DNA from: Desulfobulbus propionicus DSM 2032 | GTDB lineage: Bacteria; Desulfobacterota; Desulfobulbia; Desulfobulbales; Desulfobulbaceae | Direction of reading: 5' to 3' | NCBI RefSeq assembly: GCF_000186885.1 | Contig: NC_014972.1 | Coordinates: 3,690,001-3,722,000 of the forward strand | DNA: 32,000 nt | In this document: one piece after another, positions 1-32,000 of the stretch | How the letters are laid out: each line of letters starts with the position of its first letter | How positions within the stretch are numbered: the stretch's first letter is position 1 | Notes under the pieces: generated by a model | What the model was told of the DNA's origin: nothing | What the model saw: the letters and a program-made list of their open reading frames with translations, nothing else | The model's database searches: none | Made by a program: the position numbers and the translations under genes

Positions 1-248
1 ACCAGGGCCGACCTGACTGTGGTGACGAGAACAAACCCACGATACATCGACGAGTTGGCCACTTTGAGGAGATTGCTGGAAAGCGCCTGATCACCGCTGA
101 TCAATTTTTCAACGATGCGGAAATCGGGCTCTTTTTTGATCAGTTCGCGCTGAATCCGCAGTGAAACGGGATTAAAGACCGGCAGGGAAAGCCGTTCCGA
201 TTCAATGTATTTCTTGAGTAGGGCGACAAAAGTACGTTCGTTGGTCAT
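1..248 (-). CDS. HDOD domain protein, N-terminal part only (gene runs off the left edge)
   Basis: Absent from the ORF track because it is truncated. The reverse-strand ATG at 246-248 opens MTNERTFVALLKKYIESERLSLPVFNPVSLRIQRELIKKEPDFRIVEKLISGDQALSSNLLKVANSSMYRG... This fits the HDOD pattern (LP.lP, then DpaLsskvLkvaNSs.Yg). Confidence 0.6.
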   Translation of the reverse strand, partial: MTNERTFVALLKKYIESERLSLPVFNPVSLRIQRELIKKEPDFRIVEKLISGDQALSSNLLKVANSSMYRGFVLVTTVRSAL

Positions 249-522
249 CCTAAGCCATGGGGTAAGTGGGCCGAAAAGGGCGCGTGGTCCGTCATGCCAA
301 GCGCGCGGCGCCTGAGAGCCTTGCCCGAAGGGCGTTGCCATCGCGTCGGCTCGGCAGGATAGGTAGCATAAAACGCGCGCCAAATGAAGCAAAAGCCGAC
401 ATTCTCGGGTTGTCGCCGCGAAATCGTTCCGGGGAAAGACGGAGAAAAACTGAAAACATCAAGGTGAAAGAGTGCAGCAAGCCCGTCTCCGTAAATGACG
501 GGCCGGGCTTGCGCACGGCCGT

Positions 523-1458
523 TCAGACAGCCTTTTCTCGTTTTTTGGTGTGCTCCAGAGTGGTCATGACCGTGGCCACCATGGAGGAGACATCGGCCAG
601 GTTGGCGGGTAGAATCATGGTGTTGTTTTCCTTGGCCAGCTTGCCGAACTGGTCAAGGTACTTCTTGGCCACCTCAAGGTTGGCCGCATCCTGGCCGCCA
701 GGCTCGCTCAAGGCCTCGGCAACCTGGCGAATTCCTTCGGCGGTGGCCGCCGCTACCTTGAGAATTTCCTGCGCCTGACCTTCCGCCTCGTTGATCCGTC
801 GCATTTTTTCGCCTTCGGACCGGGCAATGGCCTCGGCCCGCTCGCCCTCGGCCCGGTTGATCATCGCCTGACGCTCCCCTTCGGACTTGGCGATTTCCGC
901 CCGTTTCTCGCGTTCGGCCTTCATCTGCTTCTCCATGGCTTCAAGCACGCTGCGCGGCGGCTGAATGTCCTTGATCTCGTAACGCAATACCTTGACGCCC
1001 CAGTTCTGCGAGGCCTCGTCCAGTGCCTCGACCACCTGGCGATTCAGATTCTCCCGCGCCTCAAAGGTGTTGTCGAGGCTGATCTTGCCAATGGCCGAGC
1101 GCAGGCTGGTTTGCGCCAGCTGCGCCACGGCGAAATGGTAATTGTCGATGCCATAGGCGGAGAGTCGGGAATTGACCACCTGCAGATAAAGACAGCCGTC
1201 GATCTCCATGGAAACATTGTCGGCGGTGATGCAGGTTTGGGCCGGAATGTCGATCGACTCCTCCTTGAGGCTGCGTTTATAGGCCACCTTATCGAAAAAG
1301 GGGATCAAGATGTGAAAACCGGCCTCGAGAGTGGTGCGGTATTTGCCCAGCCGCTCGATCACATACTCATACTGCTGATCCACGACCACCGCGGTCTTGA
1401 CCAGGATCACGATCGCAAACACAACCAGGGCCACCACGCCGATGAGCACGTTATCCAT
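523..1458 (-). CDS. SPFH/band-7 (stomatin/paraslipin-like) membrane protein
   Basis: Uses the ORF-track frame 523..1569. I start it at the internal ATG 1456-1458 (MDNVLIGVVALVVFAIVILV, an N-terminal TM helix) because that ATG overlaps the upstream NfeD stop as ATGA. It has an SPFH core (YEYVIERLGKY..GFHILIPF..) and a C-terminal Glu/Ala/Arg-rich coiled coil. Confidence 0.9.
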   Translation of the reverse strand: MDNVLIGVVALVVFAIVILVKTAVVVDQQYEYVIERLGKYRTTLEAGFHILIPFFDKVAYKRSLKEESIDIPAQTCITADNVSMEIDGCLYLQVVNSRLSAYGIDNYHFAVAQLAQTSLRSAIGKISLDNTFEARENLNRQVVEALDEASQNWGVKVLRYEIKDIQPPRSVLEAMEKQMKAEREKRAEIAKSEGERQAMINRAEGERAEAIARSEGEKMRRINEAEGQAQEILKVAAATAEGIRQVAEALSEPGGQDAANLEVAKKYLDQFGKLAKENNTMILPANLADVSSMVATVMTTLEHTKKREKAV

Positions 1459-1922
1459 CAGTGTTCTCCGTTTGTTTTCAGGGGTGCGACCTTGACGGTC
1501 AGGTTTTTCTTTTCCACAATTCGCACGACCGTTCCTTTGGTCACTGGCTCCTCGGAGGTGGCCTGCCAAAACGAACCGCCGAATTTTACCTTTCCTGCGG
1601 CCGGGGGCAGGATATCCTCGATCACCTCGCCAGTAGCATCCTCGGGCAGGCTATGTTCCATGGCATCGACCTCGAGGGTGCGGCCGAGAAAAATTTTTTT
1701 CACCGTCGATCGCAACAAAAGGAGGGCGAGGAGACTGGCGGCGAGAAAAACCAGCAGTTGGGTGGAAAGAGAGATCGGCAGCAGATAGACGGCCAGAGCC
1801 GCACACCAGGCGCCAATGCCGAAAAAAAACACGATCAGTCCCGGCAGGAGCAATTCGAGGGCAAAGAAGACGATACCGCTAAGAAACCACAGCAGAACCG
1901 GCGACAGGGAAAGCAGAACCAT
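1458..1922 (-). CDS. NfeD family membrane protein
   Basis: 154 aa. Hydrophobic N-terminal helices are followed by an OB-like C-terminus (GKVKFGGSFWQATSEEPVTKGTVVRIV). It is translationally coupled (ATGA) to the downstream SPFH gene, which is the classic NfeD-SPFH pair. Confidence 0.85.
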   Translation of the reverse strand: MVLLSLSPVLLWFLSGIVFFALELLLPGLIVFFFGIGAWCAALAVYLLPISLSTQLLVFLAASLLALLLLRSTVKKIFLGRTLEVDAMEHSLPEDATGEVIEDILPPAAGKVKFGGSFWQATSEEPVTKGTVVRIVEKKNLTVKVAPLKTNGEH

Positions 1923-2122
1923 GCGACACTCCAGAAAGAGTCATTTGCGTAGAGGATAGCATAGTCATACCGCCCGGGCAATGCGGGCGAAGAATTTTCT
2001 GGAAAAATGGGTTTATCTGCTTGTCATTATCCGTGTTCTTCCTTAAAACAAAACCATTCGATTTAAATTTTTGAACTCGGCCCCCAAGGTCCAACACTTC
2101 ATCACTGCCTGATTGCATCCAC

Positions 2123-4063
2123 ATGGGCAATCAGCCGGCGTTCAGGATTTCCATGCCCGCATCTCATCCACTGTTTTCTTCCCGCGTCCTGTTGCTGGGA
2201 TGCATGCTTCTCGTGTCGTCTATCGGTTTGGTCGCCTCGACCTCTGCCGAGGAAATCGTCCAACCCGCACGCCCCTCGCACCTGGAAGGAGCGGAAATTC
2301 AATCCACACAGACAAACCAGGACAATGGCCAACCGGTCAGCGACAACGTCTCGCCGGCCGCGACCTTTGACGGCGATCCTGTCCAGGTGTTGATCCAGCA
2401 GCACCTCGAACAGATGTATTACGACAAGCAGGATTCGATTGCCCAGGAACCGATCTATACCACCGGCTACCTGTTTGACCTGTACCGCAGAAACCAGTTT
2501 CGTCCCCTGTGGTCCAATCAGGACAACATCCACCAGCTGCTGACCGCGATCGCCGCCGCCGACGATGAGGGGCTGACTCCTGATGATTACCACCTCAAGG
2601 TGCTCAACCGCTACGCCAGTGAGCTCAACTCGGCACCTTCCCTGGCCAAGCAAGTGGAATACGACCTCCTGTTTTCGGATGCGTTTGTGCTCCTGGGACA
2701 GCATAAACGCTACGGCAAGGTCGACCCCAACAAAGTCGAGGAAAAACAGAACCTGGAAGCCACCACACCACGCACCTCCCCCATTGATACCTATCTCACG
2801 GCGATCAGAACGGGCGCGATCCAAGCGACTCTGGACAAGCTTTCTCCCCATCACAAGGCCTACGTCAACCTCAAGGAAGCACTGATTCGCTACAAACAGA
2901 TCGCCAGCAAAGGCGGATGGCCGCAGGTACCCATGGGACCGAGTCTAAGGCCGGGAGCCCATGACGATCGCGTGCCGGCAATACGACGGCGGCTGGCGAT
3001 CACCGATCATTACCATGCGACCGGTGGCGGCAATGCGAAACAGTACGACAGTCACTTGGTGGCCGCGGTCAAGGCGTTTCAGGCCCGTCACCACTTGGAA
3101 CCCGATGGCGTGGTCGGCAAGAGCACGGTCATGGCAATGAACGTCACGGTGGCGGAACGCATCAAGCAGCTCCGGGTCAATCTAGAGCGGACCCGCTGGG
3201 TGATCCACGATATGCCCAGCTCCAACCTCATCGTCGACATTGCCGGATTCATGCTTCAATATTATCATGACAATGCCCCGGTATGGACCAGTAAGGTGAT
3301 GGTCGGCCAGCCCTTTCATCAGACACCGATTTTCCGTTCGGCCATTACCTACATCGTTCTCAACCCCACTTGGACCATTACCCCGGACATTGTCAAGAAC
3401 GAGACCGTTCCCAGCATCATCAAGGACCCCGGTTATCTAGCCAAGCAACGACTACGGGTTCTCGACAGAAACGGCAATGCGGTTGATCCGAACACCATCC
3501 CGTGGACGCAGTACCAAGGCCGATATTTCCCTTATACCCTGCGTCAAGATGCGGGGCGGGACAATTCGCTTGGCCTGATCAAATTTCTCTTTCCCAACCC
3601 CTATCATGTCTACTTGCATGACACGCCGAGCAAGTCCCTTTTCGGTCGGACGCGACGCGCTTTCAGCCACGGTTGTATCCGAGTACAAAACCCCCTTGAA
3701 CTGGGCCGCATGATCCTGGCGAATGATCCTGGCAATCCAACCACACCCGCCAAGATGGACCAAATCCTTGCTTCAGGGAAGACCACGACAGTGATTCTCA
3801 AGCAACCGCTGCCCATTTATCTCATGTATCTGACCGCAAATGTCCAAGACAACAAAGTCATGTTCAAGCCCGATCTCTACAGCCGTGACGAAGGCATTCT
3901 TACCGCATTGAATACCCCCCCTTCATCGCTGGAACTGGCCCCTCAAGTTCCTGAAGCCAAAGGACAGCTCACCAATCAGCAAGTCAGGATCGACAAAACC
4001 GTGCGATACGTGCAAACAGAACAACAAAAATCGACGGAACCCTATGCAAAAGATACCCTGTGA
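2123..4063 (+). CDS. murein L,D-transpeptidase (YcbB/LdtD-like)
   Basis: 646 aa. It has a signal-like N-terminus (LLLGCMLLVSSIGLVASTSA). It has a peptidoglycan-binding repeat (VAAVKAFQARHHLEPDGVVGKSTVMAMN). It has the YkuD catalytic motif (HDTPSKSLFGRTRRAFSHGCIRVQNP). An alternative start at M11 (2153) is possible. Confidence 0.9.
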   Translation: MGNQPAFRISMPASHPLFSSRVLLLGCMLLVSSIGLVASTSAEEIVQPARPSHLEGAEIQSTQTNQDNGQPVSDNVSPAATFDGDPVQVLIQQHLEQMYYDKQDSIAQEPIYTTGYLFDLYRRNQFRPLWSNQDNIHQLLTAIAAADDEGLTPDDYHLKVLNRYASELNSAPSLAKQVEYDLLFSDAFVLLGQHKRYGKVDPNKVEEKQNLEATTPRTSPIDTYLTAIRTGAIQATLDKLSPHHKAYVNLKEALIRYKQIASKGGWPQVPMGPSLRPGAHDDRVPAIRRRLAITDHYHATGGGNAKQYDSHLVAAVKAFQARHHLEPDGVVGKSTVMAMNVTVAERIKQLRVNLERTRWVIHDMPSSNLIVDIAGFMLQYYHDNAPVWTSKVMVGQPFHQTPIFRSAITYIVLNPTWTITPDIVKNETVPSIIKDPGYLAKQRLRVLDRNGNAVDPNTIPWTQYQGRYFPYTLRQDAGRDNSLGLIKFLFPNPYHVYLHDTPSKSLFGRTRRAFSHGCIRVQNPLELGRMILANDPGNPTTPAKMDQILASGKTTTVILKQPLPIYLMYLTANVQDNKVMFKPDLYSRDEGILTALNTPPSSLELAPQVPEAKGQLTNQQVRIDKTVRYVQTEQQKSTEPYAKDTL

Positions 4064-4271
4064 GCTGACTCTGGGTAATGGCGGTGATGTCATCGTCATG
4101 GTCGTATTGGATGAAGACGGCACCTTGCGCATACCTTGCTATGCCACCTATGGTACGTTTCAGGAAGGCGTGCTCAACTATCGTGTATTACGACCGGACG
4201 ATACCCAACGGGTGCGCAGGGAGGTTTGGGTGGATCAGGATGGCAAGGTGGTCACCGACAAACAAGGCTAG
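4044..4271 (+). CDS. hypothetical small protein (75 aa)
   Basis: Non-repetitive ORF (MQKIPCELTLGNGGDVIVMVVLDEDGTLRIPCYATYG...) that overlaps the transpeptidase 3' end by 20 nt. The RBS is weak and I recognise no family. Confidence 0.35.
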   Translation: MQKIPCELTLGNGGDVIVMVVLDEDGTLRIPCYATYGTFQEGVLNYRVLRPDDTQRVRREVWVDQDGKVVTDKQG

Positions 4272-4644
4272 TCGATTTCAACTGTAGGGCCACCGCCCCG
4301 CTGATCGATGCGCCATGGAGGGGCGGGACCGTGCATGTGGCCTGTGCATCTCCCTGGGCCCACGCTCCTTGGCCACGAAGGGACTGTGGATGACGCCCGC
4401 CCCTTGTTCCCAGCTGGGGCTGTTTGACACCTTCCTGTTTTCCGCAACATTCCCGTTCTCAAGTAGCCCTACTGCAACCGATTGTTACAGGTGTTCTTTT
4501 TTGTCGCCCGCAGGCGGGCACATCCACAGTGCCGCCCCGCCATTCGAGACACGATCATTCTCTTACCGGCATGATGAATAGCCTTCCCATGGATGCCAAT
4601 TCTTTCATCTCCCTTGACTTTATTCACACTGTAGAGTCTATGGT

Positions 4645-4805
4645 CTATTGTTCAGGTGTTCGTAGAAACGTAAAAGGGAACTCCGTGCAAATCGGAGACG
4701 GGCCCGCCGCTGTGACCGGGGACGACCGCTGCACCATGTCACTGACGACTATGTCGGGAAGACGCAGCCAATAGGAAGAACCGGGAGTCAGAAGACCTGC
4801 CTGGA
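4645..4805 (+). promoter_or_regulatory. cobalamin (B12) riboswitch
   Basis: The conserved cobalamin-riboswitch blocks appear in the right order. These are AAAAGGGAA (4672-4680), GTGCAAATC, CGGGCCCGCCGCTGTGA, the B12-box variant GTCACTG (about 4738-4744), GGGAAGAC, and a 3' AGTCAGAAGACCTGCC. The 5' CAGGT pairs with the 3' ACCTG (P1). A possible promoter has its -35 TTGACT at 4614-4619. The element lies upstream of cbiK. Confidence 0.85.
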
Positions 4806-4874
4806 CGGGAGGAGGAAACGACTGCGCGGACGGCGGCGTATCCGATTTGATCATTTCTGTGGATATAAAGGGCT

Positions 4875-4909
4875 ATCCCGGATCGAAATAGTCGATCCGG
4901 GATTTTTTT
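4875..4909 (+). terminator. intrinsic terminator (likely riboswitch expression platform)
   Basis: Perfect 12-bp stem ATCCCGGATCGA / TCGATCCGGGAT (4875-4886 and 4892-4903) followed by a T-run to 4909. It sits between the riboswitch core and the cbiK start. Confidence 0.8.
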
Positions 4910-5029
4910 ATTCCCCTTCCTGTGTCTCCTTTGGTGAAACGCAATCAACTATAGGCTGGCGGAGGAAGCGGTCATGGATGGCTCAGTCCCAGGTGGGCCG
5001 TCATAACCTTTTTTGCGGGAGAATATTGC

Positions 5030-5935
5030 ATGAACATTTTGGAGATCAAAACGCTGGTGTTGACGATAATTTGCTGCGCACTTATAGGAACCGTCTGTTT
5101 CTCAGGCGCTGTCGGTGCAGCCGGTCATGCCGCCGAGGAAAAGGGGCCGGCAATCCTCTTGGTCACCTTTGGGACCAGTGTTGAAAACGCCCAGACAGCC
5201 TTCCAAAACATCGAGCACCGCGTGAAAGAGGCCTTTCCCAAGACTGAAGTGCGCTGGGCGTATACCTCATCGATCATCCGCAACAAGCTTGCCAAGAAAG
5301 GAATCCGGATCGATTCACCGGAAATGGCCTTGTCCCGGCTAATGGACGAGGGCTATACGAAGGTCGCGGTGCAATCATTGCACATGATCCCAGGAGCCGA
5401 ATTCCATGAAATTAATGTCAATAGCCGCTTGTTCGCACAGATGGCTGGGGGGATCGATACAGTCATGGTCTCGCAACCGCTCTTGATCAGCGACGCGACC
5501 ATGGACAAGGTGTTGAACACCGTGCAAACAAATATCATACCCGAGGAACGCAAGGCGGAGGATGCCGTCATTCTTATGGGCCATGGCACGCATCACCCCA
5601 GCGACGCTATCTATGGCGCGCTGATGTACAAGGCACAAAAAAGGGATGCCAATCTTTACGTTGGCACCGTTGAAGGTGCACCTTCTTTTGCTGAGATCAA
5701 GGAGATGCTGCTCAAGAAAAAGACGCAAAAAGCCTACCTCATCCCCTTCATGACCGTGGCCGGCGATCACGCCATGAATGACATGGCCGGTGATGAGCCG
5801 GATTCATGGAAGAGTCAATTAACTAAGGCAGGCATCACTGCCGTGCCCGTGATGAAAGGGTTGGCGGAGTTCGACCCCATCGTCGATATGTGGATTGACC
5901 ATCTCAAGAATACCATGATTCATTTCCACAAATAA
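5030..5935 (+). CDS. cbiK: sirohydrochlorin cobaltochelatase CbiK family, with N-terminal signal-like segment
   Basis: 301 aa. CbiK hallmarks are ILLVTFGTS, VRWAYTSSIIRNKL, VQSLHMIPGAEFHE and MGHGTHHPSD. The N-terminus MNILEIKTLVLTIICCALIGTVCFSGAVGAAG looks like an export signal. An RBS GGGAGA lies upstream. Confidence 0.85.
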   Translation: MNILEIKTLVLTIICCALIGTVCFSGAVGAAGHAAEEKGPAILLVTFGTSVENAQTAFQNIEHRVKEAFPKTEVRWAYTSSIIRNKLAKKGIRIDSPEMALSRLMDEGYTKVAVQSLHMIPGAEFHEINVNSRLFAQMAGGIDTVMVSQPLLISDATMDKVLNTVQTNIIPEERKAEDAVILMGHGTHHPSDAIYGALMYKAQKRDANLYVGTVEGAPSFAEIKEMLLKKKTQKAYLIPFMTVAGDHAMNDMAGDEPDSWKSQLTKAGITAVPVMKGLAEFDPIVDMWIDHLKNTMIHFHK

Positions 5936-6054
5936 GACCGTAAACTAATTAGTGTACAATATATCCACGGTTCTACGATAAGCCTAGTCATTGCAATTGT
6001 TCTCAGCTCCCAGCTCGATGGTTCCGTGGGAGGGATAGACTCGTCGCCTCATCG

Positions 6055-6189
6055 ATAAAAAAACCCCTGTTTTATGAATAAAAAAACAGGGGAAAAATAA
6101 TCAACTTGATCTGCCAAGATCGCGATCTTGTGGCAGGTAAAAAGTGAACAACAAACCGTTCACGCCCATCCCAGGCACACAAACGCCTG
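6055..6189 (-). terminator. cluster of four hairpins ending the island operon (tandem intrinsic terminators)
   Basis: Read on the minus strand after the stop at 6196. The hairpins are CAGGC-N8-GCCTG (6172-6189), GTGAAC-N8-GTTCAC followed by TTTTT (6139-6163), the imperfect palindrome CTGCCA..TGGCAG (6111-6136), and CCCCTGTTTT-N8-AAAACAGGGG followed by a T-run (6055-6092). Confidence 0.65.
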
Positions 6190-6195
6190 TTACGA

Positions 6196-7128
6196 TCATT
6201 GACGTTTTTTTACATTCTTCTTCTCATCTGGCAATGGCACATTATAAACAATATAGGCAAAATCGTTCATTAGTGTGGTGATACCTTGCTCAATCGCTTT
6301 TTCAAAAAGAGCATCGTACTCATAATCAGCCCAAAATGAACGTGGGGATACTTTTACATCATTTCTATTACTCCAAACTATATTGCCATTATATGCGTCT
6401 TGAACCCACATACGAATTTGAACAACAGCTTGTGGAATAGCTCCTAATTCAATTCTATCTTTATCATCAAAATCAGAAGAATTTAAATCATCATACACCT
6501 CAGTCGTTGTTTGACCAATCCAAAATTGCTCATCAGTACCGAAGAAAAATGGGATAATGCCTTTTTTCCACGGTGCCCAAGATGGATCCAAACGATCTCT
6601 GTATTGAATAATTCTACCTCGAACAATATAATCAGCAGAAAAATGTCGTCCTATTTTAACAATTTCTTGGGGACTTAGCCCATGAACAAGAGAAGTATCT
6701 CCTTCTATATTTTTATTATTGTTTTGAGTATCTTTTATATATCTCTTCAATGTTCTTTTCATATTACTTGACCAATCATTGTCAAGTTCATACTCAATCG
6801 ATACTGTTTTGTTTCGATCATAGGAGGTGACATTTATTATATTTTGGTCAGCTAAAAACTTATAAATATCTTCTTGAACAGGAAGATGAAATCCTAACCT
6901 TACAAACTGATCAGCCACGTTTTCACTAACAAAAAGATTCCTACGATAGGCACTTTCCAGATTGTCCGCTTGCGAATAATCGGCGAAAGGCAGAATAACC
7001 ACTGTTTTGTCGGCTCCCACTATATTCTTTTTGAGTGGATCGACTTTCAACGATTCATGGACGGTCGCGCCGCAACCACCAAGGCAAAAGGCGAGGAGGC
7101 AAACGAGTAGATGGTGGCGAAATTTCAT
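6196..7128 (-). CDS. lipoprotein of unknown function (possible LpoB/CsgG/TolB-N-like fold)
   Basis: 310 aa. Lipobox LLAFCLGGC. The motif VVILPFADYS and later strands (ADYIVRGRIIQY, VVQIRMWVQDAYNGNIVWS) resemble the small alpha/beta lipoprotein fold of LpoB/CsgG-type proteins, but this is recognition only, not a search result. RBS AGGAGA. It is the last gene of the operon. Confidence 0.75.
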   Translation of the reverse strand: MKFRHHLLVCLLAFCLGGCGATVHESLKVDPLKKNIVGADKTVVILPFADYSQADNLESAYRRNLFVSENVADQFVRLGFHLPVQEDIYKFLADQNIINVTSYDRNKTVSIEYELDNDWSSNMKRTLKRYIKDTQNNNKNIEGDTSLVHGLSPQEIVKIGRHFSADYIVRGRIIQYRDRLDPSWAPWKKGIIPFFFGTDEQFWIGQTTTEVYDDLNSSDFDDKDRIELGAIPQAVVQIRMWVQDAYNGNIVWSNRNDVKVSPRSFWADYEYDALFEKAIEQGITTLMNDFAYIVYNVPLPDEKKNVKKRQ

Positions 7129-7158
7129 ACCATTTCTCCTGTTATTCTGGGGACAAAG

Positions 7159-8919
7159 TTAAATAATTCTCGGAGTGAGCAGGATAACCAACTCACGTTT
7201 CTGCAAGGTTTTCTCTTCCACGCCAAAAAGGTATTTCACCACGGGAATGCTGCCCAAGCCAGGTGCAAAAGCACCTGTCTTTCCTTCAATACTGTCGATG
7301 AGACCACCGATGATCAGCATTTCTCCGTTTTCGACCTCCACCATGGTCGACATTTCACGTACTTTGACCTGCGGCAGGCCGAGAGACATGGCGGTCTCTC
7401 CCTCACCAATGGTGGTGATCGGGACCTCACCATCACTGGTGGCATTGGCCAAATCGGTTGTAATGGGAGTCAGATGGAGAATAACTTTATTTTCGTCCAG
7501 AATAGAGGCCATCACGCCCAGGGCAATTCCCTGAACCACATTCCCCACTTCAGCAGAATAGGTTATATCTTCGGTGTCGCTATCCTTTTCTCTTGTGACC
7601 GATTTTATGTAAGCAACATCCTTACCGACACTAATAATCGCTGGTTGCCCATTGAGAACGGTCAATTTGGGATTGGCTAACACATGAGTATCTCCCTGTT
7701 CCTCTAGTGCATTGAGAAAAACATCGAATGTTAAACTTGGAATCTCAACACGACTGACAAAAGTATTCGAAAAATCATCAGGGTCAGCAGTTGTGCGTGG
7801 ATGCACTTGGCCATTGTTGCCAAAAAAAGTAGTTGCTGAAATTTGAAAATCTTTAAGAACACTACTCCAATCAAGTCCAATTTTAGAGTTATCTTGCAAA
7901 TAAACTTCTATAATTTTGGCTTCAATGTTAACTTGCTTATACAATGATTTCTTTAAATTATTGATATAATCATCGACAACCTTCAACAAGCTCGGTTTTG
8001 CTGTCACAGTTATAAGTCCTACATTCCGGTCGATAACAAAGGAAGCCTTATCCTTTGCCCCCATGCTCATTGTTTTTTCTTCTGATCCGACCGCATCTCC
8101 TTTTGCTGCTTTCTCTGGTTCACCTTGTTTTGCACTGAACTCTTCACTCTTAGCCGTATTCGGCCCCATATTTTTATCATTTTCTTTTGCTTTGGTTTCT
8201 GCTGAAGATGCCAGAAGAACAGATTGTCGATCAGCCTCAGCTGTTTTGAGGATAATTTTCAAATTCGATTCAACGCTATCCCAAACATTGAACTTGTTTT
8301 CAGGGCTCGATATTTTAACGGATCCTTCTGTGCCTGAAGCAGCATCCTTATTCGAGAGAAAATTTCCGCCTACAGTCGAAGTATAACCGCCCTTCATGGC
8401 GGGAATACCTATTTGATAAACCTTAGTCTCTTTATTACGAACAACGACATTTTTGCCATTCACTTCATGAAAATAGTCAGCTTGACGGAGAAGGTTGGCA
8501 ATCGCATCAAAAAAATTATCGTTGGCTGCGATATCGACATCGACAGGAATCGTTTGGTCAACATCGCTCGCCCAGCTAACGGTCATACCCTTTAAATTCA
8601 CCAATCGTTTCATTACCTCCCAAAGGGGTTGCGGGCCACCTGTGGAACGTATCGTCGCACCCACTTTGATCTGGTATTCTTCAGGCTCGTCACCTAACTC
8701 GTCAACAGTATTATCTGGAGATATTAGGTAACCTGGTGTCTGATATCGAACAGGAAGTTGAGCGGGCGTTGCTATGGGCTTGTTTTCGATGGTGGCGCTC
8801 GAAGATGGTGGAGCGCTCTTATCAACATTATCTTTGGCCTTCTTTTTGGCACCGCAAGAGACCAGGAATGGCAGTGCGATCACAAGACACAGGCAGGCAA
8901 CATATTTGCTCAATTTCAT
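7159..8919 (-). CDS. outer-membrane secretin, lipoprotein type (MshL-like)
   Basis: I start it at the ATG 8917-8919 (MKLSKYVACLCLVIALPFLVSCG, lipobox LVSC, RBS GAGGA upstream). It has an N0-like domain (PLWEVMKRLVNLKGMTVSWASDVD..FFDAIANLL). It has a secretin core (QVNIEAKIIEVYLQDNSKIGLDW, HVLANPKLTVLNGQPAII, GIPVVKYLFGVEEKTLQKRELVILLTPRII). Confidence 0.9.
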   Translation of the reverse strand: MKLSKYVACLCLVIALPFLVSCGAKKKAKDNVDKSAPPSSSATIENKPIATPAQLPVRYQTPGYLISPDNTVDELGDEPEEYQIKVGATIRSTGGPQPLWEVMKRLVNLKGMTVSWASDVDQTIPVDVDIAANDNFFDAIANLLRQADYFHEVNGKNVVVRNKETKVYQIGIPAMKGGYTSTVGGNFLSNKDAASGTEGSVKISSPENKFNVWDSVESNLKIILKTAEADRQSVLLASSAETKAKENDKNMGPNTAKSEEFSAKQGEPEKAAKGDAVGSEEKTMSMGAKDKASFVIDRNVGLITVTAKPSLLKVVDDYINNLKKSLYKQVNIEAKIIEVYLQDNSKIGLDWSSVLKDFQISATTFFGNNGQVHPRTTADPDDFSNTFVSRVEIPSLTFDVFLNALEEQGDTHVLANPKLTVLNGQPAIISVGKDVAYIKSVTREKDSDTEDITYSAEVGNVVQGIALGVMASILDENKVILHLTPITTDLANATSDGEVPITTIGEGETAMSLGLPQVKVREMSTMVEVENGEMLIIGGLIDSIEGKTGAFAPGLGSIPVVKYLFGVEEKTLQKRELVILLTPRII

Positions 8920-8961
8920 AAAATGATCCTCAATATGATCCAAGACACGAAATACAAACCA

Positions 8962-10836
8962 TTATAGGGTGGGATGAACAGCAACCCGTCCTTTGATGAA
9001 TTTTTCCAAGTCAGGGGGAATCTGAAATCCTGATGACAAAATAGCGCGATATTGGGCAGTGGCCTGCTTTTCTTCGCCTAATTTATCGTGAATTCGGGCA
9101 GTCGCGACCATGGAATCGAGATTTTTTCCGTAGAGGCTATCATGACGGTTAAGAGCGGCGAGAGCAGAACGCAAATCTCTGTGATGTTCACTGAAGGCCG
9201 CATAATTCAAAAGAGATTCCTTTAGCGGCTTTGGCCCGCTGGTACTTTGTTTAAAATAAGACTCTGCCTGTCGAGTATCTTGCATGTTGGCAGAGGCAAT
9301 GGCCGCGTTGAGCAGGGCGGATTCATTGCGTGGGTCAGCCTCGATGGCGCGTTTGGCAAAGTATAAAGATTTCGCATTTTGCTGAAGCTGGACGAGATAG
9401 ATGGAGGCGATCTTATTGGCAAGTTTTGAGTTTTTCGGCCATTTTTCCAGTGCCTGCTCATACAGGCCTGCTGCCGTTTCAAAATTTTCCTGCCTTTCTG
9501 CCCCACGGCCTTTGGTAATCAGTTCTTTGGCCTCGATAATTTCAGCAGACTGTTTTTCTTGCTGCTGAACGATAAGTGTATCTCGCTCCATTACCGCTGA
9601 ATCAGCCTCAAAACTTAAGTTATTTTGAGCCTGTTCGGGCCATTTAAACCCCTTTCCTTTGGGATAAATGACTAATGTGTTAAATCGCTCCTCTTTTTCT
9701 AGATCTTTCAAATTGAGAATGATATCGAGAGCGAAATCCCAAGGGACATCATCCAGCACCAAGGTGAGAGCCCCCTCCACCGATTCATCGACAACGATAT
9801 TGACCCCACTTACCTGCCGTAGAAAGTTGAAAACGTTATGTAAATCCATTTTCTGAAATTCAACGGTGATCCGTTCCTTATTATAGCCGGAGAAATTGAA
9901 TGCATCCTGCATTTGCTGTTCTTTGGCTTTTGGTGAAGGTTTTGCATCCAACGGATTAATTGAAGGGAGCTGCGTGTCGATAGTTTTTTGTTGATTAATG
10001 ATCGAAGTAACTTGATCCTTTGACCTTGCCTCATCAACAATGATTTCTAAACCATTTGATATGGCATTAATGCTATATGGAAACAATGCGTCAGAGGATG
10101 AATGGAAACTAAAACGTAAGCCCGTGTCACGACGGGCAATCTGAATTTTTGACAGTGCTGTATCAACTTTGCGATCGGTTAAGGCAGCATCATCACTTGT
10201 GGCGTTATCAATGTCTATGATAAGCTGCGGGGGAATATTTCCGGATTTATCAACGGTACTTTTATTGTATTTCGATACAGTTTCATCGAAAAGCAGCTGT
10301 ATTTTTGTTCTTTTATTTTCTTTGGTTATGGAAACATCGGAAAATTTCGCCTGCTTGGTTCCGGATGAAACATTGACAGGTTGTTGTTGATTAACTGATG
10401 TTTCGCCGTTCTTGGATACGGAATTATTTCCGGCCAACAACAAAACAATTTCATTTTCATTCTGTTTCGTATTAAACGAAATTGCCTCTGGGAGAGTGAA
10501 TTCGAATCGTGATATTGAAGACTTCGCTCCTGGAACTTCACTTGTGGCCAATTTTATATTTTCATTTTCAATCGATTGAACAAAATCTTTCGCTATTTTA
10601 GCATCTGCGATATCAACTACGATCCTTGGAGGATTAGGCAATTCGTATACCGTCGAAACTAAAGAAGCTGTTCCTTTTATTCTTATTTCTTCCTGTTGAT
10701 TTATTTTTTTCAATGTTACCGAACTAATTTGAATTTCAGGTGTTTCGGCGTTAGAACTTGTGTGAAAAATAAAGAAAAACGTGAATAATAGCAGGATGGA
10801 ATATTTCGATCGCGCAAAAGAATGAAACATGATCAT
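8962..10836 (-). CDS. PilQ-N-terminal-like protein: signal peptide + 2 AMIN domains + N0 domain + C-terminal TPR domain, no secretin pore
   Basis: 624 aa. AMIN-like units span aa about 36-135 (..NPPRIVVDIADAKI..) and about 165-268 (..PPQLIIDIDNATSD..). The N0 domain spans aa about 320-393 (ITVEFQKMDLHNVFNFLRQVSGVNIVVDESVEGALTLVLDDVPWDFALDIIL). TPR-like repeats span aa about 440-600. There is no secretin-domain motif. It overlaps pilP by ATGA. Confidence 0.85.
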   Translation of the reverse strand: MIMFHSFARSKYSILLLFTFFFIFHTSSNAETPEIQISSVTLKKINQQEEIRIKGTASLVSTVYELPNPPRIVVDIADAKIAKDFVQSIENENIKLATSEVPGAKSSISRFEFTLPEAISFNTKQNENEIVLLLAGNNSVSKNGETSVNQQQPVNVSSGTKQAKFSDVSITKENKRTKIQLLFDETVSKYNKSTVDKSGNIPPQLIIDIDNATSDDAALTDRKVDTALSKIQIARRDTGLRFSFHSSSDALFPYSINAISNGLEIIVDEARSKDQVTSIINQQKTIDTQLPSINPLDAKPSPKAKEQQMQDAFNFSGYNKERITVEFQKMDLHNVFNFLRQVSGVNIVVDESVEGALTLVLDDVPWDFALDIILNLKDLEKEERFNTLVIYPKGKGFKWPEQAQNNLSFEADSAVMERDTLIVQQQEKQSAEIIEAKELITKGRGAERQENFETAAGLYEQALEKWPKNSKLANKIASIYLVQLQQNAKSLYFAKRAIEADPRNESALLNAAIASANMQDTRQAESYFKQSTSGPKPLKESLLNYAAFSEHHRDLRSALAALNRHDSLYGKNLDSMVATARIHDKLGEEKQATAQYRAILSSGFQIPPDLEKFIKGRVAVHPTL

Positions 10837-11384
10837 TTCTCTCCTTCTTTGTTCAGGCTCATGGTAATAATCGTTTTCATTTCTTTACCCGATCTCGTCA
10901 AAGCGGTTTCCGTAATAAATACTTGATCAGGTGTAATTTTTGTAACAATGCCTCTTTTGCCAATAGGCGTCCCTACTTTCAACAAATATCCTTTATTAGC
11001 TTGATCTTCAACCATCGCTAGTTCGTCAGTTGAACTTATCAAAACACCAACCAATTTGAGCTGTCCTGGTTCAAACAACTGCATTCCTATTAATTCATCT
11101 GTGCTTTCTATGATTTCATTGGGGTCGAATCCAGCAGGGACATCAGCCTTTTCAGAAAGAAACGGTTTGAATGGATCCATCCTCCCCTCAACTTTATAGG
11201 TGTAACTGTTATCCTTTGTACTTAAAAAATTATTAGTCGGATTATCCTCTCCAAAACAGTTGGGTAAAATCCCAAACAAAAATAAAGCATATCCAATTAG
11301 GCAAACCGCAAAGCGCCTAGGATTTTCTTTTTTTTCTATCATTGTGCGGTCATCTCTTATTGTCTTGGATAAAATACTCATCAC
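10833..11384 (-). CDS. pilP: type IV pilus assembly protein PilP-like
   Basis: 183 aa. It has an N-terminal hydrophobic anchor, then GRMDPFKPF and LKLVGVLISS..LLKVGTPIGKRGIVTKITPDQVFITE, which is the PilP pattern. It follows pilO. The start could instead be the internal MIEKK. Confidence 0.7.
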   Translation of the reverse strand: MMSILSKTIRDDRTMIEKKENPRRFAVCLIGYALFLFGILPNCFGEDNPTNNFLSTKDNSYTYKVEGRMDPFKPFLSEKADVPAGFDPNEIIESTDELIGMQLFEPGQLKLVGVLISSTDELAMVEDQANKGYLLKVGTPIGKRGIVTKITPDQVFITETALTRSGKEMKTIITMSLNKEGEK

Positions 11385-11411
11385 ATACAGTACACAAAGG
11401 CTAAAATAGAC

Positions 11412-12053
11412 CTATTTCTTGCCCTTCTTTCCTTTCTGCTCTGGCGGAGGAGCAGGTACATTAGTAAATCGATACGTAACCAATCGGCAGGAGGAAGAAA
11501 GCAACATCTCGCCTTCAACTTGTTCGGCCTTCTCTGTCTTTATATTGTTAACAGTTACTATTCGCTCAAGCTTACTAACTTTATCTAAAAATAATCCCAA
11601 ATTATGATAAGGTCCCTTGATCTTTATATCGATTGGAATTTCAGCATAGAAATCTTTTTGCATTTCCGCTCCAGGTACGAACGATATAAAATCTAGGCCT
11701 GAATTTTTCCCAAGATCGGATATGTTTCGCAACAAATTGGGTATTTCTTGGCTTTTCGGGAGAAGAACAGAAGTGAGTTCAAATTCGTTTTGCGCATCTT
11801 CAAGTTCCTTTTGATGTTTTGGTAAATCGCGAGCCGCTCTTCGGACCTTGTTCAGCTCGTCAGTAGACACTTGAATTTGCTTTTTCAAATTCTCTATATT
11901 TTTTAAATTTTGCTGTAGAAATCCAAAATAAAACAATGAAACAGGTAAAATAAAAGCTAATACCAATATTAATATTTTATACCTTTTATCAAAAGGTATA
12001 AATTTTTCATCAACGAAAATGTCATATTTATTTTTCTTGGATGTCAAACCCAT
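11412..12053 (-). CDS. pilO: type IV pilus assembly protein PilO
   Basis: 213 aa. Single TM helix, coiled coil, then a PilO core (LLPKSQEIPNLLRNISDLGKNSGLDFISFVPG..FYAEIPIDIKIKGPYHNLGLFLDKVSKLERIV). Confidence 0.75.
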   Translation of the reverse strand: MGLTSKKNKYDIFVDEKFIPFDKRYKILILVLAFILPVSLFYFGFLQQNLKNIENLKKQIQVSTDELNKVRRAARDLPKHQKELEDAQNEFELTSVLLPKSQEIPNLLRNISDLGKNSGLDFISFVPGAEMQKDFYAEIPIDIKIKGPYHNLGLFLDKVSKLERIVTVNNIKTEKAEQVEGEMLLSSSCRLVTYRFTNVPAPPPEQKGKKGKK

Positions 12054-12067
12054 TTTTTGGCCTAGTA

Positions 12068-12643
12068 TTAATTTGATATTCTTTGAGCAGTATCGTTATT
12101 CTCGAATCCAACAGTGCAGGAAGTCGAGAAGGCCTTCAAATCTCTATCCGCAAATTTTTCCATTGAAGAACTTACCAATGTTACATTTTTGATATATTTA
12201 GAATTTTCTAGATCATCCATAAATTTCGCGATAGTTTGATCATCAAGTGCCATACCAGTTAAACTGAGTTGAGCCGAATCTTGAGTAATGCCTTTAAGCC
12301 ACATCCGACGAAATGGGATCAGATTTGCAATTTCATCAAGGACGTGAACAGTAAGAGAGGAAGATTGTTTTAACTGTTTTATAACTTCAATACGTGTTGC
12401 AAGAACTTTTTTCTCTTCATCGATTTTCTTGATTTCTGCTAAGATTTTATCATATTGTTTTTTTTCAGATTGCAGAGCGGCATTGGTATCGCGCATTTTC
12501 TTAACAATGTTAGACTGGTAATATCCAAATGCAATAAGCACGATCACCAAAGCACCAAAAAATATTATCGATAAATTAATCTGTTGCTTAGCTTTGTTGC
12601 GCTTAATTATTTCCCGGACCGGGAGTAAATTGATATGAATCAT
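12068..12643 (-). CDS. pilN: type IV pilus assembly protein PilN
   Basis: 191 aa. It has the diagnostic N-terminus MIHINLLPVRE, followed by one TM helix and a coiled coil. Confidence 0.8.
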   Translation of the reverse strand: MIHINLLPVREIIKRNKAKQQINLSIIFFGALVIVLIAFGYYQSNIVKKMRDTNAALQSEKKQYDKILAEIKKIDEEKKVLATRIEVIKQLKQSSSLTVHVLDEIANLIPFRRMWLKGITQDSAQLSLTGMALDDQTIAKFMDDLENSKYIKNVTLVSSSMEKFADRDLKAFSTSCTVGFENNDTAQRISN

Positions 12644-12651
12644 AATTTTTT

Positions 12652-13698
12652 TTAAAAAGATGCAGAGCGAATTGCCAATCCAGCGGCGATGGCCATTTCA
12701 GGGGCTATGGAATCAAGGTAGTTTTCATCAAATTTCTTTGGATCATAGACCATTTTTTTAAAAGGATTAAAAGCGATTACACTCAACCCTGTTTCCTTTT
12801 CTATATATTCTTTGAGTCCATTCACTTTCGACCCTCCGCCACTCAATACCAAATACTTTAAATGTTTATCTGGATTATTCATAAGATACAAGTCAATGGC
12901 TTTCTTGATCTCTAAAACCCATTGGGTGCAAGTCTGGTTGAAAATTTTTTCTATATCTTCACGAAAATTTTCTGCGGAAACGATACCAAGCTTTATCTTT
13001 TCCGCTTGGGCATAATCGATATCAAGAGTGTTCGCCAGTTGCATGGTTAATTGTTCACTACCGACAACAATATCCCTAGCCAATACTGAAACACCTTCAG
13101 ATATGATATTTATATTCATTTTTGAAGCACCGATATCGACAAGTGCAACGTTTTCCATTGGTTCCGAAATAGTTTCCCAAATATTTTCAAGAGCAAACCC
13201 ATCAACATCAACGAGCACGGTCTTCAATTTTATCTCATTGAGCATATCTAAGTAATCATTCACAACCTCTTTTTTCGCCGCAACAAGCATTATGTCGTTT
13301 CGGTCACTATGCTCTTTCTTTGATGGTAATTTTTGAAAATCGAGATAGACATCATTTAAATCAAACGGAATATACTGTTCGGCTTCAGCTTTTATATATT
13401 CCGCTAAGGAATCGTCATCCATCGCCTCTAAATTGATTTTCTTAACAATAACGGAATATCCGGAAATCGAGATACCGATTTTGGTATTTTTTATTCTCAA
13501 ATTTTTGAGAAGGGCAGAAATTGTGCGCCCAACTTCTTCCGGTTCTTGAAGAACGCCATCTTCCACCGCACCTGGTGAAATGGCGGCACTGCCAACGGCC
13601 AATAATTTATAAGTCCGCCCGGATTTCTGGAGTTGGCAAATCTTAACGGCATGGGAACCGATGTCGACTCCGGTGATCAGTTTTTCATTTTTTGCCAT
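12652..13698 (-). CDS. pilM: type IV pilus assembly ATPase-fold protein PilM
   Basis: 348 aa actin-like fold. Motifs are ITGVDIGSHAVKICQL, VALVDIGASKMNINI and LVLSGGGSKVNGLKEYIEKETG. It is the first gene of the operon. Confidence 0.9.
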   Translation of the reverse strand: MAKNEKLITGVDIGSHAVKICQLQKSGRTYKLLAVGSAAISPGAVEDGVLQEPEEVGRTISALLKNLRIKNTKIGISISGYSVIVKKINLEAMDDDSLAEYIKAEAEQYIPFDLNDVYLDFQKLPSKKEHSDRNDIMLVAAKKEVVNDYLDMLNEIKLKTVLVDVDGFALENIWETISEPMENVALVDIGASKMNINIISEGVSVLARDIVVGSEQLTMQLANTLDIDYAQAEKIKLGIVSAENFREDIEKIFNQTCTQWVLEIKKAIDLYLMNNPDKHLKYLVLSGGGSKVNGLKEYIEKETGLSVIAFNPFKKMVYDPKKFDENYLDSIAPEMAIAAGLAIRSASF

Positions 13699-13774
13699 TT
13701 TCTTTTTTCTCTCGTTTAAGTATGGCAGACAAGGTTACCCACAGATATTAAATGCTTTTTTTACTCTGTTTTGT

Positions 13775-13804
13775 ATTAAGCACATAAAATAGATGCTTTG
13801 TCAA
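13775..13804 (-). promoter_or_regulatory. candidate sigma70-type promoter for the pilM operon
   Basis: The minus strand reads TTGACA (13799-13804), 18 nt, then CTTAAT (13775-13780), about 75 nt upstream of pilM. This is a sequence match only. Confidence 0.25.
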
Positions 13805-14355
13805 GCAAGCTGGTATTTTTTTCGCCCAACCTTGATCGTGAAGCGCTATTTGCCCTACAATAGTTAACGTATTGTCATAACATAATTTTTTAAAAAAATT
13901 CACCCCATCTGCCATGCTTGTGAGCTTTACCCGCCTTCATATGTGTATCCCGAGGCAAGAAAAATCGCGCCAGACAGACGAAATGCGTATTACCTGATTA
14001 AAAGCAGCCCAAAATAAAATTGTCAAATGCTGGAGTAAAAATTACCATGCCGCGAACACTGAAACAAAAAATCGATCAATCAGGCAATTTTCTCCAGCAT
14101 CCCATAAAACCGTGCCAGCGCTTTTGCCTCAAAATTGCCCCTTCCCTTCCCACAAAAACCATGGACTGCATTTAAACAAAGTTGACGCCGTATCCTCTTT
14201 TGGTTCAACCTTTCAACGAAAGGTTAAATTGTTGCATTTTTTCACACTAAACGATACAATATGAATTGTTATTCCTTTTGCTGAATCTACACAATCAAAA
14301 TAATTTTCATAAAAAAATTTTATGAATAAAATATTAACAATAAAAATTGAATATT

Positions 14356-15213
14356 ATGTCTTCTTCAGCTATTTTGCTTATTCATTGTCCCGACAATAAA
14401 GGGATAGTTGCAACAGTCAGTGAATTTATCTTTAAAAATAACGGAAACATCACCTATCTCGATCAGCATGTTGATTCAACGCAAAAGACTTTTTTTATGC
14501 GCATTGAATGGGAGTTGGATGATTTTATCATACCCCCCAATAAAATAGGGGAATATTTCGATACACTTATAGCCAAAAAATACTCAATGAAGTGGCAATT
14601 GCATTTTTCCAATGAAGTGCCGCGGATGGCTCTTTTTGTATCAAAACTTCCACATTGCCTATACGACATTCTTTCTCGATGGAAATCGCAAGAGATAGAG
14701 GTTGATATACCTCTCGTTATAAGTAATCATTTGGAGCTCGAACCGATAGCTCGGCAGTTCGGCATTGATTTTTATCATTTTGCCATAAATACTGAAAACA
14801 AAAGGGAACAGGAACAGGCCCAACTGCAACTTTTAGCTGAACATGACATCGAGTTCATCGTCCTTGCCCGGTACATGCAAATTCTCTCCGAAGAATTCAT
14901 CAGTCATTATCGCAACAAGATAATCAACATTCACCATTCTTTTCTCCCCGCCTTTCCCGGAGCGAGACCTTATCATTCGGCCTTCGAACGTGGTGTGAAA
15001 GTCATCGGCGCGACGAGCCATTATGTGACCGCTGAGCTGGATGCCGGCCCGATCATCACCCAGGACATCATCCGCGTCAGTCACGCGGATTCCGTCGACG
15101 ATCTGATGCGGAAAGGTCGGGATCTCGAAAAAGTGATCCTCGCTCGCTCCATCTGGCACCATTTGAAGCGACAAATCCTGGTCTTTCAAAATCGCACGGT
15201 GGTTTTTACTTGA
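14356..15213 (+). CDS. purU: formyltetrahydrofolate deformylase
   Basis: An N-terminal ACT domain (AILLIHCPDNKGIVATVSEFI) is followed by a formyltransferase core (IINIHHSFLPAFPGARPYHSAFERGVKVIGATSHYVTAELDAGPII). The ORF track starts at TTG 14347; I prefer ATG 14356. No clear SD sequence. Confidence 0.9.
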   Translation: MSSSAILLIHCPDNKGIVATVSEFIFKNNGNITYLDQHVDSTQKTFFMRIEWELDDFIIPPNKIGEYFDTLIAKKYSMKWQLHFSNEVPRMALFVSKLPHCLYDILSRWKSQEIEVDIPLVISNHLELEPIARQFGIDFYHFAINTENKREQEQAQLQLLAEHDIEFIVLARYMQILSEEFISHYRNKIINIHHSFLPAFPGARPYHSAFERGVKVIGATSHYVTAELDAGPIITQDIIRVSHADSVDDLMRKGRDLEKVILARSIWHHLKRQILVFQNRTVVFT

Positions 15214-15532
15214 AATCGGAAAACAACGGCGGGTCTGGCTCAATCATCTGTGCGCCCGGGGGTGGAGCCGTCGTCTCGAATAAATGGAACTCCAAACTTC
15301 CTTCAAGAATCTGAAACGTGCCGATATAGTGTCCCGGATCGTCTGGCAAGGCCGTATTGGTCGTATAGATGCCAAGATACCGCTCTTTCACGGGCATATC
15401 CGGATCCACTAGCACCCACATCAAGGGGGCCGTGTCGCCCTTGGTCTGCACCGTCAAAATTTGTCCGCCATGCGGGATAGGGATCGACTGGAGTCGATTG
15501 GGTGTCAGTTCAAACTTCCAGATAGTTTTCAT
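15206..15532 (-). CDS. conserved hypothetical protein (small beta-rich family often seen in phage and prophage contexts)
   Basis: 108 aa, MKTIWKFELTPNRLQSIPIPHGGQILTVQTKGDTAPLMWVLVDP..YIGTFQILEGSLEFHLFE. I recognise the MKTIWK(F/Y)EL..G..iL.Vq....p.lW.lVDp pattern from uncharacterised DUF-type proteins. Its start overlaps the upstream ORF as ATGA. Confidence 0.55.
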   Translation of the reverse strand: MKTIWKFELTPNRLQSIPIPHGGQILTVQTKGDTAPLMWVLVDPDMPVKERYLGIYTTNTALPDDPGHYIGTFQILEGSLEFHLFETTAPPPGAQMIEPDPPLFSDFK

Positions 15533-15780
15533 GGGTTGACCTGTTCATTAACCTTTGGAAAAGGAACAATATACCACGGCTGCCAGCGCATCATGACAGC
15601 CATGCCCTTACGTGGGTCGTCTTTTACCGTTGTTGTCCCATTGATGCAATCACATCCCTTACCGGCCGAAGATCCACAGCCATTTTTCGAGATCATCCTT
15701 GCGGATTTTGGCAATTCTGTTATCTGTGCGGTTGTTTTTTCAATGACCGTGAACGGATGCCGGAGCATGTCCCTCTCCAC
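15529..15780 (-). CDS. hypothetical small protein
   Basis: 83 aa with no family recognised. It is translationally coupled to the downstream ORF. Its start lies only about 35 nt from the divergent transketolase start, so the true start may be internal (MLRHPF). Confidence 0.35.
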   Translation of the reverse strand: MERDMLRHPFTVIEKTTAQITELPKSARMISKNGCGSSAGKGCDCINGTTTVKDDPRKGMAVMMRWQPWYIVPFPKVNEQVNP

Positions 15781-15813
15781 CGTTCCTCGAACTTTTTCCC
15801 ATTAGGATATGTT

Positions 15814-17706
15814 ATGAATTTCCCGATTGATTTGTCCGCGTACACCCCTCTGCGCTTTTCCGTCGATCAGCAAGGGCTCGATCTGGAGCAGCGCACCACC
15901 TTGATCCGCAATATCAACTTGGTGCGCGACAGTATCGTCTTTTTTACCGCCTTGGCCAATACCAAAGGCCTGGGGGGACATACCGGCGGCGCCTACGATA
16001 TTGTTCCCGAACTGCTGATTGCCGACGGGTTCATCAAAGGCGGTGACTCCTGCTATCCGGTCTATTTCGACGAAGCCGGTCACCGGGTGGCTATTCAGTA
16101 CCTCATGGCAGTGCTTAACGGCTACCAGCCAGCCGAAGCGTTGCTCCATTACCGGGAATTCGGCAAGGGATTGTACGGCCATCCCGAGCGCAACGAGGCA
16201 GAGGGCGTCTTCTTCAGTTCCGGCCGCCTGGGCCACCTGTGGAGCCATGTCAACGGCGTGGCCGAGGCGAATCCGAGCCAGAAAATCTTCCTGTTCGGCA
16301 GCGACGGCTCCCAACAGGAGGGCGATGACGCCGAGGCGGCCCGTTATGCGGTCGCCAGAAAACTTAACATCAAATTGCTGCTCGACGACAACGACGTCAC
16401 CATCGCCGGCCATCCGACTTCTTACATGCACGGCTATGATCTGTTGCGAACCTTGAGCGGTCACGGACTCGCGGTCCAGAGTTGCCAAGGTGAGGACATC
16501 GACAGCCTCTTTGCCTCTATTCGCCAGGCCATCGCTCACGACGGCCCAGCGGCGGTGGTCATCAAGCGCAAGATGGCGGTCGGCGTGGCCGGCATCGAAG
16601 GGTTGCCCAAGGGGCACGACGTCATCCCTGTGCCCATGGCCATTGACTACCTCACCGCCAAAGGGCACACCGCCGCAGTGGCCATGCTCCAGCAAGTGCC
16701 GGCCAAGGCGACGAAGACCGAATATCGCGGCAGCTCGACGGAATCGGCTAAAAATCGGGACGAATTCGGCAGGATCATCAGCGACCTGATCAAGGGACTC
16801 GACAATCCCGCATCCAAGGTTCTGGTGGTCGATTCCGACCTGGAAGGCTCCTGCGGTCTGCACCATATCCGCAAGAATTGCCCGGAGGTTTATGTCCATG
16901 GCGGCATCATGGAGCGCAACAACTTCTCGGTGGCTGCCGGTTTCGGCTCCACCTCCGGCAAACAGGGCATCTTCGGTACCTTTGCCGCCTTCCAGGAGAT
17001 GGTGATTTCCGAGATCACCATGGCCCGGCTCAACCAGGCCAATGTACTGGCCCACTTTTCCCATTCCGGGGTGGACGACATGGCCGACAACACCTGCCAT
17101 TTCGGTATCAACAACTTCTTTGCCGACAATGGCCTGGCCGAACACGACCGAACCCGGCTCTATTTTCCTGCCGATGCCCTGCAACTCAAGGCCATCCTCA
17201 CCAAGGTGTTTCATGACCAAGGCTTGCGGTTCGTTTTCTCCACCCGATCCGGCACCCCTTTCATCCTGCGGGAAAACGGCGAGAAATTCTTCGGCGACGG
17301 CTACACTTTCTCCCCGGATCGCGACGAAGTCATCCGTGAAGGCCGAGACGGCTATATTGTCTCCTACGGCGAGATGCTCTACCGCTGTCTCCATGTGGTG
17401 GAACTACTCAAAGACGAGGGCATTCAGCTTGGCCTGATCAACAAACCTGTCCTCAACGTGATCGACGAGGCCATGCTTGCCAAGGTAGGCGCAAGCCCCA
17501 TGGCCCTGATCATCGAAACCCAAAACAGTAAGACCGGCTTGGGCATCCGCTACGGCAGCTGGTTGCTTGAACGTGGTTTCACACCAAAGTACGCATATAT
17601 GGGCACATGGAAAGATGGCGCAGGCGGTCTGTCCGAACAGATTCCCTATCAGGGGATGGGAACCGAGGCCATCCGCGACAAGGTGCTGCAGATGCTTCAG
17701 GGATAA
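15814..17706 (+). CDS. transketolase family (thiamine-diphosphate-dependent) protein
   Basis: I start it at ATG 15814 (MNFPIDLS..), with AGGA upstream. The TPP-binding signature is LFGSDGSQQEGDDAEAARYAVARKLNIKLLLDDNDVTIAG. The N-terminus is atypical (GGHTGGAYD) compared with canonical TktA. Confidence 0.85.
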   Translation: MNFPIDLSAYTPLRFSVDQQGLDLEQRTTLIRNINLVRDSIVFFTALANTKGLGGHTGGAYDIVPELLIADGFIKGGDSCYPVYFDEAGHRVAIQYLMAVLNGYQPAEALLHYREFGKGLYGHPERNEAEGVFFSSGRLGHLWSHVNGVAEANPSQKIFLFGSDGSQQEGDDAEAARYAVARKLNIKLLLDDNDVTIAGHPTSYMHGYDLLRTLSGHGLAVQSCQGEDIDSLFASIRQAIAHDGPAAVVIKRKMAVGVAGIEGLPKGHDVIPVPMAIDYLTAKGHTAAVAMLQQVPAKATKTEYRGSSTESAKNRDEFGRIISDLIKGLDNPASKVLVVDSDLEGSCGLHHIRKNCPEVYVHGGIMERNNFSVAAGFGSTSGKQGIFGTFAAFQEMVISEITMARLNQANVLAHFSHSGVDDMADNTCHFGINNFFADNGLAEHDRTRLYFPADALQLKAILTKVFHDQGLRFVFSTRSGTPFILRENGEKFFGDGYTFSPDRDEVIREGRDGYIVSYGEMLYRCLHVVELLKDEGIQLGLINKPVLNVIDEAMLAKVGASPMALIIETQNSKTGLGIRYGSWLLERGFTPKYAYMGTWKDGAGGLSEQIPYQGMGTEAIRDKVLQMLQG

Positions 17707-17759
17707 CCCCCCGCAATCGTCTCGACAGCGGCGACTTTGCCGCTGTACACCAAAAAAAA

Positions 17760-17799
17760 AACCGGAAATGCTTTTGTCATGACATTTCCGGTTTTTTTT
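17760..17799 (+). terminator. intrinsic terminator after the transketolase gene
   Basis: 11-bp stem AACCGGAAATG / CATTTCCGGTT (17760-17770 and 17783-17793) followed by a T-run. It is preceded by an A-run, so it may be bidirectional. Confidence 0.75.
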
Positions 17800-18010
17800 A
17801 GACTACCTTAAAAAAACCTCTTTTTCGTTTCCACGAGTCGATAAATAGGTACTTTTGTTCAACCAACCACCACCGTCGATTGGTCATGCCTCTCCCGGGT
17901 TGCGGATGAGCTTATTGGCTGCTATTGGCGAAAAGTTTTAAATAATTACAAGGAATGGATAAGCTTGGAACATCGTTCTATCCTGCACCTCACCTTGACA
18001 AAATAATTTT

Positions 18011-18805
18011 ATGGCTGGCATCACCGACATCCACACCCACGCCTTTCCCGACGCCATCGCCCGCAAGGCCATCCCCACCTTGGAGCGAGACGGCAACATC
18101 AAAGCCTATCTCAACGGCACGGTGGCCGACCTCTTGGCCTCCATGGACCGTGCCGGCATCGAGCGCTCGGTGCTCTGTTCGATCGCTACCCGACCGGAAC
18201 AGTTCGCTCCCATCCTCGCATGGTCCAAGGCCATCCGCTCCGAGCGGATCATTCCTTTCCCCTCGCTCCATCCCGAAGACCCGCAACTGCTCGAACACTT
18301 GGAGATGGTTCACGCCGATGGATTCAAGGGGGTGAAGATGCACTCCTACTATCAAGACTATTTCCTCGACGACTACCGGCTCTTCGAGCTGTACGAACGC
18401 ATGGGCGAGCTGGGCACCATCCTGGTGATTCACGCCGGCTACGACATCGCCTTTCCCCGCATCCGCAAGGCCGACCCCCAGCGGATCGTCGCTGTCTGCC
18501 GCCAGTTCCCCAAGCTCAAACTGATCGCCACCCATTTGGGGGGCTGGGATGAATGGGCGGACGTGCGCACACTGCTCACCGGCGAACCGATCTACATGGA
18601 GATCTCCTTTGCCCTCGATTTCCTTGATCAAAAGCGCCTGCGCGACATCCTGCTCAACCACCCGGCCGAATATCTGCTGTTCGGCACTGATTCGCCGTGG
18701 ACCGATCAGGCTACCACCCTTAGGATGCTTGGCAAATTGGGCCTGCCGGACTCGCTGTTTGAACGGATCACCAGCACCAATGCCCGACGGCTGCTGGATG
18801 CATGA
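18011..18805 (+). CDS. amidohydrolase-family metal-dependent hydrolase (TIM barrel)
   Basis: 264 aa. It has the N-terminal HxH motif (ITDIHTHAFPD), plus later GVKMHSYYQ, ILVIHAG and LLFGTDSPW, typical of the amidohydrolase-2 type. Confidence 0.8.
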   Translation: MAGITDIHTHAFPDAIARKAIPTLERDGNIKAYLNGTVADLLASMDRAGIERSVLCSIATRPEQFAPILAWSKAIRSERIIPFPSLHPEDPQLLEHLEMVHADGFKGVKMHSYYQDYFLDDYRLFELYERMGELGTILVIHAGYDIAFPRIRKADPQRIVAVCRQFPKLKLIATHLGGWDEWADVRTLLTGEPIYMEISFALDFLDQKRLRDILLNHPAEYLLFGTDSPWTDQATTLRMLGKLGLPDSLFERITSTNARRLLDA

Positions 18806-18825
18806 AGATGAAATAACGGAGGTGG

Positions 18826-19119
18826 GTGATGAACGGGAACCGGACAATCGTGCAGGCGATCATCCTCGCCCTGGGGCTGGTGACCTTGGCGGGTTGCGCT
18901 CCGCAGCGTCAATGGTCAAAACCAGGACTCAATCAGGCCGATTTCGACCGTGATGCGGCCCGCTGTCGGCGGGAGGCCGCCGTGTCCACCCAGCGGGACC
19001 CCTTTGCCCCTGATGCGGGGCACGGTCTGGAACGGGCAAATGTTCAGGAAAAACTTTTTGAGCAGTGCATGACTGCCCGCGGATACCGCTTGGTCGAGGG
19101 CGAGGAATCTGGACGATAA
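18826..19119 (+). CDS. small lipoprotein, unknown function
   Basis: 97 aa. Signal peptide plus lipobox (AIILALGLVTLAGC). RBS GGAGG. A GC hairpin lies just downstream (about 19129-19143). Confidence 0.7.
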   Translation: MMNGNRTIVQAIILALGLVTLAGCAPQRQWSKPGLNQADFDRDAARCRREAAVSTQRDPFAPDAGHGLERANVQEKLFEQCMTARGYRLVEGEESGR

Positions 19120-19189
19120 GATAAAGAGGCGGGGCCCGCCCCTCCGTTTCGAGGCCGGTTACGTGAAAGTCATCGTGCTGAAGATTCTC

Positions 19190-19615
19190 TCATTGATCTG
19201 GAAGCGCATGCATTTCATGCATGTGCCCCCATTCTTGCATTGTGAACCTTTCCCGTAATTTGGGAACGTAGACGCTCGGATGATCGTCACTAATGGCAAT
19301 CTTCTCCGGCCATTCAAGCGGGGCAAAATTCGCCATTTGATTGATGACCTTGAGATCGCTTTCTCCCTGTGATTCTTGCCAGGCGCGCGGTAAGAGATGG
19401 TGTCGCTCGAGGGGCTTCTTTTTCGTTTTAAGGGCCGGATCAATCAGATCGCTCACCTTTTTATGCGAGAAAAGAACCGGAGCCCCAAGCCGATTTTGAG
19501 CGGCGATGTAAGCAAAAAGTTGGGAATTCCGTGCGGATGAACTCTCAAGTGTGTTCGCAGGGATATCATAGCCCGTCAGTTGCCGGAGGCGCCGAAGAGG
19601 AAAGATCCGACGCAC
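19190..19615 (-). pseudogene. 3' fragment of a larger nuclease-like gene (His-Me-finger type C-terminus, GmrSD/DUF262-DUF1524-like)
   Basis: Only about 130 codons of sensible sequence remain (..LFAYIAAQNRLGAPVLFSHKKV..PLERHHLLPRAWQ..VINQMANFAPLEWPEKIAISDD..). There is no credible N-terminus and no RBS. The HH..P / N..N..LE spacing resembles C-terminal nuclease domains of much longer defence proteins. The family assignment is from memory. Confidence 0.4.
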
Positions 19616-19910
19616 ACAGCAAGCGGCATGGAAATCAAAAGAACGGCGGGAAACGCAAGAGGACGGTGCTCGAATGAAGTTCCAAAAGTCACCGTATTAA
19701 ATGGTATCGGCCTCGCCACCTGCCAATCAATTGCAAGGGGGCTCACTTACTTTATTGTTCTCGACAATTAAAAGACGACCTGCAGCCCGGCGGCAGACCG
19801 CTATTGGGTTCGGCGGTTTTAAAAAAATGAAAATTTTGTACAGGAGTTGTACAAATTGCCCTAAAAACAAAACAATCACTCACCAGAATCTAGGCAAGTG
19901 GCTGAATTAT

Positions 19911-19987
19911 TGGCGCGCCCGGAGGGATTCGAACCCCCGGCACTCGGATTCGAAGTCCGATGCTCTATCCAGCTGAGCTACGGGCGC
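19911..19987 (-). tRNA. tRNA-Arg (anticodon UCG)
   Basis: The minus strand folds as a 77-nt cloverleaf: GCGCCCG TA GCTC AGCTGGATA GAGC A TCGGA CTTCGAA TCCGA GTGCC GGGGG TTCGAAT CCCTC CGGGCGC G CCA. All four stems pair, with one G-U in the T stem. The CCA end is encoded. Confidence 0.95.
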
Positions 19988-20129
19988 GTCGATGCGTACG
20001 GGTATCCGCTGGTCGAGCCAGCGACGTAGACGATGATCGCCGTGTGGGTGGCGATCCAAATGAAAAACCATTTTACCCGGAAACCAGCGGCCACGTCAAC
20101 CCTGCCGCGCTGAGGAGCGGAAAAATCGC

Positions 20130-20663
20130 TCAGGCAAGGAGCCGCGGAGCATCCTCCCAGGGGTGGCGCATGGCCTCCAGCAGCCGCTGCGGATCGGTGT
20201 AGGCGGCCAGTCGGTCCCGGTTGGCGTCAAGCACCGGCAGGGCTTTGGCGGCCAGCTGTGCCGTGGCGTCGACAAAGCCGTACTCCCGCTTGATGTAAAC
20301 GCCGGCCGCCCGGATCATGGCTTGAAGAAAGGCTTTTTCCGTTCCTTGGGCCCTATGCCAGGCTTGCTCCAGAATCTCGTGGACCTCGAAATGCAGGCCC
20401 AGATCCCAAAGGACCAGCCCCTGCCAGAGTACATCTTCCGGTCCAGAGGCGATGCCATCGAGGAAGCGCGCGTACCGCTCCAGGCGATCGTGGATGTAGG
20501 CCACCTGCTCCGGGCCAGGCCGGGCAGCGAGAAAACGATCCGCCACCCCCTGGGCCGGGGCGAGACGTTGCTCGCGCAGACAGGCGGGCAGCGCGGCCGA
20601 CAGTTGGTTGCGGATGTCCCTGCTCAGCCGGTCACGGAACGGGTCAAAGGGATGATGAATCAT
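20130..20663 (-). CDS. DUF309 domain protein
   Basis: I start it at ATG 20661-20663 (MIHHPFDPF), with GAGGAG upstream. It has a DUF309-like core (LWDLGLHFEVHEILEQAWHRAQGTEKAFLQAMIRAAGVYIKREYG). Confidence 0.65.
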   Translation of the reverse strand: MIHHPFDPFRDRLSRDIRNQLSAALPACLREQRLAPAQGVADRFLAARPGPEQVAYIHDRLERYARFLDGIASGPEDVLWQGLVLWDLGLHFEVHEILEQAWHRAQGTEKAFLQAMIRAAGVYIKREYGFVDATAQLAAKALPVLDANRDRLAAYTDPQRLLEAMRHPWEDAPRLLA

Positions 20664-20771
20664 TTGTCGCTCTCCTCGCCAATCGGGTATAGTGCCGCCA
20701 CATGCGCTGGCCGCCACCCGGACCGCGCCATGCTTCCTCCATGATTGTCCCTCTTTTCATAAGGCAGACCG

Positions 20772-20972
20772 ATGAAACTGTATAGCTGTATTACCGGACC
20801 GGACGACGAAACCTTTTGCAAACGCGTGTCCGACAAGCTCAACCGCGGCTGGCAGCTCCATGGCGGCCCCACCCTGACGTTTGACGGCAGAACGGTGATC
20901 GCTGGCCAAGCCCTGGTCAAGGAAGTCGAGGGCGAAGTCTTCACCATGGACACCACGATCAGCGCCTACTGA
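20772..20972 (+). CDS. DUF1737 domain small protein
   Basis: 66 aa, MKLYSCITGPDDETFCKRVSDKLNRGWQLHGGPTLTFDG.. This matches the DUF1737 pattern as I recall it. It ends 18 nt before sbcD. Confidence 0.6.
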   Translation: MKLYSCITGPDDETFCKRVSDKLNRGWQLHGGPTLTFDGRTVIAGQALVKEVEGEVFTMDTTISAY

Positions 20973-20990
20973 TCCGATCCGTTCTCCGAC

Positions 20991-22229
20991 ATGCGGCTGA
21001 TTCACACCTCGGATTGGCATCTTGGCCACCGCTTCCATGGGCGGCAGCGGCACGAGGAGCAGGGCCGTTTCCTGGACTGGCTGGTCGGCTCGATCGAGGA
21101 GCAAGGAATCGAGGCCCTGCTGGTGGCGGGCGACATCTTCGACACCACTGCCCCCGGCAGCCGGGCCCAGGCCCTCTATTATCGCTTCCTCCACCGGCTG
21201 GCCAGCTCCCCTTGCCGTCATGTGGTGATCACCGGCGGCAATCACGATTCGCCCGCTCTGCTCGAGGCGCCGCGGGAGCTGCTGCGCCAGCTGGACATCC
21301 ATGTGGTCGGCATGGCCGACGGCAACCCGGACAAGGAGATCCTGTTGCTGCGCGATGGTCAAGGTCTGCCCGAACTGTTGATCTGCGCCGTGCCCTTTCT
21401 TCGCGACCGGGACATCCGCCAGGCAGCGGCCGGCGAGACCCTGGAGGAAAAAGGCCGGCAATTGCGCGAGGGCATCCGCGCCCATTACCAACAGGTATGC
21501 GAACTCGCCGATCAACGGCGCAGGGAGATCGACGCCAACCTGCCTCTGGTGGTCATGGGCCACCTCTTTGTGGCCGGCGGACGCACGATGGAAGGTGATG
21601 GCGTGCGCGAACTGATGGTTGGCGGCCTGGATCGGATCGACAGCAGCAGTTTTCCCGAATGGATCGATTATCTGGCCCTCGGCCATCTCCACCATGGTCA
21701 GCAGGTGGCCGGCAGCCCCACGCGGCGTTATTGCGGAGCACCGCTGCCGATGAGCTTTGCCGAGGCCGGTCTGCGCAAGGAAATCCTCCTCCTGACCACC
21801 CGGGGACGAGATGTGTCGGTAACGCCGTTGACCGTGCCGGTGTTCCAGTCCCTGGCCTCCTTGCACGGCGATCTGGACCAGTTGCTGGCTGGCCTCGCGC
21901 AACTGAAAATCCATCCCGACCCCGCCTGGGTCGAGCTGATTTACGAAGGGGAAACGGTTGTTCCCCGCCTGCGCGACGAGTTGCTGGCGGCGGTCGAAGG
22001 ATCGGCGCTGAGCGTGCTGCGCATCCGCGACAGCCGCATCTATGATTATGTCCTGCGCCAGGCCCAGGAAGCGGAATCGCTCGATGATCTGAGCGTGGAC
22101 GAGGTGTTTGAGCGCTGCCTGGAGAGCAACCATATCGAGCAAGGACAGCGGCAGATACTGCGCGGGGCCTTTGCCGAAATCGTGGCTGCTGTGGAACACG
22201 GGACCAGCGCCCCAGAGACGGCGCCATGA
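20991..22229 (+). CDS. sbcD: exonuclease SbcCD, nuclease subunit D
   Basis: 412 aa. Calcineurin-like phosphoesterase motifs are MRLIHTSDWHLG, LLVAGDIFD, VITGGNHDS and VMGHLFVAGG. Its 3' end overlaps sbcC by 4 nt. Confidence 0.92.
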   Translation: MRLIHTSDWHLGHRFHGRQRHEEQGRFLDWLVGSIEEQGIEALLVAGDIFDTTAPGSRAQALYYRFLHRLASSPCRHVVITGGNHDSPALLEAPRELLRQLDIHVVGMADGNPDKEILLLRDGQGLPELLICAVPFLRDRDIRQAAAGETLEEKGRQLREGIRAHYQQVCELADQRRREIDANLPLVVMGHLFVAGGRTMEGDGVRELMVGGLDRIDSSSFPEWIDYLALGHLHHGQQVAGSPTRRYCGAPLPMSFAEAGLRKEILLLTTRGRDVSVTPLTVPVFQSLASLHGDLDQLLAGLAQLKIHPDPAWVELIYEGETVVPRLRDELLAAVEGSALSVLRIRDSRIYDYVLRQAQEAESLDDLSVDEVFERCLESNHIEQGQRQILRGAFAEIVAAVEHGTSAPETAP

Positions 22230-25200
22230 GGATCCACGCCGTCCGTCTGCGCAACCTCAACTCGCTGGCCGGAACCTGGGTCATCGACTTCACCGCTCCC
22301 GAATACACGGCCTCGGGCATCTTCGCCATCACCGGTCCCACCGGAGCGGGCAAATCCACCATCCTGGACGCCATCTGCCTGGCCCTGTTCGCCCGCACTC
22401 CCCGCCTTGGCCATATCAGCAAGGGCAGCAACGAGATCATGTCCCGCCGGACCGGCGACTGTTTTGCCGAGGTCGAATTCGAAACCCGGCGGGGCCGCTT
22501 TCGCTGTCACTGGGCCCAGCATCGCGCCCGCCGCAGTCCAGAAGGCGAGTTGCAGCCGCCACGGCATGAAATGGTCGACGCCACCAACGGCAAGGTCCTG
22601 GAAAGCCGCAGCAAGGAAGTCGGTCGTTTGGTGGAGCAAGTGACCGGCATGGATTTCGACCGGTTCACCCGCTCGATCCTGCTCGCCCAGGGGGAGTTTG
22701 CCGCCTTCCTCGAGGCCGACGCCGATCAACGCGCCCCGATCCTGGAACAGATTACCGGCACCGCCATCTATTCGCGCATCTCCATGGCCGTGCACGAACG
22801 GACCAGCGAGGAACGACGGAAAACCGAGCTCATCGCGGAAACCATGGGCAGTGTCTCGCTCCTGAGTTGTGATGAAGAGCAGGCCCTGACAGCGGCAATC
22901 AACGAACAGATGGCAACGGTGACCGCTCGACAGCGGCAGTTGGCCGAGCTCTCCCAAGCCCTGCACCGGATTGCCACCATCGAGTCGTTGCAGGTCCAGT
23001 TGGCCGAGACCGAGAGACTGCTGCTCGAACTGACCCGCCGCCGCGACGAGGACAAGGAGGTATTCCTCCGGCTGGAACGAGGCCTGCGCGCCCAGTCGCT
23101 GCTCGGCGACCACAACCGGCTCACCGAGACGGAAGGACGCCTGACCGGCCTGCGCGCCAAAAACGAGAGCCTGCGCGCTTCCCTGGAACAGCTCCGGGGG
23201 CAACAGCGGCAACGAGCCGAGGAATTGGCCCTGGCCGGTCTGCAACGGGAAGAACAGGCGACGCTGCAGCAACGGGAACAGGAGACGATCACCACGGTCT
23301 GCGCCCTGGACCTCCGCATCCACGAAAAGAGAAAACATCTCTCCCAGGCAACCGCCGCTCACCGACAAACCGCCCAGGAACGGGAACGGCTGCACCAACA
23401 GCGCCAGGAGCTGGACAAGCAGCTGATCGAGACAGACGCCCGTCAGCAGCAGCTCGACGCCTTTTTCCGTGCCCATGGAAATGACAGTCTGCTGGTGGAA
23501 CAGTTGGCCGGGTATCGCCAGCAGCTGAACCAACTGGGAGGCAAGGAACAAGGCCTAGAGCGGATGGAACAACGGTTGCGGGAGCTGCGGACCAGCCGAA
23601 CCGCGACCCAGGAGCAAATGGCCCGTCTCGGCGACGAGGAAGCGCGGGCAACCCAGACTCTAACCGTTTTGCGGCAGCGGCTGCGGTTACTGGAAACCCA
23701 GCGGGACGACCTCTTGGCCGGCCAGCCCCTCGCCGAATGGCGGCAGCAGGTAGAGGCCGAGGAGCTGCGACTGCGGCAGGTGGAAAAGGCCGCCGAACTG
23801 CTGCACCAGCAGCAACGCCTGGACATGGAGGCAGCAGCGCTTGACCGCCTGCTCCGAGACACCCAGGTTCGCATTGAGCGGGAGAAACACGAACTGCGGG
23901 CACTGGAAGACAAACGGTCGCTTCAGCAGCAGGTGGTGGCGCAGTGCGAGCGCAACCAGCAGCTGGCCCTGCGGATCCGCGGCTATGAACAAGAGCGTTC
24001 CCGGCTGGTGGAGGGACTTGCCTGCCCGCTGTGCGGCGCCACCCATCATCCCTTTGCCGAACATGGCGTGGAGGAGGCAATCATCGGGGACGAACCTGTT
24101 GCCGAGGCCCGCGCGGCCCTGGAGCGGATGACGACCGATATCGGCCAGCGGCGGGAGAAGTTGATCGGACTGGACAAGGACAGCGAACACGGCCAGCTGG
24201 CCCTGAACCGGGTGCGACAACAGCGATTGGAGCTGGAAGCAACGCTCACGCCGTTGCTGCCGCTGTTGGGCCAAACGGAGGATCGGTCCGCCGGGGCAAC
24301 CCGGACCCTGGCACAGGGACGGGAGCGGATCGCCGCCCTGCGCGACCGCCTTCGAGCCGTCGAGGACCGGGAAAGCGAACTTCAGCGGCTGCGCGCCCAG
24401 CTGGAACAGCACACGGTCCAAAGCAGCGAGCTGCAGCAACAGGTGCAGACGGCCCGACACGCGCTGACAACCATCGACCAGGATCTCTTCCATCTGGAGG
24501 GACAGCGCGACGAGGAACGGGCCTGGATTGCAGACTGCCGCCGCATCCTCCGGGATCACCTCCGGCCCCTGGGCATTGACGACTGTCCGCCAGGACACGG
24601 CCACTCGCTGCTGCTGCACCTGGAAACCCGCCTGCGGAACTGGAAAGCGCAGCAAGAGCAAATGGATCGCCTGACTCGTCTCCGCTCCAATCTGCAAACG
24701 GAACGGGACAAACTCGACCTGCTGCTGACCACCACGATCGACCGGCTGGCACAGCAGGAGGGGGAACTGGAGCGGATGCGGCGGGAACAGGCCGGGTTGC
24801 TGGCGGAGCGGTTTGAACTCTACGGCGACCGCGATCCCACCATGGAAGAACAGCGGTTGAAAACCCTGGTGCAGCAGGCCGAGGCCAAGGAACAAGGTAT
24901 CCGGAATCAGCTGATCGAGGTCGAACGGGAGCTGTACGGTCAGGGCGAACAGCTACGCCTGAACAGCGAGGAACTGGACACCCTGGGACCGCGGGTCCGC
25001 GAGTTGAAAACAGGTCTGCTGGCGCGGCTGGTCGAGGCCGGCTTTATCGATCGGGATGATGTTCTTGGCAGCCTGCTGGCGGACGAAGAGCTGGCGGAAC
25101 TGGACAAACACCGGCAGACCCTGGACAGGGAACAGACCATGCTCACCGCCCGCCTGACCGAGCAACGCGCGGCCCTAGCCCGCGAGCAGGCCCTGCGGGA

Positions 25201-25888
25201 CGAACGGCGCCAGGAGGAACTGGAGGCCGCGCAGGCAGCGGGGCAGCAGGAGCTGGAAGCGCTCCACCAGCGTATCGGCGCCGACCGGGAACGACTGGCG
25301 GTCAACGCCCGTCTCAAACTCCAGTTCGAGGCCCAGCAACAGGTCCTGGCGGCACAGCACCGGGAGCTGGAGCGCTGGGAACTGCTCCACCAGTTGATCG
25401 GTTCGGCCGACGGCAAGAAATTCCGCGTCTTTGCCCAAGGGTTGACCTTTGAGGTGATGATCAGCCACGCCAACCGCCAGCTGCGCACGATGAGCGACCG
25501 CTATATCCTCCTGCGCGACCCCAAGGAACCCCTGGCCCTGCAGGTGCTCGACAACTATCAGGCCGGGGAGATCCGCTCGACCCGCAACCTCTCCGGCGGC
25601 GAGAGCTTTCTCGTCAGCCTGGCCCTGTCGCTGGGGCTGTCGGCCATGGCCAGCCACAATGTCCAGGTCGATTCCCTCTTCCTCGACGAGGGCTTCGGCA
25701 CCCTCGATGAAGAAGCCCTGGATGCCGCCCTCCAGACCCTGGCCGAGCTGCGTCAGGACGGCAAGCTGATCGGCATCATTTCCCATGTGCCCATGCTCAG
25801 GGAGCGGATCGACGCCCGCATCCAGGTACTGCCGGGGCCGGGCGGCCGCAGCCGTCTGCGCGGGCCGGGCTGCGCTCAGCTCGGCTGA
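22226..25888 (+). CDS. sbcC: exonuclease SbcCD, ATPase subunit C
   Basis: 1220 aa. N-terminal Walker A (ITGPTGAGKSTILDAICLALF). A very long Q/E/R/L coiled coil carries the zinc hook CPLCG (about nt 24020-24040). C-terminal signature LSGGESFLVSLALSL and Walker B LFLDEGFGTLD. Confidence 0.92.
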   Translation: MRIHAVRLRNLNSLAGTWVIDFTAPEYTASGIFAITGPTGAGKSTILDAICLALFARTPRLGHISKGSNEIMSRRTGDCFAEVEFETRRGRFRCHWAQHRARRSPEGELQPPRHEMVDATNGKVLESRSKEVGRLVEQVTGMDFDRFTRSILLAQGEFAAFLEADADQRAPILEQITGTAIYSRISMAVHERTSEERRKTELIAETMGSVSLLSCDEEQALTAAINEQMATVTARQRQLAELSQALHRIATIESLQVQLAETERLLLELTRRRDEDKEVFLRLERGLRAQSLLGDHNRLTETEGRLTGLRAKNESLRASLEQLRGQQRQRAEELALAGLQREEQATLQQREQETITTVCALDLRIHEKRKHLSQATAAHRQTAQERERLHQQRQELDKQLIETDARQQQLDAFFRAHGNDSLLVEQLAGYRQQLNQLGGKEQGLERMEQRLRELRTSRTATQEQMARLGDEEARATQTLTVLRQRLRLLETQRDDLLAGQPLAEWRQQVEAEELRLRQVEKAAELLHQQQRLDMEAAALDRLLRDTQVRIEREKHELRALEDKRSLQQQVVAQCERNQQLALRIRGYEQERSRLVEGLACPLCGATHHPFAEHGVEEAIIGDEPVAEARAALERMTTDIGQRREKLIGLDKDSEHGQLALNRVRQQRLELEATLTPLLPLLGQTEDRSAGATRTLAQGRERIAALRDRLRAVEDRESELQRLRAQLEQHTVQSSELQQQVQTARHALTTIDQDLFHLEGQRDEERAWIADCRRILRDHLRPLGIDDCPPGHGHSLLLHLETRLRNWKAQQEQMDRLTRLRSNLQTERDKLDLLLTTTIDRLAQQEGELERMRREQAGLLAERFELYGDRDPTMEEQRLKTLVQQAEAKEQGIRNQLIEVERELYGQGEQLRLNSEELDTLGPRVRELKTGLLARLVEAGFIDRDDVLGSLLADEELAELDKHRQTLDREQTMLTARLTEQRAALAREQALRDERRQEELEAAQAAGQQELEALHQRIGADRERLAVNARLKLQFEAQQQVLAAQHRELERWELLHQLIGSADGKKFRVFAQGLTFEVMISHANRQLRTMSDRYILLRDPKEPLALQVLDNYQAGEIRSTRNLSGGESFLVSLALSLGLSAMASHNVQVDSLFLDEGFGTLDEEALDAALQTLAELRQDGKLIGIISHVPMLRERIDARIQVLPGPGGRSRLRGPGCAQLG

Positions 25889-26670
25889 AAGGAAGAGATG
25901 CCTTCAGGCGGATCGTCGCCGCTCCTCGCGCACCGGGGGCAGGCCTGCATGCGCAGCGGCCGTTCCAGATGGCTCCTTGCCAGCAACGGATCGTCGGTGA
26001 AGATGGCCGCCGTCGGTCCGTCGGCCATGACCCTCCCCTCATGAAGGACAATGGTGCGCGGACAAAGATCAAGCACCAGGTCGAGGTCGTGGGTGGCAAT
26101 GATCTTGGTGTGCTGGAAACCCGCCAACAGGGCAATCAGCATCCGCCGGGCGCGCGGATCGAGATTGGCCGAAGGTTCGTCCATGACCAGGATGTCGGGC
26201 GACATGGCCAGCACGGTGGCGATGGACACCGCCCGTTTCTCGCCGCCGGACAGCTTGTAGGGTGGCCGGGCGCGCAGGTGCTCGATGCCTACCCGTGCCA
26301 AGGCGCGCTGCACGCGTATCTCGACCTCATCCGCCGGCAGGCCGAGATTGAGCGGACCAAAGGCGACATCCTCGGCAACGGTGGGCATGAACAGCTGGTC
26401 ATCCGGATCCTGGAAGATCATGCCCACCGTGCGGCGGATGTCCCTGAGCGTCTCCTTGGTCAGGGGGAAATCGCCGATGCGCACGGTGCCGCTTTGCGGC
26501 GTCAGCGTGCCGTTGAGGTGCAACAGCAGGGTCGATTTGCCCGCCCCGTTGGCGCCGATCACCGCCACCGATTCGCCGTGATGGATGCGAAAGGAGATAC
26601 CGCGCACGGCGGCGGTGCCGTCGGCATAGGTGTGGGCGAGGTCCCGGACTTCGACAATGTGGTGGCTCAT
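25876..26670 (-). CDS. cbiO: ECF-type Co/Ni transporter ATPase (CbiO family)
   Basis: 264 aa. Walker A GANGAGKST, signature LSGGEKR, Walker B ILVMDEP. It overlaps cbiQ by ATGA. Its 3' end overlaps the convergent sbcC by 13 nt. Confidence 0.9.
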   Translation of the reverse strand: MSHHIVEVRDLAHTYADGTAAVRGISFRIHHGESVAVIGANGAGKSTLLLHLNGTLTPQSGTVRIGDFPLTKETLRDIRRTVGMIFQDPDDQLFMPTVAEDVAFGPLNLGLPADEVEIRVQRALARVGIEHLRARPPYKLSGGEKRAVSIATVLAMSPDILVMDEPSANLDPRARRMLIALLAGFQHTKIIATHDLDLVLDLCPRTIVLHEGRVMADGPTAAIFTDDPLLARSHLERPLRMQACPRCARSGDDPPEGISSFQPS

Positions 26671-27479
26671 GGCAGCGCCCCGGTGAGCAACCGGCCCAGC
26701 AACAGGCTGCAGTCATAGCGGCGCAGGCCAATGAGCACCAATCCGGCCAGCATGAACACCACCACGTCCCGCAGGGTCAGGCGCGGCGGGCGCCTGGTGC
26801 GGACGGTGCCGTCGAAACCTCGACAGAGCATGGCCTGATGAATACGCTGGGCCCGATCCAGGGTGCGCAGCAGCAGGCCGCCGAGCAGATGGCCGTAGGT
26901 TCGCATGCCCATGCCGCGCCCCTGAAAGGAGCGGAGCGCCCTGGCCCGATGCATCCGCCTTCCCTCCTCGATCAACACGAACAGATAGCGATAGAGCAGC
27001 AGCAGTTGCACCGCGAAGACCGTGGGCATGCCCAGCCGCTCCAGGGCCATGCAGACCGCGTTGAATCCGGTGGTGGCGATCAGGACCAGCAGGGCGCCGA
27101 TGGTCAGGGAAAAACGCAGCAGAATGGAGCAAAAGGACAGCCAGCCGCCGGAGACAGCGAATGAACCGAGGTAGAGCTGAGGGTGCTGGTCGAGCAAGGG
27201 GTTGCACAGGCCCAGCAGGACGGCGAAGGGCGAGACCAGGACCAATCGTGTGAGGATCAGGGAGGCCGGCACGCGGCCCAGCGCCATGATCAGGCTGAGG
27301 CACAGGGCAAACGGTGCCAGGGCGGCCACCGTGTATTTGTCGAAGGAAACCACGCAAAGCACAAACAACGCCGCTATCAACACCTTGATCCGGGGATCGA
27401 GCCGGTGGATGGACGAATCCCCGGCAGCCAGCGCGTCGAGAGCGCTCAGGTCCACAAAGGCCGATTCGATCTTGGCCAT
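26667..27479 (-). CDS. cbiQ: ECF transporter transmembrane (T) component, CbiQ family
   Basis: I start it at ATG 27477-27479 (MAKIESAFVDLSALD..IHRLDPRIKVLIAALF). This is a polytopic membrane protein with the CbiQ-type R-rich loop (RARALRSFQGRGMGMR). The ORF-track start 27611 would overlap cbiM by 41 nt. Confidence 0.8.
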   Translation of the reverse strand: MAKIESAFVDLSALDALAAGDSSIHRLDPRIKVLIAALFVLCVVSFDKYTVAALAPFALCLSLIMALGRVPASLILTRLVLVSPFAVLLGLCNPLLDQHPQLYLGSFAVSGGWLSFCSILLRFSLTIGALLVLIATTGFNAVCMALERLGMPTVFAVQLLLLYRYLFVLIEEGRRMHRARALRSFQGRGMGMRTYGHLLGGLLLRTLDRAQRIHQAMLCRGFDGTVRTRRPPRLTLRDVVVFMLAGLVLIGLRRYDCSLLLGRLLTGALP

Positions 27480-27570
27480 CAGGAGCTTCCGTGCCGCCGT
27501 CCGCAACGCAAAGGGAACGGTGGTTGGGCGCCGCTGTTCCCGGGCGACCCCACTGCGGCGAACAAGGGTG

Positions 27571-28611
27571 CTAACGGGCCAGGGATCGTCTGCGGCACAG
27601 CAAGCCGACAACTACGGCCAAAAGCAGCGTCAGACCGCCACCGACCAGTCCCGAGGTGGAGGTGCCCTTGTCCACGGCCGGCCAGGAGGGCGCGGATTCC
27701 TCCCCGGCCGCCACCGGCCCCTCGTGGTTGACACGGAACGCATAGTCGGGCAGCACGGCGGTTTGCTCCTGCATCCTGGCGAGCAGAACATGGATGCCGT
27801 CCTGTGGCGGTTTCAGTTCTTCCTGGCCAGATGTCTTGGCCATGGACCATTCCAGGCCGTCAGGGGAGGAGGAAGCGAACCAGGAAAGCACGCCCCCGGT
27901 GAGCACGGCCGCGACCCCGAGGCCGGCCAGCACCTTGGTGATGGCCAGGGAGCCCAGCGGACGGGAGGCGGCGGCATATTCGAGGATCTCGGGCCGGGCC
28001 TTCCACACAAAGGAAATCACCGTAGTGGTGATCAGGCCTTCGACCAGGCCGATGGCCAGATGGATCGGCAGCATGGCGGCGAGAAAGGTTGTGAGCGGCA
28101 GGGCCGAGATGCCGGAGAGCACGGTTTCGGTCACCACCCCCAAGGCGCCTAGCTGCAGGCCAGCCACCGCCGCCAGGGTTGCGCCCAGCCCGATGCGCAT
28201 GGGGTTCTTGCAATCGCCGGCGATCGGCCTGTAGATCAGGGGGTAGGCGATGAAACAGGGGAAGACGCCGAGATTGAAGATGTTGCATCCCAGGGCCAGC
28301 AGGCCGCCATCGGCAAAGAACAGAGCCTGCACGGTCAGCACCGAGGCGATGGCGAGAAAGGCCGCATAGGGGCCGAGCAGGATGGCCAGGAGCAGACCGC
28401 CGCCGAGGTGCCCCGACGAACCGGTGGCCGGGATGGTGAAGTTGATCATCTGGGCGGCAAAGACGAAGGCCCCCAGCACGCCCATCAGCGGCACCTTCCG
28501 CTCATCGAGGTCGCGCTGGACCTTTTTGGCGCACCAAGCGATGGTGCCGGCGGTGGTTGCCCACATGACGCCGCCAACGGCGGGGGAAAGCAAGGCATCG
28601 GCCATGTGCAT
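27571..28611 (-). CDS. CbiM/NikM-family substrate-capture component fused to a C-terminal PDGLE domain and TM anchor
   Basis: I start it at ATG 28609-28611 (MHMADALLSPAVGG), with GGGAGGGA upstream. The CbiM core includes IPATGSSGHLGGG and FFADGG. The C-terminal extension contains SSSPDGLEWS plus a final TM helix. Co versus Ni specificity cannot be decided from the sequence. Confidence 0.85.
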   Translation of the reverse strand: MHMADALLSPAVGGVMWATTAGTIAWCAKKVQRDLDERKVPLMGVLGAFVFAAQMINFTIPATGSSGHLGGGLLLAILLGPYAAFLAIASVLTVQALFFADGGLLALGCNIFNLGVFPCFIAYPLIYRPIAGDCKNPMRIGLGATLAAVAGLQLGALGVVTETVLSGISALPLTTFLAAMLPIHLAIGLVEGLITTTVISFVWKARPEILEYAAASRPLGSLAITKVLAGLGVAAVLTGGVLSWFASSSPDGLEWSMAKTSGQEELKPPQDGIHVLLARMQEQTAVLPDYAFRVNHEGPVAAGEESAPSWPAVDKGTSTSGLVGGGLTLLLAVVVGLLCRRRSLAR

Positions 28612-28659
28612 GGTGAGTCCCTCCCGAGCAAAGATTAACAGCGCGCGCTGGCAGCCAAT

Positions 28660-28736
28660 CGAACACAAACGAACACAAAGTAACACTAATCGCGCTTCGG
28701 TGTTATCGTGTTACAAAAACAATTTCTGTGTGTCAA
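28660..28736 (-). promoter_or_regulatory. candidate promoter plus AACAC/GTGTT operator array upstream of the ECF transporter operon
   Basis: The minus strand has TTGACA (28731-28736), 17 nt, then TAACAC (28708-28713). On the + strand, AACAC occurs at 28662, 28672 and 28682 (10-nt phasing), then GTGTT at 28700 and 28708. The core palindrome is GTAACAC-N13-GTGTTAT (28680-28706). Confidence 0.4.
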
Positions 28737-28896
28737 ATGGAAAATGCGTGGATGCGCCTTGGAGGGCTTGGCGCGAGGCATGCGCGCTCTTACGCGGAAC
28801 GCAAGACGCACATCGAGGAAAGGGAAACGAGAGAATGCGAGGAAAGGCCGGCTTGCCGACAATGGCGAAGAATCATGGTAGGCCAGCAGCCAGACC

Positions 28897-29271
28897 TCAG
28901 GTGAACAGCACCAACAGCCAGACAACCATCGCGAACAGGATTGCCATGGAAACGGCGGCCGAGCCCAGATCCTTGGCCAGGCCGGACAGTTCGTGCCGGT
29001 CGACGCTGATGCGGTTGACCACCACCTCGACTGCGGTGTTGAGCAGCTCGACGATCAAGACCAGGATCAGGCTGCCGGCGAGCAGGGCCCGCTCCACATT
29101 GCTCTGACCGAGCCAGCAGGCCAGGGGCAGCAGGACCAGGCAGAGCAGCAACTCTTGACGGAAGGCCTCCTCATTGCGGAAGGCGGCGGAAATGCCCGCA
29201 TAGGAGCAAGTCACTGCCCGTTTCAACCTGGCCAAGCCGGTGCCGTTCACTTTCTGCTGCTGTTCGGTCAT
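28897..29271 (-). CDS. dgkA: diacylglycerol kinase
   Basis: I start it at ATG 29269-29271 (MTEQQQKVNGTGLARLKRAVTCSYAGISAAFRNEEAFRQELL..LVLIVELLNTAVEVVVNRIS..LSGLAKDLGSAAV), giving 124 aa. The ORF-track 5' extension has no support. Confidence 0.85.
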   Translation of the reverse strand: MTEQQQKVNGTGLARLKRAVTCSYAGISAAFRNEEAFRQELLLCLVLLPLACWLGQSNVERALLAGSLILVLIVELLNTAVEVVVNRISVDRHELSGLAKDLGSAAVSMAILFAMVVWLLVLFT

Positions 29272-29505
29272 ATGCGCCGCGCCCTTGTCATGCGTCCGTT
29301 GTTGATGAACGCCGGGAAACCTCCCAGAGCGTTCCGATCCTGCTGGAAAATACACTATTATTTTCCTCTTTTCCAGGGACATTTCCGTTGTCGGACAGGG
29401 TGTATCGCGGGGCCATCCGCCAGCAGCCGAGGGGGAAAATGAATTGCCGCTCTTCGCACCTTGTGGTATCAGAGAATAAAGTAACTCTCCATCCTGGGCG
29501 GAATT

Positions 29506-29877
29506 ATGAATCGCGAAACCTTCTCTCACTTGCGGGCAAAACTCGGCAAAACTCAAAAAGCGTTATCCGAGTTGCTCGGAGTTTCCCTGAAGGCCGTGCA
29601 AAGCTACGAACAAGGCTGGCGCTCCATCCCCATTCACGTCGAGCGTCAGCTGTACTTTCTGGTCGTCAACCAGCGCAGCGAAGGCCAATCCAAGCGCAAG
29701 GACTGCTGGGCCGTGAAAAAATGCGACAAGAAAAAGGAATGCCCGGCCTGGGAATTTCAGGCGGGACACCTGTGCTGGTTCCTCAGCGGCACCCGCTGCG
29801 ACTGCACCGCAGACAAGAACTGGAAGGAAAAGATGGACATCTGCCGCACCTGCGAGGTCCTGACCTCGATGCTGTGA
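29506..29877 (+). CDS. XRE-family HTH protein with C-terminal Cys-rich two-CW-type domain
   Basis: 123 aa. HTH (LRAKLGKTQKALSELLGVSLKAVQSYEQG). Then CWAVKKCDKKKECPAWEFQAGHLCWFLSGTRCDCTADKNWKEKMDICRTC (nt 29704-29853), with eight Cys including two CW pairs. Confidence 0.75.
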   Translation: MNRETFSHLRAKLGKTQKALSELLGVSLKAVQSYEQGWRSIPIHVERQLYFLVVNQRSEGQSKRKDCWAVKKCDKKKECPAWEFQAGHLCWFLSGTRCDCTADKNWKEKMDICRTCEVLTSML

Positions 29878-29968
29878 TCCCGACTCGCTTGCCATTGATT
29901 TTCCGCTTTGCATTGATGGTCGTTCCTCTCGCCCTCTCACGCCCCTTTCGCCGCCCGCACGCTTCTCC

Positions 29969-31021
29969 ATGGCTGTATTGAGCGTCGGGGTCGCCATGAG
30001 CGGCGGGGTCGATTCCACCATGGCCGCCTCCCTGCTGCAAGAGCAGGGGCACGACGTCCACGGGTTTTTCATGCTCCTGCCCCTGGCCAATCTGGAGGTC
30101 CAGCGACAGCGGGTGCGCGAGGTGGCCGACAGGCTGTCGATCCCCCTGACCGAGGTGGACCTGCGGCAATCCTTTGCCGAGCAGGTCATCGGCTATTTCA
30201 ACCGCAGCTATCGCGCCGGGTTGACCCCCAATCCCTGCATCCACTGCAACCGGTCCGTCAAATTCGGCCTGCTCGCCGACACGATGCGCCACCAGGATCT
30301 GGAACGGATCGCCACCGGCCACTACGCCCGTGTCCAGAGCGTAGGTGACCGTTGTTTTGTGGCCCGTGGAAGCGACCGGACCAAGGATCAGTCCTACTTT
30401 CTCGCCCGGCTCGCCGCCGACCAGGTGAACACGCTCCTGTTTCCGCTTGGTGACTGGACCAAACAACAGGTCTATGCGCGGGCCGCTGCCCTGGGGTTCC
30501 ACTTCAGCGGCGAGGAGAGCCAGGATGTCTGTTTTCTCAGCCAAGGGCTGGCCGCCTTTCTTAGCGAGCAGGGGATCGGCGATCTGTGCGGGCCGGTGGT
30601 GACTGCGGACGGCCGCCAAATCGGCGAACACCGGGGGGTCTGGCACTACACCATCGGCCAGCGGCGGGGTCTGGGGCTGCCGGATGTTACCCCCTGGTAT
30701 GTGGTCGGGTTGGACGGTCCCGGCAACCGCGTCATCGTCGGCAAGCAGGACGATCTCTTCGCCACGCGCTGTACCGTGCATGCCTTGCGCTGGACCCACC
30801 AACCACCCGCCCTGCCTTGGCGAGGCTTGGTGCAACTGCGCTCCCGTCATACTCCGGCGATGGCTGCACTGGCCCCCAGCGGCCCGGAGCAGTGGTCGCT
30901 TGTCTTCGACACCCCGCAACGTGCCATCACCCCCGGCCAGTTCGCGGTCTGCTACGAGCATGATCGGGTGGTGGGCAGCGCGGTGATCGGAACGGGAGCC
31001 GACCTGGAGGAACGAACATGA
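29969..31021 (+). CDS. mnmA: tRNA 2-thiouridine(34) synthase
   Basis: 350 aa. PP-loop VAMSGGVDSTMAA. Catalytic-region motifs are NPCIHCNRSVKFG and DQSYFLA. Confidence 0.92.
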   Translation: MAVLSVGVAMSGGVDSTMAASLLQEQGHDVHGFFMLLPLANLEVQRQRVREVADRLSIPLTEVDLRQSFAEQVIGYFNRSYRAGLTPNPCIHCNRSVKFGLLADTMRHQDLERIATGHYARVQSVGDRCFVARGSDRTKDQSYFLARLAADQVNTLLFPLGDWTKQQVYARAAALGFHFSGEESQDVCFLSQGLAAFLSEQGIGDLCGPVVTADGRQIGEHRGVWHYTIGQRRGLGLPDVTPWYVVGLDGPGNRVIVGKQDDLFATRCTVHALRWTHQPPALPWRGLVQLRSRHTPAMAALAPSGPEQWSLVFDTPQRAITPGQFAVCYEHDRVVGSAVIGTGADLEERT

Positions 31022-32000
31022 AACGGATCGCCATCACCACCCTGGGCTGCAAGGTCAACCAGTTCGAATCCGCAGCCTTTGCCAGCGGCTTTGAGGCCCG
31101 GGGCTGCACCTTGGTGCCCTTTCAGGCCGAGGCCGATGTCTATGTGATCAACACCTGCACGGTCACCGCCAAGGCCGGCCAGCAGTCGCGGCAGCTGATT
31201 CGCCGGGTGCTGCACGAGCATCCTGGCGCACGGGTGGTGGTCACCGGCTGCTATGCCCAAATGGACCCGGAGGCGGTGTTCAGTCTCGCCGATCAACCTG
31301 TGGCCATTGTCGGTAACGGCAACAAGCATCTGCTGGTGGAGGCCGCCCTAGCCGAGTCCTCTCCCGATCTGGTGTTGCTCATGGGCCGGATTCGCGAGAA
31401 GAAGGAAATCTGCGACCTGCCGGTGACTCGTTTCCGCGGTCGCACCCGCGCCTATCTCCGCATCCAGGACGGCTGCGACAACTTCTGCTCCTACTGCATC
31501 GTGCCCTACACCCGGGGCCGCAGCCGCAGCCTACCCCTGACCAAAATCCTGGCACAGACAGCGGTCTTTGTCGACCAGGGCTACCGCGAACTGGTGATCA
31601 CCGGCATCAATGTCGGCAAGTACGGGCTCGACCTGGACGAGGGCGAAACCATCTACAGCCTGCTGGCCCGGCTTTGTCGTGATTTTCCCGGCCTCCGCTT
31701 GCGGCTCAGTTCCATCGAGCCCACCGAGGTCAACGATCAGTTGCTCGACCTGATGTCCGGCTCCCCCAACTTCATGCCCCACCTGCACATTCCCCTGCAG
31801 AGCGGCGACGACCAGGTCCTGGCGCGGATGAACCGGCGCTACACCCGCGCCGAGTTTGCGGCGGTGATCGAGCGGGTGCACCAGGCCTTGCCGCTCGCCA
31901 CCATCGGCTGCGACGTGCTGGGCGGTTTTCCCGGCGAAACCGAGGCCGAGGCCGACAACACCTACCGGTTGCTGACCGATCTGCCGGTCCACTATCTCCA
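31018..32000 (+). CDS. mtaB: tRNA methylthiotransferase (radical SAM, MtaB-like), 5' part; continues past the window
   Basis: Absent from the ORF track because there is no stop in the window. The ATG at 31018 overlaps the mnmA stop (ATGA). It has the N-terminal MKRIAITTLGCKVNQFES and the radical-SAM cluster motif DGCDNFCSYCIVP. The frame is open to 32000. Confidence 0.88.
   Translation, partial: MKRIAITTLGCKVNQFESAAFASGFEARGCTLVPFQAEADVYVINTCTVTAKAGQQSRQLIRRVLHEHPGARVVVTGCYAQMDPEAVFSLADQPVAIVGNGNKHLLVEAALAESSPDLVLLMGRIREKKEICDLPVTRFRGRTRAYLRIQDGCDNFCSYCIVPYTRGRSRSLPLTKILAQTAVFVDQGYRELVITGINVGKYGLDLDEGETIYSLLARLCRDFPGLRLRLSSIEPTEVNDQLLDLMSGSPNFMPHLHIPLQSGDDQVLARMNRRYTRAEFAAVIERVHQALPLATIGCDVLGGFPGETEAEADNTYRLLTDLPVHYL

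Follow-up and report, generated by a model that had tools for sequence, protein, structure and literature searches.

An AT-rich pilus operon in the GC-rich chromosome of Desulfobulbus propionicus, probably native to its lineage

In the type IVa pilus systems of P. aeruginosa, M. xanthus, and N. meningitidis, the genes pilMNOPQ encode, in this order, PilM, PilN, PilO, PilP, and the secretin PilQ, a single polypeptide with AMIN, N0/N1, and secretin domains. In the msh loci of Vibrio and Shewanella, whose secretin is MshL, the genes for MshI, MshJ, and MshK lie upstream of the secretin gene. As for loci deviating in composition, the enterobacterial O-antigen (rfb) clusters and the replacement islands have GC contents lower than those of their genomes, and the classical tRNA-linked genomic or pathogenicity islands show abrupt deviations in GC content and codon usage together with an integrase, a tRNA target, and a direct repeat. 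The replacement islands of P. aeruginosa include the O-antigen, pyoverdine, flagellin glycosylation, and pilA loci; they specify surface structures, lie at the same chromosomal site in every strain without mobility genes, and have highly divergent versions that are swapped by homologous recombination (PMC7685784). D. propionicus, which is described as a fimbriae producer (PMC3072085), has a genome with a published GC content of 58.9%. Here, we describe a locus of this bacterium that resembles each of these systems in part.

The material was a stretch of 32,000 nucleotides of D. propionicus DSM 2032 (NC_014972.1:3690001-3722000), hereafter referred to as the window; positions are counted from its first letter, and loci of other assemblies and species carry L numbers. 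The features in and around its AT-rich part are as follows.

4637..4818, + strand: cobalamin riboswitch 5′ of cbiK (Rfam RF00174; 117.7 bits, with the gathering score at 31.5), part of the left flank, outside the AT-rich stretch
5030..5935, + strand: cbiK (cobalt chelatase), GC-normal left flank (PF06180, E = 5e-71; GC3 0.66); the AT-rich stretch begins at its stop codon
5936..6195, no strand: convergent intergenic region with two hairpins 3′ of the last operon gene (sequence reading and terminator scan)
6196..7128, − strand: seventh operon gene, 310-aa lipoprotein (lipobox LGGC) of an unnamed family, kept 3′ of the secretin gene across Desulfobulbia
7159..8919, − strand: MshL-type secretin, 586 aa from ATG, with a lipoprotein signal (LVSC) (PF00263, E = 4e-34)
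8962..10836, − strand: 624-aa periplasmic protein with AMIN domain(s), a PilQ-type N0/STN part, and a C-terminal PilW/PilF-like TPR part (Pfam STN, N0, AMIN, and TPR matches)
10833..11384, − strand: pilP, start uncertain (PF04351, 31.5 bits; cut-off, 25.6)
11412..12053, − strand: pilO (PF04350, E = 7.5e-42, 143 bits)
12068..12643, − strand: pilN (PF05137, E = 1e-17, 64 bits)
12652..13698, − strand: pilM, the first gene of the operon (PF11104, E = 5e-73, 246 bits; TIGR01175, 254.6 against 133)
13699..14355, no strand: AT-rich intergenic region (GC 0.355) separating the divergent genes pilM and purU
13773..13804, − strand: promoter-like motif TTGACA-N19-TTAATA(C), about 75–106 nt 5′ of the pilM start
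14356..15213, + strand: purU (formyltetrahydrofolate deformylase), 285 aa from ATG, right edge of the trough (TIGR00655, 391 bits)

The genes pilM-pilN-pilO-pilP and those for the AMIN/N0/TPR protein, the secretin, and the lipoprotein constitute a single transcription unit, which would run from a promoter at ~13,800 to a terminator at ~6,080. The gene callers (L005, L007) give pilP a length of 169 aa (10833–11342). Conserved, aligned copies of the promoter-like motif occur in L011, L012, L013, L014, L015, L016, and L017, where they precede AT-rich and GC-normal versions of the operon alike. At the other end, sequence reading and a terminator scan revealed a perfect hairpin at ~6060–6095, with a T-run after it on the − strand, and a second terminator-like hairpin at 6144–6163. 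The motif may function as the promoter and the hairpins as terminators. In the intergenic region between pilM and purU, no recognizable gene was found: its small ORFs gave no Pfam match, and no Rfam family was detected there.

The composition of the window clearly sets the locus apart. The preliminary description had noted, from the sequence, an AT-rich island of about 9 kb that starts abruptly after the cbiK stop codon and ends inside purU, and sliding-window analyses of GC and GC3 confirmed each of these points. In 1-kb windows, the mean GC is 0.394 (maximum, 0.465) over ~5,936–14,900, while it is 0.613 (sd, 0.046; minimum, 0.517) over 32 kb outside the stretch, of which 9 kb lie past the window and were taken from L171; the two distributions do not overlap. 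(In all, the GC sampling covered ~32 kb of the D. propionicus genome and ~110 kb of the flanks in relatives.) In 500-bp windows, GC is 0.34–0.49 over 6001–15000 and 0.49–0.68 in the remainder of the window, and the 200-bp windows place the fall directly 3′ of the cbiK stop codon (5935) and the rise at ~14,900. The stretch thus comprises the seven-gene operon together with its promoter region and reaches ~550 bp into purU. GC3 deviates likewise, being 0.28–0.41 within the stretch against 0.63–0.79 outside: the operon values are 0.28 (lipoprotein), 0.41 (secretin), 0.39 (AMIN/TPR), 0.34 (PilP), 0.33 (PilO), 0.31 (PilN), and 0.37 (PilM), and in the flanks, besides cbiK, those of YkuD, transketolase, and SbcCD are 0.67, 0.74, and 0.77–0.79, respectively. 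In purU, codons 1–184 have a GC3 of 0.40, and the remaining codons 0.61. The fraction of Phe, Tyr, Met, Ile, Asn, and Lys in PilMNO of the window (0.352) is the highest among 72 orthologs. The dinucleotide signature distances (δ*) between the stretch and its nearest flanks (58–67) lie within the flank-to-flank range (37–91).

The domain and profile matches indicate that the operon probably encodes those components of a type IVa (MSHA-like) pilus machine that span the envelope. PilM, PilN, PilO, and PilP score above the curated cut-offs, and their genes are arranged in the canonical order, followed by the secretin gene. Several differences from the type IVa systems were found. One is that the secretin function is divided between two genes. 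In scoring with the PilQ model TIGR02515, no single PilQ polypeptide with AMIN, N0/N1, and secretin domains was found at the operon: the secretin, with a score of 99 (cut-off, 284), aligns to model positions 121–427 only, and positions 2–110 as well as AMIN are located on the separate 624-aa protein. This protein also matches TIGR02521 (PilW), and the N0 regions of the M. xanthus, N. meningitidis, and P. aeruginosa PilQ proteins match it at E = 1e-11 to 3e-15. Its AMIN and N0 modules have their homologs in the N-terminus of PilQ, although carried on their own protein and fused to a PilW/PilF-like TPR domain; the protein is the N-terminal half that the secretin lacks in comparison with canonical PilQ, joined to a pilotin-like module. 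Another is that the pore subunit is a lipoprotein fitting the MshL model, not the PilQ model. It passes the MshL equivalog TIGR02519 marginally (251.5 against a cut-off of 250.2), its homologs are named MshL by NCBI and JGI, and it matches PDB secretins at E = 1e-11. In contrast to the msh loci, separate PilM, PilN, PilO, and PilP genes, and not those of MshI, MshJ, and MshK, are situated 5′ of the secretin gene, and domain and TIGR profile searches detected none of mshM, mshN, mshE, and mshG within the window. A further difference is the extra, conserved seventh gene. All homologs of its lipoprotein product are named "hypothetical", some being fused to OmpA (PF00691), and the protein has a weak LpoB Pfam match. 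Its AF2 model (mean pLDDT, 61) gave Foldseek matches to FlgT, CsgG, PelC, and GNA1162, so that the predicted fold resembles those of ring-forming outer-membrane lipoproteins (PelC/CsgG-like). The last difference is the composition itself, 20 GC points under the genome.

An abrupt GC and codon-usage deviation over ~9 kb is what this locus has in common with the classical islands. The preliminary description, which had seen no integrase, transposase, edge tRNA, or flanking direct repeats, argued against a classical integrative element and for old or recombination-mediated acquisition or an assembly chimera. Its view of the missing mobility features held. Pfam scans of the ORFs in the stretch and its flanks, including small intergenic ORFs, detected no integrase, transposase, or phage domain; the tRNA search found no tRNA at either edge, the only one being a tRNA-Arg (19911–19987) 5 kb away from the edge; and the two edges share just one repeat, an A/T word of 14 nt (at 6070 and 14318), whose left copy is the loop of a terminator hairpin and whose occurrence is, by our own estimate, about the chance level for 9 kb of AT-rich DNA. 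No plasmid or phage record was similar to the stretch. The content is, moreover, one conserved core operon of the housekeeping type that occurs in all relatives rather than patchily. Thus, a classical island that has decayed, with loss of its integrase and att sites, is very improbable, the compositional deviation alone speaking for it. The assembly chimera, in which a low-GC contig would have been joined into a high-GC chromosome, was rejected, and we consider its probability negligible: at 99.5–100% identity, both junctions occur in no fewer than 10 assemblies that are independent of one another and differ in run and source (Logan, ENA, and an NCBI MAG), the exact PilM is listed in 76 data blocks of the index searched, and the D. 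propionicus genome is a finished chromosome of 3.85 Mb.

Homologous recombination is the one form of mobility that the locus shows. The species has two deeply divergent alleles of a secretin tract of ~1.4 kb (~7450–8900), which covers the N-terminal periplasmic part; their amino-acid identity is 53%, and the alternative allele is present in 3 of the 10 assemblies. The swap has sharp breakpoints in a background that is otherwise ~100% identical, pilMNOP included, and the alleles are separated more deeply than species are from one another. This dimorphism implies that exchange at this locus is allelic and not by a mobile element; DNA exchange here would proceed by homologous replacement of allelic segments, without integrases or transposases. 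The identical junctions of the ten assemblies, the lack of mobility genes, the surface structure encoded, and, for the secretin tract alone, the exchange of divergent versions recall the P. aeruginosa replacement islands (PMC7685784). Nevertheless, the dimorphism is confined here to ~1.4 kb of an operon of 7.5 kb, and the AT-richness includes conserved cytoplasmic and inner-membrane components and is common to the species, not marking strain-specific cassettes.

The taxonomic distribution does not support a foreign origin. The seven-gene operon is found in the same order in all 80 of the loci kept, which are the best 80 of 474 confirmed Desulfobulbia matches, and in both of the nearest metagenomic relatives. 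PilM homologs form a gradient of 59–82% identity through Desulfobulbia, and in the neighbor-joining tree of PilM, Electrothrix/Electronema, Desulfogranum, Desulfocapsaceae, and Desulfobulbus are grouped according to the taxonomy. The nearest PilM in a database of 5.8 billion proteins is 82% identical; accordingly, there is no recent donor among the sampled sequences. On the right side, the adjacency pilM-purU(-DUF7352-transketolase) is common to L016 and L032. On the left side, the junction with cbiK is unique to D. propionicus: the cbiK relatives in metagenomes (≤ 81% identity) never adjoin pil genes or purU.

The closest relatives have not only the operon but also the same trough. Sharp troughs coincident with the operon were found in 8 other Desulfobulbus species loci (L012, L013, L021, L022, L024, L039, L173, and L175), whose neighbor genes differ. 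In every sampled species of the D. propionicus clade, the operon GC is ~0.37–0.47 against 0.49–0.64 in the flanks. Over the family as a whole, 46 of 49 species loci have an operon GC lower than that of the flanks, and the regression follows operon GC = 0.107 + 0.71 × flank GC, from which the window deviates by −0.133 (−5.3 sd) and L012, L021, L022, and L024 by −0.06 to −0.10. GC-normal operons (GC3 0.65–0.81) are carried by the congeners L014, L015, and L018 and by Desulfogranum L017, which means that AT-richness is not obligatory for function.

The pS values of the operon genes are 0.78–0.94, namely saturated, against every relative. The sister species L173 has flank proteins 80–95% identical to those of the window, a flank GC3 of 0.70–0.89, and the same trough; its synonymous divergence from the window is saturated in the operon and just 0.4–0.9 in the flanks. 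This gap can be explained by a 2–3-fold rate difference, as in L022/L024, or by an older coalescence. In the latter pair, which is clearly co-inherited, dS is 0.27–0.66 in the operon and 0.14–0.21 in the flanks, with equal dN. The identities between the operon proteins of L173 and the window are low (PilN, 54%; lipoprotein, 52%; secretin, 59%), those of L012, L016, and L175 are 59–74%, and the PilM distances among congeners are star-like (79–82%). The operon proteins of L173 are hence no closer than those of other congeners, which hints at a reticulate history.

These results lead us to regard the AT-rich stretch, with a probability of roughly 70%, as a native, vertically inherited pilus operon whose low GC is a lineage-wide property and not the signature of a recent donor. 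The conservation of the operon, the PilM tree, the shared motif, the purU adjacency, and the recurrent trough all point to a property maintained for a long time. The reading as an acquired island is weak, and of the claim of acquisition in the preliminary description, homologous recombination as the mode of exchange stands, but acquisition by this chromosome is unsupported because the operon, the motif, the purU adjacency, and the trough are shared with relatives and the PilM tree agrees with the taxonomy.

Two histories involving recombination were weighed against this. The resident operon might have been replaced, at or before the base of the D. propionicus clade, by a xenologous one from a lower-GC member of Desulfobulbaceae, with the descendants ameliorating unequally and D. 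propionicus the least. The graded operon GC within the genus agrees with this (0.40 in the window, 0.41 in L012, 0.47 in L013, 0.50 in the mosaic L032, and 0.54 in L014, with a pilM GC of 0.59 in L015), as does the mosaic itself, in which pilMNO is low in GC and the other genes are host-like. Suitable donors exist, many Desulfobulbaceae genomes having GC contents of 41–50%, and allelic replacement is demonstrably possible at this locus. The substitutions in L022/L024, polarized by L026, show an excess of W>S over S>W (296:162), the pattern expected for slow amelioration, although an AT-rich saturated outgroup alone would give ~1.5:1; with just 13 W>S and 9 S>W changes, the SNPs within the species do not suffice to demonstrate equilibrium. 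However, PilM of the clade groups with other Desulfobulbus and not with a low-GC lineage, and the motif and the purU adjacency are common to GC-normal or partly ameliorated relatives. Moreover, the operon GC is 0.40–0.42 in six lineages with flanks of 0.49–0.60 despite full synonymous turnover, where simple amelioration predicts the host value. We therefore consider such a replacement unlikely; even if acquisition occurred at or before the base of the clade, the low GC would still need active maintenance and would not be a leftover donor signature.

Still less probable is a recent import restricted to D. propionicus, the donor being an AT-rich congener outside the sampled set that has the pilM-purU arrangement; one crossover would lie within purU (~14,900) and the other at the end of the lipoprotein gene. 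The unique cbiK junction, the operon proteins being no closer to L173 than to other congeners, and the alternative secretin allele, which attests to unsampled divergent donors or ancient alleles, would fit it. The GC3 shift within purU is also seen in the window only, the L016 and L032 orthologs being flat at ~0.5–0.6. Nevertheless, the shift is a gradual rise from ~0.3–0.45 over the first ~150 codons to 0.5–0.7 and not a step, and the amino-acid identity to these orthologs is uniform along the gene, across the putative breakpoint. Besides the lack of any protein above 82% identity among the 5.8 billion sequences, L173 and seven other sampled species loci are equally AT-rich; the recipient's own allele would thus already have been AT-rich, leaving nothing for a recent import to explain.

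For the native, vertically inherited operon, we infer that the low GC may result from escape from the force that keeps the rest of the genome at a GC3 of ~0.65–0.9, this force being GC-biased gene conversion or genome-wide selection. The synonymous sites of the operon would then drift ~2–3 times faster to an AT-biased equilibrium, the proteins would be pushed over time toward A/T-rich codons (Phe, Tyr, Met, Ile, Asn, and Lys), and the effect would spill ~550 bp into the divergently transcribed purU. A stronger proposal, which we make tentatively and hold to be somewhat doubtful, is that the pilus operon keeps its own AT-biased equilibrium (GC3 ~0.3–0.45) in genomes with GC3 of 0.7–0.9, clade-wide and through complete synonymous turnover, with silent sites evolving 2–3 times faster. 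One possible route to the escape is that homologous recombination is suppressed at this dimorphic, rapidly diverging envelope locus, which would abolish GC-biased gene conversion there; another is that AT-rich DNA is selected because it serves as a target of regulation or silencing. If this proposal is true, the operon would be a locus-specific escape from a genome-wide GC-enriching force and would serve as a natural control, inside one and the same genome, with which the contributions of biased gene conversion and of selection to GC evolution in bacteria could be told apart.

GC was 0.34–0.49 in 500-bp windows at positions 6001–15000, versus 0.49–0.68 in the rest of the window, and 200-bp windows placed the start of the fall directly 3′ of the cbiK stop codon (5935) and the return at about 14,900, within purU. 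With 1-kb windows, the island values (mean 0.394, maximum 0.465) had no overlap with the non-island values (mean 0.613, sd 0.046, minimum 0.517), which were extended by 9 kb past the window using L171, in which the same organism was assembled independently. The chromosome of D. propionicus DSM 2032 (3,851,869 bp) has 58.9% GC (PMC3072085). The GC content at third codon positions (GC3) is 0.28–0.41 in the seven island genes versus 0.63–0.79 in the genes for CbiK, a YkuD transpeptidase, DUF7352, transketolase, an amidohydrolase and SbcCD, and the composition shift is mainly at synonymous sites. The preliminary description, in which GC falls abruptly after the cbiK stop codon, stays low through the pil operon and recovers only inside purU, was thus confirmed by the three window sizes and by GC3, including GC3 by part of purU. 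The AT-rich tract is made up of the transcription unit together with the 650 bp upstream of it and the ~550 bp with which the divergent purU begins. Over ~32 kb of D. propionicus and ~110 kb of flanks from relatives, comparable troughs were found only beside the operon. Even the "normal" chromosome is uneven: SbcCD, the cobalt-transport genes and mnmA (20001–32000) have GC of 0.63–0.68, and the segments directly beside the island (1–5900 and 15000–20000) have 0.49–0.61. The dinucleotide distance was 58–67 between the island and its nearest flanks and 37–91 between flanks, a measure that is uninformative at these lengths. The features of the tract and its left neighborhood are as follows.

Features of the AT-rich tract and of the adjacent cbiK region (window positions)
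13773–13804, minus strand: promoter-like motif TTGACA-N19-TTAATA(C), ~75–106 nt upstream of pilM
12652–13698, minus strand: pilM, by profile matches
12068–12643, minus strand: pilN, by profile matches
11412–12053, minus strand: pilO, by profile matches
10833–11384, minus strand: pilP, by profile matches
8962–10836, minus strand: 624-aa protein with AMIN, PilQ-type N0/STN and PilW-like TPR domains, by profile and sequence matches
7159–8919, minus strand: 586-aa lipoprotein secretin (MshL equivalog model, 251.5 against a cut-off of 250.2; below the cut-off of the PilQ model)
6196–7128, minus strand: 310-aa lipoprotein, the conserved seventh gene, of an unnamed family
~6060–6163: predicted hairpin terminators 3′ of the last operon gene, one of them at ~6060–6095
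4637–4818: cobalamin riboswitch upstream of cbiK (117.7 bits)

The island genes, all on the minus strand, form one operon. Since the AMIN and N0 domains reside on the 624-aa protein and the pore subunit is self-lipidated, the canonical PilQ is split in two: its AMIN/N0 part is fused to a pilotin-like TPR module on a separate protein. This layout, with PilQ split and the MshL-type secretin self-lipidated, is conserved throughout Desulfobulbia, the cable bacteria of this group among them. The homologs of the 310-aa lipoprotein are annotated only as "hypothetical", and some of them carry a C-terminal OmpA peptidoglycan-binding domain. The AlphaFold model of this lipoprotein resembles the ring-forming outer-membrane lipoproteins FlgT, CsgG, PelC and GNA1162; because its pLDDT is just 61 (moderate), the likeness to PelC, CsgG and FlgT should be taken as a lead and not as an assignment. 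The motif upstream of pilM is kept in at least seven other Desulfobulbus and Desulfogranum species, irrespective of the GC of the operon. At the cbiM-cbiQ-ABC ATPase cobalt-uptake cluster (~25.9–28.7 kb), no riboswitch match was obtained. D. propionicus has been described as making fimbriae (PMC3072085), and our literature search on pilMNOPQ of Desulfobulbaceae found nothing specific.

D. propionicus is present in dozens of public samples, and the sequence index gives its exact PilM for 76 data blocks. The order cbiK-operon-purU was also found in one NCBI MAG and in assemblies of various samples in Logan and ENA, and 10 such independent assemblies match the window at 99.5–100% identity over both junctions, which excludes the assembly chimera that the preliminary description had left as an option. 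Its remark that integrase, transposase, edge tRNA and flanking direct repeats are absent held in our checks: no integrase or transposase domain was detected in any ORF checked in the island and flanks, no tRNA lies at the island edges (the sole tRNA of the window is 5 kb off), and the sole repeat linking both edges is an exact 14-nt A/T word, TTTTATGAATAAAA, at 6070–6083 and 14318–14331. This word was rejected as an att-like site, since by our own estimate such a repeat is roughly what chance would give in AT-rich DNA, and since the left copy forms the loop of a terminator hairpin. The reading as an integrative element was rejected on these grounds, as had been anticipated, and no match of the island DNA was found in plasmid and phage collections.

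The tract is most reasonably regarded as a native operon for type IV pilus assembly that is AT-rich throughout the clade and undergoes allelic recombination in its secretin gene; we assign this reading a probability of about 0.7. Among the best 80 of 474 Desulfobulbia matches, the seven genes occur in unchanged order across Desulfobulbus, Desulfogranum, Electrothrix and Desulfocapsaceae. The identity of PilM declines gradually, from 79–82% in the nearest Desulfobulbus to 72–76% in Desulfogranum, 62–64% in Electrothrix and 59–64% in Desulfocapsaceae, and a neighbor-joining tree of PilM reproduces the taxonomic groups. In two further Desulfobulbus species (L016 and L032), pilM adjoins purU together with the DUF7352 and transketolase genes, and the right-hand junction therefore goes back to a common ancestor of several species. 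The junction with cbiK on the left was seen in D. propionicus only, and a cbiK scan of the relatives found no cbiK adjoining pil genes or purU. Synteny is generally poor in this group. In L173 (3090–3746 and 9611–18597), a metagenomic relative, the operon is flanked by a MatE gene and an amidohydrolase gene, whereas in the window the same amidohydrolase is on the far side of purU and transketolase; this difference in gene order, with an IS200-like Y1 transposase nearby, indicates that the neighborhood was rearranged. Three close homologs of Desulfobulbus pil proteins (P0018, P0208 and P0327) are labeled in public records as proteins of Candidatus Methanoperedens or Chlorobium MAGs, and probably come from mis-binned contigs.

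The low GC of the operon was also found to be a property of the clade. Among the 49 species loci with enough flanking sequence, the operon GC is below the flank GC in 46, with a mean gap of 5.2 points. A regression on the loci that do not belong to the D. propionicus clade (operon GC = 0.107 + 0.71 × flank GC, r = 0.81) predicts 0.53 for the operon of the window, and the observed value is 0.40 (−5.3 sd). The extra depression is common to the PilM clade of the window (L012, L013, L021, L022, L024, L026, L016 and L019) and is also seen in L173 and L175, the nearest relatives from metagenomes. In this clade, the troughs begin ~500 bp upstream of pilM and stop at the lipoprotein gene, despite differing neighbors. 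The flanking proteins of L173 are 80–95% identical to those of the window, with GC3 of 0.70–0.89, and its operon GC is 0.36–0.51; judged by its flanks, L173 is a true sister species of D. propionicus. The synonymous sites of the pil genes are saturated between the window and every relative (pS 0.78–0.94), and therefore the low GC3 is not a donor signature inherited in common and still unerased. The pil proteins too bear the mark of AT pressure: among 72 orthologs, PilMNO of the window are the richest in Phe, Tyr, Met, Ile, Asn and Lys (FYMINK). The L032 locus (10001–17166) is a mosaic, with GC of 0.38–0.46 in pilM-pilN-pilO and host-like values of 0.53–0.61 in the AMIN/TPR, secretin and lipoprotein genes. 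In L012 (17488–19019), the AT-rich tract runs on downstream of the operon into a gene for a cNMP-binding/DUF4388 protein (GC 0.43), which may be a linked regulator sharing the low GC.

At the purU side, GC3 is 0.40 over the first 184 codons and 0.61 over the remainder, and it climbs as a gradient, not as a step. Compared with its orthologs in L016 and L032, PurU shows an even amino-acid identity along its length. Neither the ortholog identity nor the GC3 profile gave positive evidence of a recombination breakpoint in purU, and a breakpoint is no likelier than a regional spill-over of the AT bias.

Exchange was clearly found in the secretin gene. In three of the 10 assemblies (L001, L005 and L008, all of the same species), a secretin tract of ~1.4 kb (window ~7450–8900) is replaced by a version with 53% protein identity; the breakpoints are sharp, and the surrounding sequence is ~100% identical. 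Between the two alleles, identity is 53% in the periplasmic N-terminal part and reaches 96% in the pore domain. The alternative allele (L001, 14780–16576) has a GC3 of 0.31. The window allele is nearer to that of L175, another species (68%), than to the alternative allele. Among the loci compared, no relative of the dimorphic N-terminal part of the alternative allele exceeded 51%, and over its full length the search for a donor gave the window's own allele as the closest (73%, a self-fragment aside). This swap shows that exchange at the pil locus proceeds by homologous replacement and not by site-specific integration. It is comparable to what has been described as "replacement islands" in P. 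aeruginosa (PMC7685784). The claim that the island was acquired therefore stands in one respect, that recombination acts at the locus, in allelic form; its other part, a foreign origin, appears to be contradicted by five lines of comparative evidence, namely the distribution, the PilM phylogeny, the promoter motif, the synteny and the lack of a mobile-element match.

Further information was obtained from L022 and L024, two loci that are 89% identical over 15 kb, shared flanks included, so that the operon and its flanks were co-inherited. Their dS is 0.27–0.66 in the operon genes and 0.14–0.21 in the flanking genes, and their dN is equal; that is, the silent sites of the operon change ~2–3 times faster than those of the flanks. 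A directional force may hold the remaining genome at high GC3, and we infer an exemption of the operon from this GC-raising force, which would leave it close to its AT-biased mutational equilibrium. This force is unlikely to be codon selection linked to expression, because SbcCD, which is normally expressed at low levels, has a GC3 of 0.77–0.79.

Two histories other than continuous native descent need to be weighed. An import into D. propionicus alone in recent times is very improbable, since the allele of the sister species L173 is equally AT-rich and such an import would explain nothing. An ancient replacement of the operon within the family, at the base of the clade, deserves somewhat more weight. 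Four points suggest slow amelioration or a history that is partly reticulate. The operon proteins of L173 are no nearer to those of the window than other congeners' are, and the PilM distances are star-like. When the L022/L024 substitutions were polarized by L026, W>S changes were in excess, although this outgroup is saturated and AT-rich, which biases the test. The SNPs within D. propionicus (13 W>S and 9 S>W) are not numerous enough to inform on direction. Finally, the operons are GC-normal in the congeners L014, L015 and L018. With these four hints, an ancient replacement is to be reckoned with, at a low probability, beside the native, clade-wide operon that we prefer.

In practical terms, a GC drop of 20 points is no evidence of horizontal acquisition when mobility genes are absent: a composition-based island caller would mark a conserved native operon here. 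The gene content is ordinary, and the long-maintained, locus-specific base composition is moderately interesting. The split PilQ and the lipoprotein secretin with a conserved accessory lipoprotein, common to Desulfobulbia, are documented here. Within one genus, neighboring species carry the same operon in AT-depressed and GC-normal states, which provides a clean comparison, and the silent-site rate gap against the flanks and the deep secretin dimorphism add to its value. The locus could help to test what keeps bacterial genome GC high, and whether envelope machinery that faces phages or partner-specific constraints acts as a recombination-isolated compartment.

Follow-up and report, generated by a model that had tools for sequence, protein, structure and literature searches.

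The seven-gene operon described here most probably (at a rough probability of 75%) specifies the section of a type IVa pilus (T4aP) machine that spans the envelope, with the pilins, PilB/PilT, PilC and PilD encoded elsewhere in the genome. In place of the usual single PilQ there would be three proteins: a soluble adaptor, a pore held by a lipid anchor, and an additional lipoprotein. Gene content, domain identities, operon conservation and genomic context were observed directly. The sequence examined is a 32-kb stretch of DNA, hereafter the window, and we infer the partner genes of this genome from those of its relatives.

Organization and conservation of the operon

Seven tightly packed open reading frames occupy the minus strand between positions 6196 and 13698, exactly where a preliminary description of this DNA had placed them. 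They encode PilM, PilN, PilO, PilP, an AMIN-AMIN-N0-TPR protein (referred to as the adaptor in the rest of the text), a lipoprotein secretin and a 310-aa lipoprotein, Lipo7 (Table 1). Gaps read from the sequence measure 8 nt between pilM and pilN, 14 nt between pilN and pilO, 27 nt between pilO and pilP (69 nt from the ATG start), 18 nt between the adaptor and secretin genes (42 nt from the ATG start) and 30 nt between the genes of the secretin and Lipo7. The stop codon of pilP overlaps the start of the adaptor gene (ATGA), suggesting coupled translation. For pilP, gene callers choose the ATG listed in Table 1, giving a product of 169 aa, and the true start of the secretin is likely ATG 8919 (MKLSK...), as in its homologs. 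After the last gene come a hairpin with a T-run (6144-6163), a second hairpin (6111-6136) and a strong hairpin with a T-run (6056-6092). Direct reading therefore bears out the layout first proposed, namely seven minus-strand genes with tight gaps, one ATGA overlap and a hairpin cluster at the end.

Table 1. Features of the operon and its borders (positions in the window)
Feature	Position	Strand	Description
pilM	12652-13698	-	cytoplasmic actin-like protein, T4aP alignment subcomplex; TIGR01175, PF11104
pilN	12068-12643	-	bitopic inner-membrane protein; PF05137; N-terminal MIHINLLP motif
pilO	11412-12053	-	bitopic inner-membrane partner of PilN; PF04350
pilP	10833-11384	-	periplasmic linker protein; PF04351; likely start ATG 11342 (169 aa)
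Adaptor, 624 aa	8962-10836	-	SPase-I signal peptide, AMIN1, probable AMIN2, PilQ-type N0, TPR
Adaptor PilQ-type N0 domain	9652-9894	-	alignment to PilQ N0 domains
MshL-type lipoprotein secretin, 586 aa from ATG 8919	7159-8919 (ORF to 8943)	-	TIGR02519, PF00263
Secretin's own N0-fold domain, ORF residues ~92-172	8428-8670	-	AlphaFold2 and Foldseek
Lipo7, 310-aa outer-membrane lipoprotein, lipobox LGGC	6196-7128	-	predicted CsgG/PelC/FlgT-like fold
Terminator cluster 3' of operon	6056-6163	-	three hairpins, two with T-runs
AT-rich intergenic region, 648 nt, presumed promoter region	13699-14346		between pilM and divergent purU

A survey of the seven-gene architecture across genomes recovered the same order at 81 Desulfobulbales loci, in all of which it is kept wherever the contig allows; because the order recurs at 81 loci from other genomes, the gene arrangement is far beyond chance. 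A pilM gene was found at every locus of sufficient length. The recurrent neighbours at these loci, named from their sequences, are all housekeeping genes (uvrA, secB, glyQ, lepB and pyrBC), which gives the module the behaviour of an operon of the core genome. One metagenome-assembled contig with an identical secretin ends just past the operon. The core of pilMNOP, N0-TPR protein and MshL-type secretin also recurs in Dissulfuribacter-like, Desulfatiglandales and other lineages; it extends to other Thermodesulfobacteriota and is a variant common to many sulfur-cycling bacteria. We found no published description of this arrangement.

Base composition could be taken to mark a recently acquired horizontal island, perhaps not integrated into host functions, as the GC content is about 0.40 in the module against about 0.60 in its flanks, the seven genes have a GC3 of 0.28-0.41 where their neighbours, purU excepted, have 0.63-0.80, and the low-GC tract ends inside purU. 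This origin is very unlikely given that five other Desulfobulbus genomes carry the operon at the same genomic place, beside purU, DUF7352 and a transketolase-like gene, and that the operon occurs throughout the order, with a composition shifted towards AT compared with its own flanks in 51 of 51 loci. Moreover, Pfam scans of the window, in which some small ORFs matched nothing, returned no integrase or transposase family, and the single tRNA gene of the window lies about 6 kb beyond the operon. An older copy of the operon may have been exchanged through homologous recombination, which would bear on its history, not its function.

PilM, PilN, PilO and PilP conform to the T4aP pattern

Searches with Pfam and NCBIfam profiles agreed with the domains initially assigned to the products. 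PilM scored 254.6 bits against TIGR01175 (cutoff 133) and 246.5 bits against PF11104. PilN (PF05137, 64.4 bits) and PilO (PF04350, 143.3 bits) were both above cutoff, as was PilP (PF04351, 31.5 bits for a cutoff of 25.6), a lipobox-like motif being present in only 11 of 72 PilP orthologs. The N-terminus of PilN, read from the translation, carries the motif INLLP, which in T4aP PilN is the PilM-binding motif. The operon has a PilM that matches the T4aP model and, after it, separate genes for PilN, PilO and PilP in the order expected of a T4aP envelope subcomplex. The preliminary description had allowed that the proteins might fall inside a described type IV filament clade, and for PilMNOP this is largely the case.

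The adaptor resembles the N-terminal half of PilQ

The adaptor comprises AMIN1 (residues ~36-135), a probable AMIN2 (~160-270), N0 (~315-395) and TPR (~430-620) regions. Library profiles assigned it STN/N0, the N-terminal portion of the PilQ model and TPR; Pfam detects its AMIN similarity only weakly, but profile comparison with solved structures of PilQ shows it clearly. A profile built from 16 homologs matched Myxococcus xanthus PilQ (3jc8, E 3e-33) over AMIN1 and N0, and Pseudomonas aeruginosa PilQ (6ve2) over residues 36-363, where the alignment stops after N0. The N0 domain aligned to the PilQ N0 domains of 3jc8 (475-552), 4ar0 and 6w6m. Against the PilQ model TIGR02515, the adaptor reached 68 bits over model positions 2-110 only (cutoff 284.35). 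The N0-TPR half is nearly invariant across homologs; AMIN2 is absent from several. The adaptor carries what forms the N-terminal part of PilQ in T4aP (AMIN, AMIN, N0), joined to a TPR domain that is pilotin-like. Since PilP is known to bind the N0 domain of PilQ in T4aP, the adaptor N0 is the probable docking site of PilP. In the T4aP of M. xanthus, both AMIN-driven recruitment to peptidoglycan and the action of a TPR pilotin on the secretin are established (PMC10653833).

The TPR region itself scored 37 bits against PilW (TIGR02521), below the cutoff of 154, and matched PilF (2ho1) with E ~1e-3 and no significant stretch; at locus L091 the scores were 45.9 bits for PilW and 24.2 bits for Tgl (Tgl cutoff 225). 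The signal peptide is of the SPase-I type (..SSNA/ETPE), not lipidated, and just 6 of 81 orthologs carry a lipobox-like motif. The adaptor was rejected as a T4aP pilotin (PilF/PilW/Tgl), its TPR being below the family cutoff and its lipobox missing. A TPR region that is only weakly pilotin-like, and without the lipid anchor that defines pilotins, counts against the T4aP reading.

A complete MshL-type secretin

The secretin gene product matched PF00263 (118 bits) and, marginally, the MshL model TIGR02519 (251.4 bits for a cutoff of 250.2), whose cutoff is also exceeded by the secretin of L091 (264.7 bits). Its scores against PilQ (TIGR02515, 99 bits over positions 121-427, cutoff 284.35) and GspD (TIGR02517, 122 bits, cutoff 351) were both below threshold. 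A type II secretion GspD was rejected on this score and on the lack of gsp genes within the 32-kb window. No single-polypeptide PilQ was found, the AMIN-N0 and secretin parts residing on two proteins that both score below the PilQ cutoff. That the secretin scores as MshL, not as PilQ, is an observation at odds with a T4aP assignment.

The lipobox of the secretin (LVSC) has a cysteine that is invariant across distant lineages. After the lipobox come an N0-fold domain, an N1-like domain that holds a low-complexity insert, and then the secretin core. Alignment to solved secretins covers only residues from ~225/290 to 594. The N0 stretch was modelled by AlphaFold2 with a pLDDT of 82-90, and its best Foldseek matches are N0 domains, those of LspD (7pmp), BfpB (9u5s), PilQ (4ar0) and GspD (4jtm; target TM 0.71, rmsd 2.5 over 80 columns), at E-values of only 1e-3 to 5e-2. 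Profile alignment for the adaptor and structure prediction for the secretin thus support the two N0 domains originally proposed. The term "split secretin" holds to the extent that the adaptor contains a PilQ-type AMIN-AMIN-N0, and fails in that the secretin is complete, MshL-type and endowed with its own N0 fold.

The profile scores also substantiate the mixture noted at the outset, T4aP-like separate pilM, pilN, pilO and pilP genes beside an MshL-like lipidated secretin and a TPR element. Such a mixture could reflect a second, MSH-like or otherwise distinct filament system, served by an ATPase, a platform and pilins of its own encoded elsewhere, the canonical T4aP using another secretin. We consider this unlikely: the secretin reaches the MshL equivalog cutoff and is accompanied by a TPR element, as by MshN in MSH, yet PilM is well over the T4aP PilM cutoff, PilM, PilN, PilO and PilP are separate genes, and the AMIN-N0 part of the adaptor is closest to T4aP PilQ. 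MshN is itself homologous to TadD (PMC6668835).

Lipo7 has a predicted CsgG/PelC/FlgT-like fold

No Pfam or NCBIfam family matched Lipo7. LpoB (16.4 bits) and FlgT_M (13.3 bits) scored far below their cutoffs, and sequence membership in the CsgG, PelC, FlgT or LpoB families was rejected, as no score came near a cutoff. All 623 homologs are named hypothetical, and 15 of the best 120 homolog clusters bear a C-terminal OmpA domain. At L092, a locus from a distant lineage with another gene order, a homolog lies inside the operon at a changed position (hhalign probability 99.9%, E 5.7e-33). A moderate-quality AlphaFold2 model (pLDDT 65.6, pTM 0.55), with a low-confidence insert of ~45 residues, retrieved FlgT (3.9e-5), CsgG (7e-5) and PelC (target TM ~0.6) with Foldseek. 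Lipo7 would represent an unnamed lipoprotein family with a CsgG/PelC/FlgT-like fold, and it may form rings, judging only from its fold relatives.

Fibre and motor genes are unlinked to the operon

Six-frame motif scans of the 32-kb window revealed neither a prepilin motif nor a GspE/PilB/PilT Walker A motif, and in Pfam scans the other ORFs matched only housekeeping genes, some small ORFs matching nothing. Hence, as the preliminary description had stated, no pilin, ATPase, platform or peptidase gene was found in the 32 kb. Around the 81 loci, no GspE-type ATPase was detected within ~10 kb (0/81; ~691 kb of flanks), and prepilin-like ORFs occur at two, ~6 kb away. Comparable loci therefore do not have adjacent pilin and ATPase genes, an arrangement that would have pointed to a standard subcluster.

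With no linked fibre or motor gene in the window or at the 81 loci, and with an unusual three-part outer-membrane complement, the operon might be thought to encode a self-contained envelope conduit without a type IV fibre or motor, such as a dedicated export or uptake channel. Retention of the cytoplasmic PilM and of the INLLP motif of PilN speaks against this, and to our knowledge PilM, PilN, PilO and PilP couple the platform and ATPase to the secretin in every studied system. Absent linkage is moreover the norm for T4aP (PMC6668835), and fibre and motor genes are present in relatives (PMC10580974, PMC12545173 supplement), which makes such a conduit extremely improbable.

An envelope operon unlinked to ATPases at 81 loci has the multi-locus distribution of a T4aP. 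T4aP genes are habitually dispersed over several loci whereas MSH systems are almost exclusively single-locus (PMC6668835); the lack of an ATPase in the flanks (0/81) fits the former habit and contradicts the latter. In Desulfurivibrio alkaliphilus, another member of the Desulfobulbales, pilB, pilC, pilT and pilD, as well as a pilA cluster (pilY1-X-V-W-fimT-pilA), lie at loci apart from pilMNOP, whose one listed operon ranks in the 75-95th percentiles of transcription (PMC12545173 supplement). Work on cable bacteria classes the systems of this group as T4aP and states that cable bacteria encode them (PMC10580974). These relatives argue against calling the module an orphan or a self-contained conduit of unassignable type, and favour the other alternative of the preliminary description, in which it plugs into fibre and motor genes elsewhere. 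In D. alkaliphilus, another gene at a different locus is named pilQ, as an MSH-like second system would allow, yet the inventory lists one pilMNOP set only; the genes downstream of pilP are unlisted (PMC12545173 supplement). This separate pilQ-named gene is an observation against the T4aP reading, and in that genome the adaptor-secretin pair may be absent or may not be the only T4aP secretin.

Proposed mechanism

In the T4aP machine that we favour, all protein-protein contacts are conjectural. On the cytoplasmic side, the INLLP tail of PilN would be the binding site of PilM, and PilN and PilO, assigned by their domains, would span the inner membrane. PilP would cross the periplasm and dock on the PilQ-type N0 of the separate soluble adaptor, not on that of the pore. 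The AMIN domains may anchor the adaptor to peptidoglycan while its pilotin-like TPR holds the secretin or helps to assemble it. The MshL-type secretin, which has its own N0 domain, would form the pore, placed in the outer membrane by its own lipid anchor and contributing its own N0 ring. Lipo7, OmpA-fused in some relatives, probably surrounds the secretin as a collar that stabilises it or tethers it to peptidoglycan.

Comparison with known systems

Like PilMNOPQ of P. aeruginosa, Neisseria and M. xanthus, the operon has separate pilM, pilN, pilO and pilP genes followed by an outer-membrane component, is unlinked to pilins and motors, and keeps the INLLP motif and a PilQ-type AMIN-AMIN-N0. It differs in that PilQ is not one polypeptide, the AMIN-N0 part being on a soluble protein fused to TPR and the pore being a lipoprotein secretin of the MshL type that brings in a second N0; in addition, PilP is mostly not lipidated and an extra lipoprotein gene is present. 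With the MSHA system of Vibrio cholerae (MshL/MshN) it shares a lipoprotein secretin at the MshL threshold and a TPR element encoded beside it. However, the TPR here shares a polypeptide with AMIN-N0 and comes before the secretin, and the mshE, mshG, mshM and pilin genes held by the single MSH locus (PMC6668835) have no linked counterparts in the window or in the flanks of the 81 loci.

Like the pilotins PilF, PilW and Tgl, which it matches weakly, the adaptor has an all-TPR domain whose gene accompanies that of a T4aP-associated secretin, its presumed target. Pilotins are transiently acting outer-membrane lipoproteins, whereas the adaptor TPR has no lipid anchor and is fused to N0 and AMIN; the secretin here is self-lipidated and might be targeted without a pilotin. 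Lipo7 may be a periplasmic accessory of the secretin, with OmpA in some homologs, comparable to TsaP, the peptidoglycan-binding belt around PilQ. TsaP is built from a LysM domain plus two beta-rolls resembling the FlgT C-domain, and its gene does not accompany pilQ (bioRxiv 10.1101/2020.05.29.123786), whereas Lipo7 is a lipoprotein resembling the FlgT M domain, CsgG and PelC, so that the parallel is one of function only. With the ring-forming PelC, CsgG and FlgT, Lipo7 shares the predicted fold class (Foldseek E 4e-5 to 1e-3) and a lipid anchor, and is set apart from them by its insert and by the lack of detectable sequence family membership.

Organization and content of the seven-gene operon

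All seven ORFs lie next to one another on the minus strand, and their coordinates agree exactly with those of the preliminary description. Read from the sequence, the intergenic gaps are 8, 14, 27, 18 and 30 nt; with the ATG starts that gene callers and homologs prefer for PilP and the secretin, the gaps of 27 and 18 nt become 69 and 42 nt. The single ATGA overlap joins the pilP stop to the start of the following gene, an arrangement suggesting that the synthesis of the two proteins may be coupled. Downstream of the operon three hairpins lie close together, and T-runs accompany two of them.

The domain assignments proposed earlier were borne out by profile searches. PilM scored 254.6 bits against TIGR01175 (cutoff 133), PilN matched PF05137 and carries an N-terminal INLLP motif, PilO scored 143 bits against PF04350, and PilP passed PF04351 (31.5 bits, cutoff 25.6). 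The 624-aa middle protein, hereafter the adaptor, gave AMIN, N0/STN and TPR signals. The secretin passed the MshL equivalog model only barely (251.4 bits, cutoff 250.2) and remained far under the cutoffs of the PilQ (99 bits) and GspD (122 bits) models, and the 310-aa seventh protein (Lipo7) matched no family in these searches. As had been claimed, neither pilin nor ATPase is encoded here: all frames of the 32 kb contain zero prepilin motifs and zero GspE/PilB/PilT Walker A motifs.

The other ORFs of the window with a Pfam match are housekeeping genes (Band7/NfeD, L,D-transpeptidase, CbiK, PurU, DUF7352, transketolase-like, amidohydrolase, SbcCD, CbiMNQO, DAGK and MnmA); several small ORFs have no match, and a tRNA-Arg gene is present. 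The gene for the cobalt chelatase CbiK is preceded by a cobalamin riboswitch (117.7 bits), and its product may be periplasmic because of an N-terminal hydrophobic stretch resembling a signal peptide. The cobalt transporter genes cbiM(N)QO lie about 20 kb from cbiK, and no Rfam riboswitch matched upstream of them. On the strand opposite purU, a small DUF7352 gene shares 8 nt with the purU end, and this adjacency is conserved in the syntenic Desulfobulbus genomes (loci L007, L009, L011, L026 and L042).

Coordinates of the operon and of other features discussed (window positions unless a homologous locus in another genome is named)
Location	Feature	Position	Strand
Window	Seven-gene operon	6196-13698	minus
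Window	Adaptor gene	8962-10836	minus
Window	Secretin gene	7159-8919	minus
Window	Lipo7 gene	6196-7128	minus
Window	Hairpins with T-runs	6144-6163, 6056-6092	
Window	Low-GC region	6000-14800	
Window	Cobalamin riboswitch	4637-4818	
Window	cbiK	5030-5935	
Window	DUF7352 gene	15206-15532	minus
Window	cbiM(N)QO	25876-28686	minus
L018	Prepilin-like ORFs	20361-21712	
L064	Prepilin-like ORFs	20973-21638	
L092	Lipo7 homolog, 325 aa	8014-8991	
L092	Gene after secretin, 239 aa	11964-12683	
L093	Lipoprotein-sized gene, 325 aa	7014-7991	
L093	Gene after secretin, 263 aa	10875-11666	

The adaptor carries the N-terminal half of PilQ and the secretin has its own predicted N0 domain

The adaptor profile aligned to the N-terminal half of solved PilQ structures of type IVa pilus (T4aP) systems, namely that of Myxococcus xanthus (3jc8, E 3e-33) over AMIN1 and N0, and that of Pseudomonas aeruginosa (6ve2) over residues 36-363, spanning AMIN-AMIN-N0. 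The alignment ends directly past N0, and the remainder of the adaptor consists of TPRs with a weak likeness to T4aP pilotins (PilW, 37 bits; PilF, E ~1e-3). The adaptor's signal peptide is of the ordinary kind and lacks a lipobox. Among its homologs the N0-TPR half is nearly constant and the AMIN region variable, AMIN2 being often absent.

Alignment of the secretin to solved secretin structures starts only at residue ~225/290. Residues 92-172 are nevertheless strongly conserved and predicted with a pLDDT of 82-90, and the top matches of this predicted structure are the N0 domains of LspD, BfpB, PilQ and GspD (TM 0.71 for the GspD N0 target), at modest E-values of 1e-3 to 5e-2. On this structural model the secretin is thus complete in itself and the operon encodes two N0 domains. 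A direct hhalign comparison of the secretin N-terminal region with the adaptor N0 gave no match (probability <10%, from shallow alignments). The N0-like domain and the cysteine of the lipobox are present in all sampled secretins. The notion of a "split secretin" put forward in the preliminary description therefore stands insofar as the PilQ-type AMIN/N0 half resides on a separate adaptor, and falls insofar as the secretin is complete with its own predicted N0. We also considered a conserved LPVRYQ(T/S)PGY motif ahead of the secretin N0 as a possible TPR-binding peptide; it proved specific to Desulfobulbales and is not relied on here, because distant lineages that retain the N0-TPR/secretin pair do not conserve it.

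Distribution and genomic neighbors of the operon

The adaptor has more than 1000 relatives. Scanning GTDB at one genome per species returned 233 matching stretches, the best 80 of which are nearly all labeled Desulfobulbales (Desulfobulbus, Desulfogranum, Desulfocapsa and Desulfopila). P0093 (Desulfolithobacter) could not be assigned to a contig. The order PilM-N-O-P-adaptor-secretin-Lipo7 is kept in every locus on a sufficiently long contig. In a complete 4.77-Mb Desulfobulbus genome the operon adjoins purU, DUF7352 and transketolase-like genes as it does in the window; across the order, the recurrent neighbors identified by sequence are housekeeping genes (uvrA, secB, glyQ, lepB, pyrB/C, pgk and queC). 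A guilt-by-association search returned only such housekeeping neighbors and no eighth conserved partner, and the flanks of 81 loci, ~691 kb in total, encode no GspE-type ATPase. Only two of the 81 loci, one from Desulfogranum japonicum and the other from a Desulfocapsaceae MAG, have prepilin-like ORFs with a GFTLVE motif, situated ~6 kb downstream of Lipo7.

When the N0-TPR half was used as the query of an exhaustive search, 113 representative clusters were recovered at E ≤ 1e-30, the distant ones labeled Dissulfuribacter thermophilus, Desulfatiglandales and Thermodesulfobacteriota bacterium. The same core is found at these distant loci: pilMNOP, N0-TPR and a secretin of MshL type, which scores 264.7 and 238.3 bits with the MshL model. 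The loci frequently stand beside lepA/lepB and have zero or one AMIN domain.

A few loci deviate. The MAG contig of L088 (GCA_029267735.1, JAJUHU010000005.1, 270 kb), with an identical secretin, stops 385 nt past Lipo7, where GC jumps. Gene calling leaves a gap without PilP between PilO and the adaptor, and the adaptor has 622 aa vs 624, probably an assembly or frameshift difference. The secretin region of L038 is split into several ORFs, and the adaptor occupies two ORFs in both L012 and L038; these may be MAG frameshifts or assembly errors rather than real pseudogenes.

Lipo7 belongs to a family of uncharacterized lipoproteins

All 623 Lipo7 homologs are annotated as hypothetical. A C-terminal OmpA domain (PF00691) is found in 15 of the 120 best homolog clusters (P0144, P0153, P0156, P0158-P0160, P0162, P0172, P0173, P0213, P0214, P0225, P0228, P0229 and P0231), whose proteins are 427-497 aa long and in some cases also contain DUF748. 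As OmpA domains bind peptidoglycan, these fusions hint that the family could link the outer membrane or the secretin to peptidoglycan. The predicted structure of Lipo7 is of moderate quality (pLDDT 65.6) and matches FlgT, CsgG, PelC, GNA1162 and HpaA with modest significance, which would place it in the fold class of ring-forming outer-membrane lipoproteins.

In the distant locus L092, pilP and the N0-TPR gene are separated by a lipoprotein gene whose product is clearly homologous to Lipo7 (hhalign probability 99.9%, E 5.7e-33), indicating that Lipo7 has been retained in the operon despite a change of position. A lipoprotein-sized gene occupies the same place in L093, a MAG labeled Desulfatiglandales. 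Each of these two loci has an uncharacterized gene after the secretin, with a weak CARDB match in L092; as a candidate Lipo7 equivalent, the L092 product proved unrelated (hhalign probability 0.2%), the true homolog being the upstream lipoprotein.

The operon is AT-rich relative to its surroundings

The operon is compositionally foreign, with a GC content of ~0.40 compared to ~0.60 in its flanks; a low-GC operon was also noted in L046, L069, L043, L048 and L034. GC3 is 0.28-0.41 in the seven genes and 0.63-0.80 in the flanking genes except purU. In 51 of 51 related loci the module has a lower GC than its flanks, by 6.3 points on average and by 21 at the extreme. Several Desulfobulbus genomes of high GC have unrelated flanks around the operon, and their low-GC tract matches the extent of the seven genes. 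In the window this tract does not end with the operon but reaches into purU, where it covers the 5′ half (GC3 of successive quarters 0.36, 0.38, 0.49 and 0.68); purU composition is flat in four of five syntenic relatives.

Either cassette-like homologous replacement or selection for an AT-rich operon is a possible cause of the low GC3. Exchange of the operon as an AT-rich cassette would explain a GC3 up to ~40 points under that of host genes. As to the expected sign of transfer, module proteins closer to non-syntenic than to syntenic genomes, no consistent pattern emerged.

The operon is best explained as part of a multi-locus T4aP system

PilM, PilN, PilO and PilP are of T4aP type. T4aP genes are normally spread over several loci and those of MSHA-type (MSH) systems almost exclusively confined to one (PMC6668835), so that an operon with no pilins or motors beside it is what a T4aP would be expected to show and speaks against an MSH system. 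In the published gene table of Desulfurivibrio alkaliphilus, another member of the Desulfobulbales, pilus genes are found at seven separate loci: pilB (DA_837), pilC (DA_872), pilT (DA_1080), pilD (DA_2361), pilY1-X-V-W-fimT-pilA (DA_2309-2314), pilP-O-N-M (DA_2341-2344) and a 514-aa "pilQ" (DA_2418), the latter ~84 kb from pilP, which is the last gene listed for the pilMNOP operon (PMC12545173 supplement). The genes downstream of pilP, DA_2338 to DA_2340, are absent from the supplements of that paper, and an adaptor and an MshL-type secretin may have been overlooked in this inventory. Authors working on cable bacteria likewise report that these encode a T4aP system (PMC10580974). Given these observations, the operon is best explained as encoding the envelope components of a T4aP whose genes are spread over several loci, in a variant found throughout the clade. 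The view of the module as an orphan that fits no described class was therefore not upheld, and the arrangement is not a new class of machine.

Our literature search found no published description of this arrangement, and looking for pilQ or pilMNOPQ in work on Desulfobulbaceae and cable bacteria likewise gave no result; the Electrothrix gigas supplement is without pil gene names. Pipelines label the last three genes inconsistently, as "AMIN domain-containing protein" or "PilQ", as "MshL" and as "hypothetical". Annotation is thus affected, as is the published inventory that stops at pilP and calls another gene pilQ.

Discussion

In M. xanthus, PilQ is brought to septal and polar peptidoglycan by AMIN domains, and the TPR pilotin Tgl promotes multimerization by gripping the β-lip in its unfolded state (PMC10653833). 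Largely by analogy, the soluble adaptor could combine three roles: peptidoglycan anchoring through AMIN, PilP docking through the PilQ-type N0, and a pilotin-like hold on the secretin through the TPRs. The secretin would target itself to the outer membrane by its lipid anchor, and Lipo7 might act as a collar or peptidoglycan tether.

A bolder reading, to which we give a probability of roughly 0.3, is that the T4aP outer-membrane complex of Thermodesulfobacteriota consists of three distinct components in place of a single PilQ with its transient pilotin. The soluble (AMIN-)N0-TPR adaptor would form its own periplasmic ring, docking PilP, anchoring to peptidoglycan and keeping a permanent pilotin-like grip on the pore; the self-lipidated MshL-type secretin would be the pore; and a CsgG/PelC-like lipoprotein would add a collar in some orders. 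Such a complex could connect the outer-membrane modules of T4aP and MSH in evolution, and the operon may be an AT-rich cassette swapped among Desulfobulbus lineages by homologous replacement.

The operon indicates that a whole group of environmentally important sulfur-cycling bacteria, including the order of the cable bacteria, constructs the outer-membrane end of its T4aP unlike textbook models: the part of PilQ that binds peptidoglycan and docks PilP has been uncoupled from the pore and joined to a pilotin-like domain, and the pore is of MSHA type. This offers a natural experiment on the roles of N0 and AMIN apart from the pore, on the need of lipidated secretins for a TPR helper, and on the origin of the MSH outer-membrane module from T4aP. 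Lipo7 defines a new lipoprotein family and a candidate secretin accessory. As a collar or tether it would be functionally comparable to the TsaP belt, although the two are not homologous: TsaP combines a LysM domain with β-rolls like those of the FlgT C-domain (bioRxiv 10.1101/2020.05.29.123786), whereas Lipo7 resembles FlgT-M, CsgG and PelC.

Follow-up and report, generated by a model that had tools for sequence, protein, structure and literature searches.

In canonical T4aP machines a single protein, PilQ, provides both the pore and the docking site of PilP, attaches to peptidoglycan and serves as the client of the pilotin, with PilP binding the N0 domain of PilQ in Pseudomonas aeruginosa. 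FimV, TsaP and ExeA/ExeB are separate proteins that link secretins to peptidoglycan and promote their assembly or positioning, and we know of none among them with a PilQ-type N0. TsaP and FimV also appear in the literature on secretins (PMC10653833, PMC12531336). The pilotins PilF, PilW and Tgl have six TPRs, and in Myxococcus xanthus the AMIN-dependent recruitment of PilQ enables Tgl to act locally (PMC10653833). In the architecture of the lipoprotein secretin BfpB, lipidation removes the need for a pilotin and a tether-bound periplasmic N0-like partner is required; BfpG, a non-lipoprotein periplasmic protein consisting of a single small N0-like domain that does not resemble the N0 of secretins in sequence, attaches to the BfpB tether at 17:17, and assembly depends on it (PMC12531336). 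Finally, an AMIN–STN–TPR architecture appears as class (v) in the catalogue of de Souza et al. (2008; PMC2572700). In the available part of that paper, the organisms in a figure legend include the delta-proteobacterium MLMS-1 and Geobacter sp. FRC-32, the carrier of AMIN–STN–TPR not being specified there; the TPRs were predicted to form a shell-like superstructure, with outer-membrane transport as the guessed function.

We analysed a 32,000-nucleotide stretch of the Desulfobulbus propionicus DSM 2032 genome (hereafter the window; contig NC_014972.1, positions 3,690,001 to 3,722,000), in which a gene encoding an AMIN–N0–TPR protein, here called the adaptor, lies directly after pilP in an operon whose PilM, PilN, PilO and PilP are of the T4aP type. 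The operon comprises the following features, in window coordinates:

12652–13698, minus strand: pilM, the first gene of the operon (Pfam PilM_2, E 5e-73; NCBIfam pilM, 254.6 bits, cutoff 133)
12068–12643, minus strand: pilN (Pfam PilN, E 1e-17)
11412–12053, minus strand: pilO (Pfam PilO, E 8e-42)
10833–11384, minus strand: pilP (Pfam PilP, 31.5 bits, cutoff 25.6)
8962–10836, minus strand: adaptor gene, 624 aa, encoding a signal peptide, AMIN1, AMIN2, a helical linker, N0 and TPR
7159–8919, minus strand: lipoprotein secretin gene, 586 aa from the ATG at 8919 (Pfam Secretin, E 4e-34)
6196–7128, minus strand: seventh gene, a conserved lipoprotein with an LpoB/FlgT_M/CsgG-like signal (lipobox LGGC; conservation)
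6144–6163, minus strand: terminator-like hairpin 3' of the seventh gene (from a consensus scan alone, in which such sites were no commoner than in shuffles)

The junction sequence reads ATGA, the stop codon of pilP overlapping the first ATG of the adaptor gene; translation probably begins at the ATG at 10830 (MFHSF...), in agreement with homologues and with a 622-aa public gene call. For the seventh gene Pfam gave weak matches alone, to LpoB (in 15 of 16 homologues), FlgT_M and the CsgG clan, and a profile search returned no solved relative of this lipoprotein. On this weak evidence, the hairpin at 6144–6163 is the likely end of the operon.

The adaptor has more than 1000 homologues, and relatives occur in 325 species genomes, numbers that exclude chance. 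In the best 80 of these 325 matching species genomes, all from Desulfobulbales, the order pilM-N-O-P-adaptor-secretin-lipoprotein was present at every locus long enough to hold it. An N0–TPR core beside a separate secretin was also found in Dissulfuribacter, Thermosulfuriphilus, Desulfatiglans and Desulfobacteraceae; loci of these four types keep the order pilM-N-O-P-adaptor-secretin, and overlap between the adaptor gene and the secretin gene is frequent in them. Within Thermodesulfobacteriota the operon is conserved in several orders and classes, and adaptor plus secretin constitute the standard pilMNOP-linked secretin locus in each lineage that we examined. Lower-ranking matches of the representative search proved to be unrelated multi-STN proteins (FecR-like, BlaR1-like and sulfatase-modifying-enzyme fusions) and were rejected as family members.

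The initial annotation had pointed to a frameshift within one pilQ gene as the alternative to a genuine two-gene arrangement. Apart from the fact that the adaptor and secretin genes are neighbours, nothing speaks for a frameshift or misassembly, to which we give practically no credence. The two-gene arrangement is found in the same best 80 of 325 genomes, among them those of isolates such as Desulfobulbus rhabdoformis, Desulfogranum japonicum and Desulfatiglans anilini, and an identical adaptor is present on independent assemblies. Within the locus itself, the last 210 aa of the adaptor are TPR and not secretin domains, and a 42-nt spacer with stops is followed by the secretin's own lipoprotein signal. 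Because the arrangement recurs across genomes and the secretin carries a signal of its own, we conclude that the split is not a frameshift, the comparative data ruling out an artefact.

By sequence reading, the adaptor starts with a hydrophobic segment that runs up to ...SSNA, followed by ETPE; it has zero cysteines, and no conserved lipobox was found among its homologues, 5 of 60 of which have lipobox-like strings positioned within the hydrophobic core. The protein carries a Sec-type signal without a lipobox, in line with its initial description as a Sec-signal protein. Its AlphaFold2 model (mean pLDDT 83.6) has four confident domains:

10435–10734, minus strand: AMIN domain 1, aa 35–134 (family profile; AlphaFold2 beta domain, pLDDT >90)
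10033–10350, minus strand: AMIN-like domain 2, aa 163–268 (hhalign against AMIN1; AlphaFold2 model)
9661–9873, minus strand: PilQ-type N0 (STN) domain, aa 322–392 (profiles; AlphaFold2)
8977–9600, minus strand: TPR domain, aa 413–620, 12 helices, about six repeats

As a single sequence AMIN1 scored weakly in Pfam (17.7 bits, cutoff 20.5); a 60-sequence profile of the adaptor family matched PilQ of M. xanthus over its AMIN region (43 bits) as well as the AMIN domain of AmiC (E 1.3e-4). Profile-to-profile comparison by hhalign aligned AMIN2 with AMIN1 over 99 columns (83% probability, E 9e-6), and both were modelled as confident beta domains with a pLDDT of 91–97 across most 10-residue blocks. 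The profiles and the model bear out the two AMIN-like units originally placed at aa ~36–135 and 165–268. AMIN2 is missing from homologues of roughly 510–535 aa, and some homologues of 317–460 aa consist of N0 and TPR only, AMIN being dispensable in some lineages. The N0 domain, which had been proposed at nt 9658–9879, was recovered as PilQ-type by profile: the adaptor profile matches the N0 of Myxococcus, Pseudomonas, Neisseria and Vibrio PilQ with E-values from 2e-16 to 2e-34, and positions 2–110 of the NCBIfam PilQ model match adaptor aa 321–429 (E 8e-19), the N-terminal part of that model being matched by all 60 of the 60 homologues. N0 is also the most conserved domain, with a mean identity over 59 homologues of 87%, compared with 56% for the TPR and 35–40% for the AMINs. 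Over its whole length the adaptor reaches 68 bits with the PilQ model (TIGR02515), against a curated cutoff of 284.

The initial annotation was right to place TPRs after N0 and too short in its estimate of about 160 aa (nt 9037–9519): the TPR region spans aa 413–620, about 208 aa, with a pLDDT of 94–98 over aa 431–610. It exceeds the Pfam cutoff for TPR_19, and Foldseek matched the adaptor model to consensus TPR proteins, OGT, MamA and PilF. The model and these TPR matches rule out a diverged N1 or secretin at the C terminus, a possibility raised at the outset. Pfam found no Secretin domain (PF00263) in the adaptor, as the lack of a secretin motif had led the initial annotation to state, and none is annotated among the 120 homologues listed.

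The pore is encoded by the next gene, which has its own N0-like domain, as initially proposed; the Pfam Secretin match, the predicted model and weak Foldseek matches agree on this. Two features of its N-terminal half bear on how it might meet the adaptor:

8410–8667, minus strand: the secretin's own N0-like domain, aa 85–170 (predicted model, pLDDT ~80)
8728–8760, minus strand: tether motif QLPVRYQTPGY, secretin aa 54–64, in the disordered tether

The secretin comprises a lipobox LVSC (with Cys22 invariant in 51 homologues), a disordered tether at aa 23–82, the N0-like domain at aa 85–170, a stretch of helix and disorder, a ring domain at aa 293–342 and the secretin core at aa 350–586. On the NCBIfam MshL model (TIGR02519) it scores 251.4 bits, marginally above the cutoff of 250.2 and about twice its GspD or PilQ score, with 99 bits on the PilQ model. 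Partner secretins of four other lineages likewise score higher on MshL than on PilQ, with MshL scores of 236–265 bits that place two of the four marginally under the cutoff. The best structural match by Foldseek is the lipoprotein secretin BfpB (9u5s; E 5e-17, 572-column alignment). The initial view of a PilQ whose N terminus had been severed from its pore in a domain swap therefore does not survive: with an MshL-over-PilQ score, BfpB as best structure, and a signal, tether and N0-like domain of its own, the secretin is a complete MshL-type lipoprotein and not the remainder of a PilQ. What does stand, by HMMs, AlphaFold2 and profiles, is a PilQ-type AMIN and N0 front end joined to TPRs, without a pore, beside a separate secretin gene. 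Public annotations name the secretin MshL (NCBI, JGI) and the adaptor 'PilQ' (JGI), and we regard both as mislabelled.

In its predicted model, the secretin's N0-like domain is alpha/beta with a beta-alpha-beta-beta-alpha-beta-beta pattern; Foldseek gave weak matches to the isolated N0 of LspD (7pmp) and PilQ (4ar0), a weak Pfam TcpQ match falls on it, and it is conserved across four distant loci. At the sequence level the secretin's N-terminal domain matched no solved N0 domain, and hhalign against the adaptor N0 gave 11.6% probability at low alignment diversity (Neff ~1.7), which disfavours a recent duplication. The tether motif lies where the pLDDT is below 50, with L55 and P56 invariant and R58 and Q60 conserved in at least 90% of 51 secretin homologues; we propose it, tentatively, as a peptide on which the adaptor could dock. 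It was found across Desulfobulbales and is not recognisable in four distant loci; as the N0–TPR adaptor is spread far more widely, the motif is not a universal TPR ligand.

A pilotin-like role had also been suggested, and here the evidence pointed elsewhere. The PilW model (TIGR02521) is matched by every one of the 60 adaptor homologues (best E 1e-11), whereas the adaptor reaches only 37 bits on it against a cutoff of 154, and the PrsT and MamA TPR models attain similar E-values across the homologues. PilF (2fi7) superposes on the adaptor TPR with a TM score of 0.66 normalised to PilF, and Foldseek ranks consensus TPR proteins and OGT higher than PilF. On these comparisons, unrelated TPR families resemble the TPR domain at least as closely as the pilus pilotins do. 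Not being a lipoprotein, the adaptor fails to show a defining feature of pilotins, and the lack of a lipobox rules out a true lipoprotein pilotin. A further point against a pilotin-like role is that the partner secretin is itself lipidated, as is BfpB, for which lipidation makes a pilotin dispensable (PMC12531336). Nor is the protein without a described equivalent, as had been thought: AMIN–STN–TPR is in de Souza et al. 2008, and BfpG and TcpQ are free N0-like partners. Since the architecture has been on record since 2008, the novelty lies in the system-level reading and not in the fusion. Full-text literature searches yielded no functional study of the adaptor, and no paper was found on PilQ in cable bacteria or Electrothrix or on a PilQ secretin in Desulfobulbus-type bacteria. 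Desulfobulbales is the order to which cable bacteria belong.

We favour, at a probability of roughly 55%, the reading that the adaptor is a soluble periplasmic T4aP component that gives PilQ's periplasmic functions in trans to a self-targeting MshL-type, BfpB-like pore. In such a machine, the AMIN domain or domains would attach to peptidoglycan, fixing the machine in the cell wall or setting its position there. The PilQ-type N0 would be the docking site of PilP and would link PilMNOP, the alignment complex of the inner membrane, with the part of the machine in the outer membrane. The six-repeat TPR would grip the secretin, with a QLPVRYQxPxY tether peptide or the secretin's N-terminal domains as candidate ligands, and the adaptor would form a stoichiometric assembly around the secretin ring or beneath it. 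The domain content, the missing pore and lipobox, the separate MshL-type lipoprotein secretin and the conserved operon are established by our comparisons; the physical contacts, the stoichiometry and the peptidoglycan binding are what we infer. The operon encodes no PilQ-type N0 other than that of the adaptor, which is also the adaptor's most conserved domain; both points argue for it as the PilP site, as do the T4aP type of PilM, PilN, PilO and PilP and the failure of the secretin's own N-terminal domain to match any solved N0 or the adaptor N0 at the sequence level. The overlap of pilP with the adaptor gene and the conserved gene order constitute genetic linkage, and a lipidated, BfpB-like partner secretin fits the same picture. 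Against it, the secretin's own N0-like domain could be the real partner of PilP. The AMIN-less homologues, the lack of any special closeness between the TPR and pilotins, and the restriction of the tether motif to Desulfobulbales likewise count against this reading. More tentatively, the locus may represent a two-chain secretin of Thermodesulfobacteriota, in which a lipid-anchored MshL-type pore is joined by a stoichiometric AMIN–N0–TPR ring in place of PilQ's entire periplasmic vestibule, with the N0s as the PilP-docking layer and the TPRs clamping the tether.

Other divisions of labour deserve weighing. The adaptor N0 could instead behave as a hoop in the manner of BfpG or TcpQ, binding the secretin tether by strand addition, ringing the N-domain ring and stabilising the multimer; PilP would then dock on the secretin's N0-like domain, and anchoring or spacing would fall to the TPR and AMIN domains. 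We consider this unlikely, even though BfpB is the secretin's best structural match and has the same layout (lipobox, tether, N0, one ring domain and pore, with no S domain visible), the tether carries a conserved motif within a disordered region, and BfpG offers the precedent of a 17:17, assembly-essential tether binder (PMC12531336). The adaptor N0 is PilQ-type by sequence whereas BfpG has no similarity to secretin N0; the adaptor has no Pfam match to the TcpQ family (PF10671), the weak one being on the secretin; and a hoop would leave the constant translational coupling of T4aP-type PilP to the adaptor unexplained. The TPR domain, whose 12 helices equal the six-TPR pilotins PilF, PilW and Tgl in size (PMC10653833), might alternatively make the adaptor a tethered assembly chaperone and not a stable subunit: it would transiently bind the unfolded beta-lip of secretin monomers and promote multimerisation while the AMINs confined it to septal or polar peptidoglycan. 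The PilW matches in all 60 homologues, the PilF superposition and the local action of Tgl on AMIN-recruited PilQ in M. xanthus (PMC10653833) are in keeping with this. It is nevertheless distinctly improbable, given the missing lipobox and PilW scores that fall far under the cutoff and are equalled by unrelated TPR families, and a purely chaperone role would not explain the extreme conservation of N0.

Least persuasive among these functional readings, and in our view very improbable, is a periplasmic cage in which the TPRs would self-assemble into a shell or spokes around the machine without specific secretin binding, a kind of structure that PflA/PflB provide in the Campylobacter flagellar motor. 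It would accord with the TPR shell predicted by de Souza et al. (PMC2572700), and Foldseek aligned 498 columns of the adaptor with the Campylobacter jejuni periplasmic flagellar scaffold chain 9hmf_K at an rmsd of 32.7 Å, a resemblance at the level of architecture only. Self-association of the adaptor would be a supposition, and the tight coupling of the adaptor and secretin genes suggests a direct partner.

On the favoured reading, of PilQ functions supplied in trans, the jobs of PilQ would be divided over two chains and its pore replaced by a self-targeting lipoprotein secretin. Should the adaptor be a stable ring component, the N0–PilP interface, AMIN positioning in trans and TPR recognition of secretins could each be studied separately. 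If the bolder two-chain secretin is true, it would define a third class of secretin partner, neither pilotin nor BfpG-type hoop, and a natural experiment in which the making of a pore is separated from attachment to the wall and from docking of the alignment complex.

Compared with known systems, the adaptor has the same domain order as class (v) of de Souza et al. 2008; the available part of that paper lists the architecture only, without operon context, MshL-type secretin, AMIN-less variants or phylum-wide spread. FimV, TsaP and ExeA/ExeB use LysM or Pfam PG_binding_1, where the adaptor uses AMIN. The pore half of the neighbouring secretin scores, at the borderline, as the MSHA secretin MshL; in the MSHA operon, however, mshI/J/K lie upstream and mshM/N downstream, whereas here pilM-N-O-P precede the secretin and a lipoprotein gene follows it. 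With the pilotins PilF/PilW/Tgl and with TadD/MshN the adaptor shares a secretin-associated TPR module of about six repeats, but unlike pilotins, which are outer-membrane lipoproteins, it has no lipobox, is fused to AMIN and N0, and falls under the family cutoff. The type IVb pairs of BfpG/TcpQ with BfpB/TcpC also comprise a free, non-lipidated N0-fold protein encoded beside a lipoprotein secretin, and the secretins share the tether–N0–ring–pore layout that needs no pilotin; the adaptor, with its signal without lipobox and its N0 at aa 322–392, is likewise a periplasmic non-lipoprotein with an N0-like fold. In contrast to BfpG, its N0 is PilQ-type and flanked by AMIN and TPR, in a T4aP-type machine (PilMNOP). 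Like canonical PilQ of M. xanthus, P. aeruginosa and Neisseria, the adaptor presents one or more AMINs followed by a PilQ-type N0 and is encoded directly after pilMNOP; unlike PilQ, it has TPRs in place of the N1/N3 ring domain, secretin pore and beta-lip, and the pore is encoded by a separate gene and belongs to another secretin subfamily.

The adaptor gene lies in a cluster of seven genes, all on the minus strand of the window, in which Pfam and NCBIfam models assign pilM, pilN, pilO and pilP as type IVa pilus (T4aP) genes:

12652-13698, minus strand, pilM, T4aP-type
12068-12643, minus strand, pilN, T4aP-type
11412-12053, minus strand, pilO, T4aP-type
10833-11384, minus strand, pilP, T4aP-type
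8962-10836, minus strand, adaptor (the reported ORF), 624 aa
7159-8943, minus strand, secretin gene, start most likely the ATG at 8919
8728-8760, minus strand, tether motif QLPVRYQTPGY of the secretin, aa 54-64
6196-7128, minus strand, seventh gene, conserved 310-aa lipoprotein with lipobox LGGC
6144-6163, terminator-like hairpin after the seventh gene, on weak evidence

GC content is strongly uneven across 6000-15200 and its flanks, with 35-48% in the pil operon genes and 43% in purU compared with 52-65% in the neighbouring housekeeping genes (L,D-transpeptidase, cbiK, transketolase, sbcC and mnmA). A smaller dip (0.40-0.41 versus 0.44-0.54) occurs in the two nearest relatives, L030 and L033, and none in the other Desulfobulbales loci compared.

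Our results confirmed that the adaptor combines AMIN, N0 and TPR modules and has no secretin domain. Scanned as a single sequence, it matched Pfam STN/N0 (aa 345-393, 26.7 bits), TPR_19 (aa 449-481, above cutoff) and, weakly, AMIN (aa 41-89, 17.7 bits), together with positions 2-110 of NCBIfam PilQ (aa 321-429, E 8e-19) and NCBIfam PilW (aa 447-601, E 2e-9); neither library returned a Secretin match. The AlphaFold2 model, built from an alignment of 60 homologues (mean pLDDT 83.6), has two beta domains (aa 35-134 and 163-268), two helices (aa 275-314), an N0 domain of order beta-alpha-beta-beta-alpha-beta-beta (aa 322-392) and, after a linker modelled with low confidence, a TPR solenoid of 12 helices (aa 413-620; pLDDT 94-98 over aa 431-610). 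The N0 coordinates in the initial annotation were accurate, and the TPR-like region it described is present, although spanning about 208 aa rather than 160. Searching PDB sequences with the adaptor family profile matched two stretches of Myxococcus xanthus PilQ, its AMIN and its N0 (E 2e-34), as well as the N0 of Pseudomonas aeruginosa, Neisseria and Vibrio cholerae PilQ, the AMIN of AmiC and generic TPR proteins. Profile-to-profile alignment matched the second beta domain with the first (83% probability, E 9e-6). Mean identity is highest in N0 (87%), followed by TPR (56%) and the AMINs (35-40%). The model also aligned with PDB 9hmf_K, a periplasmic flagellar scaffold chain of Campylobacter jejuni, over 498 Foldseek columns at very high rmsd, a resemblance only at the level of architecture (a beta-rich part plus TPR).

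The pore is a complete, self-contained lipoprotein secretin of a subfamily other than PilQ, as its family scores, profile and model indicate, which rules out the proposal that it is the severed C-terminal half of PilQ. It scored 251.4 bits on NCBIfam MshL (cutoff 250.2), whereas the GspD, type IVb PilN secretin and PilQ models gave 122, 107 and 99, and it is annotated publicly as MshL; the secretins partnering distant adaptors likewise scored 236-265 bits on the MshL model. Its profile matched solved GspD, BfpB and PilQ pores about equally, only from residue ~257 on, and M. xanthus PilQ is a poor match (E 2e-9), yet the best match of the adaptor front end. The AlphaFold2 model, of moderate quality (pLDDT 62.6), starts with the signal and a tether that is disordered (aa 23-82); an alpha/beta N0-like domain (aa 85-170, pLDDT ~80) comes next, then a long helix with disorder, a single ring domain (aa 293-342) and the secretin core. 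The top Foldseek hit was BfpB from the BfpB-BfpG complex (E 5e-17 over 572 aligned columns), and isolated N0 domains were matched weakly; the secretin N0-like domain showed no detectable similarity to the adaptor N0. The signal's Cys22 is invariant in 51 homologues.

A frameshift or artefact splitting a single pilQ was rejected: the adaptor ends in a TAA stop, followed by 42 nt and an ATG opening MKLSKYVACLCLVIALPFLVSCG, the separate lipoprotein signal of the secretin. The same explanation is ruled out by more than 1,000 adaptor homologues, by relatives in 325 genomes (scanned at one per species) and by recurrent gene order: with the seven window proteins as queries, tblastn found it identical in every fetched locus whose contig was long enough. 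Nearly all of the best 80 of the 325 carry Desulfobulbales or related Desulfobacterota labels, including isolates of Desulfobulbus, Desulfogranum, Desulforhopalus and Desulfosediminicola, with a few odd bins such as Oleiphilaceae. A few close homologues filed in Prolixibacteraceae, Chlorobium and Oleiphilaceae metagenome bins (55-59% identity to Desulfobulbus proteins) are probably mis-binned short contigs rather than transfers. With aa 300-624 (N0+TPR) as the query, an exhaustive HMMER search gave 113 clusters at 50% identity (E <= 1e-30). Among the matches listed, short fragments aside, nearly all cover the full extent of both N0 and TPR and measure 317-839 aa in total, and therefore the N-terminal part varies, with anything from no AMIN to several; the 839-aa homologue P0289 is one example, and shorter Desulfobulbus forms lack AMIN2. 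Distant members are named from Dissulfuribacter thermophilus, Thermosulfuriphilus, Desulfatiglans anilini, Desulfobacteraceae and unclassified Thermodesulfobacteriota. Four distant loci outside Desulfobulbales again have the order pilM-N-O-P-(AMIN)-N0-TPR-secretin, with adaptor and secretin genes overlapping in two.

Desulfobulbales and one distant locus (L086) have the seventh gene, whereas the other three (L085, L087 and L088) lack it. Its product, which may be a further secretin-associated factor, has weak LpoB, FlgT_M and CsgG-clan matches in 15 of 16 homologues. A glycine-rich insertion found in many homologues is missing from the window protein. Elsewhere in the window are a cobalamin riboswitch (4637-4818, plus strand, 118 bits) upstream of a CbiK-type cobalt chelatase gene (5030-5935, plus strand) whose product has a signal-peptide-like N-terminus, a tRNA gene (19914-19987, minus strand, Rfam 70.9 bits) and, in the high-GC part, an sbcD-sbcC nuclease pair (20991-25888, plus strand).

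The best-supported reading, to which we assign a probability of about 0.55, is that the adaptor is periplasmic and supplies the non-pore functions of PilQ in trans. The initial interpretation is partly supported. Its N0 would be the docking site of PilP; the case is indirect but coherent, because PilMNOP is T4aP-type, the adaptor holds the operon's only PilQ-type N0, this is its most conserved module, and the junction sequence indicates translational coupling of pilP to the adaptor gene. A candidate TPR ligand is the secretin motif QLPVR[Y/F]QxPx[Y/F], which is kept across Desulfobulbales and not beyond, and therefore is not a general one. Its window form is nearly invariant in Desulfobulbales secretins within a disordered, variable lipid tether, and it looks like a candidate docking peptide.

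That motif also bears on a rather unlikely arrangement in which the adaptor N0, its PilQ-type sequence notwithstanding, binds the secretin tether as BfpG does: 2025 cryo-EM resolved BfpB as a lipoprotein secretin (tether/LG domain, N0, N3 and secretin, without an S domain) that needs no pilotin and whose tether binds 17 copies of BfpG, a periplasmic non-lipoprotein of N0-like fold homologous to TcpQ (PMC12531336). Somewhat less likely still, the TPRs might act as a tethered chaperone. The PilW match and Tgl, a six-TPR lipoprotein that promotes multimerisation, probably via the unfolded beta-lip (PMC10653833), bear on this idea; the pilotin label proposed initially was rejected, as lipoprotein status and family scores both speak against it. 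Least probable, and improbable outright, is self-assembly of the TPRs into a cage; de Souza et al. speculate that TPRs make a shell-like transport superstructure (PMC2572700).

Together, our results indicate that this arrangement is a genuine variant of the T4aP outer-membrane module, both ancient and widespread. We found no functional paper on the adaptor in the open-access library searched. The arrangement is of moderate interest, both as a natural case of secretin functions being split and because it corrects automated annotation. Secretins have repeatedly been co-opted between type IV filament systems (Denise et al. 2019), and MshN and TadD are related TPR proteins (PMC6668835; PMC10499894). 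The architecture is not categorically new, contrary to the initial claim of no described equivalent: the AMIN-STN-TPR fusion has been on record, never explained, since de Souza et al. 2008, where it is listed without operon context or function (PMC2572700).
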